Below, one piece after another: positions 1 through 64,000 of a stretch of DNA of 64,000 nt. Source of the DNA: an uncultured Thermoleophilia bacterium (GTDB lineage Bacteria > Actinomycetota > Thermoleophilia > UBA2241); assembly GCA_963747935.1 (NCBI GenBank), contig CAVVGY010000010.1, positions 131,951 to 195,950 on the forward strand, written 5' to 3'. The notes under the pieces were generated by a model. That model saw only the letters and a list, made by a program, of their open reading frames with translations. It ran no database searches and was not told the DNA's origin. Positions within the stretch are counted from its first letter, which is position 1; each line of letters starts with the position of its first letter. The position numbers were made by a program, and so were the translations under genes.

Positions 1-117
1 CCGGCGCAGACGTCGCTCCCGCGCGCCGGCGCCGTCCGCCACCGTCTGGAACTGGCGGCGCAGTTCGCCCTCGAAGCTGGTCTCGTTCAGGTCGGAGCTC
101 TGGTCCTGCGGGTCCAT
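1..117 (-). CDS. Possible anti-sigma factor, N-terminal part only; the gene runs off the left edge of the window
   Basis: ATG at 117 sits immediately downstream of, and on the same strand as, the ECF sigma factor gene. The translated N-terminus is MDPQDQSSDLNETSFEGELRRQFQ. The call rests on position only. Confidence 0.3.
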   Translation of the reverse strand, partial: MDPQDQSSDLNETSFEGELRRQFQTVADGAGARERRLRR

Positions 118-126
118 CACGTCACC

Positions 127-690
127 TCATCCATCCAGCTGGGCGGCCAGTCGCTTGAGGCCGCGGCTGACGCGGGCCCGCGCGGTCTGCTCGGTGCAGC
201 CGAGCTCGCGGGCCACGTCGTTGTAGGAGCGCCCTTCGATGACGCGCAGACGCAGAGCCTCGCGCTGGTCGGATCGCAGAGAGTCGAACGCCTGCCGTAC
301 CTCGCGGCCGACGCGCTCGAAGTCGATGAGCGCCTCGATGCGCTCGAGGTCATCGCCGGCGAGTTCGATGCGGTCCATGCCGAGCCGCCTGCGAGCAGCG
401 TCGTCCACGCGCAGGCGGCGAAGGTAGCGACCGAGCTTGCGGGCGGCGATGACGTAGAGCCACGCCGTCGCCGAGCCTTCGCCGCGAGAACGGAAGCGAC
501 GGCGCGAGGCGAACGCCTCCGCGAGCGTCTCCGCCGTCAGGTCGGCGGCGACCTGGGCGTCGAACGTGCGACGCGCGAAGTAGGCGAGCAGACCCGGGAG
601 CACGCGGTCGTAGAAGGTGACGAACAGGTCCGCGCGCCGCGCCGAGACGCTGAGCAGTTCCTCGTCACACACCATCTCCCGACGCTCCAC
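127..690 (-). CDS. ECF (sigma-70 family) RNA polymerase sigma factor
   Basis: 187-aa ORF with region-2 and region-4 features (…RVIEGRSYNDVARELGCTEQTARARVSRGLKRL…). It sits directly upstream of the candidate anti-sigma gene. Confidence 0.85.
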   Translation of the reverse strand: MERREMVCDEELLSVSARRADLFVTFYDRVLPGLLAYFARRTFDAQVAADLTAETLAEAFASRRRFRSRGEGSATAWLYVIAARKLGRYLRRLRVDDAARRRLGMDRIELAGDDLERIEALIDFERVGREVRQAFDSLRSDQREALRLRVIEGRSYNDVARELGCTEQTARARVSRGLKRLAAQLDG

Positions 691-878
691 GCATCACCCC
701 CGGCGACTCCTCTTCCACAAGGTTAATGCCGGAAGGCCGCCCTCTGTGACCGGGTGGGTCGCACGCGGACGCAGCAGCGGGGCGGCGGAGGGCCCCGAAG
801 GGTCTCTCCGCCGCCCCGCGTCAGGTGCGATGCGTCAGGCGTGCGCTCCGGGCCACCTGGACCGGAGCGGCTCTCGGA

Positions 879-3149
879 TCAGGCCGGGACGGGCGCGGGC
901 GCCGGCCAGCACAGGCCGTACTCGTCGAGCTCCGCGTAGGTCACGCCGCCCAAGGACGGGATGAGGAGGGCGATCTCGTCCTCCCACACCGCCTTGGGGT
1001 AGCCGGCCTGCCACTCGTGGCCGAGCCGCTTGGCCACCTCGCGGAACGCCCACCAGCCGGGACGGGCGGCGCCGGCCGGGCGCTGGATCCGGCGCAGGCG
1101 GCTGATGCGCCGCTCGGCGTTGGTGAACGTGCCGTCCTCCTCGCCCCAGGCGACGGACGGCAGCACCACGTCGGCCAGCTCGGCCAGGTCTCCGCGCACG
1201 GCGCCCTGGACGATCACGAAGCCGGCGGCGTCGATGGCCGCGAGCACGTCGGCGGCGTCACCGAACGAAGCCGCCTCGTTGGCCCAGACCCAGGCGGTGG
1301 TGACGGCGCCGTCCTTAAGGCCGGAGAGGATCTCGCCGGTGGCGCGGCCGGGCTCGGCCGGCAGCGTGGCGACGCCCCAGGCGTCGGCCAGGCGCTGCCG
1401 GGCCTCCGCGTCCGCGACCAGGTCGCCGCCGGGCAGCAGGTCGGGCGCCACGCCCATACCCACGAGGCCCTGGACGTTGCCTGCGCCGAGCGGCAGCGCG
1501 ACGCTGCGGGCGCCGGCCAGGTCGTCGAGCAGCGACTGCAGCTTGACGACGGCTGCTCCGGTGCCGGCCAGGTCGTCGGTGGCGCCGAGCGTGGCGCACA
1601 CTACGGCCGGACGCACATCGACGAGCTTGGCGGCGATGGTGCGGATGGTGGCCGCGTCCACGCCGGAGTCCTCGGCGATGCGCTCCGGCAGCACCGCGGC
1701 CAGCATGGCCTCGAGCTCACGCTCGTGCGGCACCACGTCGCCGGCCTCGCGTCGCTCGTGCAACTCGTTGGCGAGCAGCACGGCGATGATGCCGTTGAGC
1801 ACCTCGGGGATCTGCGCCGGCTCGACCGTGACGCGCACCGCGGCGGCGTCGCCGAGGTCGCTGTGGCCGGCGTCGAGCACCATGAGGTGGGCGCCGTCGC
1901 GGACGGCGCGGCGCAGGGCCGTGCCGGCCACCGGGTGGTCGGCCACCTCGCCGTCGCCGACCACGAGGACGGCGCGGGCCTCCTCGAGCACCGTCAGGGC
2001 GCCGGAGGTGTAACACACGCCGGCGCCCGTCCCCGTGCTCGCGAGCGACACGTTCGAGGTCTGGGCGACGCGGTGGTCGATGTCGTTGGTGCCGAGCACG
2101 GCGCGGAAGAACTTCTGCGCCTGGTAGGCCTCCTCGTTGGTGCACACCGGCGCGATGAGGCCGGCCACTTCGCCGGGCGCTGCCGCGCCGAGCTTCTCGG
2201 CGACCAGATCGAGCGCTTCGTCCCAGCTCGCCTTGACGAGCTGCCCGTCCTTGCGCACCAGCGGCTCCTCGAGCCGGGCGCGGTCGTCCGGCTCCAGCAC
2301 CGCGAACCGGCCGCGCTTGCACAGGCGGCCGCGGTTGGGCGGCACGTCGCCGGCGCCGGTGACCTTGACCACCTCGCCGTCCTTGAGATGGACGACCGTC
2401 TGGCAGCCCATGCCGCAGTGCGGGCAGGTGGTGCGGATGCGCTGCAGCTCCCAGCTGCGGGCGATGCCCTTGGCCGTGCGCTCGGTGAGCGCCCCGACGG
2501 GGCAGACGTCCACGCACTGGCCGCAGAGCTCGCACTGCTCGAGGTCCGGCAGCGGGTACCAGTCCTTGCCGCCGGCGCGCTCCGCGCGCCGGCCGGAGGG
2601 ATGCGGCACCACGCCGTTGACCTGGATGGCGGTGCAGGCGGCCCAGCAGCGGCCGCAGAGGATGCACTTGGAGTAGTCGCGGATGACGTAGCTGTCTTCC
2701 GCGAACGGGAAGAGCTCGGCCGCCGGCATCTCCGTGGGCGGCTCGACCTGGTACTCGTAGGCGAGCCGGCTGAGCTCGCACTCGCCCAGGGCGTCACAGG
2801 TGATGCAGGTGTGACGCCCCGAGTTGATGAGCAGCTCGAGCGTGGACCGCCGCGAGTGCCGCACGCGGTCGCTCATGGTCTGGACGTCCATGCCCTCGGT
2901 GGCCGGCGTACTGCAGGCAGGCAGCAGCCTGCCCGCGCCGGCCACCTCGACCACGCAGAGGCGGCACACGTCACGGTGGCCCGCCTCGGGCAGGTAGCAG
3001 AGCGTCGGGATGGCGACGCCGTTGGCGCTCGCCACGTCCAGGATGGTCTGGCCGGGTTCGAAGCTCATGACCCGGCCGTCGACCGTGATCTGCGGCGCGG
3101 CCGTCACAGCTTCACTGTTCTCGGCGGGGGTGGTCGGTACGTCGGTCAT
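879..3149 (-). CDS. NuoG/FdhA-like molybdopterin-oxidoreductase-family Fe-S subunit (N-terminal 2Fe-2S, two 4Fe-4S ferredoxin motifs and a CPHCGMGC cluster motif)
   Basis: 756-aa ORF. Cysteine motifs seen: CYLPEAGHRDVCRLC, CILCGRCWAAC, CELCGQCVDVC and TTCPHCGMGC. Its ATG overlaps the stop codon of the upstream flavoprotein gene (ATGA). Confidence 0.75.
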   Translation of the reverse strand: MTDVPTTPAENSEAVTAAPQITVDGRVMSFEPGQTILDVASANGVAIPTLCYLPEAGHRDVCRLCVVEVAGAGRLLPACSTPATEGMDVQTMSDRVRHSRRSTLELLINSGRHTCITCDALGECELSRLAYEYQVEPPTEMPAAELFPFAEDSYVIRDYSKCILCGRCWAACTAIQVNGVVPHPSGRRAERAGGKDWYPLPDLEQCELCGQCVDVCPVGALTERTAKGIARSWELQRIRTTCPHCGMGCQTVVHLKDGEVVKVTGAGDVPPNRGRLCKRGRFAVLEPDDRARLEEPLVRKDGQLVKASWDEALDLVAEKLGAAAPGEVAGLIAPVCTNEEAYQAQKFFRAVLGTNDIDHRVAQTSNVSLASTGTGAGVCYTSGALTVLEEARAVLVVGDGEVADHPVAGTALRRAVRDGAHLMVLDAGHSDLGDAAAVRVTVEPAQIPEVLNGIIAVLLANELHERREAGDVVPHERELEAMLAAVLPERIAEDSGVDAATIRTIAAKLVDVRPAVVCATLGATDDLAGTGAAVVKLQSLLDDLAGARSVALPLGAGNVQGLVGMGVAPDLLPGGDLVADAEARQRLADAWGVATLPAEPGRATGEILSGLKDGAVTTAWVWANEAASFGDAADVLAAIDAAGFVIVQGAVRGDLAELADVVLPSVAWGEEDGTFTNAERRISRLRRIQRPAGAARPGWWAFREVAKRLGHEWQAGYPKAVWEDEIALLIPSLGGVTYAELDEYGLCWPAPAPVPA

Positions 3150-3150
3150 C

Positions 3151-5037
3151 TCAGACCACCCCTACCGCGATGCGGTAACAGCGCAGGCAGCGCTCGGCCT
3201 CGCGCCGCGCGTCGGCGGCGCTCACCGGCCCTTCGACCTCGTCGAAGCACTGGATGCGCACCTCCGGCGGCACGACCATGGGCCGCAGCTTCTCGGTGTT
3301 GCCGGTGAACGGCAGCGGCTGCTCGGCCTCCTTGCGCACGACCTCGAGCATCGCGTGCTCCAGGCGCACCTCCGGCGACGGGCCGACCGACTCTCCCTTG
3401 AGGAACTCGTTCATGGACTCGGCGGCGCGGCGTCCGGCGCCGAGGGCCGCGACGAGGCTGCTCGGCCCCGTGTAGCAGTCGCCGCCGCCGAACACGCGCG
3501 GGTCGGCGGACTGCATGGTGAGCGGGTCGACCTCCAGGGTCTTCCACTTGCTCACCTCGATGTGGCTCGGCACCAGCTGGTCGACGGAGCACACCTGGCC
3601 GATGGCCGGGACGATGCAGTCGCAGGGGATGACGAACTCGGAACCCTCGACCGGCTCGGGGCGGCGGCGCCCGGAGGCGTCGGGCTCCCCGAGCTGCATG
3701 CGCCTGCACTCGAGGCCCTTGACCACGCCGTCCTCGGCGATGATCTTCGTCGGCGCGACGAGAGTGACCATCTCGACGCCCTCCTCCTTGGCCTCGACGA
3801 TCTCGACCTGGTCGGCCGGCATCTCAGCCTCGGTGCGGCGGTACAGGAGCTTGACGTCGTCGAACCCGATGCGGATCGACGAACGGACGCAGTCCATGGC
3901 CACGTTGCCGCCGCCGATGACGAGCATCGTCTTGCCCTTGAGCGGCACGTTGCCGAAGGCGATCTCGCGCAGGAACTCCACGCCGGGCATGAAGCCCTGG
4001 TACCCGGCGTCCTCGCCCTCGCAGCCCATGCGCGCGGACTGGTGCGCGCCGACGGCGATGAACACGGCCTCGTAGCCCTGCTCGAACAGCTCTTCCATGG
4101 TCACGTCGACGCCGAAGCGGGTGTTGTACCTGATCTCGGCGCCGAGCGCCTGTACCCGGTCGATCTCGGCGCGCAGCACCTGGCGCGGCAGGCGGTAGTC
4201 GGGGATGCCGACGGCAGCCATGCCGCCGCCCTCGGGCAGAGCCTCGAGGATGGTGCTCTTGACGCCCTCGAGGCCGAGGTAGTAGGCGCAGGCCAGGCCG
4301 GCCGGCCCGGCGCCGATGATGGCGACCCGAGGCTTGCCCGGCAGCTCGCGCGGGACGATCTCGGCCTCGCTGTCGGCCACGAAGCGCTTGAGCGTGCGGA
4401 TGGCGACCGGCTCGTCGACGGAGCCGCGGCGGCAGGCGTCCTCGCAGGGACGCACGCACACGCGGCCGATGGTGGCCGGCATGGGGCAGCGCTTGCGCAC
4501 GGCCTCGGACGAGCGCTCGACCTCGTCGATGCGGAGCTGCTCCACATACGCCGGGATGTCCACGCCGGCCGGGCAGGCGGCCATGCACGGCGCCACCACC
4601 GTGCGAGCGTAGGTGCCGCGCGGGATCGGCTTGCGGGCGGCGACGGCGGCCTCGAAGGCCGCGCGGTTCTGCTCGAGCGACTCGAGCACCGCGTACCCGC
4701 CGGAGCGGCCGAGGTCGCAGCGCGAAGCCTCGGCGACGTGCTGCGCGAGCTCGTAGGCGCGCTGGAGGCGCTCCTCCGTGCCCACGCCGTCACAGATCTC
4801 CTCGAGGATGTCGCCGACCTCGTGCATGCCGATGCGACAGGGGAAGCACTGACCGCAGCACTCCTGCACGGTCTGGCGGGCGTACTCGCGGGTGAGGTCG
4901 ACGATGTCGACGGAGTCGTCCCACACGGCCATGCCGCCCCAGCCCATGACGGCACGGAAGGTGCCGTGGAGCTCGGCGGGCAGGAGCGATGGGTCGGTGG
5001 TCCAGGCACCCGCCACGGCGACGGCGGCGTCGGTCAT
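3151..5037 (-). CDS. NADH-binding Fe-S flavoprotein: a NuoF-like C-terminal 4Fe-4S region fused to a GltD-like FAD/NAD(P) oxidoreductase (diaphorase/beta subunit)
   Basis: In-frame ATG at 5037 (MTDAAVAVAG…). Motifs seen: CGQCFPCRIG (NuoF-type 4Fe-4S) and dinucleotide-binding VAIIGAGPAGLACAYYL and MLVIGGGNVAMDC. The longer ORF-track ORF extends upstream into a repeat element and is rejected. Confidence 0.75.
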   Translation of the reverse strand: MTDAAVAVAGAWTTDPSLLPAELHGTFRAVMGWGGMAVWDDSVDIVDLTREYARQTVQECCGQCFPCRIGMHEVGDILEEICDGVGTEERLQRAYELAQHVAEASRCDLGRSGGYAVLESLEQNRAAFEAAVAARKPIPRGTYARTVVAPCMAACPAGVDIPAYVEQLRIDEVERSSEAVRKRCPMPATIGRVCVRPCEDACRRGSVDEPVAIRTLKRFVADSEAEIVPRELPGKPRVAIIGAGPAGLACAYYLGLEGVKSTILEALPEGGGMAAVGIPDYRLPRQVLRAEIDRVQALGAEIRYNTRFGVDVTMEELFEQGYEAVFIAVGAHQSARMGCEGEDAGYQGFMPGVEFLREIAFGNVPLKGKTMLVIGGGNVAMDCVRSSIRIGFDDVKLLYRRTEAEMPADQVEIVEAKEEGVEMVTLVAPTKIIAEDGVVKGLECRRMQLGEPDASGRRRPEPVEGSEFVIPCDCIVPAIGQVCSVDQLVPSHIEVSKWKTLEVDPLTMQSADPRVFGGGDCYTGPSSLVAALGAGRRAAESMNEFLKGESVGPSPEVRLEHAMLEVVRKEAEQPLPFTGNTEKLRPMVVPPEVRIQCFDEVEGPVSAADARREAERCLRCYRIAVGVV

Positions 5038-5267
5038 GCAGCCTCCTCTGCGCCGGTCGGGCACTGGCTCGGCGACTGCCTCCCTCCAGGGCAGAGGTGG
5101 AGGGCCCGGACCGGTCGGTCGTTCCCGGCGCCCCTGCGGGGCGTCTCTCTTCCCCATGATACGTAGGTGTGCCCCGGGCCACAATCGAGGGGGTCCGCCG
5201 CGAGAGTACGCGGAGCAGAGCGGCGAGGGAGCGGGGCTGCCGATGGCGCGGAGACCAAGCGCTCCAT

Positions 5268-5376
5268 GAGGTAGGTGCGTTGACCCTACGTACGTCTGAA
5301 CGTACGTCCAAGCACCCCATGGGGCTTCCGGACGTACGCTTGGACGTACGCATCCGGAACGCACTACCCCTGCCGG
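5268..5376. repeat. Repeat family A copy 1: roughly 110-bp palindrome-rich intergenic element (GGACGTACGTCC … CCCCATGGGG … GGACGTACG)
   Basis: Homologous copies lie at about 19953, 36238 and 40366. All start GAGGTAKGTG/GAGTAGTGTG and contain the CCCCATGGGG and GGACGTACG palindromes. Confidence 0.7.
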
Positions 5377-5412
5377 AACGGCGAGACCCAGGTCGGACGA
5401 CAGGGCCCGGGG

Positions 5413-6084
5413 TCAGGCGCCGGAGAGGCCGCGCCGGACGGCGTCCACCAGAGCCTGTGGCTGCTGGGCGCCGCTCACCGCGAAGCGCCGTCCGAACATG
5501 AACGTCGGGACGGCGCGGATGCCCAGCTTGGCCGCGCGCTGCTCGTCGAGGCGCACGGAAGTGGACGTGAGGTCGTCGTCCAGCGCGGCGACGACGCGCG
5601 CCTCGGGCATGCCGGCGGCGTCGGCGAGGCGCTCGAGCACCTCGCGGTCGCCGACATCCTCGCCGCGAGCCCAGTACGCCGAGAGCAGGCCGAGGCCCAG
5701 GCGGCGCTGGAGCTCCTGGTGGACGAGTTCTCCGCTCTCGTCCTCCCGCTCCTCCAGCGCCCCGGCCAGCAGCCGGTGCGCGAGGAACGTGCTGGGGCGA
5801 TGCTGCAGCTCGCGGAGGTCGAGCAGCGGCAGGCCGTCGGCGGCCGCCGCTCGCCGCAGCCCGTCCGACATGCCGTCGAGCGCGCCGGGTCCGTACTTGG
5901 CCTCGATGTACTCGGTCCAGTCGACGCCCTCCGGCGGCACGGCCGGGTCGAGCTCGAACGCTCCGAAGCGCCAGTTCAACTGCTGCGCTTCGTCGCCGAC
6001 TTCTTCGAGAGCGGTGAGCCAGCGCGACGCGCCGACATAGCACCACGGTCAGACGATGTCGGACCAGATGACGACGTCGATCAT
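5413..6084 (-). CDS. DsbA/FrnE-family thiol-disulfide oxidoreductase with an in-frame TGA at the first Cys of the CxxC motif (codon 6049..6051); either a selenoprotein candidate (U-P-W-C) or a pseudogene
   Basis: ATG at 6084 with the RBS GAGGAGA. Translation is MIDVVIWSDIV-TGA-PWCYVGASRW…, in frame with the 188-aa ORF 5413..5979, which shows the DsbA-like AVPTFMF motif. Confidence 0.55.
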
Positions 6085-6199
6085 GTCCTGTCTCCTCGTG
6101 AGCTGTAGCCGGGTGCCAGCACATCATTTCCCGTGCTGCGCCGGAGTAGTCCGAGGCGTTGGTTCCTGAGAGAATCGGCGCAGCAGCATCACCCCGTGT

Positions 6200-6649
6200 G
6201 TGAAGGAGCAGCGCATGCCGTCAGAGCTCAGCGTCCACGCCGTACAGCAGGGTCCCATGGAGTTCGCGATCAGCGACGGCGATCACGCCGTGACCATCGA
6301 CTATCCGCTCCCCGGGACGCCCGGCGCGGACGGCGAGCTCAAGGGCATGACGCCGTTGCGACTGTTGCTCGCGAGCCTGGCCGGGTGCAGCGGCAGTTCC
6401 GTCGCCGTGCTGCTGCGGCGCGACGGAGAGCCGGTGGAGCGGGTGGAGGTCCGGGCGAGCGGGCGGCGTCGCGACGAGCACCCGACGGTCATCACCGACA
6501 TCGACCTGGAGTTCACCGTGGTCGGCGACGTCGACCCGGCGCGGGTGGAGCACGCGCTGCGGCTCTCCGAGACCACCATCTGCCCGGTGTGGGCGATGGT
6601 GAAGGCGGGTACGCCGGTCAGCAGCAGCTTCACGGTGGTGGCGACGTGA
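6200..6649 (+). CDS. OsmC/Ohr-family peroxiredoxin-like protein
   Basis: 149-aa ORF with the conserved LLLASLAGC and TTICPV motifs typical of OsmC. Confidence 0.75.
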   Translation: MKEQRMPSELSVHAVQQGPMEFAISDGDHAVTIDYPLPGTPGADGELKGMTPLRLLLASLAGCSGSSVAVLLRRDGEPVERVEVRASGRRRDEHPTVITDIDLEFTVVGDVDPARVEHALRLSETTICPVWAMVKAGTPVSSSFTVVAT

Positions 6650-6690
6650 GGGGCGGCGCGGCGACCGGTGGCGAGGCGAGGAGGAGCGCG

Positions 6691-7143
6691 GTGCGCAGGT
6701 GGATCACGCCGTTCGTGCTCACGGTCGCGGCGCTGGCGCTCGTGGCGCTGCCGCTCGCGAGCGCCGGCTGTGGGTCCTCCGGGGGCGACAAGGCCCAGCC
6801 GACGTGGCAGAAGGTGGTGAGCAGCGAGATCTCCGGCAAGGCCCCGGTCAAGCTCAACCTCGGCACGCACCAGCTCGGCACCAAGGTGCGCCTCGCCTGG
6901 GACCTCACCGGTCCACCGTCGCCGCCGGTGATCCTGACGCTCCGCCTCATCAACGCCGACTACGGCACGGGATTCGGCTACTCCGCTGATCCCACCCAGC
7001 AGGGCTTCCAGACCCAGACCGAGAACGCGATGACGATCGGGCCTCTCAAACCGGGGAACTTCACCATCCACTTCAGCCAGCGGTTCCCGCCGGCCGAAGG
7101 CCCCGGCTATGACGGGACGATCACCGTCTACACCCTGAAGTAG
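6691..7143 (+). CDS. Small lipoprotein (signal peptide plus lipobox LASAGC)
   Basis: GTG start preceded by GAGGAGGAG. The N-terminal hydrophobic stretch is VLTVAALALVALPLASAGC. Confidence 0.5.
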   Translation: MRRWITPFVLTVAALALVALPLASAGCGSSGGDKAQPTWQKVVSSEISGKAPVKLNLGTHQLGTKVRLAWDLTGPPSPPVILTLRLINADYGTGFGYSADPTQQGFQTQTENAMTIGPLKPGNFTIHFSQRFPPAEGPGYDGTITVYTLK

Positions 7144-7171
7144 GCGCACGCCGGAGAGAGGAGCGGGGATC

Positions 7172-9560
7172 ATGGGGTTCACGTTCGGGCCGCGACGCGG
7201 CGTCTACATCGACATCTCGGAGGTCATGCCGCCCGAGGGGCCGCTGACGCCGGCCGAGCTCGCCCACTTCGAGGCCTTCGACCTGCTCTACCGCTCGCTC
7301 TGCGCCCTCCTCTTCAACTACGTGCCCACGTCGGGCCACCCCGGCGGCTCGATCTCGTCGGGGCGCGCGGTCGCGGCGGCGCTCTTCGACTCCATGGACT
7401 ACGAGCTCGGCGACCCGGACCGGCCGGACGCCGACCTGATCAGCTACGCGGCCGGCCACAAGGCCATGGGCCTGTACGCGATGTGGGCGCTGCGCGACGA
7501 GGTGGCGGCGGTGGCCGACCCGGCGCTGCTGCCCGGCAAGCAGGAGCAGCGCCTGCGCCTGGAGGACCTCCTCGGGTTCAGGCGCAACCCCATCACGGCG
7601 ACGCCGCTGTTCCGCGAGTTCGGCGCCCGAGCGCTCGACGGGCACCCGACGCCCGCGACCCCGTTCGTCAAGCTCGCGACCGGCGCCTCCGGCGTCGGCG
7701 TGGCCAGCTCGATCGGCCTCGGCATCGGCGCGGCCGACAGGTACGGAGCGGACGCGCCGCGAGTGCACATCATGGAGGGCGAGGGCGGCCTGACCCCCGG
7801 CCGCGTGAGCGAAGCTCTCGCCGCGGCCGGCACCGCCTCCCTCGCCAACGTGATCGTCCACCTCGACTGGAACCAGGCGAGCATCGATTCCGACCGCGTG
7901 TGTCGCGAGGGCGCCATCCCGGGCGACTACGTGCAGTGGGACCCGCTCGAGCTCTTCTACCTGCACGACTGGAACGTGGTGGACGTCCCCGACGGGCACG
8001 ACTTCCAGCAGGTCGTCGCGGCGCAGCGGCACGCGCTCGCGCTGCACACCGGCCAGCCGACGGCCATCGTCTACCACACGCAGAAGGGCTGGCGGTACGG
8101 CGTGGAGGGCAAGGCCAGCCACGGCGCCGGGCACAAGCTGTGCTCCGAGGGCTTCTACGAGGCGATCTCGGAGCTGACGCGCACCACCGGAGCCGAGGTG
8201 GAGTGGCCGACCTGCGACCCGGCGGACCGGGCCTGCGGCGGCCCGGACGGCGCGACCGTCAGGGAGCGCTGCTTCTGGACGGCGCTGCAGGCGGTCCGCG
8301 CGCAGGTGCACCAGGACCGGCCTACGGCGGCCGCGCTGGCGGAGCGGCTCGCGGCCGCACGCGACCGCCTCGAGGCGCGCGACAGGGCCCCCAGGCCCGG
8401 CGCTCCGCGCGTCGACGACGCCTACGAGCTCGCCGAGGCGACGGCGGCCGTCGCGCCGGCGCCGGAGGCCACTCCGGAGGAGCTGAGGCTCGAGCCGGGC
8501 ACCTTCACCACGCTCCGCGGTGAGCTCGGCCACACCCTGCACCACCTGCAGACGGTCAGCGGCGGCGCGTTCCTGGTGGCCGCCGCCGACCTCGCGGGCT
8601 CCACCAGCGTGAACACCGTCGCCGGCGGGTTCCCCGGCGGCTTCTGGAACGCGCACGCCAACATCGACGCGCGCCTGCTCTCGGTCGGAGGCATCTGCGA
8701 GGACGCCATCGCCGGGGTGCTCAGTGGCATCGCCGCCTACGGCCACGACCTCGGGGTCGGCTCGTCCTACGGCGCGTTCATGGCGCCGCTGGGGCACATC
8801 GCCGCGCGCCTGCACGCCATCGGCTCCCAGGCGCGGGCCTCGGTCACCGGCGAACCCTACAAGCCCCTGTTCCTCGTCTGCGCCCACGCCGGGCTCAAGA
8901 CCGGCGAGGACGGGCCGACACACGCCGACCCGCAGCCGCTACAGCTGCTCCAGGAGGACTTCCCCAGGGGCACGGCCGTCTCGCTGGTGCCCTGGGAGCC
9001 GCAGGAGGTCTGGACGCTGACCGCCGCCGCGCTGGCGCAGCGCCCCGCGGTGATCTCCGCGTTCGTCACCCGGCCGAACGAGCAGGTGCTGGACCGGGCC
9101 GGCCCTGGGTCTGGCGCCGGCCGAGGCCGCCGTCTCGGGCGTGTACCGGCTCCGCGACTGCGAGATCCCCGACGTGACCGTCGTCCTGCAGGAGAGCGCC
9201 GTGACCTACGCGTTCGTGCAGGACGCGCTGCCGATCCTGGAGGCAAAGGGTGTGGACGCGCTGGTCTACTACGTCGCCAGCGCCGAGCTCTTCGACCTGC
9301 TGCCCGAGGACGAACGGCGCGCGATCCTGCCGGAGGCGCGCGCCTCCGAAGCCATCGGTGTCACCGGCTTCACCCTGCCGACGCTCTACCGCTGGGTGAC
9401 CAGCGACGCCGGCCGGGCCGCGAGCCTGTTCCCGTTCAAGAAGGGACACTACCTGGGCAGCGGGCCGGGCGAGGTGGTGCTCGCCGAGGCCGGCCTCGAC
9501 GGCGCAAGCCAGGCGGCGGCGATCCTGCGCTACTGCGACGCCCGCGCCGCCGCCCGCTGA
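7172..9560 (+). CDS. Transketolase-like ThDP enzyme with insertions and an apparent +1 frameshift near 9100
   Basis: N-terminal GHPGGSIS ThDP motif. The transketolase C-terminal domain (VYRLRDC…VLQESA…) continues in another frame from about 9105. The 1020-aa ORF-track ORF is a composite with the downstream gene. Confidence 0.6.
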
Positions 9561-9613
9561 GACCGCCGCCGCCCACTGAGACCGCCGCCCGCCGACACAG
9601 CACTGGAGGAGCG

Positions 9614-10234
9614 ATGACCGAACCGAGAGAGATCGCCCCGGCCGCCGAAGAGGTCGTGCCCGGACTGTGGCACTGGCGCATCCACAACAGCAACATCGGC
9701 GGGCACACGTCGAGCTCCCAGGCGTTGCTCACCCGGGATGGACTGGTGCTCGTCGACCCGGTGCGCCTGGACCCCGCGGCGCTCGGCGCTCTGCCGCGGC
9801 CGATGGCGGTCCTGCTGACCGCCCGTTGCCACCAGCGCGCGGCCTGGCGCTACCGCGCCGAGTTCGGCGTCGAGGTCTGGCTCCCCGAGGACGCCGAGGC
9901 GGCAGACCAGGTCCCCGACCGCACCTACGCCGACGGAGACAGGCTGCCGGGCGGGCTGCTGGCCTTCCGCACGCCCGGCCCCGAGTGGCCGCACTACTCG
10001 TTCCTCTCCCAGGACGGCGCCGGCATCGTGTTCTGCTCCGACCTGCTGAACGGCGACGACGAGGGCAGGCTGCACTTCATCAACCCCGCGTTCCACGAAG
10101 ACCCGGCGGCGACGCGCACGAGCGTGGAGAAGCTCCTCGACCTCGAGTTCGGCGTGCTCTGCCTGGACCACGGAGCGCCGGTGACCGACGACCCCAGGGC
10201 CGCCATCCGCGCCCTGCTGGACGAGACCGCCTGA
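9614..10234 (+). CDS. MBL-fold metallo-hydrolase
   Basis: ATG at 9614 preceded by GGAGGA. The 206-aa product has metallo-beta-lactamase-like His/Asp spacing (…HWRIHN…HQRAAW…CLDHGAP). Confidence 0.65.
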   Translation: MTEPREIAPAAEEVVPGLWHWRIHNSNIGGHTSSSQALLTRDGLVLVDPVRLDPAALGALPRPMAVLLTARCHQRAAWRYRAEFGVEVWLPEDAEAADQVPDRTYADGDRLPGGLLAFRTPGPEWPHYSFLSQDGAGIVFCSDLLNGDDEGRLHFINPAFHEDPAATRTSVEKLLDLEFGVLCLDHGAPVTDDPRAAIRALLDETA

Positions 10235-10241
10235 GCGCTCC

Positions 10242-11492
10242 TCAGCGGACCCTGAGCACGCCTTTGCCCGGCCCGGTGTCGGCGTTGCCGGCGGTGTCCC
10301 GCGCCTGCACCGACCAGCGGTAGGTGCCTCGGGGCAGCCAGCAGGTGAAGACGTGCGCCTGCGGCTCGTTGACCGGCACGGCACGGCGCACCCACGTCTT
10401 GAGCGTGTAGCCTGAGGCCGTCTTGACCTGGATGGTGACCGTGCTGGTGGGCCCGCACGGCTCGAGGTCGTCCACCTGGTAGCGCAGCGCGACCTTCCTC
10501 CCGCGCCGCGCGATGGAGTCGCGGAGCGCGCGCGCCGCGGGCCGCACGGTGTCGCGGAAGATCGCGTCGGCCGCGGCGACCGGCGCCCCGCCGTCGACCC
10601 GGTACTCGGTCTCCACCACGTGCTCGCCCTGGTAGTCCTCCAGCCACACGCTGGACTGGGCGCTCCACGGACGCCAGTCGCTCCACTCTCCGGCGGCGTC
10701 GCGCAGGCGTACCTCGACGCGAGTCGAGTACCAGGGCAACTCGCCGAGTACGGGCGCCGTCACCGCGGCCATCACGGCGTTTCCGGCGTTGGTCAGGTGC
10801 AGCTGGTCGGTGAGGTAGAACTGCCCGTCGAGCTCGTCGCCGACGTCGCCGATGCGGGGGTCGCCGGCGATGTCCGCCAGGCCGTCGGCGAACTGGGACC
10901 ACCCGGTGCGCAGCATGGTGTTGAAGGCGAGGCGCGTGGCCTCGAACGTCTCGGGACGATTGGACGGCAGCACGCTGAGCACCACGACGCGGAACCCCGC
11001 CGCCTGCCGCTGCTCGCAGTAGTCCCTGAGCGAGCGGTAGATGGAGGCGGCGGAGGCGCCCATGCGGAAGTCGCCGCCGCCGGCCAGGACCACGCAGACG
11101 TTGAGGTCGGCGTTGGGGTTGTAGTGGACGTCCACCTCGTACGGCGCGTCAGCCAACATGTCGGCGATCTTGGCGCTCGCCGTGGAGGAGACGAAGCTCT
11201 GGCAGGCCCTGGGCACCACGGCGAGGGTCTGGACGGGGTACTCCCAGCCCGGATCGGCGCCATGGCCGGCGACGATGCTGCCGCCGTCCCACACGACCAC
11301 GCCGGGGCGGAAGAACGGCGTCCAGCCGGAGTCACCGGCGCTGACGCGCGTGCCGCGCATGTACTCGGCCCCGCCGTTCACCAGGAACCGGGGGTTGAGC
11401 GCTCGCGCCGCCGCCGGCCAGACCGCGAGCGCGAAGAGCCCCACGGCGAGCACGGCGAGTGCGCCGAGCCGAAGCGAGAGACGACCGGTCAT
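10242..11492 (-). CDS. Secreted SGNH/GDSL-family hydrolase with a C-terminal Ig-like domain
   Basis: Signal peptide (MTGRLSLRLGALAVLAVGLFALA) and GDSL-type features (VVLAGGGDF, DQLHLTNAGN). Confidence 0.6.
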   Translation of the reverse strand: MTGRLSLRLGALAVLAVGLFALAVWPAAARALNPRFLVNGGAEYMRGTRVSAGDSGWTPFFRPGVVVWDGGSIVAGHGADPGWEYPVQTLAVVPRACQSFVSSTASAKIADMLADAPYEVDVHYNPNADLNVCVVLAGGGDFRMGASAASIYRSLRDYCEQRQAAGFRVVVLSVLPSNRPETFEATRLAFNTMLRTGWSQFADGLADIAGDPRIGDVGDELDGQFYLTDQLHLTNAGNAVMAAVTAPVLGELPWYSTRVEVRLRDAAGEWSDWRPWSAQSSVWLEDYQGEHVVETEYRVDGGAPVAAADAIFRDTVRPAARALRDSIARRGRKVALRYQVDDLEPCGPTSTVTIQVKTASGYTLKTWVRRAVPVNEPQAHVFTCWLPRGTYRWSVQARDTAGNADTGPGKGVLRVR

Positions 11493-11588
11493 GCACACCA
11501 CCCCCCTGGTCCCACGGGCGCCCGTCGGCGCCTTGCCCCGTCAAGTCTACACAGCAACGCGGGCGGGGCGGACCCGCCGAGCCGATGA

Positions 11589-11631
11589 GGGGCGGGGCGG
11601 CGGAGCACCTTCGGCCCCGCCGCCCCGCCCG
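11589..11631 (-). terminator. GC-rich hairpin downstream of the NlpC/P60 gene
   Basis: GGGGCGGGGCGGCGG - 11-nt loop - CCGCCGCCCCGCCC, located between the NlpC/P60 gene end (11635) and the GDSL gene start. Confidence 0.35.
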
Positions 11632-11634
11632 CCG

Positions 11635-12248
11635 TCACCCGCCGATCAGGCGGCGCGCCGTGACGGCGCCGCTCAGGCCGTCGTAACTCACGACCTTGCC
11701 GGAGCTCGGCGCCTCGATGATGCGCCCGCGCCCGGCGTACATGGCCACGTGGTAGTAGTAGCCGGAGCCGCCCCAGAACACGAGGTCACCGACCTTGAGG
11801 TGACGCAGCGAGACGCGGGCGCCGCTGCGGGCCTGGTCGGTGGCGCCGTGCGGCAGACCGCGGCCGATGTGGCGGTAGACGTACATCGTGAACCCGGAAC
11901 AGTCGAAGCCGCCGCGCGAGGCGCCGCCCCACACGTAGGGGACGCCGAGCTGCTTGCGGGCGACCCGCAACACCTCGTCGCGGAGCCGCTGCCAGCGGGC
12001 GCGCTGCCGGGCGAGACGCCGCGCACGGATGCGCGCCCGCCTCTGCGCCTTGGTCAGCCTGGGTGCGGCGGGCGTTGCCGTCGGCGGGGCGAGGGCGAGG
12101 GGTTCGGTGAGAGCGTGCCCACCGGGGACGGCGACTGAGCCGGCGACGGCGTCGCCGAAGGCTCGGCGAGGAGCGCGCCGGGGACGAGCAGGAGGGTCAG
12201 GAGGGCTGCAAGGGAGATGAGACCTCCGACCAGGCGAGTGGGGTGCAT
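11635..12248 (-). CDS. Secreted NlpC/P60 (C40) cell-wall peptidase with a signal peptide and Arg-rich coiled-coil; apparent frameshift between the signal peptide and the linker (about 12060-12160)
   Basis: C40 domain VPYVWGGASRGGFDCSGF…H. The upstream in-frame stretch RRARIRARRLARQRARWQRLRDEV is coiled-coil-like. The signal peptide MHPTRLVGGLISLAALLTLLLVPGALLA starts at 12248 but lies in another frame. Confidence 0.65.
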
Positions 12249-12426
12249 ACGTGTGCCTCCTTGATGGCCGGGGACAACAGACCCGGTCTCTCGGTGGGCG
12301 CCGTTATGACGCCGCGGCCGCTGGTCGGCCGTGTCCGCCCATCGGGGGCGGAAGAGGCAGGGTAGGGGCGCCGGAAGGCCGCGGTCAACCCGAAGAAGGT
12401 CGTGTTACCTGGGTGCTTGTACGGGA

Positions 12427-12524
12427 GATCGGAGCCCCATGCGGCGCCGCAACAGGCCCAGATCGGGCTCCCGATGGGGCTCCGGATGAGGCTCCGGATT
12501 GGGCTCCGACCCCCGAGACGACAG
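12427..12524. repeat. Repeat family B copy 1 (terminal core GGGCTCCGACCCCCGAGACGAC)
   Basis: Shares the GGCTCCGGAT units and the GGGCTCCGACCCCCG end with copies at about 14769 and 45240. Confidence 0.55.
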
Positions 12525-12816
12525 ACCTCCGGCCGTCCGGCCCGGCGCCCCTCGAGCGGCCCCGCAGACCCATCCTGATGCTTGCGTGTACAAGCAGTGG
12601 AGGCGCTCGCGGGTTGCGCCATCCGGTGACTTCGGGTTCACTGGAACACGAATCTACGACACGCGGCGCCCGCGGCGCCCTGCCCCCTCTGCAGATTCGT
12701 CTCCCTTTTCCCTGATGACGGTGACGCCGTGCGGTGGCATGCCGCGGCCCGCAGACAGCCTGCGCGGCACAGGCGATCGCCACTGCCGCGCAGGACATCA
12801 CGTGGGAAGGACACTG

Positions 12817-13575
12817 TGCGTCTCAGGACCCTCACCATCGGTATCACCCTCATCGTCCTCGCCTCCGGCCTGCTCGCTGCGCCGGCGTTCGCGAAGGACC
12901 CCTCCGTCTCGACCCTCCGGCAGCGCCTGCAGCACGCTCGCGCCATGAGCCGGCGCGCTCACGATCGCCTGCTCACGGCGACCGCCGACCTGGCCGGCGC
13001 GCGCGAACTCCACGCGGCCACCAGCGCCTTGGGGACCACCCCCGATCCGGGCGCGACCCCCGACCCTGCTGCGACCACTGCCGCCGCTACCCCGGCGATC
13101 CCTCGCGACCATGGATCAGACCCTCGCCGCGACCCTGCTGGCGGACGGCGTCGTCACGGCCGACGAGGTCGCGGCGCTCCAGGTGCGCCTCAACGCCGCG
13201 AAGCGCGTGGCGCACCGCTGGGACGTCAAGGTCGAGCAGTTGAAGAAGCAACTCCGCCAGCTGAAGCAGATCGCCGAGTGGAACCGGCGCGGCCAGTGGA
13301 AGCCGCTCATCGCCATCGCGAGCCAGCGGTACCACGTCAGCGCGGCCGGGCTCACGCACATGATGACGCTCGAGTCGAACGGCCAGCGGCACGTCGACAG
13401 CGGCCCGTACCACGGCCTGTTCCAGTTCATGTACCGCGAGTGGGCGATGAGCTGGAACGAGTGGCGCGACCACAGCATCTACGACGGCTGGTCCCAGATC
13501 CAGCTCGCCGCCAAGTGCATCAGCCGCGGCATGGGGCCGAGCATCTGGCCGCTCACGTACCGCATGTCGTTCTGA
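12817..13575 (+). CDS. Secreted coiled-coil protein with a C-terminal lytic-transglycosylase-like (SLT-type) domain; apparent frameshift near 13090
   Basis: GTG start after GGAAGGA; signal peptide LTIGITLIVLASGLLAAPAFA. SLT-like motif E-S-x9-S-x3-G-x2-H-G-L-F-Q (LESNGQRHVDSGPYHGLFQF) is in the 13111 frame. Confidence 0.5.
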
Positions 13576-13790
13576 CGTCGTACTGCACCTCGTTCTGACG
13601 CAGACCGTCTCCCTCCGGAGCACGGCTCTCTCCCTCGCGCGCCGGCGGTGTGCCCCTGTGGGGGGACGCCGCCGGCGCGCAGGTTCCTCCCGCAGTTGAC
13701 CCCAGGTTCAACCCCGCGGGTGACGACCGCGGCGCGCCGTCGGCCTAGGCTGTCATCAGGTCAACGCACCCCTCGGGGAAAGGAACCAAG

Positions 13791-14816
13791 ATGACACTCG
13801 CAGCTACCACCACCACCGACTACCAGAGACCGCGCCTCGACGTCGGCCTCGCCTTCAAGAAGGGCTGGCACGCCTTCACCTCCGACATCGTGCCGTTCCT
13901 GGTCGGCGCCCTGATCGCCGGCATCCTCTCGGTGATCACGCTCGGCATCCTGGCCGGGCCGCTCACCGCCGGGCTCTACAACATGGCGGTCCGCCGCCTG
14001 CGCGACGGCCGCCGCGCCGAGATCGGCGACGTGTTCTCCTGCTTCGACAGGTTCTGGAGCTACCTCTGGGCCGCGATCGTCCTGGTGGTCCTGATCGGAC
14101 TCGCCTCCCTGACCATCGTCGGCGGCGTGCTGCTGGCGACGATCTGGATCTACGTGTTCCCGTTCATGGTCGACCGCAGGATGGGCCTCGGCGAGGCCAT
14201 GTCCGCCAGCTACCACCGCGTCGTGGACAACGGCTTCTGGGAGCACCTGGCGCTGATCGTGGTCTTCTTCGCCGTCAGTGCGGTCGCCAACGGCTGGGTC
14301 GGGATCATCACCACCCCGTTCACCATCGCCGTGATCGTCGGCGCGTACTTCGCCACTCGCGACTACGAGCGCCAGTACGTCGCGGCGCCGGCGGGCCCCG
14401 CCACGCTGCCGCCGGCTCCTCTGGCCGCTCCCGAGCCCCCGGCGCCGATGCAGACCGCCATCGCCGAGGCGCCCGCCGCGCCGATCACTCCGGCCGCGCC
14501 GACCGCCGAGGTCGAGGAGACCGAGACCGCCGTCGAGACGACGCAGGCGACCGAGGTCGCTCCCGCGGCCGAGGCCGACGAGACGGCTGAGGCGACTGAG
14601 CCGGCCGAAGCAGCCGGAGAAGGCCGACGAGGCCGGCGAGCCGAAGGCCTGACGCCGGCACGGCCGGAGGTCACGGCCACAGAAGCCGGACGGGCCCGGC
14701 GGAGGCACTGCGCCTCCGCCGGGCCCGTCCGCGTATCAGGCCTCCGCGCTCATCCCGGGGAGTATGAGCGCCCCGGGGTGGGCGCCTCTTCCGGAGCCTC
14801 TTCCGGTGCCACATGA
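13791..14816 (+). CDS. Integral membrane protein with an acidic Ala/Pro/Glu-rich C-terminal tail (C-terminus uncertain; alternative stop near 14650)
   Basis: Several hydrophobic helices (LVGALIAGILSVITLGILAGPL…, LIVVFFAVSAV…). Confidence 0.45.
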   Translation: MTLAATTTTDYQRPRLDVGLAFKKGWHAFTSDIVPFLVGALIAGILSVITLGILAGPLTAGLYNMAVRRLRDGRRAEIGDVFSCFDRFWSYLWAAIVLVVLIGLASLTIVGGVLLATIWIYVFPFMVDRRMGLGEAMSASYHRVVDNGFWEHLALIVVFFAVSAVANGWVGIITTPFTIAVIVGAYFATRDYERQYVAAPAGPATLPPAPLAAPEPPAPMQTAIAEAPAAPITPAAPTAEVEETETAVETTQATEVAPAAEADETAEATEPAEAAGEGRRGRRAEGLTPARPEVTATEAGRARRRHCASAGPVRVSGLRAHPGEYERPGVGASSGASSGAT

Positions 14817-14860
14817 GGCTCCGGATCCGGCACCCGATTGGGCTCCGACCCCCGAACGAC
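14769..14860. repeat. Repeat family B copy 2
   Basis: CTCTTCCGGAGCCTCTTCCGGTGCCACATGAGGCTCCGGAT…GGGCTCCGACCCCCGAACGAC. Confidence 0.55.
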
Positions 14861-14930
14861 CCACATGCCCCCCATCCAGGCGGAACACCCAGTCCCGCCG
14901 TGCTCCCGCCGGGGGCGCGGAAGGCCGGAT

Positions 14931-15957
14931 CTAGTAGATACTGCCGCCGGCCTGCGAGGAGTACAGCACGCCACCGATGGCGGAGATGCTGTACGCCGTG
15001 CCGCCCTTGCCGGCCCACTTCGTGAGGTCGAACGTCGCGGCGCCCGAGACCCGGTACACCGAGATGCCCTCGTAGGTGAGCGGCAGGTTCTTGGCGCACA
15101 CCTGCGGCTTGCCGGTGGTACGCGTGAAGTACGCCGCGCCGTCGCCGTACAGCCGGGCCTGGCCGTTCTCGTCCACGGTCACCGTGTTGTCCTCGTCCAC
15201 GGCGATGCCCCTGGCCTGCGTCGCCCACCCGTCGTTGACGATGCGCGCGAGGAAGGTGATGTGACGGCCCATGCGGTCACGCGCCACGAAGTGGCTGTCG
15301 GTGATCACGTTGCCCAGGTACGGGAGCCGCAGGAAGTCGTTGACCAGGGTGACGTGCGAGTGGTACGGGTTCTCGAGCGCCTGGCGGGAGAGGATCGTGC
15401 CCTTCTGCGCCACGTAGGCGAACTGGCCCTGGACGGCGAGGCCGGCGCTGATGCCGCCCACCGGTTTGACCCTGGCGGCCGCGTTGATGATGTCCTCGGC
15501 CGGCGTGTCGACCATGTAGGAGTAGTACAGCCACTGGTTGCCGCCATCGACGTAGATGGCCTCAGCCTTGCTCAGCTTGTCGAGCAGGACCGGGTCGTAG
15601 CTCGCCTTGCGCGTGCCGAGGACGAAGGTCTCGACCGAGTCGACGCCGCCGAGCGTGTACAGGTACGGACGCGTAGTCGTCGACGCCGGAGGCGGCGATG
15701 ACCACGACGTCCCCGCCGCCCGCGCGGCCGAGCCACCACTGCACTGCGGCGTCCTGGTCGGTCGCCCCGCCGGCGAGGATCAGGCCCGGCTGGGTGGTCG
15801 CGACCGCGTCGGCCGGGTCTCCGGTGAGGTAGTAGGTGTAGCCGACGTCCGCGGCCTTCGCCTGCGGAGCCGCGATGCCGAGCGCCAGCAGCGCCAGGCA
15901 CGCGATGAGGGTGATGCCGAGCAGGAGCAGCCTGCCGTCACGTCTGGTGCAGTCCAT
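14931..15957 (-). CDS. Secreted peptidase S51 (cyanophycinase-like) family protein; apparent frameshift near 15655
   Basis: ATG at 15957 with signal peptide LLLLGITLIACLALLALGIAAPQAKA. G-x-S-A-G nucleophile motif (GGISAGLAV) and VDGGNQ. The N- and C-terminal halves are in different frames. Confidence 0.5.
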
Positions 15958-16127
15958 ACGTCTCTCTCCTTGCCTGATGCGGCGCGGACGCCGCGTGCCA
16001 CGTGCGCGCCGCGTTGCCCGCCCGGCGCGATCCAGATGCGCGCCGCGGTGCCAGCCACGACGCGATGTGGCGAGCATCATACCCGCGCGTCCGTAGCCCT
16101 TGCTGGCAACGCACGGGGCCTGACGGG

Positions 16128-16664
16128 TCAGCCGGCTGGTCGGTCAGACCACTCCGGGAGGCGGGCGAGGAAGTTGATGCTCGCGCCCGCGATCCAGACG
16201 CGCTCGCCCTCGAGGCGCTTCACACGCAGGAACCGCGCGCCGAGCAGGTACACCGGGATGGCGAGGGCCATGACCGCCACGCCGAGCCAGAAGAACTCGG
16301 CGCGGACGAGCAGGGCCGCGGCGAGCCAGCACACCATGCCCGCCGCCAGCAGCGCGGCCGTGAGCAGCGAGGAGCGGCGGGCCGCCCGCAGCGCCGCCCG
16401 CGTCACCGGCAGCGTGACGACCACGCGCGTACCCACGGCGCGCGCGACGACCAGATAGACGAGGGGGTTGAGCACCAGCAGCCAGTACACGGCCGGCTGG
16501 TGCCACAGCAGTGACACGTCCACGGTGGTGCCGCCGGCCGGCAGATCCGTCTTGACGCACCGATCCGGCAGCACGGCGTCCGGCGCCATGACGAGCAGAT
16601 CGCCGTCGCGCCAGGCCTCGAGGGCGGCGTCGTCGTCAGGTCCCGATCCGTTGCCTCCCGCCAT
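16128..16664 (-). CDS. Hypothetical membrane protein
   Basis: 178-aa ORF with three predicted transmembrane helices. Confidence 0.4.
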   Translation of the reverse strand: MAGGNGSGPDDDAALEAWRDGDLLVMAPDAVLPDRCVKTDLPAGGTTVDVSLLWHQPAVYWLLVLNPLVYLVVARAVGTRVVVTLPVTRAALRAARRSSLLTAALLAAGMVCWLAAALLVRAEFFWLGVAVMALAIPVYLLGARFLRVKRLEGERVWIAGASINFLARLPEWSDRPAG

Positions 16665-16682
16665 GGCCGCCGTGCTCCGGCC

Positions 16683-17147
16683 TCAGACCGGGTAGACGAC
16701 CTCGAAGCGCTCGCAGACCACCGGCATGTCCGCCTGCGGAGAGCGCTCCGTGCCCTCGAGCTCGCGGGAGAAGGCGGCCCAGTGGGCCTCGCGCCAGAAC
16801 GCGAGCGAGCCGTCACCCTCGCCCTCTGTGGCGGCGAAGTCCTCCGTCACCTCGTCGAAGGGGACGACCTCGACACCGGTGGTGCGGATCACGCAGACCG
16901 CGGCGCCGCCCCAGTCGGTGATGATGCTGAAGTCGCCGGGCTGAGGGAGCGGCTCGTCCTCGGCCTCGTAGGACCAGAGGGCGCCGGCCGTAGCTCGCTT
17001 GCGCCCGGCGAGGACGAGCTGGGCGAGCTCGTCGGCGTCGGCCTGGTTGTCGCAGAAGTGCCAGGCCGCAGCGGGCGGCGTGTCAGGCCCGGCCAGGTCC
17101 GGCCGGGCCTCCAGGAACGCCGCCCACAGCTCCTCGACCGAGGCCAT
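16683..17147 (-). CDS. ASCH-domain (YhfF-like) protein
   Basis: Internal ATG ([12 protein letters not shown]…AWHFCDNQADADELAQLVLAGRKRATAG). Its start overlaps the upstream stop as TGATG. Confidence 0.55.
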   Translation of the reverse strand: MASVEELWAAFLEARPDLAGPDTPPAAAWHFCDNQADADELAQLVLAGRKRATAGALWSYEAEDEPLPQPGDFSIITDWGGAAVCVIRTTGVEVVPFDEVTEDFAATEGEGDGSLAFWREAHWAAFSRELEGTERSPQADMPVVCERFEVVYPV

Positions 17148-17740
17148 CACGACCTCCTGCGGGCGAGGAGCTGTCCCGTCAGGAACGGCACCACGACCGC
17201 ATCGACGCGCTCGTCGTCGCGAGCGCGGTCGAGCATCGGCATCACCTCGTCTTTGAAGTCGGTGACGTTGTCGGCGACCAGCAGCCCGCCGGGCACCAGC
17301 TTGGGCACGACGAGCTCGTACAGCTCGAGGTAGTCCTCCTTCTCCGAGTCGAGGAACGCAAAGGAGACGCCGTCGACGTCCTGGAGCCCCGCGCGTACGT
17401 CGGCGTGCACGAGCTCCACCACGTCCTCGACCTCGGCCACCGCGAACGTCTCGCGCGCGATCTCCACCTTCCACTCGAGGATCTCGAAGGTGGTCACGCG
17501 CGCGCCGGCCTCGCGCGCGGCGAGCGCCAGCCACAGCGTCGAGTAGCCGGCGCTGGTGCCGATCTCGACCCAGCGCCCCTCCGGCGCGCCCGCGGCGAGG
17601 ATCGCGAGGAACTGCCCCACCTCGAGCGGCACCTCACGCAGGCGCTGCATGCGCGGCGTGCCGTCCGCGCGGTCGCGCACGCCGCGCTCCTTGAGCGCGG
17701 CCATCCGTACCTGCACGGGTTCAGGGATGTCGTGGAACAT
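17147..17740 (-). CDS. Class I SAM-dependent O-methyltransferase (family 3, caffeoyl-CoA OMT-like)
   Basis: Motifs [15 protein letters not shown]…[22 protein letters not shown]…GGLLVADNV. Confidence 0.8.
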
Positions 17741-17764
17741 CAGCTCACCTCCGGAACGGCCGGG

Positions 17765-18559
17765 TCAGTCCACCGGCAGGCCAAAGAAGTCGCGCGGCGT
17801 CTGGAAGCACACCTGGTCGATGATCTCCTTGTCCAGGCCGAAGAGCTTCATCGCCAGCTGCACGCGCGGCACCATGAAGTAGTCGTTCCCCATCCCGCCG
17901 AGCTCGGAGTTGATGATGAGGCGGTCGCGCCACTCCGGGTGGTCGATGACGATGTGCGCGGCGGCCTCCGGCGGCATCTTGTCCCAGCAGATGCTGAGAC
18001 CGACCATGCCGCCGGTGCTCATGCGGAACTCCATGGTCTCCTCGCCGGCGTGGTCGAACACGCAGCGCTCCACCGGGAAGCCCTCTTCCTTGATGATCTC
18101 GAACACGCGCGGGGTGATGGTGGGGCCCTGCGGCGCGAGGCGGATGGGCGTGTGCAGGATCACCGGCAGGTCGTGCTCGGCGGCCAGACGCAGGTGCTCG
18201 CGGAACAGCCACTCCTCGAAGTCGGTGCCGGTGTCCAGGCCGATCTCGCCCATGGCCACGACGCGCTCGTTGGCAAGGAACTCGGGCATGCGCTCGAGGC
18301 ACTTCTCGGCGTCGGCCCGGTTGACTCCGAAGAACGGCACCGAGATCGAGGTGAATGCCTCGTAGCCCAGCGTCTTGGCGGTCGTCGTCTCCATGGTGAG
18401 GAAGCGCTCCCACAGGAGCAGCACGGTGTCGGCGTCGTGCGTGCCGACGAACATGTGCGGGCTCGGGATGACGGCCGCCTCCATGCCCATCATCACCAGC
18501 TTCTGCAGCTGGACGTCCTCGATCATGTCGGTGTGCAGGTGGGCGTCGATGAACCTCAT
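17765..18559 (-). CDS. TatD-family metal-dependent hydrolase
   Basis: N-terminal MRFIDAHLHTD and conserved His/Glu/Asp positions along the 264-aa product. Confidence 0.7.
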   Translation of the reverse strand: MRFIDAHLHTDMIEDVQLQKLVMMGMEAAVIPSPHMFVGTHDADTVLLLWERFLTMETTTAKTLGYEAFTSISVPFFGVNRADAEKCLERMPEFLANERVVAMGEIGLDTGTDFEEWLFREHLRLAAEHDLPVILHTPIRLAPQGPTITPRVFEIIKEEGFPVERCVFDHAGEETMEFRMSTGGMVGLSICWDKMPPEAAAHIVIDHPEWRDRLIINSELGGMGNDYFMVPRVQLAMKLFGLDKEIIDQVCFQTPRDFFGLPVD

Positions 18560-18596
18560 GCCTGTCGCCTCCTCAGGTGGCGGATGGATGGGATGA

Positions 18597-19835
18597 TCAA
18601 AGTGGCGGGTCCGCCTGGATGTACGGCTCGCGCTCCGCGACCGGCCGCTGGCGGTCGGTGGCCCAGCGGGTGACGATGGCGAGGCCGAGCAGGCCGCCGA
18701 GCGCGCACGTGCCCGCCCAGCCCCAGCGGTCGTAGGCGAAGGCGGCCGCGGCGGAGCCGGCGGCCGCCCCGACGAAGCAGGACGTCATGTAGAACGCGTT
18801 GATCCGGTTCCTGGCCTCCGGACGCAGCCGGTAGATCTCGCTCTGGCTGCTGATGTGGATGCCCTGCGAGCCCACGTCGAGGATCAGGATGCCGGCGATG
18901 AGAAGCGGCAGGGACGACTGGCCGAACCAGAGCAGGACGAAGGCGACGACCGTGAGCAGGCAGCCGGCGCCGGTGAGCCAGTAGACCCAGCCCCGATCGG
19001 TGTAGTGGCCGACGACGGAGGCGGCCAGCGCCCCGGCCGCGCCGACCAGCCCGAAGAGGCCGATGATCCCGTCGCTGTAGTGGTAGGGGGACCCGGAGAG
19101 CAGGAACGCGAGCGTGGTCCACAGGACGCTGAACGTGGCGAACGAGAACATGCCGTACAGCGAGCGGCGGCGCAGCACCGGCTCGTCGCGCGTGATGCGC
19201 ACGACGGACGCGAGGAGCTTCGGGTACGGCAGGCCCGCCGACTGACGGAAGAGCGGCAGCTTGACGTACAGCAGCACGGCCTGGGCGAGCATGAGCACTG
19301 CGGCGATGACGTAGACGGTGCGCCAGCCGGCAGCCTGCGCGACGAGGCCCGAGAACGTGCGCGCCAGCAGGATGCCGAGCATGAGGCCGCTCATCACGTT
19401 GCCGACCACACGGCCCCGCTCGGCCTGCGGCGCCAGCGTGGCCGCGAACGGCACCAGGAGCTGCGCCATCACGGAGCTCATGCCGATCACCGCGGTGGCG
19501 ACGATGAAGAGGCCGATGGACGGCGCCACCGCGGCGACGGCAAGGCCGGCCACGGTGATCGCGGCCAGCGTGACGATCAGTCGGCGGCGCTCGAAGAGGT
19601 CGCCCAGCGGCAGCAGGAGGATCAGGCCGGCCGCATAGCCCACCTGCGCGGCGGTGACGATGAGCCCCGCCACCCCCTCCGACACGCCGAACAGGCCGCG
19701 CAGCGTCTCGAGCAGCGGCTGCGCCAGGTAGTTGCTGCCTACGGCCTGACCGGTCGCGACGGCGAACAGCAGCACCATGCCGCCGCTGATGCCGCGGCCG
19801 GCGATGGACTGGGAGGTGCGCTGCGGATCACTCAC
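18597..19835 (-). CDS. MFS transporter
   Basis: 412 aa with about 12 predicted transmembrane helices and an MFS-like loop motif. Confidence 0.8.
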   Translation of the reverse strand: MSDPQRTSQSIAGRGISGGMVLLFAVATGQAVGSNYLAQPLLETLRGLFGVSEGVAGLIVTAAQVGYAAGLILLLPLGDLFERRRLIVTLAAITVAGLAVAAVAPSIGLFIVATAVIGMSSVMAQLLVPFAATLAPQAERGRVVGNVMSGLMLGILLARTFSGLVAQAAGWRTVYVIAAVLMLAQAVLLYVKLPLFRQSAGLPYPKLLASVVRITRDEPVLRRRSLYGMFSFATFSVLWTTLAFLLSGSPYHYSDGIIGLFGLVGAAGALAASVVGHYTDRGWVYWLTGAGCLLTVVAFVLLWFGQSSLPLLIAGILILDVGSQGIHISSQSEIYRLRPEARNRINAFYMTSCFVGAAAGSAAAAFAYDRWGWAGTCALGGLLGLAIVTRWATDRQRPVAEREPYIQADPPL

Positions 19836-19952
19836 GAGCTCTGACTACAGGCCAAGGGACCGTCTGTCAAGGAAGTCGTTCCGTTAAGCGGTCGGCTCAT
19901 CCGCATCGTGGAACCCGTCAAGGAGCGCTGCCGCTTCTCTCCGCTCCCCGGC

Positions 19953-20062
19953 GGAGTAGTGTGCATTCGGCTCACGTACCTCTGGACGTACGTCCAAACG
20001 CCCCATGGGGTTTCCGGACGTACGCTTGGGCGTGCACGTGACGCCCAGCGAAGCACCCCGCC
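19953..20062. repeat. Repeat family A copy 2
   Basis: GGAGTAGTGTGCATTCGGCTCACGTACCTCTGGACGTACGTCCAAACGCCCCATGGGGTTTCCGGACGTACGCTTGGGCGTGCACG…. Confidence 0.7.
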
Positions 20063-20073
20063 CGGCCGCCGCT

Positions 20074-20766
20074 TCACTCCTCCTTGCCGGTCCGGTCCGG
20101 AGGCGGGGTGATCGGCACGCGGTGGCGCTCGTCGAACGCCGCCGAGTGCGTGTAGCGGTAGAGCCGCGCGTAGAGCGGCGAGACGAGGCCGTTCAGGAGC
20201 GCCCAGCCGGCGAAGACGACCAGCAGCAGCGCCTGGGCGGCGAGCGGGGCGAGGCCGCCGGCGGCGGACGCAGCGCCTCCGCCGGCCCCTCCCTCGCCGC
20301 CGCCCTGCGCCAGCTGCGCGGCGAGCGCCAGAGCCAGCGAGGCGACGATGGCCATCCAGTAGTCGAGCGGCAGGCGCCAGAGCCAGCGGCCGTGCCACCA
20401 CACGTTGCCCGGCCGGAAGCGGCGCCAGCCGTAGGCCGGGTTGAGCAGGAACCAGAGGAAGTCCCAGATGGCGCTCCACGAGACCCAGGCGGCGAGCAAC
20501 GCCAGTTCCCTCGCCGCCGTCCACGGCGCGCCGAAGGCGAACGGCAGGTGGAAGAAGACCAGCGTCGCCGCGAACATCAGCAGGTTGTAGCCGGTGAGCG
20601 GCTTGCCGGCGAGCACCAGGCCGAAGAGGCGGGCCAGCGGCCCGCTCACCCGGTACGGGGTCGGCAGCTTCTCGGCCCAGCCGTAGGGCCCCTCGATCTC
20701 GATCTCGACGAGCGCGAGCACGAGGGCGAGGACGCAGAGCAGCGGCGCGGCGACGGCGAACGTCAC
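20074..20766 (-). CDS. Hypothetical Trp-rich integral membrane protein, co-directional with the upstream glycosyltransferase
   Basis: GTG start (VTFAVAAPLLCVLALVLALV…). Multiple transmembrane helices and a W-rich loop GWRRFRPGNVWWHGRWLWRLPLDYW. Confidence 0.4.
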   Translation of the reverse strand: MTFAVAAPLLCVLALVLALVEIEIEGPYGWAEKLPTPYRVSGPLARLFGLVLAGKPLTGYNLLMFAATLVFFHLPFAFGAPWTAARELALLAAWVSWSAIWDFLWFLLNPAYGWRRFRPGNVWWHGRWLWRLPLDYWMAIVASLALALAAQLAQGGGEGGAGGGAASAAGGLAPLAAQALLLVVFAGWALLNGLVSPLYARLYRYTHSAAFDERHRVPITPPPDRTGKEE

Positions 20767-20879
20767 GCCGGCGCCCCCGCGGCGGAGCCGGAGTCGCTGC
20801 GCGTGGCCCGGTGCGGCCTGCGCTTGCGCGCCGCTCCGGACTCCACGCGCGCGAGCTGCTCGCGCAGCGCGGCGAGCGC

Positions 20880-21897
20880 CTCGGTGTTGCCGTCCTGGCT
20901 GTAGCCCTCGGAGCCGCCGCTCGTGGTCGGGGATGCGCTCGAGGAAGCGAGGACGGCGTCCTCTGACGGGCGCCTCGGCGTACTCGCCGTACCCGAGGCG
21001 CTCCAGGTACCGCGCGTTGAGCGTCTGCTCGAACTGGCCGGCGACCGGGATCGAGAGCGCCGGCTTGTGCAGGTACACGCACTCGGAGAGCAGCGAGAAC
21101 CCGCCGCCGGCGATCACACCGCGCGCGGTGCGCAGGTCGTCGAGGAACCCGGCCTCGCTGAAGGGCCGGTAGACCAGCCGGCCGTCGACGAGGTCCTCGG
21201 TGAGGTCGCGGCGCACACCGTAGAGCCGGCAGGGCAGCCCGGTCTTGTGCAGCGTGCGGACCAGGGTCTCGCTGCCGGCCGCCGTCTGGTACACGAGCAG
21301 GTGCTCGCCCGGCTCGGACTCGGCGGCGAGCACGGCCTCTCGCAGCACCGGCGCCACCAGCGTGGTGGCCTGGCGCCGCAGCGGCGGGCGGAAGAACGTC
21401 GGCACGATCGCCCAGTGCAGCCCCGCGGCCTTGGTGCGGGCGATCTGCCGCGCCAGCTCGAAGTCCAGGGTGTCGCCGCCGATGATGCCCTCGTCGTGCC
21501 GGCAGCGGTCGAGCATCATGATGTTGTCCACGCTGATGGCCGGCACGCGCTCGCGGTGCGCGACCGTGAGCACGAACGACTCGAAGTCGCTGACCACCAC
21601 ATCGGGCTCGAAGTCGCGCGCCACCTCGTAGAAGCTCCGCACCTGCGCGGGCCACCGGCTCACGGCGCCGCGCAGGTTCTGCGTCACCGTCTCCCAGCGC
21701 CTGATGGCGTTGTCCTCGTAGGCCAGCGAGAACCCGAGGATCTCGCGCACCTCGGGGAAGTGCTGCGCGAGGTAGTCGTGCGCGCGCCCGGAGGCGACGA
21801 CGAGCACGTCGTGCTCGCCGACGAGGTCGGCAAGAAACGCGTGCGAGCGGGTGGCGTGGCCCATGCCCTCACCGGCCACGCCGTACAGGATCCGCAC
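20880..21897 (-). CDS. GT1/GT28-type glycosyltransferase (MGT-like); 3' end uncertain, probably frameshifted
   Basis: GTG start after GAAGGAGGG. N-terminal VRILYGVAGEGMGHATR (the G-x-G-H motif of GT1) and C-terminal GGGFSLLSE…PALSIPVAGQFEQ. Confidence 0.6.
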
Positions 21898-22023
21898 CGG
21901 GCCCTCCTTCTTCGTGCTGTGGAGGCCGGCGGCCACACGCCGGCCGGCCCGTGCAGACTCTACCCGCCCCGGCCCGTTCTCGCGCTGGCCGGGCTCACCG
22001 GTGCAGGGTAGGGTTCGGAGACA

Positions 22024-23295
22024 GTGCAGTACGCGCAGACCCTCAACGACTACAGCCCCGGCCGCCGCACGGCCATCATCGGGACCCTCGGCGCGCTCGG
22101 GACCATCGCGCCGTTCTCCATCGACCTGTACCTCCCCGCGCTCCCGACCCTCGGCAGCGACCTCGGCGCGTCCCAACAGCAGGTCGCCGTCACCGTGACC
22201 ATGTTCCTGCTCGGCCTGGCGGTCGGGCAGCTGCAGGCCGGCGCACTGAGCGACACCCACGGGCGACGCGTGCCGCTGCTGGCCGGCCTGCTCCTCTTCA
22301 CGCTGGCGAGCCTGGCCTGCGCGCTCGCGCCGAACGTCCAGGTGCTGATGGCCGCCCGGTTCCTGCAGGGACTGGGCGGGGCGGCCGGGATGGCCATCTC
22401 GAACGCGTCCGTGACCGACTACGCCCGCGGCCGCGAGGCCGCGCGTCTGCTGAGCCGCCTCGCCATGATCGGCGGCGTCGCGCCCGTCATCGCACCGCTG
22501 ATCGGCGGCCAGCTGCTGCGCGTCGTCTCGTGGCGGGGGCTGTTCTTCGTGCTCACCGGCATCGGGCTCGCGCTGTTCGTCGGCGTGCTCGCCGGGCTGC
22601 CCGAGAGCCTGCCGCGCGAGCGGCGCTCCGCTGCCGGCGCCCGGGCCCTGCTCCGCAGTCTCCTCACGATCTCCCGCGACCTGGGCTTCCTCGGCCTCGC
22701 GCTCGCCGGCGCGTTCAGCTTCGCGGGGTTCTTCGCCTACCTGGCCGGCTCGTCGTTCGTCTACCAGGACGTGTACGGCGTGTCGCCGGCGGCGTTCAGC
22801 GTGCTGTTCGCGATCAACGCGGTGGGCATGCTCGGGGCGAACCAGCTCAACCACCGGCTGCTCGCCCGACACTCGCCGCAGCGGCTCCTCGCCGCCGCCC
22901 TGGTCGTGAACCTCGCCGCCGGCGCGGCCGCCCTCGCCGTGCTCCTCGCCGGCGGTCTCCCGATCTGGGTCCTCGCCGCGCCGCTGTTCGTGCTCGTGGC
23001 CAGCGTAGGGCTCATCATCCCGAACTCCACGGCCCTGGCGCTCTCGCTCCACCCGGACGCCGCGGGGACCGCCTCGGCGTTCCTGGGCACGCTCCGGCTC
23101 GGCCTCGGCGCCCTGGCGACCCCGCTCGTCGGCCTCGGGGGCGGCATGGACGGCGTCTCCATGGGCCTCGTCATCGCGGTGGCCGGCGCGCTGGCGCTCG
23201 CGACGTTCGCGGTCGTCATGTGGCGTGAGCGCAGCCTCAGGGACGCGTCCTGCGAGTACACGCCAGGCACCTGCGCAGACATGACCGTCTGTTGA
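22024..23295 (+). CDS. Bcr/CflA-family MFS drug-efflux transporter
   Basis: 423 aa with 12 predicted transmembrane helices and the DTHGRR and PESLPRER motifs. Confidence 0.8.
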   Translation: MQYAQTLNDYSPGRRTAIIGTLGALGTIAPFSIDLYLPALPTLGSDLGASQQQVAVTVTMFLLGLAVGQLQAGALSDTHGRRVPLLAGLLLFTLASLACALAPNVQVLMAARFLQGLGGAAGMAISNASVTDYARGREAARLLSRLAMIGGVAPVIAPLIGGQLLRVVSWRGLFFVLTGIGLALFVGVLAGLPESLPRERRSAAGARALLRSLLTISRDLGFLGLALAGAFSFAGFFAYLAGSSFVYQDVYGVSPAAFSVLFAINAVGMLGANQLNHRLLARHSPQRLLAAALVVNLAAGAAALAVLLAGGLPIWVLAAPLFVLVASVGLIIPNSTALALSLHPDAAGTASAFLGTLRLGLGALATPLVGLGGGMDGVSMGLVIAVAGALALATFAVVMWRERSLRDASCEYTPGTCADMTVC

Positions 23296-24569
23296 GCCGC
23301 CTGGACGCCACCACGCCGTTCGATCGCTTCACCCCCGGCCGCCGCGCCGGCATCATCCTCATCTTCGGCGGCCTCTGGACCCTGGGGTCGTTCGCGACCG
23401 ACCTCTTCCTGCCGGCGATGCCCGCGGCGGCCAAAGCCCTCGGCGCGTCCGATTCCGCCGTGGCTCTCAGCGTCACCACCTTCCTGATCGGCCTGGGGCT
23501 GGGCCAGCTGATCGCCGGACCGGTCAGCGACGGGCGCGGCCGGCGGCCGACCCTGCTCGTCGGGCTGGCGGTCTTCATCGCCACAGCGGTCGTCTGCATC
23601 GTCGCGCCGTCGGTGGAGCTGCTCATCGCGATGCGCCTGATCCAGGGCATGGCCGCCGCCTTCGGCCTCGCGATCCCCAACGCCATGGTCACCGACTACG
23701 CGCGCGGTCGCGAGGCCGCCCGGCTCTTCTCCTGGATCGTGATCATCGGCGGCGTGGCGCCGCTGGTGGCTTCGCTGGCCGGCGCCCAGATGCTCCGGCT
23801 GCTGGGCTGGCGCGGGCCGTTCGTCGCGCTGACCGCGATCAGCGTCGTCGCCCTCGTGTGCGTCGCCCTCTGGCTGCCGGAGAGCCTGCCGCGCGAGCGA
23901 CGACTCACCGGCGGCCTGCGCACGGCGCTCCGTACCATGGCCGGCCTGACTCGAGACGGCCGCTTCATGGGCTACACCTTCACCGGCGCCTTCATCTACA
24001 TGGCCTTCTTCGCCTACCTGGGCGGCTCCTCGTTCGTCTTCCAGCACCAGTACGGCATCTCACCGACCACCTACAGCATCCTGTTCGCCGTCAACGCGCT
24101 GGGGATGCTGGCTGCGGGCCAGGCGAACCACCGCCTCCTGGCCCGCTTCTCCCCGCGGACGCTGCTCAACGCCGCCCTCATCGCCTTCACGGTCGCCGGC
24201 ATGGCCGTCCTGTTCTCGGCGCTGACCGGCGCGTTCGGCATCTGGGGCCTTGCGGTGCCGTTCTTCGTGATCGTCGCCGGCATGGGCGTCATCCTGCCCG
24301 ACTTGACCGCGCTGGCGCTCTCGCTCCATCCCGAGGTGGCGGGGACGGCGTCCGCCTACTTCGGCGGCCTCCGGCTCGGCCTGGGCGCGCTGGCGATGCC
24401 GCTGATCGGCGTCGGCGGCACAGTCACGGCGACGTCCACGGGGCTCCTGATCGCCGTTTCGGCGCTCGCCGCTCTCGCTCTCTTCTGGGTCACGGCGCGC
24501 CGCGCCCGGGACCAGCAGGTCCTGCTCGACCTCCCCGAGGAGAAGTCGTCGGACGTGCCGGTGGCGTGA
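23292..24569 (+). CDS. Bcr/CflA-family MFS transporter, tandem paralog of the preceding gene
   Basis: TTG start overlapping the upstream stop (TTGA). Same motifs in the same positions (DGRGRR, PESLPRER, DYARGREAARL). Confidence 0.75.
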   Translation: MSRLDATTPFDRFTPGRRAGIILIFGGLWTLGSFATDLFLPAMPAAAKALGASDSAVALSVTTFLIGLGLGQLIAGPVSDGRGRRPTLLVGLAVFIATAVVCIVAPSVELLIAMRLIQGMAAAFGLAIPNAMVTDYARGREAARLFSWIVIIGGVAPLVASLAGAQMLRLLGWRGPFVALTAISVVALVCVALWLPESLPRERRLTGGLRTALRTMAGLTRDGRFMGYTFTGAFIYMAFFAYLGGSSFVFQHQYGISPTTYSILFAVNALGMLAAGQANHRLLARFSPRTLLNAALIAFTVAGMAVLFSALTGAFGIWGLAVPFFVIVAGMGVILPDLTALALSLHPEVAGTASAYFGGLRLGLGALAMPLIGVGGTVTATSTGLLIAVSALAALALFWVTARRARDQQVLLDLPEEKSSDVPVA

Positions 24570-24647
24570 GTCCGAGGGGCGCCGCGGCCGCGCGGCGACG
24601 GCGCGAGGTACACTCTCGCCAACGGCGGACGTCCCAAGGAGCACACC

Positions 24648-24918
24648 ATGTTCTGTGAGATCGCGCGGAAGCTCGACGACCAGGAGCTCGGACAAGATCA
24701 AGACCCTGGAACACGACCTCGGCCTCACCCTCGTGGCCTTCTCCTGCCGGTCGCTGGACGCGGCTCGCGAGGAGCGGCTGCAGAAGATCATGGAGGAGCT
24801 CGGTCCGCAGCTGCAGGCGCAGCCGGCCGAGCCGGACGACGCACAGCTCGGCCGCATCAAGGCGCTGGAGGACGAGCTCGGCCTCGCGCTGATCGCCGTG
24901 GACGAGACGGCGAGCTGA
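24648..24918 (+). CDS. Small hypothetical protein with an internal duplicated motif (IKTLEHDLGLTLVAF / IKALEDELGLALIAV); apparent 1-nt insertion near 24692
   Basis: MFCEIARKLDDQELG is in one frame; KIKTLEHDLGL…AVDETAS* is in the +1 frame. Confidence 0.3.
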
Positions 24919-24962
24919 GGCGGCCGGCCCGCCCGGAAGCGGCAGGCCGGCCGGCCTCGCCC

Positions 24963-25286
24963 TCAGGCCTTCGGGTTCGGCGTCTTGACCACGAGGAACC
25001 GCACCCGGCCCTCGCCCTCGTTGCGGATGGCGTGCACGTGGCCGGCGGCGCTCGGCACGAGCGTGTCCGGCCCGGCCGTCACGAGCTCGCCCTCGATCTC
25101 GACCGACGGCGACCCTTCAAGGACGTAGAAGAACACGTCCACCGGCGCCTTGTGCGGCTTGACGACCTCGCCCGGCTCCAGGGTGATCTGGCTCACCACG
25201 ACGTCCGGCGTGGAGTAGAGGTGACGGACGTCCACGCCGTGTGGGTTCTCGGCGACGGCGGTCTCGTGTGCGGTGATGGTCTGCAT
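24963..25286 (-). CDS. Cupin-domain protein
   Basis: MQTITAHE… with cupin-like G-x5-H-x-H-x3-E and H-x-x-x-N-x-G spacing (HVHAIRNEG). Confidence 0.6.
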   Translation of the reverse strand: MQTITAHETAVAENPHGVDVRHLYSTPDVVVSQITLEPGEVVKPHKAPVDVFFYVLEGSPSVEIEGELVTAGPDTLVPSAAGHVHAIRNEGEGRVRFLVVKTPNPKA

Positions 25287-25441
25287 GGGGACTCCGTTCG
25301 GCTGGCTGTTGCTCTCCCCCTGAGCATGCGCGCGAGCTGAAGCGCTCAACCTTGACGCTGGTCAACGACCGCGTTTGTCCCCCCGCGGTGCGGGAACGCC
25401 ACAGAGGTGACACCCGATCCCCGAAAGGAGGCTGACGTTCC

Positions 25442-26005
25442 ATGTCGGCTGAACTCACAGGCAAGCGCATCGCCATCCTCGCCACCGATGGAGTGGAGGG
25501 CGTCGAGCTCACGAGCCCGCGCGAAGCGCTAGAGCAGGCGGGCGCGACCGTGGAGATCATCGCGCCCAAGGACGGCTCCATCCAGTTGTGGGACCACGAC
25601 GAGAAGAGCACCACGGTCGCGGTCGACCGGCAGGTCTCAGAGGCCGATGCCGGCGACTACGACGGCCTCGTGCTCCCAGGAGGCGTTCGCAACGCCGACC
25701 ACCTGCGCATTGACCAGGAGTCGGTACGCTTCGTCACCGAGGTCACCCGGCGCTCCATCCCGATCGGCGTGATCTGCCACGGGGGCTGGATCCTCATCGA
25801 GGCGTGGGCGGTGAACGGCAAGACGATGACCTCGTACCCCTCGCTCCACACCGACCTGCAGAACGCGGGCGCCAGCTGGGTGGACAAGGAAGTCGTCAAC
25901 GACCACGGACTGGTCTCGAGCCGGCGTCCGTCGGACCTGCCGGCGTTCAACGCGAAGATCGTCGAGGAGTTCTCCGAGGGCGCGCACGAGCGCAAGGCGG
26001 CCTGA
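25442..26005 (+). CDS. DJ-1/PfpI-family protein
   Basis: 187 aa with the nucleophile-elbow motif ICHGGWIL and PGGVRNADHLR. Confidence 0.85.
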   Translation: MSAELTGKRIAILATDGVEGVELTSPREALEQAGATVEIIAPKDGSIQLWDHDEKSTTVAVDRQVSEADAGDYDGLVLPGGVRNADHLRIDQESVRFVTEVTRRSIPIGVICHGGWILIEAWAVNGKTMTSYPSLHTDLQNAGASWVDKEVVNDHGLVSSRRPSDLPAFNAKIVEEFSEGAHERKAA

Positions 26006-26054
26006 CGTCGCCCTTCCGGCGGTCTACGCGCTCACGTACCGTTCAGGCCGTAGG

Positions 26055-27380
26055 TCATCCGTCGGCCTTCCCGCCGCACCAGCGCAGCAGCACGAGGGCC
26101 ACGGCGCAGGCGTGATCGACGAGGTCCCGCACGGGAACGGACTCGTCGATGGTGTGCGCCTTGGCGAGGTCGCCGGGACCGAACGACACGGTCGGTGTGC
26201 TTGCGACTCGCGTGAACACGGCCGCGTCGTGCCACGAGTCGAGCCCGCTGATGCGGCCGGGCCGCCCGACGTCGGCGCCTGCGGCCAGCGCGCTCGTCAC
26301 GATGGGGTCGTCGTCCGGCACCTCCGCCGGCACGATGTCGCAGGGCCACTCCCACTCCGGCGGGTGCTCGGCCAGCCAGTCGTCCTGGTCGGCGGCCTTC
26401 TTCACCCAGGCTTCGACTTCGTCGAACACGTCCTGGCCGCCACGGTCGCCGTCCACCTGGCCCGGCATGTACACCACCGAGAGGGTCGCCTCGCACGACG
26501 ACGGGTACGTGACCATCCACTCCCCGCCCTTGATGACCGTCGGCAACACGTGCGGCTTGTGCAGGTAGGGATGCTCGAACGCAGGGCGGCTCGCCCAGTC
26601 CTCGCGCAGCGCGCGCAGGCTGGCGAGCACGATCTCCATCTTGTCGATGGCGTTGACGGGTCCGCCGTCGCGCCAGTGCGGGTGGTGCATCTCGGCGTGG
26701 CCCGTGCGCCCGACGGTGCGGACCACGGGGTTCACCCCGCCGCGGCAGGCCACCCAGACGTCGAACGCGGTGGGTTCGGCGCAGAGGCCGGCGTCGGCGC
26801 GCACGCCGCGCGCGGCGCACGCGTAGGAGCCGGCGCCGCTCGACTCCTCGTCGGTGTTGGTGCAGAACACGACGTCACCGGCGAGCTTCGCGCCCAGCCG
26901 CGTGACCGTCTCGAGCGCGAACAGCATGCCGGCGATGCCGCCCTTCATGTCGCAGGCGCCGCGCCCGTAGAGCTGGCCGTCGCGCACCTCAGGCTCGAGC
27001 GGATGGCTCGTCCACTGCTCGAGCGGCTCGTAGGACACGGCGTCGATGTGGCCGTTGAGAAGGAGCGAGCGGCCGCCGCCCGCGCCGCGCAGGCGCGCGG
27101 CGAGCTGCGGCCGCCCGGTGAAGTCCAGACCGTCCGGCACGACCCGGTTGCCGGCGCCGGTGGGCTCCGGCTCCCACACGTCGACCTCGGCGCCGAGCGC
27201 GACGAGGCGCCGGCGAAGGTACTCCTGCAGCTCGGCCTCTTGCCGCGCCGGGTCGCCGACGTTGCGCGCCGTCGTGTCGTACCGCACCAGGTCCCGGACG
27301 AGCGCCACGAGCTCCTGCTCACCTTCGCGGACGGCGGCCACCACCTGCTCCTCGAACGCCGATCGAAGGGTCTCGCTCAT
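26055..27380 (-). CDS. M20-family metallopeptidase (ArgE/DapE/CPG2-like)
   Basis: ATG at 27380 after GGAGGAGGA. Motifs LNGHIDAV and GRGACDMKGG. Confidence 0.8.
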   Translation of the reverse strand: MSETLRSAFEEQVVAAVREGEQELVALVRDLVRYDTTARNVGDPARQEAELQEYLRRRLVALGAEVDVWEPEPTGAGNRVVPDGLDFTGRPQLAARLRGAGGGRSLLLNGHIDAVSYEPLEQWTSHPLEPEVRDGQLYGRGACDMKGGIAGMLFALETVTRLGAKLAGDVVFCTNTDEESSGAGSYACAARGVRADAGLCAEPTAFDVWVACRGGVNPVVRTVGRTGHAEMHHPHWRDGGPVNAIDKMEIVLASLRALREDWASRPAFEHPYLHKPHVLPTVIKGGEWMVTYPSSCEATLSVVYMPGQVDGDRGGQDVFDEVEAWVKKAADQDDWLAEHPPEWEWPCDIVPAEVPDDDPIVTSALAAGADVGRPGRISGLDSWHDAAVFTRVASTPTVSFGPGDLAKAHTIDESVPVRDLVDHACAVALVLLRWCGGKADG

Positions 27381-27490
27381 GGTGGGTCCTCCTCCGGGAT
27401 TGGTGTGGTGTGGTGGAGCGGCCGGGCGGGCCATGAGGCCCGCCCGGCCGGGGTCGACATCAGGACGTGACGTCCGATCTCAGCGCAAGC

Positions 27491-29080
27491 TCACTCCGGC
27501 GGCAGCTCGCCGAACGTGATGCTGACGTCGATGCCCTGCTTCTTGCTCCTGGCCTTCCAGACGAAGTACCAGATGATGCCCGCCGCCCACGCGCCGACGA
27601 ACAGGATGACGCTCTTGCCCGTGGTGAGGCGAGTGGTGGGCTCGATGAACGAGTAGTAGAGCATCGCGACGATGAACGCGAGGTACAACACCGCCCCGAT
27701 GCTGATGATGGGCACCCGGCCGATCTTCCAGGTCCTGTACGGCGACGCCTCCCAGATGCCGCGCACGTTCTTGCGGAACGGGAACAGGAAGGCCGCGATG
27801 CCGGTGATGAGGAACACCGAGGCGAACTGCAGCCCACCGCCGACCAGGCCGGCGAGCGACGAGCTGAACCACAGGACCATGGCGATCACGCCGACCCCGA
27901 AGATGACGGCCACCACGACGAGGTTCTTGAACGGCTGCGCGAACTGCGGGCTCACGTCCGTGAACCACTTCGGTCCCATGCGGTCGAGACCCCAGGACAG
28001 CCAGGCGCGGCCGACGATCAGGATGGCGATGGTGATCTCCAGCCAGATGACGGCGATGAACGCCAGCACGATCGCCCAGGCCACGATGCCGTTCTTGCCG
28101 CTGGCGATCCAGGTGAGCGTGAGGTAGTCGGGGCTGTACGGGGCCGTGTAGCCGGGCACGCCCGCGCCGAAGCTCTGTGCGGCCGAGGCGCTCAGGAAGT
28201 TGAACGCCAGGATGCGGTAGAGGCCGACCACGGTGAGGAACCCGAGCACGATCGGCGTCCACACGGCGAGGACGTTGGCGCCGAGGAGAGCCTTGTCCGG
28301 GCGCTTGACCTCGCCGCTGAGGTACGCGATCGCGTAGTTGTAGACGAACAACGCGTAGACGCCGCTGAAGGCGCCGAACGTGCCGCGCCAGTCCCAGCTG
28401 TCCGGCAGCGGACCGGCGGCCTGGATGAACTGGTCGTAGCTGAGCGACTTGTACTGGACGGCGATCGCGTTCCAGTTGTGGATGAAGTCGGCCTTGCTGC
28501 TGAGGAAGAGCGCGATGATCAGCACGATCACGCCGCCGATGGCGGGGATGAGCATGATCTTCTGGATCAGCGCGTAGCTCTTCATGCTGAAGGCGACGGA
28601 GACGAAGCCCACGATGACGGCGATGAGGCCGAGCACCACGAGGCCGGTGTTGGAGGCGCACCAGTCGGCGAAGCTCCACAGGCCCATGTACTGGGCCCAA
28701 AGCTGCAGGGCGGGCACGCCGAGCCACGTGGCGATGTACCAGTTCCAGTAGAAGATGGCGATGATGTTGCAGAACACCGCGCCCAGAGCGATGGCGGGGT
28801 GCAAGATGCGCGAGTTGTAGACGTACTCGCCGCCGGCGCGCGGCATGGAACCGCTGAGGATGCCCCAGACGAGAGGCGCGCCGATACCGGCGGTGACGGC
28901 GCCGATGGCGATCGAGATGAGCAGGTTGCCGGTCGGGTAGAGCGAGAGAGCGATACCCACCATGAGCCACAGCGTGGCGATCGGCTGGCAGGTCATCAGT
29001 CCGGCGCCGAACGCGTCCCACATGTCGAGACCGCGCACGAGACCGCTGGCTTTGCGTGCAAAGACGAGATCTTCGGCCAT
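27491..29080 (-). CDS. APC-family amino-acid permease
   Basis: 529 aa with about 12 predicted transmembrane helices and N-terminal MAEDLVFARKASGL. Confidence 0.8.
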   Translation of the reverse strand: MAEDLVFARKASGLVRGLDMWDAFGAGLMTCQPIATLWLMVGIALSLYPTGNLLISIAIGAVTAGIGAPLVWGILSGSMPRAGGEYVYNSRILHPAIALGAVFCNIIAIFYWNWYIATWLGVPALQLWAQYMGLWSFADWCASNTGLVVLGLIAVIVGFVSVAFSMKSYALIQKIMLIPAIGGVIVLIIALFLSSKADFIHNWNAIAVQYKSLSYDQFIQAAGPLPDSWDWRGTFGAFSGVYALFVYNYAIAYLSGEVKRPDKALLGANVLAVWTPIVLGFLTVVGLYRILAFNFLSASAAQSFGAGVPGYTAPYSPDYLTLTWIASGKNGIVAWAIVLAFIAVIWLEITIAILIVGRAWLSWGLDRMGPKWFTDVSPQFAQPFKNLVVVAVIFGVGVIAMVLWFSSSLAGLVGGGLQFASVFLITGIAAFLFPFRKNVRGIWEASPYRTWKIGRVPIISIGAVLYLAFIVAMLYYSFIEPTTRLTTGKSVILFVGAWAAGIIWYFVWKARSKKQGIDVSITFGELPPE

Positions 29081-29282
29081 ACGTCCCCCTGGAATGACGT
29101 ACGTTGGTCGGTGCTACGAGCCGGCGCCGGATCCCCACCCGCGCGCCGTCCCTCGGCTCACACCATCGACCACCTCCTCCGTGCAGCCCGGCATGGCACC
29201 CAGGGTGCATAAGATGCGGAAGATCTCCTTAGGCGCATGCTACGGCCATGCGTGGACGTGTCAAGGCTGACACGCCATGATC

Positions 29283-30258
29283 TCAGCGGACGCGGAAGGC
29301 CGCCCAGGCGGAGACGGCGCCGGGGACCGAGGCCCGTGCCCGGAACGCGCCGGCCGAGCGCGGCCGGTACGGCCACCCGTAGGCGCCGGTGGCGCCGGTC
29401 GCGCGCAACGAGCTCGCCGCGGTCCTCCAAGCGCCTTTGACGCGGCGCTGCACGACGACCCGCACCTGCGCCGCGGCGCCGGCCGGCGTCAGCCGGCCGG
29501 TGAGCTGCACGCGGCGACCCAGCTTGAGCACGCTCTGCGATGCCGCGAGCGTGACGGCCGGCGGCAGCGGAGGCTCCGGCCGCAGGACGACGAAGCCGGC
29601 GGCGCTCGTGGCCACACCGCCGGCGCTGAGCACCGTCACCGGGCCGGAGACGGCCGCCTCCGGCACGGTCGCGGCGATCACCACGTCTGATACGACGGCG
29701 AAGGAGGCGTTGACGCCGCCGAAGCGGACGATGGCCGCCCACGTGAACTTGGCACCCGTGAGCGTCACGCTCGCCCCGGGGGCCGCGGACGCCGGCGTCA
29801 CCGCGTCCAGGCGTGGAGCCGGCACCGTGTGGTGCGCGCTGCCGGCCGACTCCGCGGCGGACTTCGTGACGGAGTGGCACGTGGTGCAGCCGGAGGGCGC
29901 ACCGGCGTGAGCGGCGTGCCGGAACTCGGCGCCGCCGCGCAGGTGGCACGTCGAGAGGCAGGACGCATCTGAACGCGCCCAGTCCATGTCCTGGCCGGGG
30001 GCGTGGCATGTCCAGCACACCTCCGCCGGTGCGGACGAGCTGGTACCCGGAGTGACAGCTGAAGCAGACTTCGCTGACGGGCGTTCTCTTGGTGTGGGCG
30101 TTCTCGTGGCAGGTCTCGCAGTCGCTGATCCCGCCATGCTGGTAGGCCTCGTAGGCGCCTGCCGCACCGGGCGCCAGCACGAGGACGAAGAGGGCGAGCG
30201 CCGCGAAGACCGCGGCCGGCAGGTACCGGTGCGGCCGGCGCTGCGCTTCGTGTCTCAC
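29283..30258 (-). CDS. Secreted multiheme c-type cytochrome (about 5 CxxCH motifs) with a C-terminal Ig-like domain; apparent frameshift near 30030
   Basis: GTG start after GGAGAGAGAGG; signal peptide AAVFAALALFVLVLAPGAAGA. Motifs CETCH and CFSCH (N-terminal frame); CWTCH, CLSTCH and CTTCH (29283..30167 frame). Confidence 0.6.
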
Positions 30259-30405
30259 GTGAACCTCTCTCTCCTGCCGCTGTGTTCCCCGTACGGTCCG
30301 CGACCTGGGTGTGGTCACAGAGGTGGGGCCGCGGCGGGACGAAGTGTCCGCCGCGGCCCCGGTCCTGCCGGCCGGCGTCAAGTCGCCGGCCGTGTCTGCG
30401 TCAGC

Positions 30406-32646
30406 CTACCGCACGCACTTGATGGTGATCTTGGCGCTGTACAGATCCGTAGCGGCTGAACCGGAACGGACCCACTTCACCTTGTAGTTCTTGTAGGTCT
30501 TGGAGACCTTGAACGTGAAGGCGAAGTTGCCGGTGGCGTCCGAAAGCGTGGTACCGATGACGGTGGAGCCACGCATGAGGACGACCTTGGCGCCGGTCGC
30601 GGCGGACTTGTCGCCGTTGACGATACGGCCGGCCACGTGCCCGTTGTGGTTCTTCTTGACGGGCGACTTGGCGGCGGCGTGCGTGAAGTAGCCGCCGACC
30701 GAGCGAGCTTCCTGCTCGGCCTTGCGCAGGCCGGCCATGATGTACCGCGGGTTGTGGACGCTACCGGAGGCGTCGTTCTCGTACGCCTTGTAGTTCCACG
30801 TCGCGCGGCCGACGAGCACGTAGCCCGGCTTGGAGCTGTCGGTGGCGGAGAACTCGCTCTTGGTCTTGGCCGTGGTGATGGCCGCGACCACAGCGGCAGC
30901 CTGCTCTTCAGCAGCCGTCTGCCACTCGTCGATGTTCGCCTGCAGCTCGTCGCGCGTGCGGCTCGGATGGCAGGTGGAGCAGGAGTCCTGACCGGCCGTG
31001 TACTTGGCCTCGGCCTGCCACTTCTCGGCGTCGCCCGGAAGCATCGGCTTCATGCCGTGCGAGATGCGGGTCTCGGCCTTGTTGGTCTTGGGCATGTGGC
31101 AGTCTTCGCACGCCGCGCCCGGCATGTACTCGTTGCCGTTGGCAACGTCCACATGACGCTGCGGGCGTGCAGGTTCTCGCGCTGCGGGTGGCTCGCGCCG
31201 CCGTGGGCGGAGAGGTCGGCCATCGGCACCGGGTTCGGGGTGGTGCCGAGGACTTCCATCTGCCAGTTGTGGCAGTCCTCGCAGATGCTCTGGTTGGAGA
31301 CGGTGAGGCCCTTGGCGCTGCGCTCGCCGGCCTGGTCGGGCTCGCGGACGACGTCTTCGGAGCCGACTGCGGACGGGTGACCGTTGTGGCAGGTGATGCA
31401 CTCCTGGCCCATCTTGCCGACGTTGTCCTTGGTCAGGACGAAGTCCTGGGCGATCGGGTCGCCCTTGGACTGCAGGTAGCCCTCGCCGGTGTGGCACTTG
31501 TAGCAACCGGGCAGTATTGGCGTCGAACATGTTGTTCGAGTAGTGGCCGTTGCCCGCCGCCTGGAACGCCATCGCGTCCGGGTCGGTCGTCGTGAGGCCG
31601 CGCGGTAGGAGTGCGCGGAGGCCGCCCACTCGTTGTAGTAGTAGTGGTTGCCCTTGGCGTTGCTGCCGTTCGGGATACATCCAGTAGGTCGTCGGTGCGA
31701 GAGCGAACTCGTCCTCCGACGGGATCTTGGTGTACGACTGGCCACCGCTCGACGCCGTTGATGTCGACGAAGTCGCGCATCTTCAGGTTGGTGGTGTAGC
31801 CGTAGATGCCGAGCGTGGTGCCCAGGTTGGTGTAGCTGCCGTGGCACTGGCCGCAGACCTGGGACTGGCCCAGGACGTCGAGGCTGCCGGAGATGTTCAC
31901 GTTGGTGTTGGTGTGGCCGTTCACGGCGTCGTACTGGCCGGTGCCGTGGCACTGCTCGCACTGGATGCCGAGGCCGGGGTACGAGACGGTCGGCGTCGGT
32001 CATGAAGTCGTTGACCGTCTTGGACTCGTCACGCGCCCACTGCACGCGGTGCCCGGCGTCGCCGCGACGGTCGCGGCGGGGTTCGGGACGGACTTGCCGG
32101 TGGCGCCCTTCATGGTCGGTGCCGAGCATGTGGCAGCGCTGGCAGCTGTAGGTCACGTCCCAGAGGCCCGTCGTCGCCGTCGCCGACGACCCACTCGCCG
32201 CTGGGCTCCCAGACGAGACCCTCGACGAGGTTCCACGGCATGACGGTCGGGATCGCTGGACTGCCGTTGAAGAACAGGTACTCGGTGGCGGATTGCCGGA
32301 TCGGCCGCGCCGAGCGTGACCCACGGAAGCTGTTGATGCTGTAGATGCCGCCCTGGGAGTAGACCTGGCCGGTGGCCGTAGGTCCGACCTGCGGGATGTC
32401 GCCGGCCGCGCTGAAGTTCGTCCAGTTGACGGGCGGCGCCGGGTTGACGCCGGCGGTCGCGAACGCGCCGTGGAGGGCGGACGTGACCTTGAGGTCGCCA
32501 GACATCTTGCTGTGGCAGTCGAGGCACTTCGCCTGGCCGGCGAAGTGCATGCCGTATTCGTTTGTGAGAGTCGCGGACGCCAGAGCTGGCAGCACGAGCA
32601 TGCCGATCAGGGCGACCACGAGCAGAATGAAGATCTTCTTCCCCAT
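30406..32646 (-). CDS. Large secreted multiheme c-type cytochrome (at least 8 CxxCH motifs) with a C-terminal carboxypeptidase-regulatory-like beta domain; several apparent frameshifts
   Basis: ATG at 32646 after GAAGAGGAG; signal peptide MGKKIFILLVVALIGMLVLPALASA. CLDCH, CQRCH, CGQCH, CYKCH, CITCH, CEDCH (twice) and CSTCH are spread over three frames. The C-terminus is GNFAFTFKVSKTYKNYKVKWV. Confidence 0.6.
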
Positions 32647-32986
32647 GGCTCCTCTTCGATGGTGAGACTGACGAGTGGTCGGGACGCCGCGCACCTCCTT
32701 GATCGTTCTCAGGGCCAGTGCCGCCGGAACGAGCGGGCGAGAGGCACTCAAACGAAGGCGCGCCGACGGTCGGCCGCGCGGTGCGCGGCCCCGGGCTTTG
32801 CTGTTGTCGAACGGCTCCTCCGAGTGAGGCCGGTCCCCTTGGAAGTCCCTACCGGCGACGCTCGTGCGTATCCTAGGGTGAAAGCCTTAGTGACGCAAGA
32901 CACAAGACCGGAGGGCGGACTAGGGTGTCCACCTGATGGGAACGCAGCACCGCGGTGGGGTCAGGGGCGGCGGCGCGGCGGCGACG

Positions 32987-33493
32987 TCAGACGGCCCGCC
33001 GCTCCAGTTCGCGCGCGAGCTGCTCTCCCCAGGCTCGCGCGCGTTCCGCCTCACCCTTCTTGAGGGGGCCCTGAGAGCCCTTGACGACGAACCCCTCCGG
33101 CTCGGCGATACCGACGTAGCCCTTGGTCTCGAGCAGCGACTGGATCTCGGGGGCGCCCTTGCCGAACGGACCGCGCACCTGGGTGTCGAACGCGGCCGCG
33201 CAGGCGCTGCCCGCCGGCAACGACGCCAGCCAGGTGCGCAGCAGCGGGCAGGAGAGGTCCGGGGCCGGGCCTCTGCCCGGGCTCTGGCGGATGCCCTCGC
33301 GCATCTTCTCCGACGACAGCTTGAAGCCGAACACGGGCGCGCCGGCGACGATGAGGCCGGCGCCCTCCACGTCCGCGGCCGTGACCTCGTCGGCGCGCAG
33401 GGCGCGGGCGCCCGGACCGAGCCCCTCGGCCACCGCCCGGGCCACCTCGGCCGTGTTGCCCCACAACGACTCGTACACCACGATCGCGTCCAT
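32987..33493 (-). CDS. Flavodoxin-like fold protein
   Basis: MDAIVVYESLWGNTAEVARAVAEGL… is a flavodoxin-type N-terminus. Confidence 0.6.
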   Translation of the reverse strand: MDAIVVYESLWGNTAEVARAVAEGLGPGARALRADEVTAADVEGAGLIVAGAPVFGFKLSSEKMREGIRQSPGRGPAPDLSCPLLRTWLASLPAGSACAAAFDTQVRGPFGKGAPEIQSLLETKGYVGIAEPEGFVVKGSQGPLKKGEAERARAWGEQLARELERRAV

Positions 33494-33635
33494 CTGCTCA
33501 CCCTCCCGGCTCCCGCGCGCCGCGCGGGCGGCCGACTCGCCCATCCCTGCGCCGATGGTACGACGCCGACGTCGCTTCGCGGTCGCGCGACAGGGGTAGT
33601 ACGACAGGCGAGACGATGATTCGCAAGGAGGGCAC

Positions 33636-36149
33636 GTGAGGGCGGATGAGGAGCGGCTGCGCGACGCGTCCTACGGCGCTGTGGACGTCGACCCTGCCGC
33701 GGCCGAGGGACTGCCCGCGCGTGCGCGGGCGGTCGTCGTCGGCGGCGGCATCATCGGCGCGTCGGTAGCGTTCCACCTCGCGCGGATGGGCTGGACCGAC
33801 ACCGTCCTGCTCGAGCGCAGCCGCGCCGGCAGCGGCACCAGCTGGCACGCCGCGGGCCTCATGACCCGCACCCGCGGCACTCACATGCAGACGGAGCTGG
33901 CGAGCTACAGCCGCGACTTCTACCGTGACCTCGCGGCGCTCTCCGGCGTCGACGTCGGGTACTACCCCAACGGCTCCCTCTCGGTCGCCCGCACGTCCGA
34001 GCGCCTGACGGAACTGCGGTACTCGCTGACGCTCGCGCGCCACCACGGCCTCCCGGCGCGCGAGCTCTCGCCCGACGAGATCGCCGCCGTCTCACCGCTT
34101 CTCAGGGTGGACGACCTGACGGGCGGCGTGCTCTTCGAGGAGGACGCCACGGTGAACCCAGGCTGGGCGGCCTGGGCGACGGCCAAGGCCGCCTCGGCCC
34201 ACGGCGTGCGCGTCGTCGAGGGCGTGCGAGTGACCGGCTTCCGGCTGCAGACCACGCCGTCCGGCCCCGCACGCGTGACCGCGGTCCAGACCGACCACGG
34301 CGACGTGGAGTGCGAGGTGGTCGTCCTCGCCGCCGGGCTGTGGACGCGCGAGCTCGCGCTGCTCGCCGGCGCGCGCGTCCCCCTGCACCCGTCGGAGCAC
34401 TACTGGGCGCAGACGGAGCCGATCGAAGGAGCCACGCGCGACCTGCCCATCATCCGCGACCTGGACGGATCCATCTACGTGCGGCACTACCGCGGCGGCC
34501 TGCTCGTCGGTGCGTTCGAGCCCGACGGGCGTCCCCGCCCGGCCGCATCGATCCCGGAGGACTTCTCGTTCGGCGAGTTCGAGCCGGACCTGGAGCACTT
34601 CGGCCGGCCGCTGGCCGCCGCCACCCGGCGCGTGCCGGCGCTCGCCGAGGCGCGCTTCGCACACTACCTGTGCGCGCCCGAGAGCTTCACGCCGGACGGC
34701 GGCTTCGTCCTCGGCGAGACCGGCGAGGTGGCGGGACTGTTCGTCGCGGCCGGCATGAACTCGCAGGGCATCATCCTCGGTCCCGGGGTCGGCCTCGCAC
34801 TGGCGCGCTGGATCGACGAGGGCGCGCCGTCCATCGACGCCGCCGAGGTGGACGTGCGCCGCTTCTCCCCCGCCCAGGCCAACGCCGGCTACTTGTTCGA
34901 ACGCACGCGTGAGTCGCTCGGCCGCCTCTACGCCATGCACTGGCCGTTCCGGCAGCCCGATTCGGCCAGAGGACTGCGCCGCGTACCGCTCTACGACCGC
35001 CTCGCCGCGGCCGACGCCGTGTTCGGCGAGGCGGCCGGCTGGGAGCGCGCCGACTGGTACGCGCGCCCGGGGGACCGCCCGGACTACGAGTACTCCTACG
35101 GCCGCCAGAACTGGTTCGACGCCGTCGCCGAGGAGCACCGCGCCGCCCGCGAGGGCGTAGCGCTGTTCGACCTCTCCTCGTTCGCCAAGCTGCGCGTGGA
35201 GGGACCCGCCGCGCTGGCCTCCCTGCAGCGCGTCTTCACCGCCGACCTGGACCGCCCGCCGGGGGCCGTGGTGTACACGTCCCTGCTCAACGCGCGCGGC
35301 GGCGTGGAACTGGACGCGACCGTCACGCGACTGGACGAGGGCGCGTTCCTCGTGGTCACGTCGGCGGCGGCGCAGGCCAAGGCGTTCCACTGGCTGCGCC
35401 GCTACGCCGGGCCGGCGGTCGTCACCGACGTCACCTCCGGCCTGGCCGTGCTCTCGGTGGCCGGCCCGCGCTCGCGCGAGCTGCTCGCGGGCCTCACGGA
35501 CGCCTCGCTCGCCGACGCGGACTTCCCCTTCGGCCGGGCGCGGACCATGGACGTCGGCTGGGCGACCGTGCTCGCCCTCCGCGTGTCGTTCACCGGCGAG
35601 CTCGGCTGGGAGTTGTACGCGCCGGTGGAGTCGGCGCCCGCCCTCTACGACCAGCTGGTCGAGGCCGGGCGGGCCCACGGGCTGCGCCACGCCGGCTACC
35701 TCGCCCTTGACGGCCTGCGCGCGGAGAAGGGCTACATCCACTGGGGCGCCGACGCCGGACCGGCCGACACGCCGGACGAGGCCGGCCTCTCGGCGACGGT
35801 CGCCCTGGACAAGCCCGGTGGGTTCATCGGCCGCGAGGCGCTGGCCGCCGCCGGGCCTCCGCGCCGCCACCTCGTGCCGGTGCTGCTCGACGACCCGGAG
35901 CCGCTCCTCTACCACGGCGAGACCGTGCTGCAGGGCGGCCGTATCGTCGGCCGCGTCACATCCGGCGCCTACGGTCACACGCTCGGCGCCGCCGTCGGTC
36001 TTGCGGCCTTGGACGGCGAGCCGGCCGCTGTGGACGAGATCGTCGCAGGCGGCGCGGTGGAGGTCGAGATCGCCGCCCGTCGCTACCCCGCCCGCCTGAG
36101 CGGCCGTCCGTTCTACGACCCGGACGGCCGCCGCCTCCGCGGCCACTGA
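33636..36149 (+). CDS. Dimethylglycine/sarcosine dehydrogenase-family enzyme (FAD-dependent oxidase domain plus GcvT-like folate-binding aminomethyltransferase C-terminus)
   Basis: 837 aa. FAD motif VVVGGGIIGASVAFHLA at the N-terminus and a GcvT-like C-terminal half. Confidence 0.8.
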   Translation: MRADEERLRDASYGAVDVDPAAAEGLPARARAVVVGGGIIGASVAFHLARMGWTDTVLLERSRAGSGTSWHAAGLMTRTRGTHMQTELASYSRDFYRDLAALSGVDVGYYPNGSLSVARTSERLTELRYSLTLARHHGLPARELSPDEIAAVSPLLRVDDLTGGVLFEEDATVNPGWAAWATAKAASAHGVRVVEGVRVTGFRLQTTPSGPARVTAVQTDHGDVECEVVVLAAGLWTRELALLAGARVPLHPSEHYWAQTEPIEGATRDLPIIRDLDGSIYVRHYRGGLLVGAFEPDGRPRPAASIPEDFSFGEFEPDLEHFGRPLAAATRRVPALAEARFAHYLCAPESFTPDGGFVLGETGEVAGLFVAAGMNSQGIILGPGVGLALARWIDEGAPSIDAAEVDVRRFSPAQANAGYLFERTRESLGRLYAMHWPFRQPDSARGLRRVPLYDRLAAADAVFGEAAGWERADWYARPGDRPDYEYSYGRQNWFDAVAEEHRAAREGVALFDLSSFAKLRVEGPAALASLQRVFTADLDRPPGAVVYTSLLNARGGVELDATVTRLDEGAFLVVTSAAAQAKAFHWLRRYAGPAVVTDVTSGLAVLSVAGPRSRELLAGLTDASLADADFPFGRARTMDVGWATVLALRVSFTGELGWELYAPVESAPALYDQLVEAGRAHGLRHAGYLALDGLRAEKGYIHWGADAGPADTPDEAGLSATVALDKPGGFIGREALAAAGPPRRHLVPVLLDDPEPLLYHGETVLQGGRIVGRVTSGAYGHTLGAAVGLAALDGEPAAVDEIVAGGAVEVEIAARRYPARLSGRPFYDPDGRRLRGH

Positions 36150-36237
36150 GCGCGGAGCGCCAGGGCAGAGCGCGGCGGCGCCTGAGCGCGGCGCAGCGGC
36201 GACATCCATCCGCGAGTGGGTCCGGCCCCGGGGGATT

Positions 36238-36348
36238 GAGGTATGTGCGATGCGGTCACGTACCTCCAGGCGTACGTGCAGGAGCCCCATGGGACGTCCG
36301 GACGTACGCCTGGACGTACTCCGCCCCGACGCACTACCTTCTCGCCGG
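36238..36348. repeat. Repeat family A copy 3
   Basis: GAGGTATGTGCGATGCGGTCACGTACCTCCAGGCGTACGTGCAGGAGCCCCATGGGACGTCCGGACGTACGCCTGGACGTAC…ACGCACTACCTTCTCGCCGG. Confidence 0.7.
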
Positions 36349-36425
36349 CAGAGGCGAGGCGCATCGTCTCGACGCCCTATCCCTTCCCTCAGGCGGTTCT
36401 CAGGCATTCGTCATAGGATGACCGC

Positions 36426-37607
36426 GTGCGGCAGAGACTCTTCAAGCTGTGGGCCTCGCGCCGGGCGGCAGTGGTCCCGGCGGCGTGCGTCGCTCTGGGG
36501 GCGGCGTGCCTGCTCGTGGCCGCCGTCACCGGCGCCGGGGACCTCGCGAGCGCGCTGGCGCAGACATCCACCGTGTCACCGTCGCCGTCGCCGTCGCCGT
36601 CCGCCTCTCCTGGCGTCAGCGAGACGCTCACCACCACAGTGCTGGGTGCGGTCAGCGTGCACAGCGGGCAGACGGCGCGCGTCCGCTACCGCGCCGACGA
36701 CACGGCCGGTGGCGACGTGACGGTGGACCTGCTCGTGACCACAAGGACCGGAGAGACCCGGCGCCGGCTGGTCAGCGGACGGGTCGTCCGGGCGGGGACG
36801 GAGCAGGTCTGGCGCGGCCGGCTGCGCCTGCGGCCCGGCCGCTACCTGCTGGTCGCGCATGCCACCGACGCGGCGGGCCGAGCAGAGGCGAGCGCGCAGA
36901 CGGCCGGGCTGCGCGTGCTGCAGCCCCTGCCGCCGCTCATCCCCACCGCCCGGGCTCGGCGCGCCGCGTTCGCCTGGGCGGCCGGCCGGTCCGGCGAGGT
37001 GGGCGTCGCAGTGGTCGACAGCCGCGGCCGACTGTACGGATATCACGCCACGCAGCCGTTCATCACGGCGAGCACCGTCAAGGCCATGCTCCTGGTCGCG
37101 TACCTGCGCCGCCACAGCACGGTCTCCGACGGCATGCGCGCGACGCTGACGCGCATGATCACGGTGTCCGACAACGCCTCGGCCGACGCGGTCTACGCGA
37201 GCGTCGGCCGCGACGGCCTCAAGCGCCTTGCCCGTCACGCGCGCATGTCGAGCTTCCGCACGAGCAGCGGCTGGATCCTTTGCCACGTGAGCGCCGCCGA
37301 CATGGCCCGGTTCTTCCGCGATATGGAGCGGTACGTCCCGCGCGGCCATCGCCGCTTCGCCAACCACCTGCTCTCGTCGATCGTGTCGTACCAGTCGTGG
37401 GGCATCCCCGCCGTCGCCCGGCCGCTCGGGTACCACGTGTACTTCAAGGCCGGCTGGCTCGGCGCCTGGACGCTGGCGAGCGAGGCGGCGCGCCTGGAGA
37501 AGGGACGCGTGCGCATCGGCGTCGCCGTGTTCACCGACCACAATGCGCCCGGCGACTACGGCAAGGAGACGGTGGCCGGCGTCGCGGCGCGGCTGCTCCG
37601 CCGCTGA
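36426..37607 (+). CDS. Secreted class A beta-lactamase-like serine hydrolase with an N-terminal Ser/Pro linker and an Ig-like domain
   Basis: Signal peptide. Motifs S-T-V-K (ITASTVKAML), S-D-N (VSDNASA) and KAG in class-A spacing. Confidence 0.6.
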   Translation: MRQRLFKLWASRRAAVVPAACVALGAACLLVAAVTGAGDLASALAQTSTVSPSPSPSPSASPGVSETLTTTVLGAVSVHSGQTARVRYRADDTAGGDVTVDLLVTTRTGETRRRLVSGRVVRAGTEQVWRGRLRLRPGRYLLVAHATDAAGRAEASAQTAGLRVLQPLPPLIPTARARRAAFAWAAGRSGEVGVAVVDSRGRLYGYHATQPFITASTVKAMLLVAYLRRHSTVSDGMRATLTRMITVSDNASADAVYASVGRDGLKRLARHARMSSFRTSSGWILCHVSAADMARFFRDMERYVPRGHRRFANHLLSSIVSYQSWGIPAVARPLGYHVYFKAGWLGAWTLASEAARLEKGRVRIGVAVFTDHNAPGDYGKETVAGVAARLLRR

Positions 37608-37670
37608 GGGTACGGCCGGCCCGGCGGCGGCCGGTGAACGGCCGATCCGGGCCAGGCCTGGCCGTCAGGT

Positions 37671-38711
37671 TCAGGCGGCGAGGCCGCGGTGGCCGTTGCG
37701 CTCGTCGGAGCGGGCGCGGACCTCGTTGGGCGAGCGCCGGTCCTGAGCGAAGTCGCTCACGTTGCCGAGGGTGGTGCGGGCGATCTGCTCGAGCGCCTCG
37801 CGCGTGAAGAACCCCTGGTGGCTGGTGACGATGACGTTGGGGAACGTCAGCAGCCGCGAGAGCTCGTCGTCGTCGATCAGGCGGCTGGAGTAGTCCTCGT
37901 AGAAGTACCGGGCCTCCTCCTCGTACACGTCCAGACCGAGGTGGCCGATCTGCCCGGACTTGAGCCCGTCGATGACGGCGCCGGTGTCGATGAGCCCGCC
38001 TCTGCTCGTGTTGATGAGCATGACGCCGGGCTTCATGCCGGCGACGCTGCCACGGTCGATGAGGTGGTGCGTCTCCGGCGTGAGCGGGCAGTGGAGACTC
38101 ACGAGGTCCGACGACCGGAAGAGCTCGTCCAGGCCCACGTACTCGACCCCCAGGTGCTCGAGGCGCTCGCTGGGGAACAGGTCGTGGGCCAGCACGCGGC
38201 AGCCGAACCCGCGGAGGAGCGTCTCGGCGACGATGCCACCGATCTTGCCGGTGCCGACGATCCCGGCCGTCTTGCCGTGGAGGTCGAACCCGAGGAGGCC
38301 CTGGAGCGAGAAGTTGCCCTCGCGCACGTGGGTGTACGCGCGCGAGAGGTGACGGTTGAGCGCCAGGGCCAGGGCGATGGTGAACTCCGCCACGGCGTAC
38401 GGCGAGTAGTCGGGCACGTGCATCACGGTGAGGCCGAGTTCGGCGGCGGCGCCGAGGTCGACGTTGTTGAACCCGGCGGACCGGAGCGCGATGAGGCGCG
38501 TGCCGTGGGCGGCCAGTTCGGACAGCACGGGCCGCCCGAGGTCGTCGTTGACGAACGCGCAGACCGCCGGAGAGCCGTGCGCCAGCGGCGCCGTGGCCGG
38601 CTCGAGCCGCGCGTCGAAGAAGACGAGCTCATGGCCCTGGCCCGGCTCGTCGTTGACGCGCTCGAGGAAGTGGCGGTCGTAGGGCTTGGTGCTGAAGACC
38701 GAGACTCTCAC
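37671..38711 (-). CDS. D-isomer-specific 2-hydroxyacid dehydrogenase (D-lactate dehydrogenase-like)
   Basis: GTG start (VRVSVFSTKPYDRHFLE). NAD-binding GIVGTGKIGG and the catalytic RGGLIDT…H region. Confidence 0.75.
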   Translation of the reverse strand: MRVSVFSTKPYDRHFLERVNDEPGQGHELVFFDARLEPATAPLAHGSPAVCAFVNDDLGRPVLSELAAHGTRLIALRSAGFNNVDLGAAAELGLTVMHVPDYSPYAVAEFTIALALALNRHLSRAYTHVREGNFSLQGLLGFDLHGKTAGIVGTGKIGGIVAETLLRGFGCRVLAHDLFPSERLEHLGVEYVGLDELFRSSDLVSLHCPLTPETHHLIDRGSVAGMKPGVMLINTSRGGLIDTGAVIDGLKSGQIGHLGLDVYEEEARYFYEDYSSRLIDDDELSRLLTFPNVIVTSHQGFFTREALEQIARTTLGNVSDFAQDRRSPNEVRARSDERNGHRGLAA

Positions 38712-38903
38712 TGCTGTTGACGTTCCCCGCCGGGAGGAGGGCGGAACCAGCCTCCATCGCCGCCCCTCAGGCGCGATCTCAGCGGACGCGAAGAACTTGC
38801 CCGACCCCGACAAATGTTCTGGAGACTGTCACCGGGTGGTTGCCGATACTGGGAGTAGAGAAGACCCGGCGCGAGGGGCGCCGGCAGACATCGGGAGACT
38901 GGC

Positions 38904-39161
38904 ATGGCCGCCGATCGACAGACGTACAGCAGGTACCAGATCCTCTGCGCTGAGCGGGAGGCGTGGAACGACGGCGAGGCCGGCAGCGAGGGCTTCTACT
39001 ACGACGGCATCAGCTTCTGGCGGCGCGACGCCAAGGGCAAGGAGCGGCTGCTGCCCTCGTGGCGCACCCCGGCGCACGGCTGGCGCCACAGCGAGGGCTG
39101 CGACTGCGACCTCTGCACGGCGCACCGCCCGGCCGAGGTGCGGCCGCTCTCCGTGGCCTGA
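38904..39161 (+). CDS. Hypothetical small protein
   Basis: 85-aa ORF with a CDCDLC motif. No family recognised. Confidence 0.25.
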   Translation: MAADRQTYSRYQILCAEREAWNDGEAGSEGFYYDGISFWRRDAKGKERLLPSWRTPAHGWRHSEGCDCDLCTAHRPAEVRPLSVA

Positions 39162-39196
39162 GAAGCTGCAGCGGAGGACGCCCCTCGTCCTGAGAG

Positions 39197-40120
39197 CTAC
39201 TCGAGACGGACGCCGGCGCGCAGGCCGCTCTCCGCGGCCCACGCGCCGGCGTCCGTCTTCTTGCCTCCGGCCGGCTTGACGCGGGTCACCCGTAGGCGGC
39301 CGTCGGCGCACACCACGCTGAACCCGTCGCCGCCGACCTCCACGACCTCACCCATCGCGCCGCCGACCCCCGCGACGTCGCGCGCGTGCAGCGGCTCCGC
39401 GGCGAAGACCTGCAGCGTCTCGCCGCCGAGCGTCGTCCAGGCGCCCGGCGCCGGATCGCAGCCGCGCACCAGATCGTGGAGCTGCCGGCACGGCTTGCCC
39501 CAGTCGAGCCGCGCGTTGACCTTCTCGCACGGCGCCTCGTAGGTGGCCAGCGACTCGTCCTGAGGCACCCGCGGCGCCGTCCCGGCCTTGACCAGGTCCA
39601 CCGCTTCGACGACCGCTTCCACTCCCATCGGGAACAGGCGGTCGAAGTACACGGAGCCGAGCGTGTCGTTCGCGCCGATCGGCGTGCGCTTCTGCAGCAG
39701 GACGTCGCCGGTGTCGATGCCGCCGTCCGGCCAGAAGACGGTGAGGCCGGTCTCGGTCTCGCCCATGATGACCGGCCAGTTGATGGCGCTGCGCCCGCGG
39801 TGCCGCGGCAGGAGCGACGGGTGGTACTGGATGGTCCCGTGCGTGGGCGCCGCCAGGATCTCGGCCGGGACGATGAGCGTGACGAACGCCATCACCTGCA
39901 GGTCGGGGGCGAAGCCGCGGAACTCCTCGAGCACGGCGGGATCCTTGAACGAGGCCGGGCGGACGAGGGGGAGCCCGGCCTCCCCGGCGGCCTCGGCCAG
40001 CGGGTCCGGGCGGCCGGCCTCCGGCGGGGCGTACACGGCCACCACGTCCTCGCCCCGCTCGAGCAGCGCCTCGAGCACGGCCTTGCCGAAGGCCTGCTGG
40101 CCGTGCAGCACGATCCGCAT
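39197..40120 (-). CDS. Formyltransferase (Fmt-like)
   Basis: ATG at 40120 after GGAGGGA. MRIVLHGQQAFGKAVLEALL is Fmt-like, and the conserved HPSLLPRHRG motif is present. Confidence 0.65.
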   Translation of the reverse strand: MRIVLHGQQAFGKAVLEALLERGEDVVAVYAPPEAGRPDPLAEAAGEAGLPLVRPASFKDPAVLEEFRGFAPDLQVMAFVTLIVPAEILAAPTHGTIQYHPSLLPRHRGRSAINWPVIMGETETGLTVFWPDGGIDTGDVLLQKRTPIGANDTLGSVYFDRLFPMGVEAVVEAVDLVKAGTAPRVPQDESLATYEAPCEKVNARLDWGKPCRQLHDLVRGCDPAPGAWTTLGGETLQVFAAEPLHARDVAGVGGAMGEVVEVGGDGFSVVCADGRLRVTRVKPAGGKKTDAGAWAAESGLRAGVRLE

Positions 40121-40295
40121 GCGTCCCTCCTCGCCGGTCACGTCGGCCGCAAGGGCGGCGCCCGGCGGCAGGCAGCATGCTACCGCATCGCCTCCTCCCG
40201 TTGCCCCAGGCCGCCCTTCCCTGTTGCCAACTGCCATCGGCGCCCCGCCCCTCTCCACGTACGCCGCCGCTGCGGCGCCGCGGGAGGGGTACGCG

Positions 40296-40385
40296 CCTCC
40301 GGCGTGAGGCATGCACCTCCGGCGTTGGGTCCGCGCCGTCCAGCGTGAGTGCGCCCTCTCGGCGTGAGGTATGTCCCTCCCGCCT
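40296..40385. repeat. Imperfect 20-40-bp direct repeats (CCTCYSGGCGTGAGGYATG), three or four copies, abutting repeat A copy 4
   Basis: GCGCCTCCGGCGTGAGGCATGCA / CCTCCGGCGTTGGGTCC…CCAGCGTGAGTGCGC / CCTCTCGGCGTGAGGTATGTC. Confidence 0.45.
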
Positions 40386-40470
40386 GCGTACGTGCAAGCG
40401 TACGTCCAAACACCCCATGGGGCTTCTGGACGTACGCTTGGACGTACGTGTCCGAACAGGACATATGACC
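40366..40470. repeat. Repeat family A copy 4
   Basis: GAGGTATGTCCCTCCCGCCTGCGTACGTGCAAGCGTACGTCCAAACACCCCATGGGGCTTCTGGACGTACGCTTGGACGTACGTG. Confidence 0.7.
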
Positions 40471-40557
40471 GCGGGCGCCGTCGGCGCCGTGCGGGCCCCG
40501 GCGCGAGCCGGTACGGCGGAAGCCGGGGACGCGCGAACCGGGGCGGCCGGCGAAGCT

Positions 40558-41667
40558 CTAGAAGCGGCCGCCGATCCAGGCGCCGCTGATGGAGCCGTAC
40601 TGCACCACGGTGCCGGTGTGCGGCGCGTGGATCATGCTGCCGCCGCCGACGTAGATGCCGACGTGGTGGCTGTAGCTCGCATTGCCGAAGAACACGAGGT
40701 CACCGGGCTGCAGCGCGTTCAGCGGGACGGGCTTGCTGGCGCGCTGCTGGTCGGTGGCGCCATGCGAGAGGCCGATGCCGATCTGCGCGTAGCAGTACAT
40801 GGTGAGGCCGCTGCAGTCGAAGCCGCTCGGGCTGGCGCCGCCCCACACGTAGGGCACGCCGAGGTAGCGCTGGGCGATGGCCACGACGGCCGAGTGGCCG
40901 GAGCCGCCCGGGTCGACGACGGTGCCGCCGCCCCCGCCGCCGCCGGAACTCGACGACGAGCTGGAACCGCCGGAAGAGGAGGAGCCGGAGGAGGACGAGT
41001 TGTCCGCCACGGCGGCGGCTCTGGCGGCCTCCGCCTTGGCCTTGGCGGCCGCGGCGGCCTTGGCCTCCAGGTCCGCGATCTCACTCTTGAGCCCACCCGC
41101 GGTGCCCTCGAGCTGGGCCTGGAGCGAGAGCACCTGCTCCTTGCTCTTCTCGCGCTCGGCGACCAGCTTGGCCGCGGACTTGCGGTCGGCCTCCAGCGCG
41201 ATGCGCCGGTCGTCGATCTCCTGGCGGTACACGTCCGCGACGCGCGCGGTCCTGGCGTCGTTCTCCGTCATGCGCTGCATCACGTCGAGCTGGGTGAGCA
41301 GGTCGTCGAAGGTGCGGGAAGCGAAGATCACGTCGAGGATGCCGGCGCTGTCGGCCTTGTAGACCTGCTTGGCGCGCGCCGTGAGGTGGTCGTTGGCCAC
41401 CTCGAGCTTGTACTCGGCCACCTTGAGCAGGTGACTGGTGCGTACCGATGCGGTCCTGCACATCCTTGAGCCGCGAGGCGGCCGCGTTGTAGCGCTCCAC
41501 GGCCATGTCGGACTGCTCGTAGACCTTGCTGAGCTGCGCCTGCACGGCCGCCAGCCTGGCCTTCTTCGCGGCGATGGGTCCCGCCGACGCGACGGCGGAG
41601 CAGACGAGGAGCAGCGTGAGCGCTATGAGTACGGCGAACGTCGCCTTGCGGATGGGGGTCAAGCGGA
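40558..41667 (-). CDS. RipA-like secreted NlpC/P60 peptidase with a long coiled-coil and a Ser/Gly linker; apparent 1-nt indel near 41445
   Basis: TTG start after GAAGGAGG; signal peptide FAVLIALTLLLVCSAVASA; coiled-coil. C40 domain VPYVWGGASPSGFDCSGL…H. The N-terminal segment (41463..41667) is in another frame. Confidence 0.65.
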
Positions 41668-41813
41668 TCGCCTCCTTCGCGCCGGGTGACTCAGGGTCCT
41701 GGGCCCGGCGCCGGGCTTGAGCTTGCGACGGTAGCATCCGCCCGCCTCACCCGCAAACCGGTGAGCGTCAGGACCCTGCCGATCGTGCGTGGGGCGGGCG
41801 AGCATCGGCGTTG

Positions 41814-42212
41814 TCAGACCCGGTTGTAGAAGCCGGGCGTGCGCACGTCACTCTCCTCGTCGCCGGAGACCGCCACGTGGCTCGGCGTGAGCAGGATCAC
41901 GTCGCCGCCGACGTGCTGCAGGCTGCCACCGATCGCGTAGACGAGGCCGCTGGCGAAGTCCGTCAGGCGGCCGACGAGCGCGCGGTCGCAGCCCCCGAAG
42001 TCGATGAGCATGGAGGCGCCGTCGCGCATGCGGTCGGCGATGCGCTGCGCGACCTCGAAGTCCTCGGGCCGGATCAGCTCGAACGCCAGCGGCGCCGGCC
42101 GCACCAGCGCGAGCGACCGCGGCCCGGTGTCTTCGCGCCACCGCGGCTCCGCGTCGGCGTACGGCTCGTCATCGTCGTACCAGTCGTCGTAGGCGTCGCG
42201 CGCTGAGACCAT
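41814..42212 (-). CDS. sepF: Cell-division protein SepF
   Basis: ATG at 42212 after GGAGGAAG. The C-terminus has the SepF signature LIRPEDFEVAQRIADRMRDGASMLIDF…ILLTPSHVAV. Confidence 0.75.
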   Translation of the reverse strand: MVSARDAYDDWYDDDEPYADAEPRWREDTGPRSLALVRPAPLAFELIRPEDFEVAQRIADRMRDGASMLIDFGGCDRALVGRLTDFASGLVYAIGGSLQHVGGDVILLTPSHVAVSGDEESDVRTPGFYNRV

Positions 42213-42414
42213 GCTTCCTCCGGCTCTCGTCGGTCCTTCATCCCCTTTGCTTCGATGCGGCGGCGGCGTTCGCCTGCCTCGCCGCCGATGATGAGCAGGG
42301 AAGCCCAGCCCGGGTGGGGCGACGACGGCATCGCCCCGCGTACCAACGCCGACCACCGCCCAAGCCGCCGCCGAGGCGGGTACCCTGCGGACAGGCGAAC
42401 ACGAGGAGGCAGCC

Positions 42415-42828
42415 ATGACCGTCATCCCGCAGGAGCTCCACGACCTTCTGGCCGGGGGCCACAACGTCTGGGTCGCGACCGTCGGCCCCGACGGCACCCC
42501 CAACGTCTCGATCAAGGGCAGCGGCGCCCTCCTCGACGACGAGCACCTCTACTTCGCGGACATGTTCAGTCACAAGACGCGCGAGAACCTGGAGCACGAC
42601 CCCCGCGTGGCCGTCGGCATCCACGACCCGGAGCGCAAGGTCGCGATGCAGGTCAAGGGCCAGGCGGAGCTGATCGACCACGGTGAGGTGTTCGACCAGG
42701 TGAACGACAAGCTCAAGGCGATCAGCGAGCAGCTGCACCTGCCGCCGATGAAGTACGTGGTGAGGATCACCGTGGAATCGGTGTGGGACATGGGCCCCGG
42801 GCCGCACGCGGGAGAGCAGCTGGACTGA
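42415..42828 (+). CDS. Pyridoxamine-5'-phosphate-oxidase-like (split-barrel flavin-binding) protein
   Basis: 137 aa; WVATVGPDGTPNVSIKG…YFADMFSHKTRENL. Confidence 0.7.
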   Translation: MTVIPQELHDLLAGGHNVWVATVGPDGTPNVSIKGSGALLDDEHLYFADMFSHKTRENLEHDPRVAVGIHDPERKVAMQVKGQAELIDHGEVFDQVNDKLKAISEQLHLPPMKYVVRITVESVWDMGPGPHAGEQLD

Positions 42829-42847
42829 CCACCCTGCGGCACGCTGT

Positions 42848-43420
42848 CTACTGCTGCAGCCGCTCCACGATCGTCCTGGCGACCTCTTCCAGCTGGGCGT
42901 CGCTGAGCTGCGGCTTCTCCCACAGGAACCCGGTGCTGATCAGGTAGGCGTTGTCGCCGACCTTCACGGCGATGCCCTTCTGCATGTCGGTCCAGTCCCA
43001 CCAGAACGCGTCGTCGCCGAGCCCTGCGATGGTCTGCGGCGCCATGTTCGACGCCTGCCGCTGTTCCTCGAACATCCCGGCGTTCCCTACGCGGATCCAG
43101 AGCGCCTCAGGCGACTTCTCGCTCTGGTAAATGGCGAAGTACTTCGAGGTGCCCTCGCGCTGATGCCAATCCGACTCGGGCATCGGCGTCGCGTCCTTGA
43201 TGCCGGTGATGGCGCGCACGTCGTCCTGCGTGAGCAGGGCGGCGTAGTCCACCGCGGCGGCCGGCGACGCTGCCGCCGCCCCGCCGTCCCCGCCCGACCC
43301 GTCGCCCCCCGACCCCGAGGACGTGGCGGCCTCTCCCGAGCCACCGCAGGCGGCGAGCGCGAGCACCGCCCAGGCGGCCACGATCAGCATCGCCGCCAGG
43401 CCCCTTCGGCCCCTGCGCAT
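42848..43420 (-). CDS. Lipoprotein of unknown function
   Basis: Internal ATG; signal peptide plus lipobox LALAACGGS followed by a Gly/Ser-rich linker. Confidence 0.45.
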   Translation of the reverse strand: MRRGRRGLAAMLIVAAWAVLALAACGGSGEAATSSGSGGDGSGGDGGAAAASPAAAVDYAALLTQDDVRAITGIKDATPMPESDWHQREGTSKYFAIYQSEKSPEALWIRVGNAGMFEEQRQASNMAPQTIAGLGDDAFWWDWTDMQKGIAVKVGDNAYLISTGFLWEKPQLSDAQLEEVARTIVERLQQ

Positions 43421-43603
43421 CCTGGTCGACGATCCTTCCGAGCACAGCATGGCGTCCCCCTCTCCCAAGCTCCCCGGTCGGACGCCAAACGTGCACGGCG
43501 TCACAAGTCCATGAAACTGACGCAGGCGGCGCGTCGTCAAGCGTTAGGGACGCGCCCAGCAGACTCTCATGCGACTCTCAGGAAGAGCGGCTACGATGCC
43601 CCC

Positions 43604-45148
43604 ATGACGACCTCCGCCCGCACATCCACCTGCGCCGCCGAACCCTCAGCCGCCTCTGCGGAACCCCTCGCCGCCGCTGCCGGACTTTCAGCCGGCCGGT
43701 CACGACCCTGGTCCAAGGGCGGGATCCGGGCGATCTCGAGGACCGCCTGGATCGAGATCGCCGTCGCCCTCATCTGCTTCGCCGTGCTGTGCGGCGCGGC
43801 GCTCACGCGCACGGTCACGCTGCTCGAGCCGGATGACTACGCCTATCGCGCCTCCATCGTGGCGCTCACCGAGGGCCACGTGATCCTCAGCGACGCGCAG
43901 TACCAGGACCTCGCGGAGCGCCTGCAGCAGCAGGACTCCGCGAGCGGGCTCAGCGGCAGCCGGGGGATCGCGCAGTGGACGCAACTTGACGACGGGAACT
44001 GGGTGAGCGAGAAGAACCCCGGCTACCCGTTCCTGGTCGCGCCGTTCGCGCTCGTTGGGCTGGAGCGGCTGGCGCCGCTGTTCTACGGCGGCCTCGGCTG
44101 CGTCGCGCTGTTCTTCGGCGGACGGCGCTGGCTGGGCGCCTGGGGCGGCACGTTCGCCGTCGGATTGTTCTGCTCGTCGGGCGCGGCGCTCGCGTTCGCG
44201 TGGCGCGCCTGGATGCCCACCTTCACCGGCGCCGCGCTCATCGCGGCCGGCGCCGGCGCCCTGCTCTGGGCGTTGCTCGCCGTCGACCGGCGGCCGCGGC
44301 TGCGGACGGCCGTCGGCCTGCTCGGGTTCCTCGCCCTCGAGGGCGCGATGCTCGTCCGCTACACGGACGCGATCGCGCTCGCCGTCGCCGCTGTGGCCGT
44401 GCTGGCCGTGTGGCGCTTCGTCCCCGGCCGGCTGCCCAAACGGGCGCTGATCTGGTGGCTCGGCTCGGCCGTGCTCGCCGGCGGGCTGGTGCTCGGCTGG
44501 GACGCGCTGGTCTACGGTTCAGTGACGGCGACCGGCTACGCGAGCGGCGTCATCACCTTCGGGCTCGGAGCGATCGGCGGCAACCTGGACCACATGCCCC
44601 TGCTGCTGGTGCAGACCATGCCGGCGTGCCTGCTCGCCCTCGCCGGCCTCGTCTGGCTGGTCGGGCGCAGCGTCTGGCTGCGGCGCACGGCGCCCGAGGA
44701 CGAAGTGCGCCCCTCCCGCGCCGCTGCCCACCGCGACCTCGCGGTCGCCGCGGCGCTCACCGCCGTCTGGTGGGGCACGTGGGCGCTCTACTTCACCTAC
44801 TACTGGACGGCGCAGATGAGCACCGGGCCGGGCGGCGCCGGCGGGCCCGGCGGCGGCGGGGCCGGCCCTGCCGGCGCGGACAACGCCATCCACCTCATCA
44901 GGTTCTTCGTCCCCGCGCTGGCGCCGATCGCCCTGCTGGGCGCCTGGGCGCTGGTGCGCGTGCCGCGCTGGGCAGCGCTCGCCGCCGTGGCCGGCTTCTT
45001 CGGCCTCGGGTTCTGGTCCTACGCGGACATGGCCTCTGCCGACCCTCGCGGAGGCATCATGGGCGGAATGCCCGGCGCGCCCGGCGGCACCCCACCCACC
45101 GGCATGCCGGTCCCGCAGGGGATGCCGACGCCGCCCGCTATGCAGTAG
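43604..45148 (+). CDS. Polytopic membrane protein (possible GT39/ArnT-like glycosyltransferase fold) with a Gly/Pro-rich C-terminus
   Basis: ATG at 43604. At least 10 predicted transmembrane helices and a DDYAYRASIVAL loop near the N-terminus. Confidence 0.4.
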   Translation: MTTSARTSTCAAEPSAASAEPLAAAAGLSAGRSRPWSKGGIRAISRTAWIEIAVALICFAVLCGAALTRTVTLLEPDDYAYRASIVALTEGHVILSDAQYQDLAERLQQQDSASGLSGSRGIAQWTQLDDGNWVSEKNPGYPFLVAPFALVGLERLAPLFYGGLGCVALFFGGRRWLGAWGGTFAVGLFCSSGAALAFAWRAWMPTFTGAALIAAGAGALLWALLAVDRRPRLRTAVGLLGFLALEGAMLVRYTDAIALAVAAVAVLAVWRFVPGRLPKRALIWWLGSAVLAGGLVLGWDALVYGSVTATGYASGVITFGLGAIGGNLDHMPLLLVQTMPACLLALAGLVWLVGRSVWLRRTAPEDEVRPSRAAAHRDLAVAAALTAVWWGTWALYFTYYWTAQMSTGPGGAGGPGGGGAGPAGADNAIHLIRFFVPALAPIALLGAWALVRVPRWAALAAVAGFFGLGFWSYADMASADPRGGIMGGMPGAPGGTPPTGMPVPQGMPTPPAMQ

Positions 45149-45239
45149 ACAGACGCCGCCGGCGGCGCTGGAAACCGGCGTGCGCCCCGGCCCTCTGTGG
45201 CTGGGGCAGGACCAGGAGGCGCAGGGGTGTATGCCGTCC

Positions 45240-45435
45240 GGGGGTCGGAGCCTTATCCGGAGCCTCTTGCGGCACCCCATGCGGTGCCACTTCCGGAGCC
45301 CCTTGTGGCACTCTATCCGGAGGCTTGTCCGGTGCCTCTTGTGGCACCACATGCGGCGCCACTTCCGGAGCCTCTTGCGACACCACATCCGGCGCCGCAG
45401 AGGGCTCCGGTTCGGGCTCCGACCCCCGGACACAC
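45240..45435. repeat. Repeat family B copy 3: MITE-like element with terminal inverted repeats (GGGGGTCGGAGCC … GGCTCCGACCCCC) and five internal tandem repeats of about 30 bp
   Basis: Internal unit CTTCCGGAGCCTCTTGYGGCACCMCATGCGGYGCCA repeated. The ends are reverse complements of each other. Confidence 0.65.
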
Positions 45436-45542
45436 ACCACCCCGCGGGCCGAGCGGCGCCAACGTCACCCAGGCGCGAGGGAGCAGGCGCCGGACAGCGT
45501 CACCCCAGCGCGCGAGGGAGCCGGCGGCGGACCGCTACGGCC

Positions 45543-46655
45543 TCAGGCGCAGCGCACCACGCCGCGCGCCCAGAGGCAGTCGCCGCAGGTGGGGTGCGGG
45601 TTGCCGAGACAGTCCTCTTCGTTGGTCTCGGCCAGTTCGCACCCGCAGTCGGTGCAGGGCGGGAAGTCGAAGCGCCGGACCCGGTCGCGGAACGCGACGT
45701 ACTCCGGCCCGGCCCAGACGGCGGCCAGAGACTCGGCCGGGAGCCTGCCCACCTCCCAGCGCACGATGCGCTTCTCGCGCCCGCGCACGTAGCAGGTGTA
45801 CGTGTGCAGCAGGGGCGGGCACGGGCTCACGCCGCCGTGCCAGGCCACCGCGCAGGCGTCCGCGTGCACGAACGGGCAGCGGGCGCGCGTGTCCTCCGGG
45901 TCGGCGCCGTGGAACGAGACCGGACCCGAGCGGGTCAGCGCCTTGCCCAGCGAGGCTCCGAGCTCCTCGTCCCAGTCGAACGCCGGCAGCTGCCAGCGGG
46001 CGCCGGCGGTGGTGTGGGCGCCGCTGGACGTGGACCCCTGGCGGTCGTAGAGCGTCTGGTCGAGCAGGTCCTCGGTGTAGGCGAGCACGTTGCTGACGAT
46101 GATGAACGTCGCGCCCAGTTGCGCGGCGAGCCGGCGCAGGCCGGGCAGCTCGCCGATGTTGGAGCGCATCGCCACGAACTCGACCCCGATGCGCACCGCG
46201 GAGCTGTAGTTGGGTCCGCGGTGGTCGTGCAGGCGGCGCACGTTCTCCACCACACGGGCCAGTGAGGCGCCGGAACGGACGCGGCCGAAGGCCTCGGCGG
46301 AGGCGCCGTCGATGCTCACGACGAGCTGGTCGAGCCCCGCCTCGAGCAGCGCTGCCGCCATCGCGTCGTCCAGCAGCAGCGCGTTGGTCGTGACCTCGGT
46401 CCGCAGCCCGCGCTCCTTGGCGAGCCGCACCATGTCCGGGAACCTGGGGTGCAGCAGCGGCTCCCCCAGCCCCATGAACGCGACCGTGCCGGGCCCGCCT
46501 TCGTCCGCCGGCCCGGCCACTCCGGCCACCACGGCCTCGAACGTCGCCCACTCCATGAAGCCCTCGGGCTCGTCCCACGCGTGGCGGATGCAGGTGGCGC
46601 AGGCGAGGTTGCAGGCGTTCGTCGGCTCGACGTAGACCTTGGCCGGCGCGGTCAC
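45543..46655 (-). CDS. Radical SAM enzyme with a C-terminal Cys-rich SPASM/twitch-like auxiliary-cluster domain
   Basis: CNLACATC (CxxxCxxC) at residues 15-22. The C-terminal cysteines are CPFVHADACAVAWHGGVSPC…CYVRG…CTDCGC…CGDCLWARGVVRC. Last gene of the arsP operon. Confidence 0.8.
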   Translation of the reverse strand: MTAPAKVYVEPTNACNLACATCIRHAWDEPEGFMEWATFEAVVAGVAGPADEGGPGTVAFMGLGEPLLHPRFPDMVRLAKERGLRTEVTTNALLLDDAMAAALLEAGLDQLVVSIDGASAEAFGRVRSGASLARVVENVRRLHDHRGPNYSSAVRIGVEFVAMRSNIGELPGLRRLAAQLGATFIIVSNVLAYTEDLLDQTLYDRQGSTSSGAHTTAGARWQLPAFDWDEELGASLGKALTRSGPVSFHGADPEDTRARCPFVHADACAVAWHGGVSPCPPLLHTYTCYVRGREKRIVRWEVGRLPAESLAAVWAGPEYVAFRDRVRRFDFPPCTDCGCELAETNEEDCLGNPHPTCGDCLWARGVVRCA

Positions 46656-47461
46656 AGGCCCATACCTGCGCAGATCGCGAGAAGCGCTTCGCGGAGGTCC
46701 TCACGGCCTCCCCCGAAGACCGGCGCGCAGTCTTGTGGATCCGCGTCACCGCGCCAGACGGCCCAGGCGAAAGCGTTGCAGGTCGCCTCGCCGCACTCCC
46801 CGCAGTTGCTGCCCGGCAGCCGCTTGAGGATCTCGAGCGCCGGCGGCCGCCGGCGCGCCTCGAACGAGGGCTCGATCTGCTCACGCCGCGCCCAGACCTC
46901 GTTCACCTGGCTGCGCAGCCGCTCGAGGCTGGCCCAGGCGTCGACGATGTCGTCGGCCTTGGCGATGCCCACCCTGTCGCGGAACAGCGACACCATCCGG
47001 TGGCCGTCCATGTAGGTGAGCACGGGGAGCTTGGCGGTGTACGACGCCTGGTGCAGCTCGGCGTTCAGATAGGGGAGCGCCTCGGCCGCGTCCCCCTCGA
47101 GGTGGGCGATGAGCCGCAGCTTCTCGGGGTCTGCCACGCAGGGCGCAAGGACGACGATGGCCATGCCGGGGATGAGCTCTTCCGGCGCGGGGATGAGCCC
47201 GTCCGCCGCGGAGGCGGGCGACTGCTCCGGCACGCTCCGCCGGGATGGTCTGTGCTCCACCCAGCCCGCGCCGACGAGCCCCGCGCCGCCGTTGTCCAGA
47301 TACTCGGCGCGCGCCTCCGCCGTCAGGACGAGGGCCGGGCACCCGACGCGCTCGTAGCCGGGGTCTGGAGAGACGACTTCGTACCCGATGCCGAGGCGGT
47401 CGAGAAGCTGCTGCGCCTTGGCCAGCTCACGCCGGTCCGTGAATGTCGTCAGCCAGTCCAC
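46652..47461 (-). CDS. Two-domain protein: N-terminal DUF3343-like domain (putative S/Se-carrier-like) plus a C-terminal CFeSP-type Fe-S cluster domain (LPGSNCGECGEATCNAFA)
   Basis: N-terminus FTDRRELAKAQQLLDRLGIGYEVVSPDPGYERVGCPALVL; C-terminus …RLPGSNCGECGEATCNAFAWAV…. Confidence 0.45.
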   Translation of the reverse strand: MDWLTTFTDRRELAKAQQLLDRLGIGYEVVSPDPGYERVGCPALVLTAEARAEYLDNGGAGLVGAGWVEHRPSRRSVPEQSPASAADGLIPAPEELIPGMAIVVLAPCVADPEKLRLIAHLEGDAAEALPYLNAELHQASYTAKLPVLTYMDGHRMVSLFRDRVGIAKADDIVDAWASLERLRSQVNEVWARREQIEPSFEARRRPPALEILKRLPGSNCGECGEATCNAFAWAVWRGDADPQDCAPVFGGGREDLREALLAICAGMGL

Positions 47462-47464
47462 GGC

Positions 47465-47701
47465 TCAGCTCGACGCCTGCGCCCTCATCCGGCGATAGTC
47501 CTCGAGCGACGGGAAGCTGATCGCCCCCTTCTCACAGAGGCCGGCGCAGTGCGAGCAGCCGGCGATGCAGGCGTCCTGGTGGACCACCTCGACCCTGTCG
47601 CCGGAGAAGCCGTACACGCCTTGCTGGCAGAACTCGAGGCAGGTGCGACAGCCGTCGCACAGCTCACTCTCGATCGTCGGGCCCCACACGAGCGTGCTCA
47701 T
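47465..47701 (-). CDS. Small 4Fe-4S dicluster ferredoxin-like protein
   Basis: 78 aa; CDGCRTCLEFC and CIAGCSHCAGLC. Confidence 0.6.
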   Translation of the reverse strand: MSTLVWGPTIESELCDGCRTCLEFCQQGVYGFSGDRVEVVHQDACIAGCSHCAGLCEKGAISFPSLEDYRRMRAQASS

Positions 47702-47716
47702 CGGAATCCCCCTCCT

Positions 47717-48343
47717 CTAGCAGCAGCAGGCGCCTGCCGCCGGGCGCTTGTTGGCGAAGTAGCGCGCCAGGTTCTCGGGCAACTCGACGAGCGGCTCCGG
47801 AGTGACGGGCGGCCGCTCGTCGACCTTGAGCAGCGCGTCCATGAGCGCCTCGACGAGAAGCGGTAGCGGCGCGGCGCTGTAGACCTCGCCCCGGTAGTGC
47901 CACTCGCGGCAGTCGACGCTCACGTCGCCGTCGGTCAGGTCGCCGCAAGACTCGCACTCGGACTCACGGATGTCCTGGTCGATGTCACGGCCGTTGACGC
48001 GGATGGTGGGCGAGGAGAGCAGCGCGCGCGCCTTGGCCTCGTCCGCGCTCTGGACGACCGTCTCGCGGTACGTGAGGCCGACGTCGAGAGCCTCGGCCGC
48101 CGCGGCGACGATCTCGATGGCCTCACGCAACTGCTCGCCGGTGGGCACGCAGCGCGCGCACGTGTCGAGGTCGATGACGAGCAACTCGATGTTGAGCCGC
48201 CGCCTCTGCGCGCTCGTACGCGCGGAGGGGGCGGCCGCGGCCTCAGCCGCGGGGGCGCCGCAGCAGCACGGCGAGGCGGAGGCGGACTGGTCGCCGCAGC
48301 AGGAGGACGCTGCGGGGCCGGAGGTCGTCGGGGCGTCAGTCAT
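47717..48343 (-). CDS. DUF2703-like thioredoxin-fold protein with Cys-cluster termini (N-terminal SSCCGDQSASASPCCCG, C-terminal AGACCC); candidate metalloid-binding protein
   Basis: Core LNIELLVIDLDTCARCVPTGEQL. There are 10 Cys in vicinal pairs or triplets at the two termini. Confidence 0.45.
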   Translation of the reverse strand: MTDAPTTSGPAASSCCGDQSASASPCCCGAPAAEAAAAPSARTSAQRRRLNIELLVIDLDTCARCVPTGEQLREAIEIVAAAAEALDVGLTYRETVVQSADEAKARALLSSPTIRVNGRDIDQDIRESECESCGDLTDGDVSVDCREWHYRGEVYSAAPLPLLVEALMDALLKVDERPPVTPEPLVELPENLARYFANKRPAAGACCC

Positions 48344-48393
48344 GCTGGTTCAGGCTCCTTCGGGTGGATGGAGATTGTGATCGGTAGCAGCGC

Positions 48394-49409
48394 TCAGCCG
48401 AGCACCAGGTTGAAGAGGTAGCCGACGAACACGATGCCGAGGCCCACGACGCCGAGGAACGTGAAGATGAGCGGCCACTTCAGCACCTTCTTGAGGATGA
48501 TCGTCTCGGGCAGCGAGAGAGCGATGACCGCCATCATGAAGGCGAGCACGGTGCCGAGGGCGGCGCCCTTCTCCAGCAGCGCCTCCACGATGGGGATGAT
48601 GCCCGCGGCGTTCGAGTACATGGGGATGCCGAGCAGGACCGCGAGCGGCACGCTCCACCAGGTGCCGGCGCCCATGATGCCGGCCATGAAGTCCTGCGGC
48701 ACGTAACCGTGGATGACGGCGCCGACGGCGATGCCCGCGAGCACCCAGGGCCAGACCCTGCCGACGATGTCCTTGACCGCCTGCCAAGCGTACTCACGCG
48801 GGCCGCCCAGGAGAGCTGCTCGCTCGCGGCGGCGGCCTCGCCCATCCTGATCTCGAGTACCCAGTCCTCGATGTAGCGCTCCATCTTCAGGCGCCCGATC
48901 ACCCAGCCGGCCACCATGGCGATGAGGAGGCCGGTCACGAGGTAGAGGGCGGCGACCTCCCAGCCGAAGAGCCCGTAGAGCAGCACCAGGGCGATCTCGT
49001 TGACCATGGGCGCGGCGATGAGGAACGAGAAGGTCACGCCGAGCGGGATGCCGGCCTCCACGAAGCCGATGAAGAGGGGGACCGCCGAGCAACTGCAGAA
49101 CGGTGTCACGATGCCGAGGCTCGCGGCCATCACGTTGCCGGTGGCCTCGCGCCGGCCGTGCAGGAGGGCGCGGGTGCGCTCCGGGCTGAAGAACGAGCGC
49201 ACCACACCGACGCCGAAGACCACCAGGGTGAGCAGAAGGAGCACCTTCACGCTGTCGTAGACGAAGAACTCGAGGGCGGATGCCCAACGGGTGTCCGGCA
49301 GCTGCAGGACGCCGTGGAACAGCCACACCGTGAAGGGCAGCCAGAAGTGGTAGACGACCGCCCAGAGGCCGACCCCGAGGACCAGGCGCAGCCACAGCGG
49401 CAGGCCCAT
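48394..49409 (-). CDS. arsP: ArsP-type (DUF318) permease, putative organoarsenical efflux; apparent frameshift near 48810
   Basis: The TPFCSCSAVP motif matches ArsP. The N-terminal half is in the 48534..49409 frame and the C-terminal half in the 48394..49587 frame. Confidence 0.65.
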
Positions 49410-49656
49410 CCAGAGGCGGACCGCGGCGGGCGCCAGCCGCGGCGGCGGCCTCGTCCGCGGGGGCGACGGGCGCGCCGGTCGAGCAGGCGCAGGCGGGCAG
49501 GGTCGACGTTGCTCTCCCTGCAGTCGCCGGCTCCCCCACTTCAGTGCTGGGGGCGACCTCGATGACCTGCTCGCTCATGTTGCTCAACTCCCCGCGCTCG
49601 TCGGACCCGCGAAGCCCGTGATCAGGGGTGTTGCAGCCAGCTCACGCTGCAGTCGC

Positions 49657-50343
49657 TCATAGTCGTAGGGGACGCGCACGAACTCGACGAAGTCCGGTGT
49701 CGCCGAGCCGCGCCGGGTCGACGACGGCGTAGCAGACGCGCCAGTCGCCGTCCTTGGGGCGGCCGCCGCTGCCGACGTTGACGAAGACCGTCTCGCCGAC
49801 CGGGCGCGCGTAGGGCACGTGCGTGTGCCCGAAGAAGATGGCCGGGTAGGGGTACTCATCGGCCATGCGCGCCATGGCCTTCTCCGGCCGGTCCTCGAAG
49901 AGGTACTCGTTGATGCGCCGTGGGCTGCCGTGGACGGCGAGCAGGTCGCCTGCGGGCGTGGCGAGCGTGAAGTGGTCCTCGAGCGTGCGCAGATACGCCT
50001 TGACCTCGGCGGTCACCACCTCCTGCGTCCACTCCAACGACACGGCCCCCTCGGCGCGCTGCTCGTCGGTCTTGTAGACGCAGCCGCAGTCGCCGGTCTC
50101 GAAGCCGATGCCCTGGTCGTAGTTGCCCATGAGGCTGGGGATGCCGCGGTCGCGGACGAGCAGTGCGACCTCGTTGGGCGAAGGGCCGTAGCCGACCAGA
50201 TCGCCTAGAGAGATCGTCTGCGGCACGCTTCGTTGTTCGATGTCGGCGAGGATGGCCTCGAGCCCGGGCAGGTTGCCGTGCACGTCGCTGAAGAGGGCGA
50301 ACGGGGTCTCGAGCGTGAGCGTCCTCAACTGCGGTCCTTTCAT
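49657..50343 (-). CDS. Calcineurin-like metallophosphoesterase
   Basis: FSDVHGN, GDLVGYG and GNYD motifs. Confidence 0.8.
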   Translation of the reverse strand: MKGPQLRTLTLETPFALFSDVHGNLPGLEAILADIEQRSVPQTISLGDLVGYGPSPNEVALLVRDRGIPSLMGNYDQGIGFETGDCGCVYKTDEQRAEGAVSLEWTQEVVTAEVKAYLRTLEDHFTLATPAGDLLAVHGSPRRINEYLFEDRPEKAMARMADEYPYPAIFFGHTHVPYARPVGETVFVNVGSGGRPKDGDWRVCYAVVDPARLGDTGLRRVRARPLRL

Positions 50344-50364
50344 CGACTGCCGTTTATATCAATA

Positions 50365-50402
50365 CTCTTGACCATAAACCTACGTCGATGTAAGGTCAAG
50401 AG
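50365..50402. promoter_or_regulatory. Perfect 9-bp inverted repeat CTCTTGACC-N20-GGTCAAGAG in the AT-rich divergent promoter region upstream of acr3; candidate ArsR operator
   Basis: It lies between the divergently transcribed metallophosphoesterase gene (start 50343) and acr3 (start 50442). It contains a TTGACC -35-like hexamer. Confidence 0.4.
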
Positions 50403-50441
50403 GCGCCGCTGTGAACCCCCGTCGACTTAGGAGAATCGAGC

Positions 50442-51566
50442 ATGGCTGAAGGCACGATGAGGAGATTGTCCTTCCTCGACCGCTACCTCACCCTCTGGAT
50501 CTTCCTCGCCATGGCCGTCGGCGTGGCCGTCGGCTGGGCGTTCGTCAGCGTGCCGGAGTTCATCGACAGGTGGACGGTGGGCACGACCAACATCCCCATC
50601 GCCATCGGCCTCATCATCATGATGTATCCGCCGCTGGCGAAGGTGCGCTACGAGGAGCTCGGCGACGTCTTCAAGGACTACAGGATCCTCGGCCTCAGCC
50701 TCGTGCAGAACTGGCTCATCGGCCCATTCGTGATGTTCTTCCTGGCGATCATCTTCCTGCACAACTACCCGGAGTACATGGTCGGGCTCATCATGATGGG
50801 CCTCGCGCGCTGCATCGCCATGGTGATCGTCTGGAACCAGCTGGCGAAGGGCGACACCGAGTACGCCGCAGGCCTCGTCGCCTTCAACAGCATCTTCCAG
50901 GTGCTGTTCTACAGCGTGTTCGCCTGGATCTTCGTCACCAAGCTGCCGCCGCTCTTCGGGCTCGAGGGCGCGACGGTGGACGTCTCCATCGGCCAGATCG
51001 CCAAGAGCGTCGCCATCTACCTCGGCATCCCGTTCGTGGCCGGCATGATCACGCGCTACGTCGGCCTGAAGGTCAAAGGGCGGGAGTGGTACGAGCAGAA
51101 GTTCATCCCGCGCATCAGCCCGCTCACGCTCATCGCCCTGCTGTTCACGATCTTCGTGATGTTCAGCCTCAAGGGCGACCTCATCGTGCAGTTGCCGCTC
51201 GACGTCGTGCGCATCGCCATCCCGCTCGCCATCTACTTCGCGATCATGTTCTTCGTGAGCTTCTACATGGGCCGGCGCATCGGCGCCGACTACTCCAAGA
51301 CCGCGACCCTGAGCTTCACCGCGGCGAGCAACAACTTCGAGCTGGCCATCGCGGTCGCCATCGCCACCTTCGGCCTGAACTCGGGCGAGGCGTTCGCCAC
51401 CGTGATCGGCCCGCTGGTCGAGGTGCCGGTGCTGATCGGCCTCGTGAGCGTCTCCCTGTGGTTCGGGCGCAAGTACTGGGGCGTCACGGATGAACCGGTG
51501 CCGGCCGCCGTGGCGGCGGGGTGCGACGAGGTGGGCTGCGACCCGATTCGCGGAAGGGAGACCTGA
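50442..51566 (+). CDS. acr3: Arsenite efflux transporter ACR3
   Basis: 374 aa with conserved Acr3 architecture and motifs ([13 protein letters not shown]…, [11 protein letters not shown]). Confidence 0.9.
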
Positions 51567-51943
51567 TGGCGATGCAAGCTGTCCGCAAGGGGACCATCGA
51601 AGACTACGTGCCGCTGTTCAAGGCACTGTGCAACTCCACCAGGGCGCAGATCATGGAGTTCCTTCTCAGCGGCGAACGCTGCGTGTGCGAGATGACCGGT
51701 CCGCTGGACCTGAGCCAGCCGCTGGTCTCGCACCACCTGGGCCTGCTCCGCGACGCCGGGCTGGTGAACATGCGCGACGAGGGCGCCCGCACGTACTACT
51801 CGATCAACGAGGAGCGGTTCGACGCGGATCTCCAGGGGTTCGTCGCCCATGTGGATCGTCTGCGCAACACGCCGCGGCCGGCGCTCGACCCGGCGTCGGC
51901 CTGCGCCACACCGGTCGTCAGGCCCGGCAAGAAGTCCGCCTAG
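51566..51943 (+). CDS. arsR: ArsR/SmtB-family metalloregulator
   Basis: The ATG overlaps the acr3 stop (TGATG). Metal-binding ERCVCEM motif and HTH LSQPLVSHHLGLLRDAGLV. Confidence 0.8.
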   Translation: MAMQAVRKGTIEDYVPLFKALCNSTRAQIMEFLLSGERCVCEMTGPLDLSQPLVSHHLGLLRDAGLVNMRDEGARTYYSINEERFDADLQGFVAHVDRLRNTPRPALDPASACATPVVRPGKKSA

Positions 51944-51969
51944 CAAATCCGCGTCACAAGGAGACATCA

Positions 51970-52224
51970 ATGAAGCTCGAGATCCTCGGCTCCGGCTGCG
52001 CCAACTGCAAGAAGCTTGAGGCGATCACGAACGAGGCGGTCGCCGACCTCGCCATCGGCGACGTAGAGGTCGTGAAGGTCACCGACATGAAGGACATCAT
52101 GGGGTACGGCATCATGTCGACGCCGGGCCTCGTCATCGACGGCAAGGTCGTCTCCAGCGGTCGCGTGCCGTCCAAGGCCGAGGTAGCCTCGATGATCACG
52201 ACCGAGCTGGCCGCCCGGGGATGA
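51970..52224 (+). CDS. Small thioredoxin-fold redox-active disulfide protein (TM0996/MTH895-like, GCANC motif)
   Basis: 84 aa; MKLEILGSGCANCKKLE…. Confidence 0.6.
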   Translation: MKLEILGSGCANCKKLEAITNEAVADLAIGDVEVVKVTDMKDIMGYGIMSTPGLVIDGKVVSSGRVPSKAEVASMITTELAARG

Positions 52225-52232
52225 TCTGCGGA

Positions 52233-52662
52233 ATGCCGCAGAGCGGGCTCTTCTGTTTGGCTCTCACCGCCGTGCTGATCGCGGCGGCCAGCCTTGGCGG
52301 GCTGCGGCGGATCGAGCGCCGAGAGCGGCTCGGCGGCTGCACCGGCTGTGGGCGACAGTCCCGCAGCCAAGCCCAAGGTGACGTTTATCGAGCTCGGCGC
52401 CGACAGTTGCGTCCCCTGCAAAGAGATGAAGCCCGTCATGAAGGGCATCGAGCTGGCGTTCGGCGACCAGGTCGAGGTGATCTTCTACGACGTCTGGGAG
52501 GACCCGGCGCCGGCCAACGAGTACGGCATCCAGATGATCCCCACGCAGATCTTCCTCGACGAGAAGGGCGAAGAGTTCCACCGGCACACGGGCTTCTACC
52601 CTCAGGCCGACATCGAGGCGCTCCTGGTGGAGCAGGGCCTCACCAAGGCCACCACGCAGTAG
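52233..52662 (+). CDS. TlpA/ResA-like thioredoxin lipoprotein (CVPC active site); apparent frameshift near 52285
   Basis: Signal peptide and lipobox (…IAAAS/LAGCGG). Thioredoxin motif SCVPC. Confidence 0.55.
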
Positions 52663-52668
52663 CGCGCG

Positions 52669-53361
52669 GTGCTCGAGCAGATCCTCACCAGCCTGAGCAA
52701 CGGCCTCGACCAGTCGCTCGGCTGGGCGCTGCTGGCGGCGTTCGCGTGGGGCGTCGTGAGCATCGTCTTCAGCCCCTGCCACCTGGCCAGCGTGCCGCTC
52801 ATCGTCGGCTTCATCTCCACCCAGGAAGACGCCTCGACCAGGCGCGCGTTCCGGCTCTCGCTCCTGTTCGCGCTGGGCGTGCTCGCCTCCATCGCGGTGA
52901 TCGGCGTGGTCACCTGGTCGATCGGCAGGCTGCTCGGCGACCTCGGGTCTGTCGGGAACATTGCGGTCGCCGTCGTCTTCTTCGTCTTCGGCCTCTACCT
53001 CATGGGGCTGCTGCCGCTCAACTGGAACGTCTTCCCCAAGACGACGAGGCGGCGCGGCGCTCCTGCGGCGGTGGGACTCGGGCTCGCGTTCGGCGTCGGC
53101 CTCGGCCCCTGCTCGTTCGCCTTCCTGGCGCCGCTCCTCATGATCGTCTTCGGCAGCGCGAGCACCCACTACCTGTTGGCGGTCGGCCTCCTGGCGGCCT
53201 TCGCAGCGGGGCACTGCGGCGTCATCGTAGCCGCCGGCACCGCTGCGCAGAAGGTGCAGGACTGGGCGGTGTGGGGCGATCGCTCGGGCGTGACGCGGTG
53301 GGTGCGGCGCGTCAGCGGAGCGCTGGTCGTGCTCGCCGGCGTCTATCTGCTCGCGACGTAG
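52669..53361 (+). CDS. ccdA: CcdA/DsbD-family transmembrane thiol-disulfide exchanger
   Basis: GTG start. Six predicted transmembrane helices with conserved Cys in helices 1 and 4 (SPCHLASVP, GLGPCSFAF). Confidence 0.75.
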   Translation: MLEQILTSLSNGLDQSLGWALLAAFAWGVVSIVFSPCHLASVPLIVGFISTQEDASTRRAFRLSLLFALGVLASIAVIGVVTWSIGRLLGDLGSVGNIAVAVVFFVFGLYLMGLLPLNWNVFPKTTRRRGAPAAVGLGLAFGVGLGPCSFAFLAPLLMIVFGSASTHYLLAVGLLAAFAAGHCGVIVAAGTAAQKVQDWAVWGDRSGVTRWVRRVSGALVVLAGVYLLAT

Positions 53362-53369
53362 CTGGGTGA

Positions 53370-53814
53370 TCAGCCGGCGGAGTCGGGCGGTACGTTGATG
53401 ATCACGCCGAAGGCGCGCAGCGTGTCCGCCACCTCGCTGTTCACCGAGTAGAACGTCCATTTGCCGCGGGTCTCCTCGACGACCAGACCCGCGTCCTTGA
53501 GCACGCGCAGGTGGTACGACGCCTTGGACTGCGCGAGCCCGAACTGCTCCTGGAACTCGCAGACGCAGAGCCCCGAGGGGTCGCCCGCGCCGGGCACACC
53601 CGCGCTCCGCGGGGTCGATGAGGCCGCAGCAGCCGCGGCCCTGCGTCATGACGTCCAGCATGCCGAGGCGGATGGGGTCGGAGAGCGCCTTCGCGACCCT
53701 GGCGAGGCGCGCCAGGGTCTCGGGGTCCGTGCGCGTGCAGCAGACGGCCTCCGCCACCGGCGGCGCGCACGCCGCACTCTTCTTGTCCGTTCTTGGTGGC
53801 CATGACCGGACCAT
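53370..53814 (-). CDS. Second ArsR-family regulator with extra N-terminal Cys pairs (…CC…, CCG…, LCVCEF); apparent frameshift near 53600
   Basis: ATG at 53814 (MVRSWPP…AVCCTRTDPETLARLARVAKALSDPIRLGMLDV…CCGLIDP). The C-terminal half, in another frame, is LCVCEFQEQFGLAQSKASYHLRVLKDAGLV. Confidence 0.6.
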
Positions 53815-53830
53815 AGCACAAGAAATCTTG

Positions 53831-53878
53831 ATTTGGTATTGACAAGGCCGCTGGCAGCGCCTACATTGATACCAACAA
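53831..53878. promoter_or_regulatory. AT-rich divergent arsR2/arsM promoter region with imperfect inverted repeat TTGGTATTGACAA-N18-TTGATACCAACAA and two TTGACA -35-like hexamers
   Basis: A local GC drop (about 40% against a 70%+ background) in the intergenic region 53815..53913. Confidence 0.4.
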
Positions 53879-53913
53879 AAGTTGATTTGACATCGTCGAC
53901 CAGGGAGCCCGTG

Positions 53914-54761
53914 ATGAGTGAGACCAAGGACCAGGAACTCAAAGGTCAGATCCGCGACCACTACGCCGAGCGCGCCGTGGCGGCCAAGGACGCCACGGCG
54001 CCGGTGAGCTGCTGCGGTCCGTCGAGCACGAGCAGTTGCTGCGGCGGCCAGGCCGTCGAGGCGCAGGACGAGTTCGCGCGCGGCCTCTACGACGTCTCCG
54101 AGACCGGCGACCTCCCCGACGGCGCCGTGCTCGCCAGCCTCGGTTGCGGCAACCCGACGGCGCTCGCCGACCTGCAGCGCCGGCGAGGTCGTGCTCGACC
54201 TCGGCAGCGGCGGCGGCATCGACGTCCTGCTGTCCGCCAGGCGCGTCGGCCCCACCGGCAAGGCCTACGGCCTCGACATGACCGACGAGATGCTCGCCCT
54301 GGCCCGCGAGAACCAGGCCAAGGCCGGCGTGACCAACGTCGAGTTCCTCAAGGGTGAGATCGAGGACATCCCGCTGCCGGACGACTCGGTGGACGTGATC
54401 ATCAGCAACTGCGTCATCAACCTGTCGGTCGACAAGGACAAGGTGCTGGCGGAGGCCTATCGGGTGCTCAAGCCCGGCGGGCGGTTCGCGGTCTCGGACA
54501 TCGTGTTCCAGGGCGACGTGAGCCTCATCCCCGAGCACATCTTGCGCAGCATCGAGTCGTGGTCCGGCTGCGTCGCCGGAGCGCTCGAGGAGCAGGACTA
54601 CCTGGACAAGCTGCGGCGCGCCGGCTTCGCCGACGCCGCGATCGAGGTGACGCAGGTGTACGACGAGCGTGCCGGACGGATGCGGCGTCGACCTGAGCGA
54701 GATCCCGGACGGCATCCGCGTGGTGAGCGGGTTCGTGCGCGCGACCAAGCCGGCGAGCTGA
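53914..54761 (+). CDS. arsM: Arsenite S-adenosylmethionine methyltransferase ArsM; two apparent frameshifts (about 54180 and 54665)
   Basis: N-terminal [15 protein letters not shown] Cys pairs; SAM-binding [12 protein letters not shown]; C-terminus …[28 protein letters not shown]. It spans three frames. Confidence 0.7.
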
Positions 54762-55067
54762 CCGGACGCGCAGCGGAGGAACGTGGAGTCCTGAGCGGAC
54801 TGGAGGAGTCATGGAACGCATCATCGGCATGGAGCATCAGGGCGGCTGGGTCCGCGACGAGCAGATGAAGGCGGAGCGGCTGCGCCACCGCCGGGCGGCG
54901 GACGAGCGCTGCGAGCGCGCCGGGCTGCTGCGGCAGTGCCGGCCGGTCGAGCCCGGCCGGGAGAGCCGCCGGACGGCCTGACGGCGAGCGCAGTCCGGAG
55001 CGGACGCAGGACGGGGGGCGGGACCGAGCGAGCAGGGTCCCGCCCCCCGTTTGCGTCGTCGGAGCCG

Positions 55068-56747
55068 TCAGCCTCCGGCCAGGGCGGCGCGCGCGTCCTC
55101 GGGCTCGCGCCGCCCGGGCGCGAAGCTGACGGCCAGCAGTTGCATGTCGTCCCGGAGGTCGGGCGCGAACCGCTCGACGGCCTCCTTGAGCGCCGCCGTC
55201 GCCGCCTGCGGGCTCTCCGGCGCCGCGTCGCTGAGCGTACGCAGCACCCTGTCCTCGCCGAACAGCGTGCCGTCCGCGGCGCGCGCCTCCGTCAGGCCGT
55301 CGGTGTAGAGCAGCAGCACCTCGTCGGGGTGGAACGACGAGACGGCCTCCTCGTACTCGTACGCGAACGTGCCCAGAGGCGGCCCGTAGACGGGCTCGAC
55401 GATCCGCGCCCCGCGCCGGCCGGCGAGGAACGGCGGCGGGTGGCCGGCGCTGGCCACCGTCACCTCATTGGTGCGCGTGTCCAGGCGCAGCAGGAGCACG
55501 GTGACGAACTGCAGCGTCCCCTCGTCGATGAGCACGCGGTTGAGGTGCCCGAGCACGAACGCCGGCGACGCCTTGAGGCTGGCGACGGCGCGGATGCCGC
55601 TGCGCACCGTCTCGGCCAGGGCCGACGCGCCCACGCCCTTGCCCTCCACGTCGCCGATCACGATGTCCACGTAGTCGCCGCTGCGAAACACGTCGGCGAA
55701 GTCGCCGCCCACAAGCTGGGGGCTGTAGGCCACGCGGCGGTAGAGGTCCACGGAGAGACCCTCGACCTCCGGCACCGCGCGGGCCAGGCTGGCCTGCAGC
55801 GTCACGGCTACGTCGCTGAGGCGCTCGTAGAGCCTGGCGTTCTCGAGCGCCTGCCCAAGCCGCGACGCCGCGCGCACGGCGAACATCCGCTCGATCTCGC
55901 TGAACTCGTGGACCTCGTCGAGGAAGCAGAAGATGAGCACGCCCTCGCGCACGCCGCGTACCGTGAGGGGGGTGATGAGCGACGAGACCAGGCCGAGCTC
56001 GGCCTGGATCAGGCTGCGTCCCTCGGGCCGGCCGGGGTCGTCGACCACCTGCACCGGCCGGCCCTCGCGGAACGCCTGCTCGAGGAACGGAGCGTCGCCG
56101 ACCGGGAACGAGCGGCCCATCACGGTCGCCGGCATGCTCCAGGTGACGAGCGGCCGCCACTCGTCGTCCTGGCGCAGCACGATGGCCGTGCCGTCGCAGG
56201 GGAGCTCTTCCGCTGCCAGGCGCACGGCCCGGTCGAGGATCTCGTCGCTGTCCAGGCTCGAGGTCAGCAGCGCTCCCATGACGTTCAGGCTCTGCTCGAG
56301 CCGTTGACGCAGCGCGAGGCGCTCCTCGCGCCGGCGCACCTGCTCGCGCAGCGACCGCGAGACGAGCCCGGCGAAGAGCGCGGCGAGGATCCAGAGCGCC
56401 ACGGAGGCGGCCGTGCCCCACGCGGTCGAACCCTGGCTCACGAAGAGGATGAACGCGGCGCTGCCGACGGCCGCGACGGCGACGCCACCCAGCGGTCCGG
56501 TGAGCGCGCCGGCGATCACGGACAGCAGGACGGCGATGGCGCCCGGCAGCCCCAGCGCCTCCTCCGGGGAGCCCGGCAGGTCGCCGAGCAGGAGCATGGC
56601 GGTCACCTGCAGCACCATGGTGACCAGGAGGACGGCCCACACCGGCGGCTGGTGCTCCAGGAGCCGGCGGTGTTTGCGCCGCTCCTCTTCCGGCGGGCGG
56701 CGCATGCGCGACCTCCCGCCGCGTCCGCCGGGGGTGCGCGTCACCAT
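55068..56747 (-). CDS. Membrane-anchored GAF plus PP2C (SpoIIE/RsbU-type) serine phosphatase
   Basis: Transmembrane helices; a GAF-like middle region; PP2C motifs GGDFADV, GDVEGKGVGASALA and LLLYTDGLTEA. Confidence 0.7.
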   Translation of the reverse strand: MVTRTPGGRGGRSRMRRPPEEERRKHRRLLEHQPPVWAVLLVTMVLQVTAMLLLGDLPGSPEEALGLPGAIAVLLSVIAGALTGPLGGVAVAAVGSAAFILFVSQGSTAWGTAASVALWILAALFAGLVSRSLREQVRRREERLALRQRLEQSLNVMGALLTSSLDSDEILDRAVRLAAEELPCDGTAIVLRQDDEWRPLVTWSMPATVMGRSFPVGDAPFLEQAFREGRPVQVVDDPGRPEGRSLIQAELGLVSSLITPLTVRGVREGVLIFCFLDEVHEFSEIERMFAVRAASRLGQALENARLYERLSDVAVTLQASLARAVPEVEGLSVDLYRRVAYSPQLVGGDFADVFRSGDYVDIVIGDVEGKGVGASALAETVRSGIRAVASLKASPAFVLGHLNRVLIDEGTLQFVTVLLLRLDTRTNEVTVASAGHPPPFLAGRRGARIVEPVYGPPLGTFAYEYEEAVSSFHPDEVLLLYTDGLTEARAADGTLFGEDRVLRTLSDAAPESPQAATAALKEAVERFAPDLRDDMQLLAVSFAPGRREPEDARAALAGG

Positions 56748-56855
56748 GCGCGCCGTGCCGGCGCGCCGGCCCGCATCCCCTGCTGCTCCTCTCGGCGTGG
56801 CGTCCACCCCTAGTGCTTGCCCGCCGCGCCGGGCCTCACGCCGTCGACCCTCGGG

Positions 56856-57554
56856 TCAGGCCGCGTCCCGGTCCTTCGCCGGCGACGAGTGGTCGCTCTC
56901 GGCTTCCGCCCGCTCGAACAGGCGCTTCTCGGCCCGGCGCACGAACAGGAACGCCACGACGACGAACACCACCATCGCGGCGACGCCCACGTAGCCCACC
57001 ACTCCGTTGATGGTGCTCACGCTGGCCCAGAAGAAGTAGCCCAGGAGCCCGATGCTGGCGGCCCACGCGACGGAGCCGAGCGCGTTCCAGAACGCGAACC
57101 TGCCCCAGGGCATGCGGGAGGCGCCGGCGAACAGGGCGGCCCCCACGCGGAGCAGCGCGATCCAGCGGCCGAAGAACACCGTCTTGGCGCCGTGCCGCGC
57201 GAAGAAGTAGTCGAGCACGCGCAGTTGGCGCTCGCGGATGTGCACCACCCTGCCGTAGCGCTCGAGCAGCGGCCGGCCGGCTCGGCGGCCGACCCAGTAG
57301 CCGATGTTGTCGCCGGTGATGGCGGCGATCGCGGCGACGGCGATCACCCAGTACAGGACGAGCACACCGCGCTGTGCCTCGACTGCTCCGGCGAGCAGGC
57401 TGGTCTCGCCGGGGAGCGGCAGCCCGGCGCTCTCTCCGCCGATCAGCACGGCCATGATCAGGTAGCCGTGCTGGGCGAAGACGGACTCGATCCAGCGCAC
57501 GACGTCGCCGATCAGGCCGGCCAAGAGGAAGTTCATGGCCGCGAGAAGGGTCAT
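56856..57554 (-). CDS. DedA-family membrane protein
   Basis: Internal ATG (MTLLAAMNFLLAGLIGDV…) and the conserved DedA G-x3-G-x5-P region (GESAGLPLPGETSLL). Confidence 0.7.
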   Translation of the reverse strand: MTLLAAMNFLLAGLIGDVVRWIESVFAQHGYLIMAVLIGGESAGLPLPGETSLLAGAVEAQRGVLVLYWVIAVAAIAAITGDNIGYWVGRRAGRPLLERYGRVVHIRERQLRVLDYFFARHGAKTVFFGRWIALLRVGAALFAGASRMPWGRFAFWNALGSVAWAASIGLLGYFFWASVSTINGVVGYVGVAAMVVFVVVAFLFVRRAEKRLFERAEAESDHSSPAKDRDAA

Positions 57555-57732
57555 GGCCGCGAGGCGGGCTTCGGCCGAGGCGAGCAGGTCATACAGGAGG
57601 TGTGCCCGCCCCCCGCCACATTTCAGCGCAGACGTGTGTAGTCCCACTGCACCTCGCGGTGCGGAAGACAGTCCGTCGACGGACATTGAGTCCGAACGTG
57701 GCCGCAAAAGGGGACGAGAGTCGCGAGACAGG

Positions 57733-58368
57733 ATGTATGACCGCGATGGACAGAGAGACCGTCTCCCGCTGCGGGTGCACGGCGACCCGTGGCTCTACGC
57801 GATCGCCCGGCTCCTGCTGGCGCCGCTCGTGGGCTTGTACGGCGCGCGCATCGCGGGCGCAGCGCACGTGCCCGCGCACGGCCCGGCGATCGTCGTCGCC
57901 AACCACCCGAGCGACGTGGACCCGATACTCGTGGCGATCGCCGTGCCGCGGCCGCTCCGGTTCATGGCCGACGAGGTCCAGTTCCGCCGCCGGTTCGTCG
58001 GCCCGGTGATCCGGCGGCTGCGGGCGTTCCCCGTGCGTCTGGACGAGCCCGACGTTGGCGCGCTGCGCCGGGCGCTCCAGCTGTTACGCGCCGGCGAAGC
58101 CGTCGCCTTGTTCCCCGAGGGCGACGTGCTGCGGCGCGCCGAACCCGGTGAGTTCCACGGCGGCGTGGCGCTGCTCGCGGCCCGTAGCGGCGCCCCCGTG
58201 GTGCCCGTCGCCATCGTCGGCGCCGAACGGCTCTGGGTCGGCGGACGCCCGAATCGGCCGCCGATCGAAGTCAGGTTCGGCGCGCCCGTAGCCCTCGACG
58301 GGCTTCGGGCGTCCGAGGCCGGCGACGCCTGCTCCCCGGCCGCCCGGCGCGCAGCCCTGGGCGGCTGA
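57733..58368 (+). CDS. 1-acyl-sn-glycerol-3-phosphate acyltransferase (PlsC family)
   Basis: H-x4-D motif (NHPSDVDPIL) and FPEG motif. Confidence 0.7.
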   Translation: MYDRDGQRDRLPLRVHGDPWLYAIARLLLAPLVGLYGARIAGAAHVPAHGPAIVVANHPSDVDPILVAIAVPRPLRFMADEVQFRRRFVGPVIRRLRAFPVRLDEPDVGALRRALQLLRAGEAVALFPEGDVLRRAEPGEFHGGVALLAARSGAPVVPVAIVGAERLWVGGRPNRPPIEVRFGAPVALDGLRASEAGDACSPAARRAALGG

Positions 58369-58440
58369 GGCGGCCGTACGCGCGAAGGCCGCGGGAGACG
58401 CCAGGCGCCGACCCGCGGCCTTCCTCACGGGCGGGAGCGG

Positions 58441-58728
58441 CTACGCCGCCCGCGCCCGATAGAACTCCTCGAGCCTCTGCCGGTCGTCCACAGTCATGTG
58501 GTCCGGATCCACCTCGGGCGCGTCGTCCAGGTACGACTTGGTGCGCTGGATCTCGAGCCGTCCGCCGATCTCGTGGAGTTCGTCCATGGGGACCAGCAGG
58601 TCGTCGGAGAGAGGCCGGTCGACGATCACGAACTCAGCGTCGCCGGTCACTCCCTTGACCTCACCGATCTTCATGTCGTCGCGCGCGTACACGTCGCGCC
58701 CGACCAGGATGTGACGGTCGATAGGCAT
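58441..58728 (-). CDS. PRC-barrel domain protein
   Basis: 95 aa; LVGRDVYARDDMKIGEVKGV…. Confidence 0.55.
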   Translation of the reverse strand: MPIDRHILVGRDVYARDDMKIGEVKGVTGDAEFVIVDRPLSDDLLVPMDELHEIGGRLEIQRTKSYLDDAPEVDPDHMTVDDRQRLEEFYRARAA

Positions 58729-58870
58729 CCTCTCCTCCTTCTGGCGCCTACGTTGGCTGTTCCCGCTCAGTCGCCAGAGATGCGTCGCTCCGACGACGCC
58801 CGTTGGTCCGCGGGCCGGTCGGCGGGCTGGCCGCGCTCGGTGGATGTGGGGAGACGCACCTCTGAAGACG

Positions 58871-58976
58871 TGTCTACATCGGCTCTACATCTGGAGCCTC
58901 GGCGCGCCCGAATGACCGAGATGTAGCTACATCGTGTCTACGTTCTCGGAGTCACCCGCGAAGAGTCACCCGCGAG
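58871..58976. promoter_or_regulatory. Cluster of TCTACATC motifs (three direct copies plus the perfect palindrome GATGTAGCTACATC) followed by a 12-bp direct repeat AGTCACCCGCGA (twice), upstream of the PRC-barrel gene
   Basis: The sequence is …gTGTCTACATCggcTCTACATCtgg…gaGATGTAGCTACATCgtgTCTACg…gAGTCACCCGCGAagAGTCACCCGCGAgg. Confidence 0.4.
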
Positions 58977-59007
58977 GACGACCGGGCGGCGGGGCCGTCG
59001 GCCGGCG

Positions 59008-59508
59008 TCAGCGCGTGGTGAAGTGGATGAGCACGCCGGCCGACCAGACGGCGGCGGCGGCGCAGAGGAGCACGAACTCCACAAGCACGCCCTTGCCCAT
59101 CGCCTTGAGCGTCTCGATGCTGTAGTGCACCGCCCGGCCGAGGTCCTGGTGGCGGATCGCCTCACTGACCAGCAGCCCGACCGCGAAGCCGACGAAGATA
59201 CCCACCACGGGGATGAAGATCATGCCCACGATGCCGGCCACAGCCGCGACGGCGACGGACCACCACGGCACCTCGAGCTGCTTAAGCCGCCGCCCGGTCA
59301 ACACGTAGCTCGCCGACCAGCCCGCGGCGCACAGCAGCGAGCCGATGACCGCGGCGACCCAGGCGGGCCACGATCCGACCACGGCCGCCCACACGAGCAG
59401 CGTCCCGATGGCGATGGGACTGCCGGGGAGCACCGGGTACAGCACCCCGGCGGCGGCGACCACCAGCAGGATGGCGGCGATGATGGTGGCGAGGATGTCG
59501 ACGTCCAT
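59008..59508 (-). CDS. DUF456-like small membrane protein
   Basis: MDVDILATIIAAILLVV… with four predicted transmembrane helices. Confidence 0.45.
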   Translation of the reverse strand: MDVDILATIIAAILLVVAAAGVLYPVLPGSPIAIGTLLVWAAVVGSWPAWVAAVIGSLLCAAGWSASYVLTGRRLKQLEVPWWSVAVAAVAGIVGMIFIPVVGIFVGFAVGLLVSEAIRHQDLGRAVHYSIETLKAMGKGVLVEFVLLCAAAAVWSAGVLIHFTTR

Positions 59509-59631
59509 ACGCGTATCGTGCCACGCCGGACTCGCCAACCGCCTCCCGGCCGATGCGACTGACGGCGGCGTGCCTCGTCCGCCAGCGGCCGGGAACCATG
59601 CGGGATGTGGCGACAGCAAGGGAGGGTACCC

Positions 59632-59700
59632 ATGTACATAGGCATAGGCGCCGTCATCGCCATCATCCTCATCATCATCCTGCTGGCCTGGATCTTCTAA
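59632..59700 (+). CDS. Candidate 22-aa hydrophobic single-transmembrane micropeptide (MYIGIGAVIAIILIIILLAWIF)
   Basis: AGGGAGGG RBS 5 nt upstream of the ATG, and a TAA stop. Absent from the ORF track because it is shorter than 60 aa. Confidence 0.3.
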   Translation: MYIGIGAVIAIILIIILLAWIF

Positions 59701-59803
59701 GGGCCGCAGAACGGCGAGACGGGCGGGCCGGTCGGTGTGACCGGCCCGCCCGTCCGGCGTTTGGAGCCGAGGGACCTGCCCGGGGGTACACAGCAGGTGG
59801 GAG

Positions 59804-60598
59804 GTGCGCATGCGACTCATCGGACGGTTGCTCGTCGCCGCGTTCAGCGTCGCCGTGCTGGCGGCCGCGGTGTACGGCGGCGTGCGCGCGGTGGAGTGGC
59901 TGGGCAGCCGCGACGCGTTCGGGCTGCTCGCCCGGCAACCGATGGAGCCGGTGCGCATCCGGACCCTCGACCCCTACACGAGAAAGGTCGCCGGCAAGCA
60001 GTGGTTCGGCGACTACTTCGTCACTATGGTGTTCTCGCAGACCGCGTCGGCCGGGTCACCGCGCATCGTCACCAAGTGGCAGCAGCGCACGGTGACGATC
60101 AAGCTGCTCAACAGCGACGGGCCCGAGGTGGAGAGCTATCTGGGCCGGCTCGTGAGCCGGCTCAATCGCCTGCAGGACCAGGTGGACTTCAGGCTCGGTG
60201 GCCCGCACCCGCTCATCACCGTCCAGTTCCTGGGGCACGAGTCCTACGTGGCGCAGAACGGAACGGGTAGCGTGGGCAACACGCGCACCCGCTACTTCCA
60301 GGGGCCGCCGGGGCTGATCAGGGCCCGGATCTCGGTGGACGTCGGGGTCCAGGACACCTCCGCCGAGGTCGAGTCCACGCTCATCCACGAACTGACGCAC
60401 GCCATCGGCGCCAGCGGCCACTTCACCGCCCCCAGCGACCGGCGGCGCAGCGTGATGTACGAGGCCAACACGCTCACCACCTGGAGTCAGAACGACGCCG
60501 CCGTGATCCGCATCCTGTACTCGCCGTTCGTCCGTCCGGGCATGACGCAGGCGGGAGCGCGCGCGGGGCTGCACCGCTTCGCGCGCGCCGCGCGCTGA
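59804..60598 (+). CDS. Secreted/anchored putative zinc metalloprotease-like protein (HExxH: HELTHAIG)
   Basis: N-terminal signal/anchor sequence and a single HExxH motif. Confidence 0.45.
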   Translation: MRMRLIGRLLVAAFSVAVLAAAVYGGVRAVEWLGSRDAFGLLARQPMEPVRIRTLDPYTRKVAGKQWFGDYFVTMVFSQTASAGSPRIVTKWQQRTVTIKLLNSDGPEVESYLGRLVSRLNRLQDQVDFRLGGPHPLITVQFLGHESYVAQNGTGSVGNTRTRYFQGPPGLIRARISVDVGVQDTSAEVESTLIHELTHAIGASGHFTAPSDRRRSVMYEANTLTTWSQNDAAVIRILYSPFVRPGMTQAGARAGLHRFARAAR

Positions 60599-60636
60599 CG
60601 AGCGCGGCCGGCGGCGCCGTAGCAGGAGCGCCGGGT

Positions 60637-61107
60637 CTAGGCGCGCTCCCAGCTCACGCGCGTGGTGACCAGCCGGCCGCCGGAGAGCACCGGAGCGGGC
60701 GTGCTCAGCACCAGCCGGTCGCCGTCGAGCTCCGCCGCCCGCACCTGGCTGCCTCCCACCCAGCCCGGGAAGAGCGCGAGATCCACGTGGTGCGTCACCG
60801 TGCCGGCGGCCTCGTCGACGTCGAACGTGCCGGCGTAGGCGAAGTACGTCTCGGCCTCCGCCGCGTGCTCCTCCGGCGTGAGCGCGGTCCAGTCGGCGGT
60901 CGCGATCGGCGTCCGCTCGCGCTCCATGATCTGCACGGACATGTGCCCGCTCGGGGAGTACAGGATCAGCCCCTGCGGTCGCTCGCCGTGCGGGCGGCGG
61001 ACCGGCGAGCCGTCGAGCGGCTCCTCCACGACGTCGAGGAGCCGCCAGGCGCCCAGCAGGCGGGCGCGCAGGCCGTCGGGCATCGCGGGCATGGTCTCAG
61101 GCATCGC
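60637..61107 (-). CDS. Lipocalin-like domain protein
   Basis: Internal ATG (MPETMPAMPDGLRARLLGAWRLLDV…). The LLGAWRL…EE hotdog/lipocalin-like start motif is present. Confidence 0.4.
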   Translation of the reverse strand, partial: AMPETMPAMPDGLRARLLGAWRLLDVVEEPLDGSPVRRPHGERPQGLILYSPSGHMSVQIMERERTPIATADWTALTPEEHAAEAETYFAYAGTFDVDEAAGTVTHHVDLALFPGWVGGSQVRAAELDGDRLVLSTPAPVLSGGRLVTTRVSWERA

Positions 61108-61864
61108 CCGCGGGCGGGCCGTCAGAGTCGCTCGCCCGCCGCCGGATGAGCGCGTCCACACCGTCGAGCAGGACGCGCAGGTCGAACTGCAGATCGGGGA
61201 ACGGCCGGTCCGGAGTGAATGCCCCGCCGGCCACCGCCTCGAGCAGTGCCGGGAACGCGTCGGCCCCGGCGACCTGCCGCAGCAGGCCGGCGAAGGCGGG
61301 AGCCTCGTCGCCGGCCTCGAAGTAGCCGCGCTGCGCGCCGTCGACCGCCGTGGCCGAGAGGCGCGCATACGCGAAGGTGTAGCCGCTGAGCAGCAGCAGG
61401 ATCTCGATCTTCTCGGACTCGCTCAGCGGCGTGCCCGACAGGGCCCGCAGGCCCAGCTCCATCCACATGAGCTGACTGGGCGTGCCCGCTCTCTCGATGT
61501 GCCGCACCTGCTCAAGCCAAGGGTGGCGCGCCAGGATCGCGACCTGCTCGCGCGTCCAGATCTCGAGCCCTGCGCGCCAGTCCCCGGACGCGATGTCGAA
61601 GCCGTGCTCGGGCCGCCAGCACGTGTCGTGCATCAGCAGCAGCAACTCGTCCTTGCTCGCGACGTACCGGTAGAGCGACATGGTCGTGAAGCCGAGGCGC
61701 TCGGCCACACGCTTCATGGAGACGGCGGCGAGCCCGTCCTGATCGGCGAGCTCCACGCCGCTCTCGACGATCCGCTCGAGGCTCAGACCGAGCCGAGCCT
61801 GCCGCTCCTGTCCGACGGCCGCGCCCCAGAGACGCTCCAGTGGTGAGGGTGTCACATCGCTCAT
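61097..61864 (-). CDS. TetR-family transcriptional regulator
   Basis: HTH LAAVSMKRVAERLGFTTMSLYRYVASKDELL. Confidence 0.8.
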   Translation of the reverse strand: MSDVTPSPLERLWGAAVGQERQARLGLSLERIVESGVELADQDGLAAVSMKRVAERLGFTTMSLYRYVASKDELLLLMHDTCWRPEHGFDIASGDWRAGLEIWTREQVAILARHPWLEQVRHIERAGTPSQLMWMELGLRALSGTPLSESEKIEILLLLSGYTFAYARLSATAVDGAQRGYFEAGDEAPAFAGLLRQVAGADAFPALLEAVAGGAFTPDRPFPDLQFDLRVLLDGVDALIRRRASDSDGPPAGDA

Positions 61865-61977
61865 CTCGTGCTCCTAACGGCGAACGCTTGCAGTGTACAC
61901 CATGTGTAGTGCATACTGTTCGTGTACATGCATACACAGAAGAGTACCTGTTACACAAGACGTGTGAGGTGAGGGAA

Positions 61978-62889
61978 ATGACGACAGCGATCTCGGCGGA
62001 CGGACTGGTCAAGAGGTTCGGTCGCCACAAGGCTCTCGACGGCCTCGACCTGCGAGTGCGGGCCGGCGAGGTCCACGGCTTCCTCGGTCCCAACGGCGCC
62101 GGTAAGACCACCACGCTGCGCGTGTTGCTCGGGCTGCTCCACACGGACGCCGGCGCGGCGTCGGTCCTCGGCATGGACCCCTGGCGCGACGCCGCCGCGC
62201 TGCACCGCCGGCTGGCGTTCGTGCCCGGCGACGTGAGCCTGTGGCCGAACCTCACCGGCGGTGAGGTGATCGACCTGCTCGGCGCCCTGCGCGGGGGCCT
62301 GGACCCCGCGCGCCGCGCCGAGCTCATCGAGCGCTTCCAGCTCGACCCCGGCAAGAAGTGCCGCGCCTACTCCAAGGGCAACCGCCAGAAGGTCGCGCTG
62401 GTGGCCGCCTTCGCCTCGCCCGTGGAGCTCTACCTGCTCGACGAACCGACGTCGGGCCTCGACCCGCTGATGATGGCCGTGTTCCAGGACGTCGTGCGCG
62501 AGGCCAACGCCCGCGGCGCCACCGTGCTGCTCTCCAGCCACATCCTCTCGGAGGTCGAGGCACTGTGCGACCGGCTCACGATCGTCCGCGACGGGCGCAC
62601 GGCGGACACCGGTTCGTTCGAGGAGCTCCGGCACCTCACGCGCACGACCGTCGCCGTCGACACGGCTGCGCCCGTCGACGGCATCGCGCTGCTCCCCGGC
62701 GTGCACGACGCCGTCGTGGACGGCACGCACGCCGAGTTCTCCGTGGACCACGCCGACCTGGGCCGGGCGCTCGAGCACCTGGTCGGCCTCGGCGTGCTCG
62801 CCCTGCAGACCACCCCGCCCACGCTGGAGGAGCTGTTCCTGCGGCACTACTCAGACGAGTCCCTCGCCCAGATGGAGGTCGTGCGATGA
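61978..62889 (+). CDS. ABC transporter ATP-binding protein
   Basis: Walker A GPNGAGKTT, ABC signature LSKGNRQKV and Walker B LYLLDEPTSGLD. Confidence 0.85.
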   Translation: MTTAISADGLVKRFGRHKALDGLDLRVRAGEVHGFLGPNGAGKTTTLRVLLGLLHTDAGAASVLGMDPWRDAAALHRRLAFVPGDVSLWPNLTGGEVIDLLGALRGGLDPARRAELIERFQLDPGKKCRAYSKGNRQKVALVAAFASPVELYLLDEPTSGLDPLMMAVFQDVVREANARGATVLLSSHILSEVEALCDRLTIVRDGRTADTGSFEELRHLTRTTVAVDTAAPVDGIALLPGVHDAVVDGTHAEFSVDHADLGRALEHLVGLGVLALQTTPPTLEELFLRHYSDESLAQMEVVR

Positions 62890-64000
62890 ACGCCTTCTCC
62901 GGCACCGCCACCCTGATCCGCCTCGCCCTGCGCCGCGACCGCCTGGTGCTCGGCGCGTGGATCGTCACCCTCGCCGGCCTGCTGATGGCCTTCACCTTCG
63001 CGTTCGCCAAGGACCTGCCGACCCAGGCGGACATCCTCCGGGAGACCCGGCTCATGGCCGGCAACGCCGGGTTCCGCATGCTCAGCCTCTCCCCCGGGGC
63101 GAGCGTCGGCGGCTACACGATCAACCGCGGGTTCATCACACTGGCGCTGCTGGCCGCGGTCATGAGCATCCTGTGCGTGGTGCGCCACACGCGGCAGAAC
63201 GAAGAGACCGGGCGCGGCGAACTGCTCGGCGCCGGCGTGATCGGACCCGTCGCGCCGCTGGCCGCCGCCGTCACCGTGGCGCTCGGCGCGAACCTGCTGC
63301 TCGCGCCGCTCGCGGGGCTCGGCATGATCGTCGCCGGCCAGCCGGCGGCGGGGTCGCTGGCCGCCGGCGCGGCCCTTGCCCTGGTGGGCGTGGCGTTCAC
63401 CGGCGTGGCCGCCGTCACGGCGCAGCTCTCGCGCTCGTCGCGGGGGGCGAGCGGCCTGGCGGTCGCCGCGCTCGCCGTCTCCTTCATCGTCAGCGGGCTC
63501 GGCAACATGCTGGGCCACGTGGACGCCACCGGCACGGTGGCGTACAGCGCGTGGCCCGGCTGGCTCACCCCCGTGGGCTGGGGCTACCAGCTGCGGCCGT
63601 TCGGCGACGAGCAGTGGTGGATCCTGGCGCTCGTCGCCGCGTTCACCGCGGTGCTGCTGGCCGCGGCCGGCCGCCTCGCCGCGCGGCGGGACCTCGGCGC
63701 CGGCGTACTCCCGGAGCGCGCCGGCAGGGAGCACGCGTCCGCCCTGCTGCGGCGGCCGTCAGGCTTCGGCCTGGCCTGGCGTCTGCAGCGCACGGCGTTC
63801 CTGGCGTGGCTCACGGTGCTCGTGGGCTTCGGCCTCATCTTCGGCTCGGTCAGCGAGAGCGCCGGCAAGACCGTAGGGAGCCTCGGCAAGGCACAGGCGC
63901 TCGACGCCTGGTTCACCTCGGTGGTCCTGATGGGCGGGGTGGCCGCCGCCATCTACGTCGTTCAGGTCCTGCTGCGGATGCGGGACGAGGAGGCGCGCGG
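62886..64000 (+). CDS. ABC-2-type exporter permease, partial; it runs off the right edge of the window
   Basis: The ATG overlaps the ATPase stop (ATGA). Multiple transmembrane helices, and the frame stays open to the window end. Confidence 0.65.
   Translation, partial: MNAFSGTATLIRLALRRDRLVLGAWIVTLAGLLMAFTFAFAKDLPTQADILRETRLMAGNAGFRMLSLSPGASVGGYTINRGFITLALLAAVMSILCVVRHTRQNEETGRGELLGAGVIGPVAPLAAAVTVALGANLLLAPLAGLGMIVAGQPAAGSLAAGAALALVGVAFTGVAAVTAQLSRSSRGASGLAVAALAVSFIVSGLGNMLGHVDATGTVAYSAWPGWLTPVGWGYQLRPFGDEQWWILALVAAFTAVLLAAAGRLAARRDLGAGVLPERAGREHASALLRRPSGFGLAWRLQRTAFLAWLTVLVGFGLIFGSVSESAGKTVGSLGKAQALDAWFTSVVLMGGVAAAIYVVQVLLRMRDEEAR

Follow-up and report, generated by a model that had tools for sequence, protein, structure and literature searches.

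A family of dispersed palindromic intergenic repeats with hairpin potential in uncultured Actinomycetota and Thermoleophilia

The window analysed here, i.e. the whole 64-kb stretch of DNA from an uncultured, high-GC actinobacterial MAG, contains four homologous, imperfect palindromes of about 105-110 bp, every one of them intergenic, and 13 further copies, confirmed by a covariance model, are present in other genomes and metagenomes (n = 17 in total). With moderate confidence we regard these sequences as a non-coding, non-autonomous palindromic family of the REP/REPIN/MITE kind that spreads by insertion and is tolerated, or used, at the 3' ends of genes. The family appears to be undescribed, whereas its kind, i.e. 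the small dispersed REP/MITE hairpin repeat, is well known.

In the window, a repeat search returned the copies as one family (D3) with four members of 102 nt and 70-76% identity, and an nhmmer profile built from these four located them again with E-values of 4e-32 to 5e-28 (w1 to w4, Table 1). No fifth copy was found in the 64 kb by nhmmer, and the covariance-model search agrees. The core pattern CCCCATGGGNNNNCNGGACGTACGC has eight matches in the window, corresponding to both arms of all four copies, at a chance expectation of 0.03, and the sequences flanking the copies are mutually unrelated. Repeat search, nhmmer and covariance model are thus unanimous in placing four homologous intergenic copies where a sequence-only reading of this DNA had noticed them.

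Table 1. Positions of the four copies in the window, of parts of copy w1 and of the neighbouring genes
Feature	Position	Strand	Context or sequence
Copy w1	5267..5376	+	37 nt from the stop of a DsbA-like gene (5413, minus strand)
w1, other side	5037	minus	Promoter and leader of the NuoF-like/FdhA-like operon; position is that of the start ATG
w1, centre	5315-5324		CCCCATGGGG
w1, inner 12-mers	5298-5309 and 5330-5341		
w1, outer 12-mers	5286-5297 and 5342-5353		
w1, termini	5270-5279; 5360-5368		GGTAGGTGCG; CGCACTACC
Copy w2	19954..20060	+	14 nt past the stop (20074) of a ~225-aa gene on the minus strand
w2, other side	19835		Start of an MFS transporter gene, 119 nt from the copy; copy upstream of MFS
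Copy w3	36237..36343	+	88 nt past the stop (36149, plus strand) of a dimethylglycine-dehydrogenase-like gene
w3, other side	36426		Beta-lactamase-like gene, 83 nt downstream of the copy
Copy w4	40365..40474	+	84 nt past the stop (40558, minus strand) of an NlpC/P60 gene
w4, other side	about 40120		True start of fmt (307 aa); copy 245 nt upstream

The window has a G+C content of 72%, and as a consequence the raw list of open reading frames is full of artefacts; the real genes were defined by GC3-filtered ORFs in combination with Pfam. By Pfam, the gene contexts that had been assigned to the four copies are correct and need only two refinements, i.e. the NuoF-like gene truly starts at ATG 5037, as comparison with relatives indicates, and 20074 marks the end of a gene of its own, ~225 aa in length and downstream of the glycosyltransferase gene. 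As had been proposed, the long ORFs running through the copies are artefacts, and in the case of w1 this results from the start of the NuoF-like gene at ATG 5037. For annotation, the element thus explains spurious long ORFs and N-terminal extensions in a GC-rich window, and true gene boundaries are marked, e.g. the start of the NuoF-like gene and the split of the ORF at 20074-23052. The latter, a 992-aa ORF on the minus strand, is an artefact as judged from relatives, in which a ~380-aa glycosyltransferase of the MJ1255/VC2487 type is followed by a separate gene of ~225 aa, the one that ends at 20074 in the window. Neither the immediate neighbours of the copies nor the annotated part of the window (~0-42 kb) include a transposase or recombinase gene. 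Two pairs of paralogues were observed, namely NlpC/P60 genes at 11635-11973 and 40558-41463 with 71% nucleotide identity over 285 nt (D4), and tandem MFS transporter genes at 22024-23295 and 23292-24569 with ~70% nucleotide identity and an overlap of 4 nt. The region 29158-32324 has a lower GC content (0.67) and long minus-strand ORFs with weak matches to multihaem cytochromes c, contains no genes that pass the GC3 filter, and may be foreign DNA.

Each copy is a near-perfect inverted repeat centred on CCCCATGGGG, a palindrome that had been attributed to all four copies and that reads CCCCATGGGA in w3. Each arm consists of two units of ~12 nt with a self-complementary CGTACG core, lying about 12-13 nt apart, and the inner pair is separated by ~31 bp; taken alone, the individual 12-mers are not extended palindromes. 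The ends form a degenerate terminal inverted repeat, GGGGTAKGT...ACMTACCCC, which most copies have at a distance of about 48-55 nt from the centre. Some of the motifs quoted in the sequence-only reading hold for a part of the copies: GGACGTACGTCC is perfect in w2 only (19984-19995) and is represented by GAACGTACGTCC, GGCGTACGTGC and AGCGTACGTCC in the others; w4 starts with GAGGTATGTC and not with the quoted motif ending in GTG; and the end ACGCACTACC, claimed for three copies, occurs in w1 and w3, its counterparts being GCGAAGCACC in w2 and GGACATATGACC in w4. The palindrome GGACGTACGC is found in all four copies, as described. The outer stem of w4 is ATGTCC/GGACAT. Among the window copies, w2 has the most degenerate right outer end.

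The motif GGTAG or GGTAT occurs at one end or at both in w1-w4 and in the external copies L005, L012, L018, L026 and L007, whereas this motif is absent or degenerate in L004, L008, L017 and L019. Conservation is highest in the centre of the element and lower in the termini, in which it differs from typical MITEs and REPINs: GGACGTACG and CCCCATGGG vary little or not at all among 17 copies from several lineages, although for the external copies this conservation is partly due to ascertainment, as the centre served as search pattern. In terms of core identity, w1, w2, w4 and L005 cluster at 78-87%, whereas w3, the most divergent copy of the window (73-76% to the others over the core), is nearer to L021 and L002, which suggests that at least two subfamilies exist within the source genome.

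Both as RNA and as single-stranded DNA, the element can form a single long hairpin from either strand. RNA folding, which had been proposed as a check, yields, for either strand, energies of -50 to -64 kcal/mol and z-scores between -2.5 and -7.0; the z-scores of the single-stranded DNA folds range from -4.8 to -6.8. Over 31 symmetric pairs ~79% of the cells are paired (79.5% for 14 copies), as compared to 20-47% (20-45% for 14 copies) in a control in which the partner is slid by 1-3 columns. Cells with changes on both sides amount to 27 in the set of 14 copies and to 42 in the set of 17, versus 15.6 +/- 3.1 and 25.0 +/- 4.3 in the respective shuffles, with 0 out of 500 shuffles reaching the observed number in either set, bearing in mind that related sequences can exceed shuffles without any structure. 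Evidence that is independent of this caveat comes from the w1 site, where the outer 12-mer pair CGTACGTCC/GGACGTACG of the window is replaced by GAGCACTACC/GGTGGTGCTC in L026 and L027 and a 13-bp helix is still formed. Thus, a conserved structure, the lack of which the sequence-only reading had listed against its own proposal, is present, i.e. a long hairpin with pairing kept by compensatory change. At sites shared between relatives the element has an identity of 0.64-0.72 (shuffles: 0.51 +/- 0.02), whereas the flanking spacers have 0.38-0.57, mostly equal to the shuffles (0.38-0.47 versus 0.38-0.46). For the arms beyond about 32 nt from the centre the cognate score of 6.04 does not differ significantly from the non-cognate one (5.51 +/- 1.37), so that the outer stem is weak except where the terminal repeat is intact. 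Copy-specific covariation of the outer stems across copies was dropped on account of this equal pairing of cognate and non-cognate arms; the compensatory change between w1 and its orthologues in L026/L027 is unaffected.

Neither strand is preferred by the hairpin. The non-Watson-Crick cells comprise 36 G-U on the model strand, 47 A-C, which correspond to G-U on the other strand, and 42 others, i.e. there is no wobble bias, and folding energies do not consistently favour the transcribed strand. With respect to their flanking genes, the copies w1, w2, w4 and L005 are oriented one way and w3, L026 and L027 the opposite way. At the w1 site the apex is even inverted between the window and L026, with an identity of 0.89-0.90 if flipped versus 0.68-0.75 if compared directly, reflecting either an in-place inversion of the part between the arms or two separate insertion events at this site. 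The lack of wobble bias, the inconsistent stable strand and the variable orientation speak for a symmetric element at the DNA level rather than a strand-specific RNA. Any effect of the element as RNA would be orientation-independent.

The 13 further copies (L002, L004, L005, L007, L008, L012, L017, L018, L019, L021, L026, L027 and L030) stem from uncultured Actinomycetota, Thermoleophilia and one Eisenbacteria MAG, and the family is therefore not confined to the window, the other outcome that had been listed against a dispersed element. A scan of 185,579 species-representative (GTDB) genomes with a strict pattern, which some true copies fail and which thus sets a lower bound, revealed true homologues in three MAGs with one copy each: L002 from Thermoleophilia, 40 nt after glmS; L004 from the Eisenbacteria MAG, on a 1.7-Mb contig; and L005 from Actinomycetes. 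A looser pattern gave 15 places in JGI metagenomes, of which seven are true homologues, and the copies in L026, L027 and L030 were obtained by fetching relatives via the flanking proteins. The copy number observed is hence four in 64 kb for the window and, by the strict pattern, at least one per genome elsewhere; one strict match per representative genome and 15 JGI places do not show the high copy number that characterises REPs and MITEs.

Each of the 17 copies has GC3-supported genes on both sides, and 16 of them are located 14-266 nt after a stop codon, the exception being L012, which lies between divergent genes. The neighbours are unrelated housekeeping genes, e.g. those for glmS, enolase, thioredoxin, an RseP-like protease, tag, threonine aldolase, a class I tRNA synthetase and others. 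Plasmid and phage collections (distant-mode blastn) gave no match and a scan of viral contigs gave 0 matches, and a phage or plasmid origin was rejected on these grounds. Searching the literature for the sequence as strings of 10-12 nt returned only unrelated primers and plant or animal motifs, and a search for REPIN/RAYT or MITE in Actinobacteria returned nothing on this element. Two of the loci carry known RNA elements in addition: in L002 a glmS ribozyme (1-125) lies upstream of glmS, and the contig of L018, which also bears the element, has a match of 54.5 bits to Rfam PYLIS_2, the pyrrolysine insertion element of mtbB, at 491-590 on the minus strand.

Comparison of insertion sites with relatives, proposed earlier as a further check, revealed that occupancy of the orthologous w1, w3 and w4 sites varies from genome to genome. 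At w1, L026 and L027 (FdhA-like protein 94-95% identical) have the element, whereas L028 and L029 (89% identical) lack it and have the same conserved promoter block 60-75 nt after the stop codon. For w2, an orthologous copy is present in L030 at about 11836-11966, whereas the junction in L031 is without the element and has an additional amine oxidase gene. L030, a close relative with flanking proteins that are 89-95% identical, has no copy at the w3 site, and the spacer there measures 45 nt instead of 241 nt. At w4, finally, L005 has a copy, and the site is empty in L006, L022, L023 and L024 (four loci in three genomes), L006 having a hairpin followed by a T run instead of the element. At E <= 1 the covariance model finds nothing in L006, L022-L025, L028, L029 and L031 (about 150 kb). 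No direct duplication of 2-10 bp was found beside the ends of any of the 17 copies, nor was a clean insertion boundary found in any of them, as filled and empty spacers are too diverged to be aligned. This pattern of presence and absence is what points to a putatively mobile element; the copies are 70-87% identical, i.e. old, and hence do not document recent transposition.

The closest known systems are REPINs, i.e. REP doublets that form hairpins and are mobilised by RAYT Y1 transposases, e.g. in Pseudomonas fluorescens SBW25 (PMC3116915; PMC5581495). Just like REPINs, the element is extragenic, about 100 bp long and without coding capacity or target-site duplication (PMC3116915; PMC5581495). 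These two papers on REPINs and RAYTs deal mainly with Pseudomonas and Enterobacteriaceae and do not mention Actinobacteria (PMC3116915, PMC5581495), whereas the hosts of the present element are uncultured Actinomycetota/Thermoleophilia and the one Eisenbacteria MAG. Common to both is also the arrangement of two conserved inverted units and a spacer giving a single long hairpin in single-stranded DNA or mRNA, the preservation of this hairpin by compensatory changes and the ability of copies to persist at orthologous sites. The motif GGTAG/GGTAT at the outer ends of many copies recalls the GTAG head of REPs. Nevertheless, full membership among the REPINs is opposed by several points: no RAYT gene is found among the neighbours examined, a high copy number is not shown by four copies in 64 kb, and the element is best conserved in its centre instead of at its two ends. 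A further difference is that each arm is built from two self-complementary 12-mers in tandem.

Bacterial MITEs with hairpin potential, such as the Correia elements of Neisseria and the enterobacterial ERIC sequences, resemble the element in their terminal inverted repeats, their intergenic location near gene ends, their presence or absence between relatives and their size (100-150 bp for MITEs). In contrast to MITEs, the element lacks a target-site duplication, its degenerate termini are not as well conserved as its centre, and no parent insertion sequence with matching ends was found in the plasmid, phage and viral collections. The lack of target-site duplications counts against a DDE-type MITE. 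In their transcripts MITE hairpins can affect the 3' ends of mRNAs, and for high-GC Actinobacteria hairpin terminators without U-tract ('I-shaped') have been proposed. Similar to the latter, the element is a long GC-rich hairpin that follows stop codons at 14-170 nt and precedes the next promoter, and the canonical hairpin with T run that occupies the w4 site in L006 likens it to terminators by its place. However, I-shaped terminators are mutually non-homologous, whereas the copies of the element share their sequence across loci and lineages. Reading the sequence of w1-w4 directly revealed no U-tract or T run after the hairpin on either strand, so that classical intrinsic termination is unsupported for the four window copies.

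Based on these findings we propose that the element spreads by insertion and is mobilised in trans by an enzyme encoded elsewhere. This enzyme might be of the single-strand-DNA type (HUH/RAYT or IS200/IS605) rather than a DDE transposase, as the absence of target-site duplications together with the dependence on a hairpin fits the former better. Once inserted at the 3' end of a gene, the element may simply be tolerated or may be retained through an effect of its hairpin, which, in a read-through transcript, could act as an orientation-independent barrier at the 3' end, i.e. as stabiliser or as terminator without U-tract. Given the position of the copies at the 3' ends of genes, such a role of the hairpin is plausible.

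Instead of being a mobile repeat that is tolerated, the element might be a hairpin that is retained by the host and read by a dedicated protein, with selection acting on each copy, which would constitute a REPIN-like system outside the Pseudomonas and enterobacterial hosts covered by the two REPIN papers. Candidates for this protein are a RAYT-like single-strand-DNA enzyme that has been domesticated and a factor that binds RNA or DNA and recognizes the invariant GGACGTACG/CCCCATGGGG apex, and it would have to be common to uncultured Actinomycetota, Thermoleophilia and at least one Eisenbacteria lineage. The conservation of shared copies amid randomised spacers fits this explanation, as does the fact that copies at one orthologous site are oriented differently, but we nevertheless consider it doubtful. 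The main rival, a composite protein site on duplex DNA, in our opinion is unlikely as well. It assumes that four dimer-binding 12-mer palindromes and a central palindrome of 10-16 bp are bound by a conserved regulator or a nucleoid/chromosome-organising protein, the overall palindrome being a by-product of the site array. That the sequence itself and not pairing alone is most conserved (GGACGTACG and CCCCATGGG in the 17 copies) would be in line with such a site, but in the external copies the conservation of the centre is in part the ascertainment noted above; likewise, the 12-mers are regularly spaced (~12-13 bp apart, ~31 bp for the inner pair), but on their own they are not extended palindromes. 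Orientation independence and strand symmetry suit a site at the DNA level, as does the fact that shared copies are kept while their flanks are randomised. However, the changes in the outer 12-mers and spacers occur on both arms with the pairing being kept, which is nothing a duplex site needs, isolated GGACGTACGTCC-like sites in the window are not above chance (7 versus 4.95 expected, with 4 inside elements), the neighbouring genes have no function in common and the same genes lack the site in close relatives. A transcription-factor operator or regulon was rejected for similar reasons, i.e. functionally unrelated neighbours, relatives without the site and the replacement of the outer 12-mers in L026/L027.

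Quite improbable is a strand-specific structured RNA, i.e. an sRNA gene or a cis-regulatory 3'- or 5'-UTR element expressed from one strand. The long stable hairpins with significant z-scores, the covariation in the stem and the UTR-like spacers between co-directional genes are what one would expect of such an RNA, but no Rfam family is matched at the gathering score, the G-U, A-C and other mismatches (36 versus 47 versus 42) favour neither strand, the more stable strand is not consistently transcribed, and the orientation differs among copies and, at the w1 site, between the window and L026/L027. In the Rfam searches there were 0 matches in the window at the gathering score and nothing relevant in six loci, and at E <= 10 two copies gave only miRNA-hairpin noise far below threshold; a known RNA family was rejected on this basis. 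Of the proposal that the repeat is a REP/MITE-like mobile or regulatory RNA element, the REP/MITE-like half thus holds in view of dispersal, kept hairpin pairing and variable occupancy, whereas the regulatory-RNA half does not, as there is no Rfam match and no G-U excess and the orientation to the flanking genes varies. Virtually no weight can be given to the idea that the copies arose by local duplication, or that GC-rich spacers resemble each other by chance, within this window only. The four copies do lie within 35 kb and all have plus-strand orientation, co-orientation having a chance of 1 in 8 and not being significant alone, but this explanation is already refuted by 13 homologues on unrelated contigs beside unrelated genes, by the count of the core pattern (8 versus 0.03 in shuffles) and by the unrelated flanks. 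Integron attC sites, CRISPR, parS and dif-like sites were dropped on anatomy, because of the spacing of 4-16 kb, the mixed gene orientations, the core-gene neighbours and the lack of a matching consensus.

As a REP/REPIN/MITE-like family, the element adds an apparently undescribed palindromic intergenic repeat to poorly known soil lineages. Its covariance model may serve as a probe in Actinomycetota, both for REPIN-like systems with a cognate enzyme and for hairpins that act as 3'-end signals without U-tract. To specialists in bacterial repeats the family would come as a surprise only if a cognate protein or a function of each copy were shown.

The window contains a second repeat family (D1), located at or just past gene ends (12442-12518, 14781-14857 and 45247-45431), which is composed of GGNGCC-type units with a periodicity of ~12 nt and ends in GGGCTCCGACCCCCG. 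The w2, w3 and w4 sites coincide with synteny breakpoints relative to L005, L006, L022, L023, L030 and L031. Exactly at these junctions relatives have additional or different genes: w2 has the amine oxidase gene as its counterpart, and at w4 there are genes for MFS or amidohydrolase proteins or a set of three others. L006 is devoid of the regions corresponding to 18.6-22 kb and 27.4-38.8 kb of the window. Next to w1, upstream of the NuoF-like/FdhA-like (molybdopterin oxidoreductase) operon, the block 5038-5190 on the minus strand consists of a promoter-like sequence, TTGTGG-N17-TATCAT, and a leader of ~115 nt with two GC-rich hairpins. This block is kept in L026-L029, whereas the surrounding spacer is not; Rfam gave no match at E <= 1, and the block could be an undescribed cis-regulatory leader. 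At 13-22 kb of L026-L029, genes for CODH/ACS (CdhC, CdhD) and prismane genes lie a few kb from the FdhA-like operon, and the presence of these genes in the relatives suggests a metabolism of the Wood-Ljungdahl type in this uncultured lineage.

Follow-up and report, generated by a model that had tools for sequence, protein, structure and literature searches.

The DsbA-like proteins with a UxxC motif (COG2761) have been recognized as a family of selenoproteins since 2005 (Zhang et al., 2005, Genome Biol, PMC1088965). A year later the family had been detected in 4 genomes (Zhang et al., 2006, PMC1794560), and in 2016 in 41 organisms (Peng et al., 2016, PMC5029168). A 2026 review in AEM carries it as 'DsbA-like protein form 1, PF01323, UxxC' (PMC13188914). 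Form 1 belongs to PF01323, has selenocysteine (Sec) in place of the N-terminal Cys of the motif, possesses widespread Cys homologues, and a SECIS hairpin with a G as the first loop nucleotide directly follows the UGA. All of these properties recur at the locus reported here. The published members which were named come from Deltaproteobacteria, Firmicutes and marine metagenomes, whereas the present gene is from soil Thermoleophilia. According to the current bacterial SECIS model the hairpin has a loop of 3-9 nt and a stem of 4-16 bp, a G in the first two loop positions, typically as G[G/U]N, a distance of 16-37 nt from the UGA to the loop and a minimum free energy (MFE) of at most -7.5 kcal/mol (PMC13188914).

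The closest solved structures are those of FrnE from Deinococcus radiodurans (5CNW/5CP1) and of SCO1869 (3GL5). The FrnE subfamily (cd03024) consists of predicted cytoplasmic thiol oxidoreductases, and the deinococcal protein (drFrnE, DR_0659) is stress-induced and has disulfide isomerase and reductase activities (PMC8945050). Its active site is regenerated by a CxxxxC tail which many members of the subfamily possess but some homologues lack; it is not obligatory (PMC8945050). The protein described here shares with drFrnE an N-terminus which continues directly into IWSDIxCPWCY, the CP(W/F)C motif, the cis-Pro loop and the lack of a signal peptide. It differs in two respects: drFrnE has a Cys where the present gene has a TGA, and drFrnE possesses the C-terminal CxxxxC tail whereas the protein here ends at residue 223. 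In being tail-less it resembles the FrnE proteins of Streptomyces roseofulvus and D. maricopensis.

SelD, SelA and SelB have been reported for four cultured Thermoleophilia, viz., Solirubrobacter soli, Solirubrobacter sp. URHD0082, Conexibacter woesei Iso977N and Patulibacter americanus, whereas Patulibacter sp. I11 and C. woesei DSM 14684 were reported to have none of them (Peng et al., 2016, Table S1; PMC5029168). The Sec trait, then, exists in Thermoleophilia but is patchy, and it is documented only in some cultured Solirubrobacterales.

We have analyzed a 64-kb stretch of DNA (the window) in which an earlier inspection had noticed an in-frame TGA at the first position of a CxxC motif and had proposed either a selenoprotein or a nonsense pseudogene. 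Comparison with orthologous genes leads us to conclude that this TGA, codon 12, very probably encodes Sec in a redox protein of the FrnE/DsbA type.

An in-frame TGA and its orthologues

The gene is located on the minus strand (6084..5413) and comprises 223 codons when translated through the internal TGA. Translation confirmed the start and its surroundings exactly as they had been proposed, i.e., an ATG at 6084, a ribosome-binding site GAGGAGA, and a protein which begins with MIDVVIWSDIV-TGA-PWCYVGASRW. The TGA (6051..6049) is codon 12 and takes the place which the first Cys has in CPWC. The uninterrupted downstream frame with a DsbA-like AVPTFMF was equally borne out: it is open as far as the TGA stop at 5415..5413, AVPTFMF sits close to the C-terminus, and the product matches PF01323. 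The window has a G+C content of 71%, and GC3 of this frame is 0.92. The coordinates of all features are collected in Table 1.

Table 1. Features of the candidate selenoprotein locus and of its neighbours, in coordinates of the window.
Feature	Position	Strand	Remarks
FrnE/DsbA-like candidate selenoprotein, full CDS	5413..6084	-	223 codons; Sec predicted at codon 12; TGA terminator 5415..5413
Shine-Dalgarno-like GAGGAGA	6091..6097	-	6 nt 5' of ATG 6084..6082
In-frame TGA, codon 12	6049..6051	-	predicted Sec, position 1 of U-P-W-C
TGC, codon 15	6040..6042	-	resolving Cys of UPWC, sole Cys of the protein
Putative bacterial SECIS core, GUCGGCGC-GUC-GCGCUGGC	6018..6036	-	8-bp stem; 3-nt loop 6028..6026
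Extended putative SECIS structure	6008..6044	-	outer helix nt 8-12 with 40-44 around the core; weaker support
OsmC-family gene, Cys form	6215..6649	+	divergent; Pfam OsmC 59 bits
Fe-S flavoprotein, NuoF C-terminal 4Fe-4S and GltD-like pyridine-nucleotide oxidoreductase domains	3151..5157	-	downstream, co-directional
NuoG/FdhA-like gene of the molybdopterin-oxidoreductase family	879..3149	-	downstream, co-directional

Orthologues were retrieved with two peptide motifs located far downstream of the TGA, so the retrieval was blind to codon 12. The comparison set of 34 sequences consists of the window and 33 orthologous loci from 33 species-level genomes. These are mostly labelled as Thermoleophilia MAGs; several are labelled just as Actinomycetota or Actinomycetes, and one contig as Deltaproteobacteria. 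Pairwise protein identities range from 0.28 to 0.92 with a median of 0.60. Codon 12 is TGA in all 34 sequences, and the next base is invariably C (TGAC). The original prediction had named a Cys codon in the orthologues as an observation which would speak against Sec; this was not found. Cys15 is present in 34/34 orthologues, and in 29 of the 34 positions 12 and 15 are the only Cys/Sec positions. The reading frame is intact in 33 sequences (214-234 codons); a single one, L029, stops early after 187 codons. A Cys is found at the site aligned with the TGA in distant homologues, i.e., in two loci outside the set (L034 and L035), in FrnE (5CNW) and in SCO1869 (3GL5). A search with the N-terminal 65 residues returned no candidates for close Cys forms, a weak negative.

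The sequence ahead of the TGA behaves as coding. Codons 2-11 vary mostly at third positions, the minor-allele fractions at positions 1, 2 and 3 being 0.044, 0.003 and 0.156, while no conservation is seen in the 30 nt of 5'UTR (0.505). Exactly 11 codons 5' of the TGA all 34 sequences possess a start codon, ATG or GTG, together with a Shine-Dalgarno motif. Behind the TGA the stretch PWCYVG is kept in 32-34 of the 34. These patterns of variation show that purifying selection acts on the protein sequence before as well as behind the TGA.

A SECIS-like hairpin downstream of codon 12

The original prediction recognized by eye a short stem GCGC-gtc-GCGC behind the TGA and considered a SECIS element unproven. 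The stem is real, but it is merely the top of a longer hairpin of 8 bp and not only a short GC stem. The core hairpin spans nt +16 to +34 counted from the U of UGA and is the RNAalifold consensus structure of the 34 aligned sequences, in which 272 of 272 pair cells of the core helix are standard pairs. In 30-34 of the 34 sequences the outer helix around it is retained, and the changes seen there replace G-C by G-U and U-A by U-G.

Every one of the 34 sequences lies within all four limits of the bacterial SECIS model. The loop has 3 nt throughout (GUC in 24 sequences, GGA in 9, GGC in 1), the stem 8-9 bp, and the spacing is 20 nt. The MFE is -9.4 to -11.3 kcal/mol for the hairpin alone and -16.8 to -20.9 kcal/mol for nt 8-44. 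A conserved SECIS-like hairpin is thus present behind the TGA, and the objection that none might exist has lost its ground. Cys-form homologues have no hairpin at the equivalent position.

Synonymous variation is strongly reduced where the hairpin resides. The synonymous-codon entropy is 0.28 bits for codons 13-23 vs 0.99 bits for codons 24-223; no other sliding window in the gene has a value as low as codons 13-23. Codons 17-21 (GTC GGC GCG TCG CGC), which have four- or six-fold degeneracy, practically do not differ between the sequences. Seven C-G to U-G changes in the stem accompany the substitutions A19V and S20E and keep the pairing, and one compensatory C-G to U-A change occurs in L024. 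Covariation of the core helix is not significant, as 124 of 500 shuffles reach the observed score; this is because the helix is almost invariant. The suppression of synonymous sites is therefore the stronger argument for the putative hairpin.

A single sequence does not reveal the element. In the window the 70-nt fold after the TGA is no more stable than shuffled sequences (z = +0.8), and equally strong hairpins occur at 0.13% of the positions of this GC-rich DNA. Rfam at gathering threshold found no RNA family in the window, and a permissive Rfam scan of 5300-6200 gave chance-level matches only, among them SECIS_3 with 15.4 bits vs a gathering score of 63. The putative SECIS is also without similarity to the Rfam models SECIS_1-5. 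With the fdhF SECIS of E. coli and the bSECISearch model it shares the location of the hairpin in the coding region behind the UGA, a small apical loop which starts with G-U or G-G, a spacing of 20 nt and a stable upper stem. Different are the minimal 3-nt triloop and the lack of an evident bulged U.

Protein family and genomic neighbourhood

With Cys in place of Sec the product scores 92.8 bits against Pfam DSBA (PF01323; cut-off 25.6) over residues 4-216, covering profile positions 2-190 of 191. No NCBIfam model matches it. The match to FrnE (5CNW) extends over residues 3-216 (E=2.5e-29), and U-P-W-C aligns column by column with C-P-W-C of FrnE and of the two distant Cys-form loci. In this family a CxxC-type motif CP(W/F)C typically lies at the start of helix alpha-1; the product has it only on the condition that the TGA is read as Sec or Cys. 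V192-P193-T194-F195 are invariant or nearly so in the family alignment and align with VPFF of FrnE, i.e., they correspond to the conserved cis-Pro loop expected opposite the active site. The protein is predicted to be cytoplasmic, without a signal peptide or membrane anchor, because the active site at residue 12 follows directly after a conserved beta-strand and leaves no room for a signal peptide. A C-terminal CxxxxC regeneration motif is absent, and 29 of the 34 orthologues lack any Cys/Sec beyond positions 12 and 15. The gene product would accordingly be a cytoplasmic FrnE of the tail-less type, with Sec12 and Cys15 as its redox centre. With no Cys besides Cys15 and no tail, its recycling would require an external reductant or partner.

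The genes around it are of interest in this respect. The OsmC gene adjoins the DsbA gene in about 21 loci (tblastn) and is a conserved neighbour in the closer subclade; an identical OsmC protein adjoins a truncated DSBA gene call on JGI contigs. On the other side, 3' of the DsbA gene, an Fe-S flavoprotein gene is present in about 24 loci. It matches Pfam NADH_4Fe-4S, Fer4_20 and Pyr_redox_2, is PRK12814/PRK12771-like by NCBIfam, below cut-off, and its start codon is uncertain (about 5037 to 5190). The subsequent NuoG/FdhA-like gene, syntenic in about 24 loci as well, matches Pfam Fer2_4, NADH-G_4Fe-4S_3, Molybdop_Fe4S4 and Molybdopterin and is below the NCBIfam cut-offs for Fdh-alpha (314 vs 666 bits) and for NuoG. 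In the more distant TGA-bearing clade (about 50% identity) there are no conserved neighbours, and the adjacent genes are unrelated.

The original prediction was correct in naming OsmC and an FdhA-like protein as neighbours. That the latter might be a sign of selenium use could not be upheld. At the expected catalytic site, where E. coli FdhF has CARVUHGPS (CxRxUH-type), the protein reads GTNDIDHRVAQTSN, i.e., it has neither Cys nor Sec at this position, and its gene contains no internal TGA. We have therefore rejected the adjacent gene as evidence of Sec use. The FdhA-like protein is not a selenoprotein and, judged by this site and by its NCBIfam scores, probably not a formate dehydrogenase.

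The synteny makes a functional link of Sec-FrnE with the flavoprotein pair and OsmC plausible. One may go further and speculate that in one subclade a conserved module begins with Sec-FrnE and further contains the NuoF-C/GltD-like Fe-S flavoprotein, the NuoG/FdhA-like subunit devoid of a catalytic Cys/Sec, and the divergent OsmC. The Fe-S flavoprotein pair would be the dedicated NAD(P)H-linked reductase; it is a candidate because FrnE here is without the self-regenerating CxxxxC tail. Together these proteins would constitute a hitherto undescribed pathway of abundant soil actinobacteria, in which disulfides or hydroperoxides are reduced in the cytoplasm in a selenium-dependent manner and OsmC is perhaps recycled. 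We rate this extended proposal as rather unlikely.

Decoding of codon 12 and its implications

Of the two options in the original prediction, the selenoprotein is clearly to be preferred. A nonsense pseudogene, in which TGC changed to TGA and the remaining frame is still undecayed, requires only a single substitution; gene callers treat the TGA as a stop, and the best 120 matches in a database of 5.8 billion proteins (47-98% identity) are almost all N-terminally truncated calls of 134-199 residues. Yet the same TGA is retained in 34/34 sequences although synonymous sites are near saturation (0.99 bits), purifying selection operates on both sides of it, the frame is intact in all but one sequence, and pairwise identities of 0.28-0.92 show that the orthologues are not assembly copies of a single sequence. 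The hairpin, the Cys homologues and the known UxxC family point in the same direction, and we hardly give the pseudogene any credit. No better is the standing of a sequencing or assembly error with TGC as the true codon, which we regard as barely conceivable. Apparent indel errors do occur elsewhere in the window, and several ORFs overlap or are broken in the GC3 map. However, the TGA is found in three independent JGI metagenome assemblies from different samples, which are 97.3-97.6% identical to the window at the nucleotide level (17-19 mismatches per 698 nt), and in 33 other genomes from different projects and sequencing technologies. The independent assemblies thereby answer indirectly the question which the original prediction wished to put to the raw reads. 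A genome-wide reassignment of TGA, as in genetic codes 4 or 25, can practically be dismissed. It would agree with P0085, a database entry among the best 120 matches which is translated with Trp at the TGA site, but TGA terminates 38 of 45 coding ORFs in the window, the candidate gene itself and 31 of 33 orthologues, and about 700 kb of scanned DNA (the window and the relatives' loci) contain no other conserved in-frame TGA. As TGA is a normal stop elsewhere, the recoding must be site-specific, without a change of the genetic code.

Two further explanations accept the TGA as it stands. Termination followed by reinitiation would convert the first 11 codons into a leader peptide, possibly regulatory, with the DsbA domain made from a downstream start. 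Database gene calls indeed begin at a downstream GTG, TTG or ATG, and in eight distant orthologues codon 19 is a GTG in this frame. Against this, none of the 34 sequences has an in-frame start within codons 13-18, the first possible start varies by species from codon 19 to at least codon 72, and a product made in this way would be devoid of strand beta-1 and of the whole redox motif (aligned to FrnE residues 13-25). Since PWCYVG is nevertheless conserved, reinitiation is unable to yield the active-site segment, and we consider it highly improbable. Most of the remaining doubt concerns selenium-independent read-through. Here a near-cognate tRNA (Trp or Cys) or a suppressor would decode a leaky UGA-C, possibly aided by the hairpin, to give a low yield of W/C-PWC protein. 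UGA-C is a weak terminator, and it is the context in all 34 sequences. The covariation signal of the hairpin is statistically weak. Further, no Sec machinery was detected in the 64-kb window: ARAGORN found no tRNA-Sec there or in the 33 relatives' loci, Pfam scans found no SelA, SelB or SelD among about 30 ORFs of the window, and E. coli SelA, SelB and SelD as tblastn queries had no matches in the window and all loci (about 600 kb of relatives' flanks). Nor did the scanned DNA contain a second selenoprotein gene, which, like the patchiness of the trait in the class, counts against Sec. On the other hand, a Cys codon would produce the same protein far more efficiently, and the maintenance of TGA for so long across 34 lineages argues that the encoded residue is not Cys. 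A Trp at the nucleophilic position of CxxC would abolish catalysis. The position of the TGA, the UxxC motif, the loop sequence and the spacing match the known Sec system, and the same protein family is a recognized selenoprotein elsewhere. Read-through without selenium thus appears improbable to us, less so than the other alternatives.

With Sec as the preferred reading of codon 12, the product would be a 223-residue cytoplasmic thiol/selenol-disulfide oxidoreductase of the FrnE subfamily with the active site Sec12-Pro-Trp-Cys15. UGA would be recoded by the standard bacterial pathway, in which the hairpin within the coding sequence, with its 8-bp stem and G[U/G]N triloop, is expected to recruit SelB-GTP-Sec-tRNA(Sec). 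The weak UGA-C context may give Sec insertion a better chance against termination. In catalysis a selenolate/thiol form of the enzyme would alternate with a Sec12-Cys15 selenenylsulfide, and disulfides or other oxidised substrates would thereby be reduced or isomerised. A role in redox stress, alongside the co-located Fe-S flavoprotein, NuoG-like and OsmC genes, is suggested.

In all characters open to comparison the gene agrees with the established UxxC family and with a bacterial selenoprotein. We would assign it to this family as a new member or clade and not regard it as a new kind of selenoprotein. New is the detail. Unlike in the published members, a large clade of Thermoleophilia (33 species-level genomes, >100 protein clusters) carries the Sec form throughout, its compact putative SECIS hardly varies, and in one subclade the operon context with the oxidoreductase and OsmC genes is conserved; to this is added the systematic truncation in the databases. 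The understanding of the Sec recoding mechanism itself is unchanged. The public annotation of a widespread soil-actinobacterial gene is consistently wrong, with the active site missing, and could be corrected by a simple rule, a TGA followed by the near-invariant 31-nt SECIS. This short element could serve as a compact SECIS in studies of Sec insertion in actinobacteria. The finding places a very probable selenoprotein, fixed clade-wide, in the Thermoleophilia, a dominant yet poorly studied soil lineage. A clade-wide Sec-FrnE would imply that the cytoplasmic thiol-redox defence of Thermoleophilia has a requirement for selenium.

Database entries and related contigs

The protein databases render Sec-FrnE, the FrnE/DsbA-like gene with an in-frame TGA inferred to encode selenocysteine, in a distorted form. 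Nearly all of its 120 nearest entries (P0001-P0120) are N-terminally truncated gene calls which lack the redox motif, and three of them (P0089, P0093, and P0095) look frameshifted. P0085 is a call of 303 aa that carries a Trp in place of the TGA; apparently it was translated under a code in which TGA specifies Trp.

The same module, i.e., Sec-FrnE, the flavoprotein and a NuoG-like protein, is encoded on a contig labelled 'Deltaproteobacteria bacterium MAG248' (L010, JBLMXT010000394.1). Identity to the Thermoleophilia loci amounts to 73-84%, and the contig is probably actinobacterial and mis-binned.

In the flank of the orthologous locus L025, from one Thermoleophilia MAG, ARAGORN reported a 'tRNA-Pyl' with the anticodon CTA. 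The call may be spurious, or it may mark a tRNA resembling an amber suppressor.

Intergenic repeats and overlapping reading frames

Features of the window and of one related locus
Feature	Position	Setting or basis
Palindromic element, about 100 nt	5267-5368	Spacer between Sec-FrnE stop and next gene
Related copies of the palindrome	19974-20033, 36237-36338, 40365-40454	Three further intergenic sites
Overlapping high-GC3 ORFs	20074-23328; other pairs, e.g., 42764-45148 / 42848-43543	GC3
NuoG/FdhA-like gene	879-3149 (-)	
NuoF-C/GltD-like gene	3151-5157 (-)	
'tRNA-Pyl'	L025:5574-5654	ARAGORN

The three further copies of the palindrome show 75-90% identity and occur in both orientations. Most of the orthologous spacers compared lack the element, which resembles dispersed intergenic repeats of the REP/MITE type.

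Among the long ORFs of the window whose GC3 resembles that of coding sequence, several overlap an ORF on the other strand or appear split. Such a pattern is compatible with frameshift or indel errors, as mentioned in the original prediction, or with shadow ORFs, as produced by high-GC DNA.

The NuoG/FdhA-like gene

The gene initially described as formate-dehydrogenase-like encodes NuoG-type 2Fe-2S and 4Fe-4S domains plus a molybdopterin domain. Its product has neither Cys nor Sec where the catalytic ligand is expected, does not match the C-terminal Molydop_binding domain, and stays below the NCBIfam cut-offs for Fdh-alpha and NuoG alike. Together with the NuoF-C/GltD-like flavoprotein gene it forms a conserved gene pair.

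Follow-up and report, generated by a model that had tools for sequence, protein, structure and literature searches.

Two adjacent multihaem cytochrome genes, one OcwA-like, as a candidate extracellular electron-transfer module in an uncultured Thermoleophilia bacterium

Results

Organization of the locus

Six-frame translation of the 64-kb stretch of DNA analysed here (the window) places all 13 CxxCH motifs on the minus strand between positions 29283 and 32646, a concentration far beyond chance. The limits of this interval are exact: it begins at the stop codon of one gene (gene 1, 29283-29285) and ends at the ATG of a second (gene 2, 32646), both genes being read from the minus strand. The syntenic relatives of the locus are Thermoleophilia MAGs, and the host is an uncultured Thermoleophilia bacterium of the phylum Actinomycetota. 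The original prediction, of a neighbouring pair of secreted multihaem cytochromes that bear Ig-like domains in a high-GC, Gram-positive-like genome, is borne out for this actinobacterium, and each of the haem motifs that it listed is present. Its counts needed amendment: for gene 2 the figure of at least eight stands, the total being nine with a CEQCH at 31960 that had been overlooked; for gene 1 the figure of about five resolves into four CxxCH and one CX3CH (CLSTCH at 29960), the last of which had also escaped notice.

Two GC-rich hairpins (30325..30392, minus strand; fold z-scores -4.0 and -4.7) lie between the cytochrome genes. The long stem is formed by GGGGCCGCGGCGGAC...GUCCCGCCGCGGCCCC, and an equivalent stem of 15-17 bp is found in three relatives' loci (L001, L006 and L009). 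Just past gene 1, ahead of an amino-acid permease gene, is a sigma-70-like promoter match (TTGACA-16-TAGCAT; 29237..29264, minus strand), which is a consensus match only. It suggests separate transcription of the cytochrome pair and the permease gene. Ahead of gene 2 the promoter scan gave no sigma-70-like site, and Rfam and tRNA scans found no RNA genes in the window.

Gene 2 encodes a nine-haem cytochrome

Gene 2 (30406..32646, minus strand) encodes, after restoration of its frame, a c-type cytochrome of 744 aa that belongs to the OcwA family, as defined from ORFs, three-frame reading, homologues, and PDB and Foldseek searches. A frameshift-aware alignment with a close homologue (P0001) gives 94% identity over 738 codons. 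The motifs occur in the order CLDCH, CQRCH, CEQCH, CGQCH, CYKCH, CITCH, CEDCH, CEDCH, CSTCH. We recovered 159 homologues; across 40 family members the nine haem motifs are invariant, haem 2 having its first cysteine conserved at 90% or more. Exactly eight further histidines outside the motifs are invariant in the family (59, 244, 333, 344, 422, 485, 529 and 630), as are a set of pocket residues: H333 with Y335/Y336, and H485-P-Q-R488-E489.

The protein begins with a predicted Sec signal peptide (32575..32646, minus strand), read from the sequence as MGKKIFILLVVALIGMLVLPALA followed by SA and coinciding with a helix at residues 2-22 of the AlphaFold2 model of P0001 (93% identical; pLDDT 82). 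The same model defines two C-terminal elements. The first is a three-helix bundle of NrfA/OcwA type (30706..30958, minus strand; helices 566-594, 608-625 and 634-650 of P0001), which aligns with the C-terminal helices of OcwA. The second is an additional Ig-like, CarboxypepD_reg-like beta-sandwich (30409..30694, minus strand), with strands across residues 654-746 at pLDDT >90 and Ig-like Foldseek hits; its match to Pfam PF13620 (CarboxypepD_reg) has an E value of 0.0016 and lies below the cutoff.

Gene 1 encodes a five-haem cytochrome with an invariant CX3CH

Gene 1 (29283..30258, minus strand) encodes 324 aa once an extra base at 30024 is removed: a five-haem cytochrome domain, then an IPT/TIG domain, then another domain of Ig-like type. 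The motifs are CETCH, CFSCH, CWTCH, CLSTCH and CTTCH. We found 51 homologues; the fourth motif, the CX3CH, is invariant in 34 homologues. Alignment shows C47/C50/H51, C65/C68/H69, C81/C84/H85, C100/C104/H105 and C124 to be invariant and C127/H128 nearly so, along with six additional invariant histidines (H41, H55, H114, H117, H142 and H143). By eye, the N-terminus resembles a Sec leader, its basic n-region being followed by AAVFAALALFVLVLAP and GAAGA/YE; the prediction of Sec leaders on both proteins agrees with the look of both N-termini.

The TIG domain (residues 149-214) matches PF01833 with 30.4 bits against a cutoff of 20.9. The AlphaFold2 model of a close homologue shows two beta domains, at 149-224 and 250-323, with pLDDT >90, so that the beta domains proposed for the pair are modelled as strands in close homologues of both proteins, although only TIG exceeds its Pfam cutoff. 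The haem domain is modelled at pLDDT <50, so that the fold search gave nothing beyond generic tandem-Ig hits. No curated NCBIfam family reaches its cutoff for the protein of either gene.

Searches of the PDB with the haem domain returned weak matches to c7-like pentahaem domains of ActA type (E 6e-4 to 4e-3). ActA is a component of alternative complex III (6F0K, 6LOD, 8K9E), and the likeness extends over ~90 residues and several haem motifs; both proteins also have an N-terminal hydrophobic helix. The CX3CH and both Ig-like domains of gene 1 are missing from ActA, and no genes for other subunits of the complex are found nearby.

The reading frames are probably intact

Neither gene is open as assembled: the frameshifts are real features of the window sequence. 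Nucleotide alignment with two intact relatives (L004 and L001) reveals in gene 2 a cluster of 11 frame-changing single-base indels (31150..32332, minus strand; seven insertions and four deletions, net +3) and a compensated +2/+1 pair at 32264/32248 (minus strand). A single-base insertion at 30024 (minus strand; GGC-G-GAGG) breaks the frame of gene 1 between haems 2 and 3.

Two accounts of these changes were weighed. We regard it as most likely that the 12 frame-breaking indels are consensus errors of what appears to be a Nanopore-only assembly, rather than marks of decay, and that the real genes are probably intact. It is distinctly unlikely that the indels are real and that the nine-haem gene, perhaps together with its five-haem neighbour, has recently decayed into a pseudogene in this strain. 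Decay is suggested by the density of the changes, 11 in 1.18 kb or about 100 times that of the rest of the window, in a region where four neighbouring genes (DAO-GCV_T, flavodoxin-like, permease and M20) have none, and by the position of most indels outside long homopolymers. In addition, a related contig (L059) has both the gene 1 insertion at the same site and the +2 at 32264; the recurrence of the former could mean an inherited, real frameshift.

Against decay is, first, the pattern of substitution. Mutation accumulation yields about ten substitutions per indel. Eleven neutral indels would thus imply ~100 unconstrained substitutions in 1.2 kb, yet the excess observed relative to the intact part of the gene is at most ~13. 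Differences from L004 at first, second and third codon positions number 17/13/43 inside the indel cluster and 7/8/23 in the intact C-terminal part: the third-position bias is kept, and the restored frame has no in-frame stop. Gene 1 past its frameshift is also under constraint, the comparison of the window with L059 giving 13/9/29. Second, there is the distribution of frameshifts among assemblies. Illumina-assembled orthologues have none (five of five intact), whereas four of ten loci from MFD Nanopore MAGs are frameshifted, with between 1 and 14 changes each. Patches of the same kind occur in different genes of related Nanopore contigs (12 indels in M20, six in the permease, four in DAO), and the window has at least five further frameshifts in unrelated genes. 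The MFD MAGs were assembled with Flye and given one round of Medaka, without short-read polishing (PMC12313526).

Three other causes were considered and rejected. Sliding identity to five relatives gave no sign of a strain chimera, there being no switch of nearest neighbour and L004 remaining closest throughout gene 2. Most indels fall in short mixed G/C contexts with no clear motif, which does not fit a homopolymer or simple-motif origin. Programmed frameshifting at the gene 1 insertion, where GGAGG occurs, finds no slippery codon, no nearby stop and an unshifted site in four relatives.

Relationship of gene 2 to OcwA

By sequence comparison gene 2 is homologous over its full length to OcwA (TherJR_2595 of Thermincola potens JR; PDB 6I5B), its only characterised relative. 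OcwA is a nine-haem terminal reductase at the surface of Thermincola (PMC6703420). The match to 6I5B has an E value of 1.7e-20 with a single sequence and 3.7e-39 with a profile and is collinear over both halves of OcwA; it is the only strong PDB match by sequence, NrfA matching the C-terminal part alone (1e-7). Structure comparison gives the same picture: a Foldseek search of the PDB with the P0001 model returned 6I5B at the top (E 1.2e-13, TM-score 0.64 on the target, 575 aligned columns), with the next cytochromes above E 0.01.

The nine CxxCH of gene 2 all align with haem motifs of OcwA, its eight other invariant histidines align with ligand-type residues there (His or Met) and M531 with a methionine, and the predicted Sec leader, the three-helix bundle and a Gram-positive lineage are further points in common. 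The haems of OcwA comprise six with bis-His ligation, one His/Met (haem 9) and two that are five-coordinate (PMC6703420). The count of His and Met in gene 2 fits this scheme, from which we infer the allotment of ligands to single haems. Haems 2 and 5 probably keep an open, substrate-accessible site.

The differences are nevertheless substantial. Identity to OcwA is only about 24%, and proteins of the gene 2 family exceed it by ~220 aa, the beta-rich region at their N-terminus being larger and the C-terminal Ig-like domain having no counterpart in OcwA. Of the His-His motif above the distal faces of haems 2 and 5 in OcwA, one His of each pair remains: HH becomes HY at 333-334 and SH at 484-485, NHYYYNEW replacing SHHLQYPEW and SHPQRE replacing HHPHKE. 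The pocket motifs are accordingly His-Tyr and Ser-His, and since the second pocket His is altered the chemistry of the open haems may differ from that of OcwA. Finally, the family occurs in soil Actinomycetota whereas OcwA comes from a thermophilic Firmicute, and the gene 2 family has a dedicated multihaem partner gene adjoining.

A small-molecule reductase?

OcwA reduces nitrite and hydroxylamine in vitro, with a very low kcat for nitrite of about 1 per min (PMC6703420). For this reason homology does not separate reduction of minerals from reduction of small molecules, and the pair might instead be an extracytoplasmic reductase or detoxifier of nitrite, hydroxylamine, NO or sulfur oxyanions, both genes being intact and the five-haem protein acting as donor in the manner of NrfB. 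We consider this somewhat unlikely. In its favour, besides the in vitro activities of OcwA, are the invariant pocket residues noted above, the name of a nitrite reductase subunit that NCBI gives to relatives, and the similarity of the C-terminal half to NrfA. Pfam Cytochrom_C552 (PF02335) scores 41 bits against a cutoff of 24, and NrfA structures match at 1e-7; the correspondence takes in the final two haems and the bundle of helices, and we read H485-P-Q-R488-E489 as lining up with the HPxxE segment that carries the catalytic His of NrfA, a distal-histidine segment that gene 2 would thus have kept. A catalytic cytochrome beside a five-haem partner would also be reminiscent of NrfA-NrfB.

These likenesses are nonetheless partial. 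The Pfam match is confined to model positions 242-392 of 438, and the NrfA structures match only profile positions ~500-655. The identity behind the NCBI name of relatives (nitrite reductase c552 / NrfA) we reject for gene 2, which has nine CxxCH, rather than five haems, and no CxxCK in any frame. Gene 1 has no detectable similarity to NrfB. Moreover, the nitrite kcat of OcwA is low, the surroundings have no conserved genes of the nitrogen or sulfur cycle, and the Ig-like domains, together with the cell-wall-binding domains and the 19-24-haem partners seen in relatives, point to long-range transfer. An identity as a decahaem cytochrome of MtrC/OmcA type was likewise rejected: PF22113 (MtrC/MtrF domain II/IV) reaches 27.7 bits against a cutoff of 30, and there is no fold hit of MtrC type.

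Distribution of the pair

The two genes are adjacent in at least 11 Thermoleophilia genomes with varying flanks; the gene 1 orthologue lies directly downstream of the gene 2 orthologue in loci L001-L012, L014, L015 and L020. The gene 2 family is found at 52 GTDB species loci, mostly of Thermoleophilia and Coriobacteriia, so that the original description of such cytochromes as rare in Actinobacteriota holds only with qualification. The gene 2 orthologue almost always has another multihaem cytochrome as its neighbour. For Coriobacteriia and other relatives this is a cytochrome with 19-24 CxxCH, not the five-haem protein. The Coriobacteriia clusters (Anaerosomatales, and Coriobacteriaceae EMTCatB1), for which a role in Fe(III) reduction or in interaction with electrodes has been proposed, encode members of the same family (29-38% identity), but the proteins are longer, some of them with cell-wall-binding repeats, and the partner is the 19-24-haem cytochrome rather than a five-haem-TIG protein. 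Homologues of OcwA have already been noted in Anaerosoma (PMC9686372). One distant homologue of gene 2 carries CW_binding_2 cell-wall-binding repeats; like the Sec-type leader and the Ig-like domains, these hint indirectly at a place on the cell surface.

The arsenic island

The original prediction linked the pair to arsenic redox and suggested maturation by CcdA- and TlpA-like genes of an ars island. Such genes do exist: positions 51970-53361 encode a DsbD_TM protein, which scores 35.7 bits in Pfam against a cutoff of 27.1, along with two proteins of thioredoxin fold. However, they lie inside an ars operon with ArsP, Acr3, two ArsR and ArsM, where the DsbD_TM protein is part of a thioredoxin module; in NCBIfam it comes closest to an ArsG-like model, below the cutoff. 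The island (45.5-54.7 kb) is about 13 kb away across unrelated genes and has a lower GC content (0.64-0.68), and no ars genes are found beside orthologous pairs in other genomes. Neither the arsenic role nor the maturation link is supported by these observations, and we regard their combination as barely credible. A Pfam scan of 54 ORFs and ORF fragments in the window found no ResB or CcsA. Genes for a quinol dehydrogenase or for cytochrome c maturation are absent among the window ORFs scanned, and none is conserved beside the pair in relatives. A Rieske/cytochrome b cluster lies near one homologue; it is not conserved.

Discussion

Together, the relationship to OcwA and the near-constant multihaem partner make an extracellular or cell-wall role in electron transfer, as originally proposed, the best-supported reading of the pair, which could plausibly form an extracytoplasmic electron-transfer chain. 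Our best explanation of the locus as a whole, to which we assign a probability of about 0.6, is a two-gene module in which a five-haem relay passes electrons to an OcwA-type nine-haem wall cytochrome and on to external acceptors, the indels being errors of assembly. Both proteins would pass through Sec and acquire their haems on the far side of the membrane. The five-haem protein would relay electrons from the membrane quinol pool, with the help of a dehydrogenase whose gene lies elsewhere, and hand them to the nine-haem protein; the latter, in or on the cell wall, would deliver them to Fe(III) or Mn(IV) minerals or to humic quinones, and nitrite or hydroxylamine might be reduced at its open haems.

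Multihaem chains are reversible in principle, and the module could run in the opposite direction, feeding an aerobic respiratory chain with electrons drawn from Fe(II), reduced humics or other external donors. Most cultivated Thermoleophilia are aerobes, and a distant homologue is found in Coriobacteriaceae EMTCatB1 (L033). The multihaem cytochromes of EMTCatB1 have been proposed to take up electrons from a cathode (PMC7943316). The homologue, however, is not known to be among the induced genes, no partners of Cyc2, rusticyanin or Fox type occur among the window ORFs scanned, and OcwA, the characterised relative, works as a reductase. We therefore judge uptake to be highly improbable and favour outward transfer.

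Extracellular electron transfer by Gram-positive bacteria is known from a handful of proteins, and OcwA alone of its kind has a structure. What is new here is a distinct actinobacterial clade of OcwA-like cytochromes with the full set of haems and ligands, an added Ig-like domain and a dedicated five-haem partner. It is possible, and we put it forward tentatively, that the pair is a previously undescribed cell-wall conduit specific to Thermoleophilia, in which a five-haem relay with an invariant CX3CH haem feeds an OcwA-like terminal cytochrome. If so, widespread Actinomycetota of soils, commonly taken for aerobic heterotrophs, could respire minerals or humics, or exchange electrons, during anoxic spells. 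The presence of the clade in many uncultured soil Thermoleophilia makes it a concrete candidate, open to testing, by which an abundant and physiologically obscure group might respire minerals or humics.

The locus also illustrates two problems of annotation: relatives of the pair stand in databases as 'nitrite reductase c552' or simply as 'IPT/TIG protein', and dense patches of indels in Nanopore-only MAGs can mimic pseudogenes.

Two adjacent multihaem cytochrome genes

A three-frame scan of the minus strand returned 13 CxxCH motifs, all within a gene pair at 29283-32646: nine lie in the upstream gene (gene 2, 32646..30406; CLDCH, CQRCH, CEQCH, CGQCH, CYKCH, CITCH, CEDCH, CEDCH and CSTCH) and four in the downstream gene (gene 1, 30258..29283; CETCH, CFSCH, CWTCH and CTTCH), which carries one CLSTCH in addition. 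Since the six frames of the 64-kb window hold no further CxxCH, the clustering is not due to chance. The motifs occupy three different frames; in both a GC3 frame plot and a three-frame read-out the coding frame switches repeatedly, along a restored path free of stops. The original prediction of two adjacent multihaem cytochromes holds and is sharpened to nine plus five haems and 12 frame-breaking indels; the motifs it listed are present, but CEQCH (31960) and the CX3CH motif had been overlooked.

A search with the 744-aa protein stitched together from gene 2 gave 159 homologues, mostly of 730-760 aa, the best being P0001, a 746-aa protein from a JGI soil metagenome (93% identity). In a frameshift-aware alignment with P0001 the reading frame is changed by 11 single-base indels, seven insertions and four deletions (net +3), that lie between 32331 and 31150; identity is 94% across 738 matched codons. 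Nucleotide alignment with two intact orthologous loci, L004 and L001, confirmed these indels and revealed an extra, compensated +2/+1 pair at 32264/32248: here two indels 17 nt apart (32248-32265) rewrite the protein locally and in frame, to NGSPAIPT versus NQSSDPT. Because the +2 is common to a further locus, L059 (ENA ERZ25039477 contig_21027), the pair may be a genuine compensated frameshift of the window's lineage. Gene 1 starts with GTG at 30258, behind the ribosome-binding site GGAGAGAGAGG, and encodes a 324-aa protein once one surplus base at 30024 is removed.

Origin of the frameshifts

The frameshifts could be real, in which case the window would carry true pseudogenes. Indel density within gene 2 is ∼100 times the window background, and the four immediate neighbours of the pair have no indels. 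However, substitutions in gene 2 keep a bias towards third codon positions. Relative to L004, differences at codon positions 1/2/3 number 17/13/43 in the indel-rich stretch of gene 2 and 7/8/23 in its intact C-terminal part. In mutation-accumulation studies roughly ten substitutions arise for every spontaneous indel; 11 neutral indels therefore imply ∼100 unconstrained substitutions, against an observed excess of at most ∼13.

The insertion in gene 1 also occurs at the same site in L059, an independent assembly (GGC-G-GAGG in the window; GGC-GC-AGG in L059, at ∼9964), and is missing from four other relatives. Two sources are conceivable: basecalling that fails systematically at this site, perhaps because a base is modified, or a real mutation common to both. 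Downstream of the insertion gene 1 nevertheless keeps a third-position bias relative to L059 (13/9/29), so that a systematic error tied to sequence context is more likely than a pseudogene passed on by descent.

The assembly appears indel-prone overall, judging by at least five further frameshifts that split unrelated genes: a transketolase at 9095-9110 (C domain out of frame with the N and pyrimidine-binding domains), a Peptidase_S51-like gene at ∼15670, an ArsP permease at ∼48790 (Pfam model positions 2-147 in one frame, 171-293 in the other), an ArsR regulator at ∼53600 and ArsM at ∼54180. None of five Illumina-assembled MAG orthologues is frameshifted; among ‘MFD’ MAG loci, 4 of 10 are, with 1, 2, 3 and 14 frameshifts. 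The MFD MAGs are Nanopore-only, assembled with Flye and one round of Medaka (PMC12313526). Dense indel patches recur in related Nanopore contigs, there striking different genes: the M20 peptidase (12), permease (6) and 2-hydroxyacid dehydrogenase (7) in L059, DAO in L014 (4) and the nine-haem gene in L020 (14). We put the probability that the frameshifts in the window copy are an assembly artefact at about four in five; the copy is probably damaged by sequencing error only. No sign of a strain chimera was found. In the Nanopore-only L059, L020 and L014 the patches span ∼1 kb, affect genes that differ by assembly and reach 12-14 indels per gene; gene callers output many short fragments from such patches, e.g., P0040, P0125 and P0159.

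Gene 2 encodes an OcwA-type cytochrome

Pfam Cytochrom_C552 covers the C-terminal half of gene 2 only (model positions 242-392), other multihaem families and CarboxypepD_reg fall below threshold, and no NCBIfam model reaches its cutoff. Compared with all PDB sequences, P0001 has a sole match, 6I5B (E 1.7e-20), which is OcwA, the nine-haem outer cell-wall cytochrome of Thermincola potens. A 40-sequence family profile strengthens the match to E 3.7e-39, collinear across both OcwA halves, and NrfA structures match only the last ∼150 profile positions (1e-7). The AF2 model of P0001 (pLDDT 82) runs from a leader helix through a beta-rich region (∼60-165) and the haem core to three long helices (566-650) and a beta-sandwich (654-746). 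With this model Foldseek recovers 6I5B from the PDB (E 1.2e-13, TM 0.64 on target, 575 columns), followed only by Ig-like domains and weak NrfA/ONR matches.

The likeness extends to the haem ligands: all nine CxxCH motifs, all eight other invariant histidines and Met531 of the gene 2 family match identical residues in OcwA. In OcwA six haems are bis-His, one is His/Met and two are five-coordinate, each of the latter with a distal pocket histidine (PMC6703420); eight is thus the number of invariant histidines expected. The family differs from OcwA in that the second histidine of each His-His motif is lost, leaving HY and SH. Unlike NrfA, gene 2 has no CxxCK, and the NCBI name of its relatives, ‘ammonia-forming cytochrome c nitrite reductase subunit c552’, is therefore not justified. 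Public names that look misleading are found among P0030, P0053, P0120, P0155 and P0164, where nine-haem members are labelled c552 despite having no CxxCK, and five-haem partners IPT/TIG.

A five-haem partner

Gene 1 has 51 homologues, nearly all of 300-335 aa and named in their source only as ‘IPT/TIG domain-containing protein’. In an alignment of 34 members, conservation is complete or almost so at four CxxCH, one CX3CH and six additional histidines, from which we predict a five-haem domain of ∼115 residues. MtrA homologues provide a precedent for CX3CH haem motifs (bioRxiv 10.1101/2025.05.29.656830). The closest PDB sequences are weak matches to ActA-type c7-like pentahaem subunits (E about 1e-3). 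AF2 models an N-terminal helix, the haem domain at low confidence and two confident beta-sandwiches, similar to Ig domains that occur in tandem in surface proteins. Together with the beta-sandwich of P0001, these bear out the C-terminal beta domains originally proposed.

Locus organization and proposed function

Synteny links the window to Thermoleophilia MAG contigs, in the shared gene order DAO-FAO_M-GCV_T, flavodoxin-like, nine-haem, five-haem, amino-acid permease and M20 peptidase. Between the cytochrome genes lies a long, perfect GC hairpin (30325-30392, minus strand; core GGGGCCGCGGCGGAC...GUCCGCCGCGGCCCC), with a second hairpin upstream. Orthologous loci with as little as 66% protein identity retain the intergenic hairpin (L001:12242-12378, L006:12224-12360, L009:12215-12350), which may be a terminator, an attenuator or an element that stabilises the transcript and sets the proportion of one cytochrome to the other. 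Because the genes remain adjacent across genomes despite rearranged flanks, and given the hairpin and a promoter-like site after gene 1, we read the pair as a self-contained two-gene module. The flavodoxin-like gene (32987-33544, minus strand; 185 aa, weak Pfam Flavodoxin_1) sits upstream of the nine-haem gene in the same orientation, and is nearby in several, not all, orthologous loci.

The analysis establishes OcwA homology, haem and ligand complement, gene pairing and domain architecture. The electron conduit first proposed for this pair is the best-supported, if unproven, reading. Both proteins would be exported by Sec and receive haem extracytoplasmically; the five-haem protein would take electrons from a quinol dehydrogenase whose gene lies elsewhere and hand them to the nine-haem protein, which would be lodged in or on the wall, with the Ig-like domains as tethers or spacers, and reduce external acceptors. 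Alternatively, the two open haems may serve a small-molecule reductase, a role that could coexist with that of a conduit.

A scan of 54 ORFs and ORF fragments of the window found no maturation or quinol-oxidising gene. The suggested links to arsenic redox and to CcdA-type maturation are not supported: the DsbD_TM/thioredoxin module belongs to the ars operon and is unlinked to the cytochromes in other genomes. The arsenic island (45555-54667; lower GC, 0.64-0.68) encodes a radical-SAM/SPASM protein, ferredoxin, DUF2703, ArsP permease, metallophosphoesterase, Acr3-type transporter (SBF family), ArsR, two thioredoxin-fold proteins, a DsbD_TM protein (best match ArsG-like), a second ArsR and ArsM. 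At 912-4986 (minus strand) an adjacent gene pair resembles NAD-linked formate dehydrogenase or a related oxidoreductase: one gene has 2Fe-2S, NADH-G 4Fe-4S and molybdopterin oxidoreductase domains, the other a NuoF-type 4Fe-4S and a GltD-like pyridine-nucleotide oxidoreductase domain.

Distribution of the family

The OcwA-like nine-haem family is small and distinct. HMMER returned 127 clusters at E ≤ 1e-30 from 1.84 billion cluster representatives, many matching the Ig-like domain alone, with OcwA itself at 3e-35. With one genome scanned per GTDB species, 52 loci emerged, all in MAGs or metagenome-derived genomes and mostly from Thermoleophilia and Coriobacteriia. OcwA homologues are already on record for Anaerosomatales (PMC9686372), as are surface multihaem cytochromes for Thermoleophilia MAGs (bioRxiv 10.1101/2022.03.26.485925); full-text literature on OcwA, and on Thermoleophilia with ‘multiheme’, yielded no description of the nine-haem/five-haem pair. 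The novelty lies in the extra domain and the new partner that this OcwA-type cytochrome of soil Actinomycetota has. One family member has cell-wall-binding repeats.

In Coriobacteriia-type loci the adjoining gene encodes a cytochrome with 19-24 CxxCH, a putative, very haem-dense wire of which we found no description. Such flanking cytochromes, of 520-580 aa or ∼1100 aa, occur in Coriobacteriia, ‘Eubacteriales’ and other Actinomycetes MAGs (loci L018, L021, L024, L026-L028, L030-L033, L035, L037, L039-L042, L045 and L046).

Follow-up and report, generated by a model that had tools for sequence, protein, structure and literature searches.

What kind of sequence recurs three times between the genes of this stretch, and how did it come to be there? 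The window (the whole 64,000 nt of uncultured Thermoleophilia DNA that was analysed) had been described in a sequence-only reading as holding three homologous copies, at 12427, 14769 and 45240, of a MITE-like, non-autonomous mobile element with 13-nt termini and 30-bp internal tandem units. Our own reading, which we hold to be rather likely, is that these sequences are three copies of one small, non-coding, palindromic interspersed repeat family of a Thermoleophilia clade, which spread as non-autonomous mobile DNA. The copies are called A, B and C in the order of their coordinates, and core-to-core lengths are measured from GGGGTCGGAGCC to GGCTCCGACCCC.

45224-45443, strand not applicable: copy C, full element; left arm 45224-45252 (GGGGTGTATGCCGTCCGGGGGTCGGAGCC, type 1), right arm 45415-45443 (GGCTCCGACCCCCGGACACACACCACCCC, type 2)
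45253-45414: internal array of copy C, ∼ 13 units of 12 nt (6-nt spacer plus GGNNCC)
14757-14873: copy B, of the minimal size class, 78 nt core to core (14775-14852)
12411-12530: copy A, degenerate, left core GAGATCGGAGCC, 89 nt core to core

The three copies are homologous, as had been proposed. The motif GGCTCCGACCCCC matches the window four times (12502+, 14841+, 45240- and 45415+) against 0.65 expected, a number reached by none of 100 shuffles; it forms the right end of copies A and B and stands inverted at both ends of copy C. A profile of the arms, built from related elements, detects exactly six arms in the window, those of the three elements, and phased GG[ACT][AGT]CC (GGHDCC) arrays are found at the three element sites only (0.02 expected). 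The copies are mutually ∼ 75-83% alike. Their anatomy had to be redrawn. The terminal inverted repeats of copy C are real (45236-45286 and 45381-45431, 51 nt, 80% complementary), but the arms measure ∼ 30 nt rather than 13; the 13-mer originally taken as the terminus falls short by ∼ 17-18 nt, and the full elements have the extents listed above. The 30-bp unit was not recovered. Tandem Repeats Finder reports periods of 36 (3.9 copies) and 72 (2.1 copies) at 45246-45396 and a period of 12 in parts of copies A and B, and the basic unit is 12 nt. Copy C has 15 phased hexamer units when these are counted core to core. In copy B the left arm is type 2-like and the right arm type 1-like. The GC content of the elements (69-72%) is close to that of the window and genome (71%).

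All three copies are intergenic, as claimed, and non-coding, with element sizes of 117-220 nt. Copy C is flanked by a plus-strand gene that ends at 45148 and a minus-strand radical SAM gene that ends at 45543. Copy B follows the end of the 13791 gene and is ∼ 58 nt away from the stop codon of the minus-strand gene on its other side (14931-15515). Copy A lies between two divergent genes, NlpC/P60 (11635-11973, minus strand) and 13111-13575 (plus strand); since homologs of the latter have ∼ 243 aa, its start is probably further upstream.

Both strands have open reading frames that run through the copies, and the repeat period is a multiple of 3, so the family could in principle encode protein, either as a proline-rich ORF (RGSEP...APTPG) or, for copy C, as a RiPP precursor of the radical SAM/SPASM gene ∼ 100 nt away, downstream of which it lies. 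The composition of these frames argues otherwise. GC3 is 0.56-0.74 in the RGSEP frames vs 0.92-0.98 in the neighbouring real genes, and the sole frame with high GC3 is Arg/His/Trp/Cys-rich nonsense that runs antisense into the next gene. That both strands yield the peptide is due solely to the palindromic DNA; the shared RGSEP translations, once cited as confirmation of homology, are thus an automatic product of the nucleotide palindrome and add no evidence. Moreover, a related contig (L001) has the matching operon and no such ORF, and copies A and B have unrelated neighbours. We find a coding role hardly credible. The radical SAM/SPASM protein itself is 76-91% identical to proteins from Thermoleophilia metagenome-assembled genomes (MAGs), and an exact-protein look-up of the window gene product returned no record.

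The architecture of the family was derived from 18 elements, comprising the window copies, members from five MAGs and two further members (L122 and L128). Each consists of arm 1, n units of 12 nt and arm 2. The arms are imperfect inverted repeats of ∼ 30 nt, of which 13-17 nt are perfect, with the consensus G-run, GTATGT, a variable stretch of 6-8 nt and a near-invariant block, GGGGGTCGGAGCC. From this block they run ∼ 17-18 nt outward to the terminal G-run, with GGGGRGGTATGT as the consensus plus a short variable stretch. Two arm types, in a classification drawn up after inspection of the data, differ just before the block (...ATGTCGTCYG in type 1, ...ATGYGYGTYCG in type 2). One arm of each type is present in 14 of the 18 elements, and because the two variants differ the element can be oriented. 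Each inner unit opens with a variable spacer of 6 nt, richer in A/T, and closes with a self-complementary hexamer, GG[C/T/A][G/A/T]CC. Across 83 internal units, GG occupies positions 7-8 in 98-99% and CC positions 11-12 in 95-96%, while G is absent from position 9 and C from position 10, and the spacers are variable. The length of the elements is quantised accordingly: core to core, 15 of the 18 measure 78, 90, 102, 138 or 186 nt, i.e. 78+12n, and the other three 77, 89 and 124 nt. It is this regular 12-nt phased design that distinguishes the family.

A search for further copies, made in species-representative genomes with GGCNCCNNNNNNGGCTCCGACCCCCG, located unlinked members in five or more related Thermoleophilia MAGs. 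They lie on at least five contigs of MFD00032.bin.2.227 (L058, L060, L076, L094 and L111), on at least three of MFD01721.bin.1.253 and on at least two each of MFD10097.bin.2.18, MFD03899.bin.2.132 and MFD02416.bin.2.102. Among the matches listed, most were chance occurrences in coding sequence (Ala/Pro-rich repeats, GSDPR motifs). Two more members, L122 and L128, came from metagenome contigs searched with both 12-mers. Subfamilies can be recognized: L076 and L111, which are different contigs of one MAG, share subfamily-specific inner sequence, and L076, L111 and L122 all start with ...GGAGCCTTATCCGG and finish with GGAAGAGGCTCCGACCCC, a start that copy C has as well. No matches to the family were found in phage and plasmid collections or in viral contigs.

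Comparison of orthologous sites shows that both the presence of the element and its length change between related genomes. Contig L058, syntenic with window 42839-46641 (83-87% nucleotide identity), has an ortholog of copy C that measures 90 vs 186 nt. It thus has eight units fewer in an intergenic region that is otherwise well aligned, which supports the variable internal repeat number claimed for the element. In L001, a more distant locus, the two matching convergent genes (radical SAM, 83% nucleotide identity) are separated by 127 nt with no element at the site of copy C. In L136, likewise more distant, the preceding hairpin and the next gene are kept and copy B is absent. Copy A has been remodelled in five contigs that are 94-97% identical (L130-L134); its right half is changed and ∼ 60 nt shorter. 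One of these, L132 (94% identical), ends just before copy B, at window 14726, as would be expected if the repeat breaks short-read assemblies. The L130 contig ends at window 14576, ∼ 180 nt upstream of copy B.

The proposal of a non-autonomous mobile element has therefore held in part: the family is non-coding and dispersed, has subfamilies and shows occupied and empty sites, but membership among the MITEs in the strict sense is not supported, since neither a target-site duplication nor an autonomous partner was found. Flanking direct repeats, with the best one taken for each element, average 2.33 nt vs 2.15 nt in mismatched-flank controls, in which the left flank of one element was paired with the right flank of another, so that no consistent duplication emerges. 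Half of the elements (9/18) have no flanking direct repeat at all, and there is a single 9-bp case (L094). The element boundaries are ambiguous, as they fall within G/C runs. The window and 136 loci (∼ 1 Mb) contained no autonomous partner, no longer element with matching arms and no solo or distant arm pairs. A duplication-free mechanism, as proposed for REPINs, fits these data equally well. Nor is there a sign of recent movement, given that the copies are only ∼ 75-83% alike and that copy C was in place before the L058 lineage split off. The family is probably mobile, now or formerly.

We suggest the following course of events. The element would have reached many intergenic sites as non-autonomous mobile DNA, with the invariant block of the arms as the probable recognition site of a putative trans-acting factor, such as a transposase or a hairpin-acting nuclease. 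After insertion, the inner array may gain or lose 12-nt units by replication slippage, which would be favoured because any two hexamers can pair. Where transcription reads through from a neighbouring gene, a long, stable hairpin would form at the 3' end of the transcript and may incidentally stop or stabilise it.

The predicted folds speak for the preferred reading. The copy C region (45230-45440) folds at -126.4 kcal/mol (z -8.6) as plus-strand RNA and at -142.7 kcal/mol (z -9.9) as minus-strand RNA, and whole elements form long hairpins with z-scores of -2.8 to -9.9. In most members the inner array alone also folds significantly, either nested or as small adjacent hairpins, because any two hexamers can pair. 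From seven aligned 78-nt members a consensus hairpin with 35 pairs was derived, 6 of which show compensatory changes. It is composed of an outer G-run/C-run helix, an internal loop, a 17-bp helix that includes the invariant block, and the hexamer helices; the internal loop falls where the arm types differ. A strand-specific RNA was considered on the basis of G:U asymmetry and rejected: 10 elements are stabler with the type 1 arm 5' and 6 with the type 2 arm 5', so that neither strand is consistently favoured.

At least 13 of the 18 elements face a gene 3' end within ∼ 300 nt, which we also count in favour of the preferred reading. An alternative is that the repeat is a cis-acting 3'-end signal of the host, a hairpin kept to end or stabilise adjacent transcripts (in both directions where genes converge), its dispersal being secondary or ancient. 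Most copies are indeed ∼ 45-300 nt from a facing stop codon, often amid convergent genes, and the folds are of high stability whichever strand is considered. In Actinobacteria, long stem loops that often lack U-rich tails are reported at the 3' ends of transcripts (PMC13613805), which makes an incidental or co-opted role of this kind plausible for the element. However, the copies lack a T-tract and a terminator scan calls none of them; neither strand is consistently stabler; copy A lies between divergent gene starts; and element-free orthologous sites exist. Copy B, furthermore, directly follows a separate and better-conserved hairpin (14676-14741), which is kept in L136 where the element is absent; in weighing this alternative we counted both L135 and L136 as keeping the hairpin with the element absent. 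Taken together, the separate hairpin at copy B, the position of copy A in a divergent promoter region and the empty sites speak against a need for the element at each site. We therefore consider a primary role as a 3'-end signal unlikely.

Two narrower transcriptional assignments were rejected. An intrinsic terminator combines a GC-rich hairpin with a T/U tract, and no terminator-like site was found at any copy. The CC dinucleotides, spaced every 12 nt over 78 nt, recall a Rho utilisation site, for which regularly spaced YC dimers, a large excess of C over G and little secondary structure are expected (PMC13613805). The C/G ratio of the elements is only 0.95-1.27 and the RNA is highly structured.

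The phasing of GGNNCC is conserved across species to a degree that exceeds the need of a decaying parasite, and selection on structure or on protein binding could account for it. One form of this idea is that the array acts as DNA, with a GGNNCC every 12 bp and the GGGGGTCGGAGCC block as putative sites for a dimeric protein, for instance a topoisomerase or a nucleoid-associated protein. In E. coli, REP arrays (BIME-2) are bound by DNA gyrase, which sets a precedent. The hexamer phasing is 95-99% conserved in five or more species despite freely varying spacers, the lengths change in steps of 12 nt, and the hexamer is identical on both strands. On the other hand, no candidate protein is known, and pairing in the hairpin together with unit duplication would explain the conservation too. 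The 2-fold change in array length at one orthologous site and the decay of copy A speak against tight functional constraint. We regard a binding array as very unlikely.

Somewhat bolder is the notion that GGGGTCGGAGCC and the phased GGNNCC are putative sites of a dedicated trans-acting protein, a widespread hairpin-processing or mobilising enzyme that would serve a REP-like superfamily across phyla. On metagenome contigs with 44-73% GC, long, unrelated hairpins are likewise bounded by the exact 12-mer pair GGGGTCGGAGCC...GGCTCCGACCCC, either by chance in so large a collection or through a shared recognition motif. Beside some of them the variants GGGGTCAGAGCC and GGGGTCGGATCC occur in nested or tandem hairpins, mostly right after gene 3' ends.

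L117-L121, L123-L127 and L129: unrelated hairpins bounded by the 12-mer pair, for example L126 7868-8023 and L125 319-438
L119 1162-1260 and L127 5126-5203: further examples of such hairpins

We think such an enzyme quite unlikely; if it were to exist, the Thermoleophilia family would be the modular form of a cross-phylum REP-like superfamily served by an unrecognised enzyme.

For the reading that we prefer, a non-autonomous mobile repeat, known systems provide several points of reference. The family is previously undescribed, and the literature, searched by sequence and by taxon, held no account of it. Its kind, the small interspersed palindromic repeat, is already known from other bacteria, and it does not represent a new type of system. 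In architecture the closest analogue appears to be the BOX element of Streptococcus pneumoniae (boxA, boxB ×n, boxC), with the REP/REPIN and MITE families as looser relatives. BOX and the present element both place two different terminal modules, inverted and complementary to each other, around a variable tandem array. boxB measures ∼ 45 nt, unlike the inner unit here with its 12 nt and self-complementary GC hexamer. Both elements are intergenic and hairpin-forming, and the inner module gives them different lengths in different genomes (PMC3049150). In our set, two distinct terminal modules are present in 14 of the 18 elements, and the variability of the inner module is seen in the 78+12n series and the 8-unit difference between orthologs. 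We treat the likeness as one of architecture only, the host phylum and base composition being different. For BOX elements, target-site duplications have been demonstrated, and their terminal repeats resemble those of ISSpn2 (PMC3049150). Neither feature was found for the Thermoleophilia element.

REP, BIME and REPIN sequences are GC-rich imperfect palindromes of intergenic regions, often at gene 3' ends, in a mosaic or array organisation and with an orientation set by a conserved stem mismatch. REPINs yield no target-site duplication, and RAYT transposases are the proposed movers. The element resembles them in its GC-rich imperfect palindrome, its orientation and the lack of duplications. However, the defining 5' GT(A/G)G is not conserved, most arms having GTATG and only L058_R and L109_L having GTAG, and arms of ∼ 30 nt around a phased 12-nt array contrast with a simple REP doublet. 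No RAYT (Y1 transposase) gene adjoins the copies whose neighbours were examined. The MIRUs of mycobacteria, also intergenic tandem units, resemble the element in that unit number differs from one related genome to another, but they are direct repeats of 40-100 bp without terminal inverted arms or a global hairpin. With bacterial MITEs (Correia, Nezha, RUP) the family has in common a small, non-coding sequence (117-220 nt, thus below ∼ 500 bp), terminal inverted repeats, strongly paired folds and many dispersed copies (three in the 64 kb of the window) with occupied and empty sites (PMC3049150); it differs in that no consistent target-site duplication was found, nor a parent insertion sequence in the window, the 136 loci and the plasmid, phage and viral sequences searched, in not being AT-rich relative to the genome and in its phased internal array.

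Other classes were rejected outright. The ends are G-runs and C-runs with GTATGT and have none of the GTT/AAC boxes (RYYYAAC...GTTRRRY) of an integron attC site. A CRISPR array would have direct repeats of 23-55 nt and unique spacers of similar length, whereas here a palindrome and a spacer of 6 nt each make up a 12-nt unit and the spacers are themselves repeated. No known RNA family applies, as Rfam gave 0 matches in the window at gathering thresholds and only generic hairpin (microRNA) matches far below threshold.

This is a first description of an interspersed repeat family in Thermoleophilia, an abundant and almost wholly uncultured soil lineage for which the literature searched held no account of such elements. 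In practice such elements are a nuisance, breaking assemblies and creating spurious ORFs, and also of use, as they mark gene 3' ends and offer a variable unit number by which strains can be typed. A self-complementary hexamer phased so strictly at 12 nt makes an unusually regular design, which may help to show how hairpin repeats expand and which factor recognises them.

Several observations concern the surroundings of the copies. The radical SAM/SPASM enzyme beside copy C is the last member of a conserved four-gene operon (window 45543-48343, minus strand), the order of which is matched on a related contig; the other proteins are one of 208 aa (DUF2703 in its related-contig counterpart), a ferredoxin-like one of 78 aa and one of 269 aa whose C-terminus has a PF04060 Fe-S domain. 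The gap from copy C to the radical SAM stop codon holds a 37-nt tandem duplication (45448-45532; CGTCACCC(C)AGCGCGCGAGGGAGC...GGAC), partly conserved in the L058 ortholog.

Directly upstream of copy B, the hairpin at 14676-14741 (CGGACGGGCCCGGCGGAGGCACTGCGCCTCCGCCGGGCCCGTCCG) is near-perfect, GC-rich and without a T-tract. Conserved at 90-91% in L135 and L136, it is probably the real 3'-end hairpin of the upstream gene. ORF 13791-14816 runs through this hairpin into copy B, and an alternative frame with typical codon usage stops at the TGA at 14650-14652. The frames diverge at an 18-nt tandem repeat (14566-14627), which suggests a frameshift or an assembly error in the repeat-rich C-terminus.

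Copy A, together with ∼ 60 nt of additional sequence, is enclosed by an inverted repeat, GCTTGTAC / GTACAAGC (12415-12422 and 12580-12595). The right member of this repeat sits in a small palindrome, GCTTGCGTGTACAAGC, and close relatives are without the sequence between the copy A array and that palindrome. The NlpC/P60 gene next to copy A (11635-11973) is paralogous to a stretch at 40579-40863, ∼ 29 kb away, a relationship that appears as secondary BLAST matches of 70-80% from related contigs.
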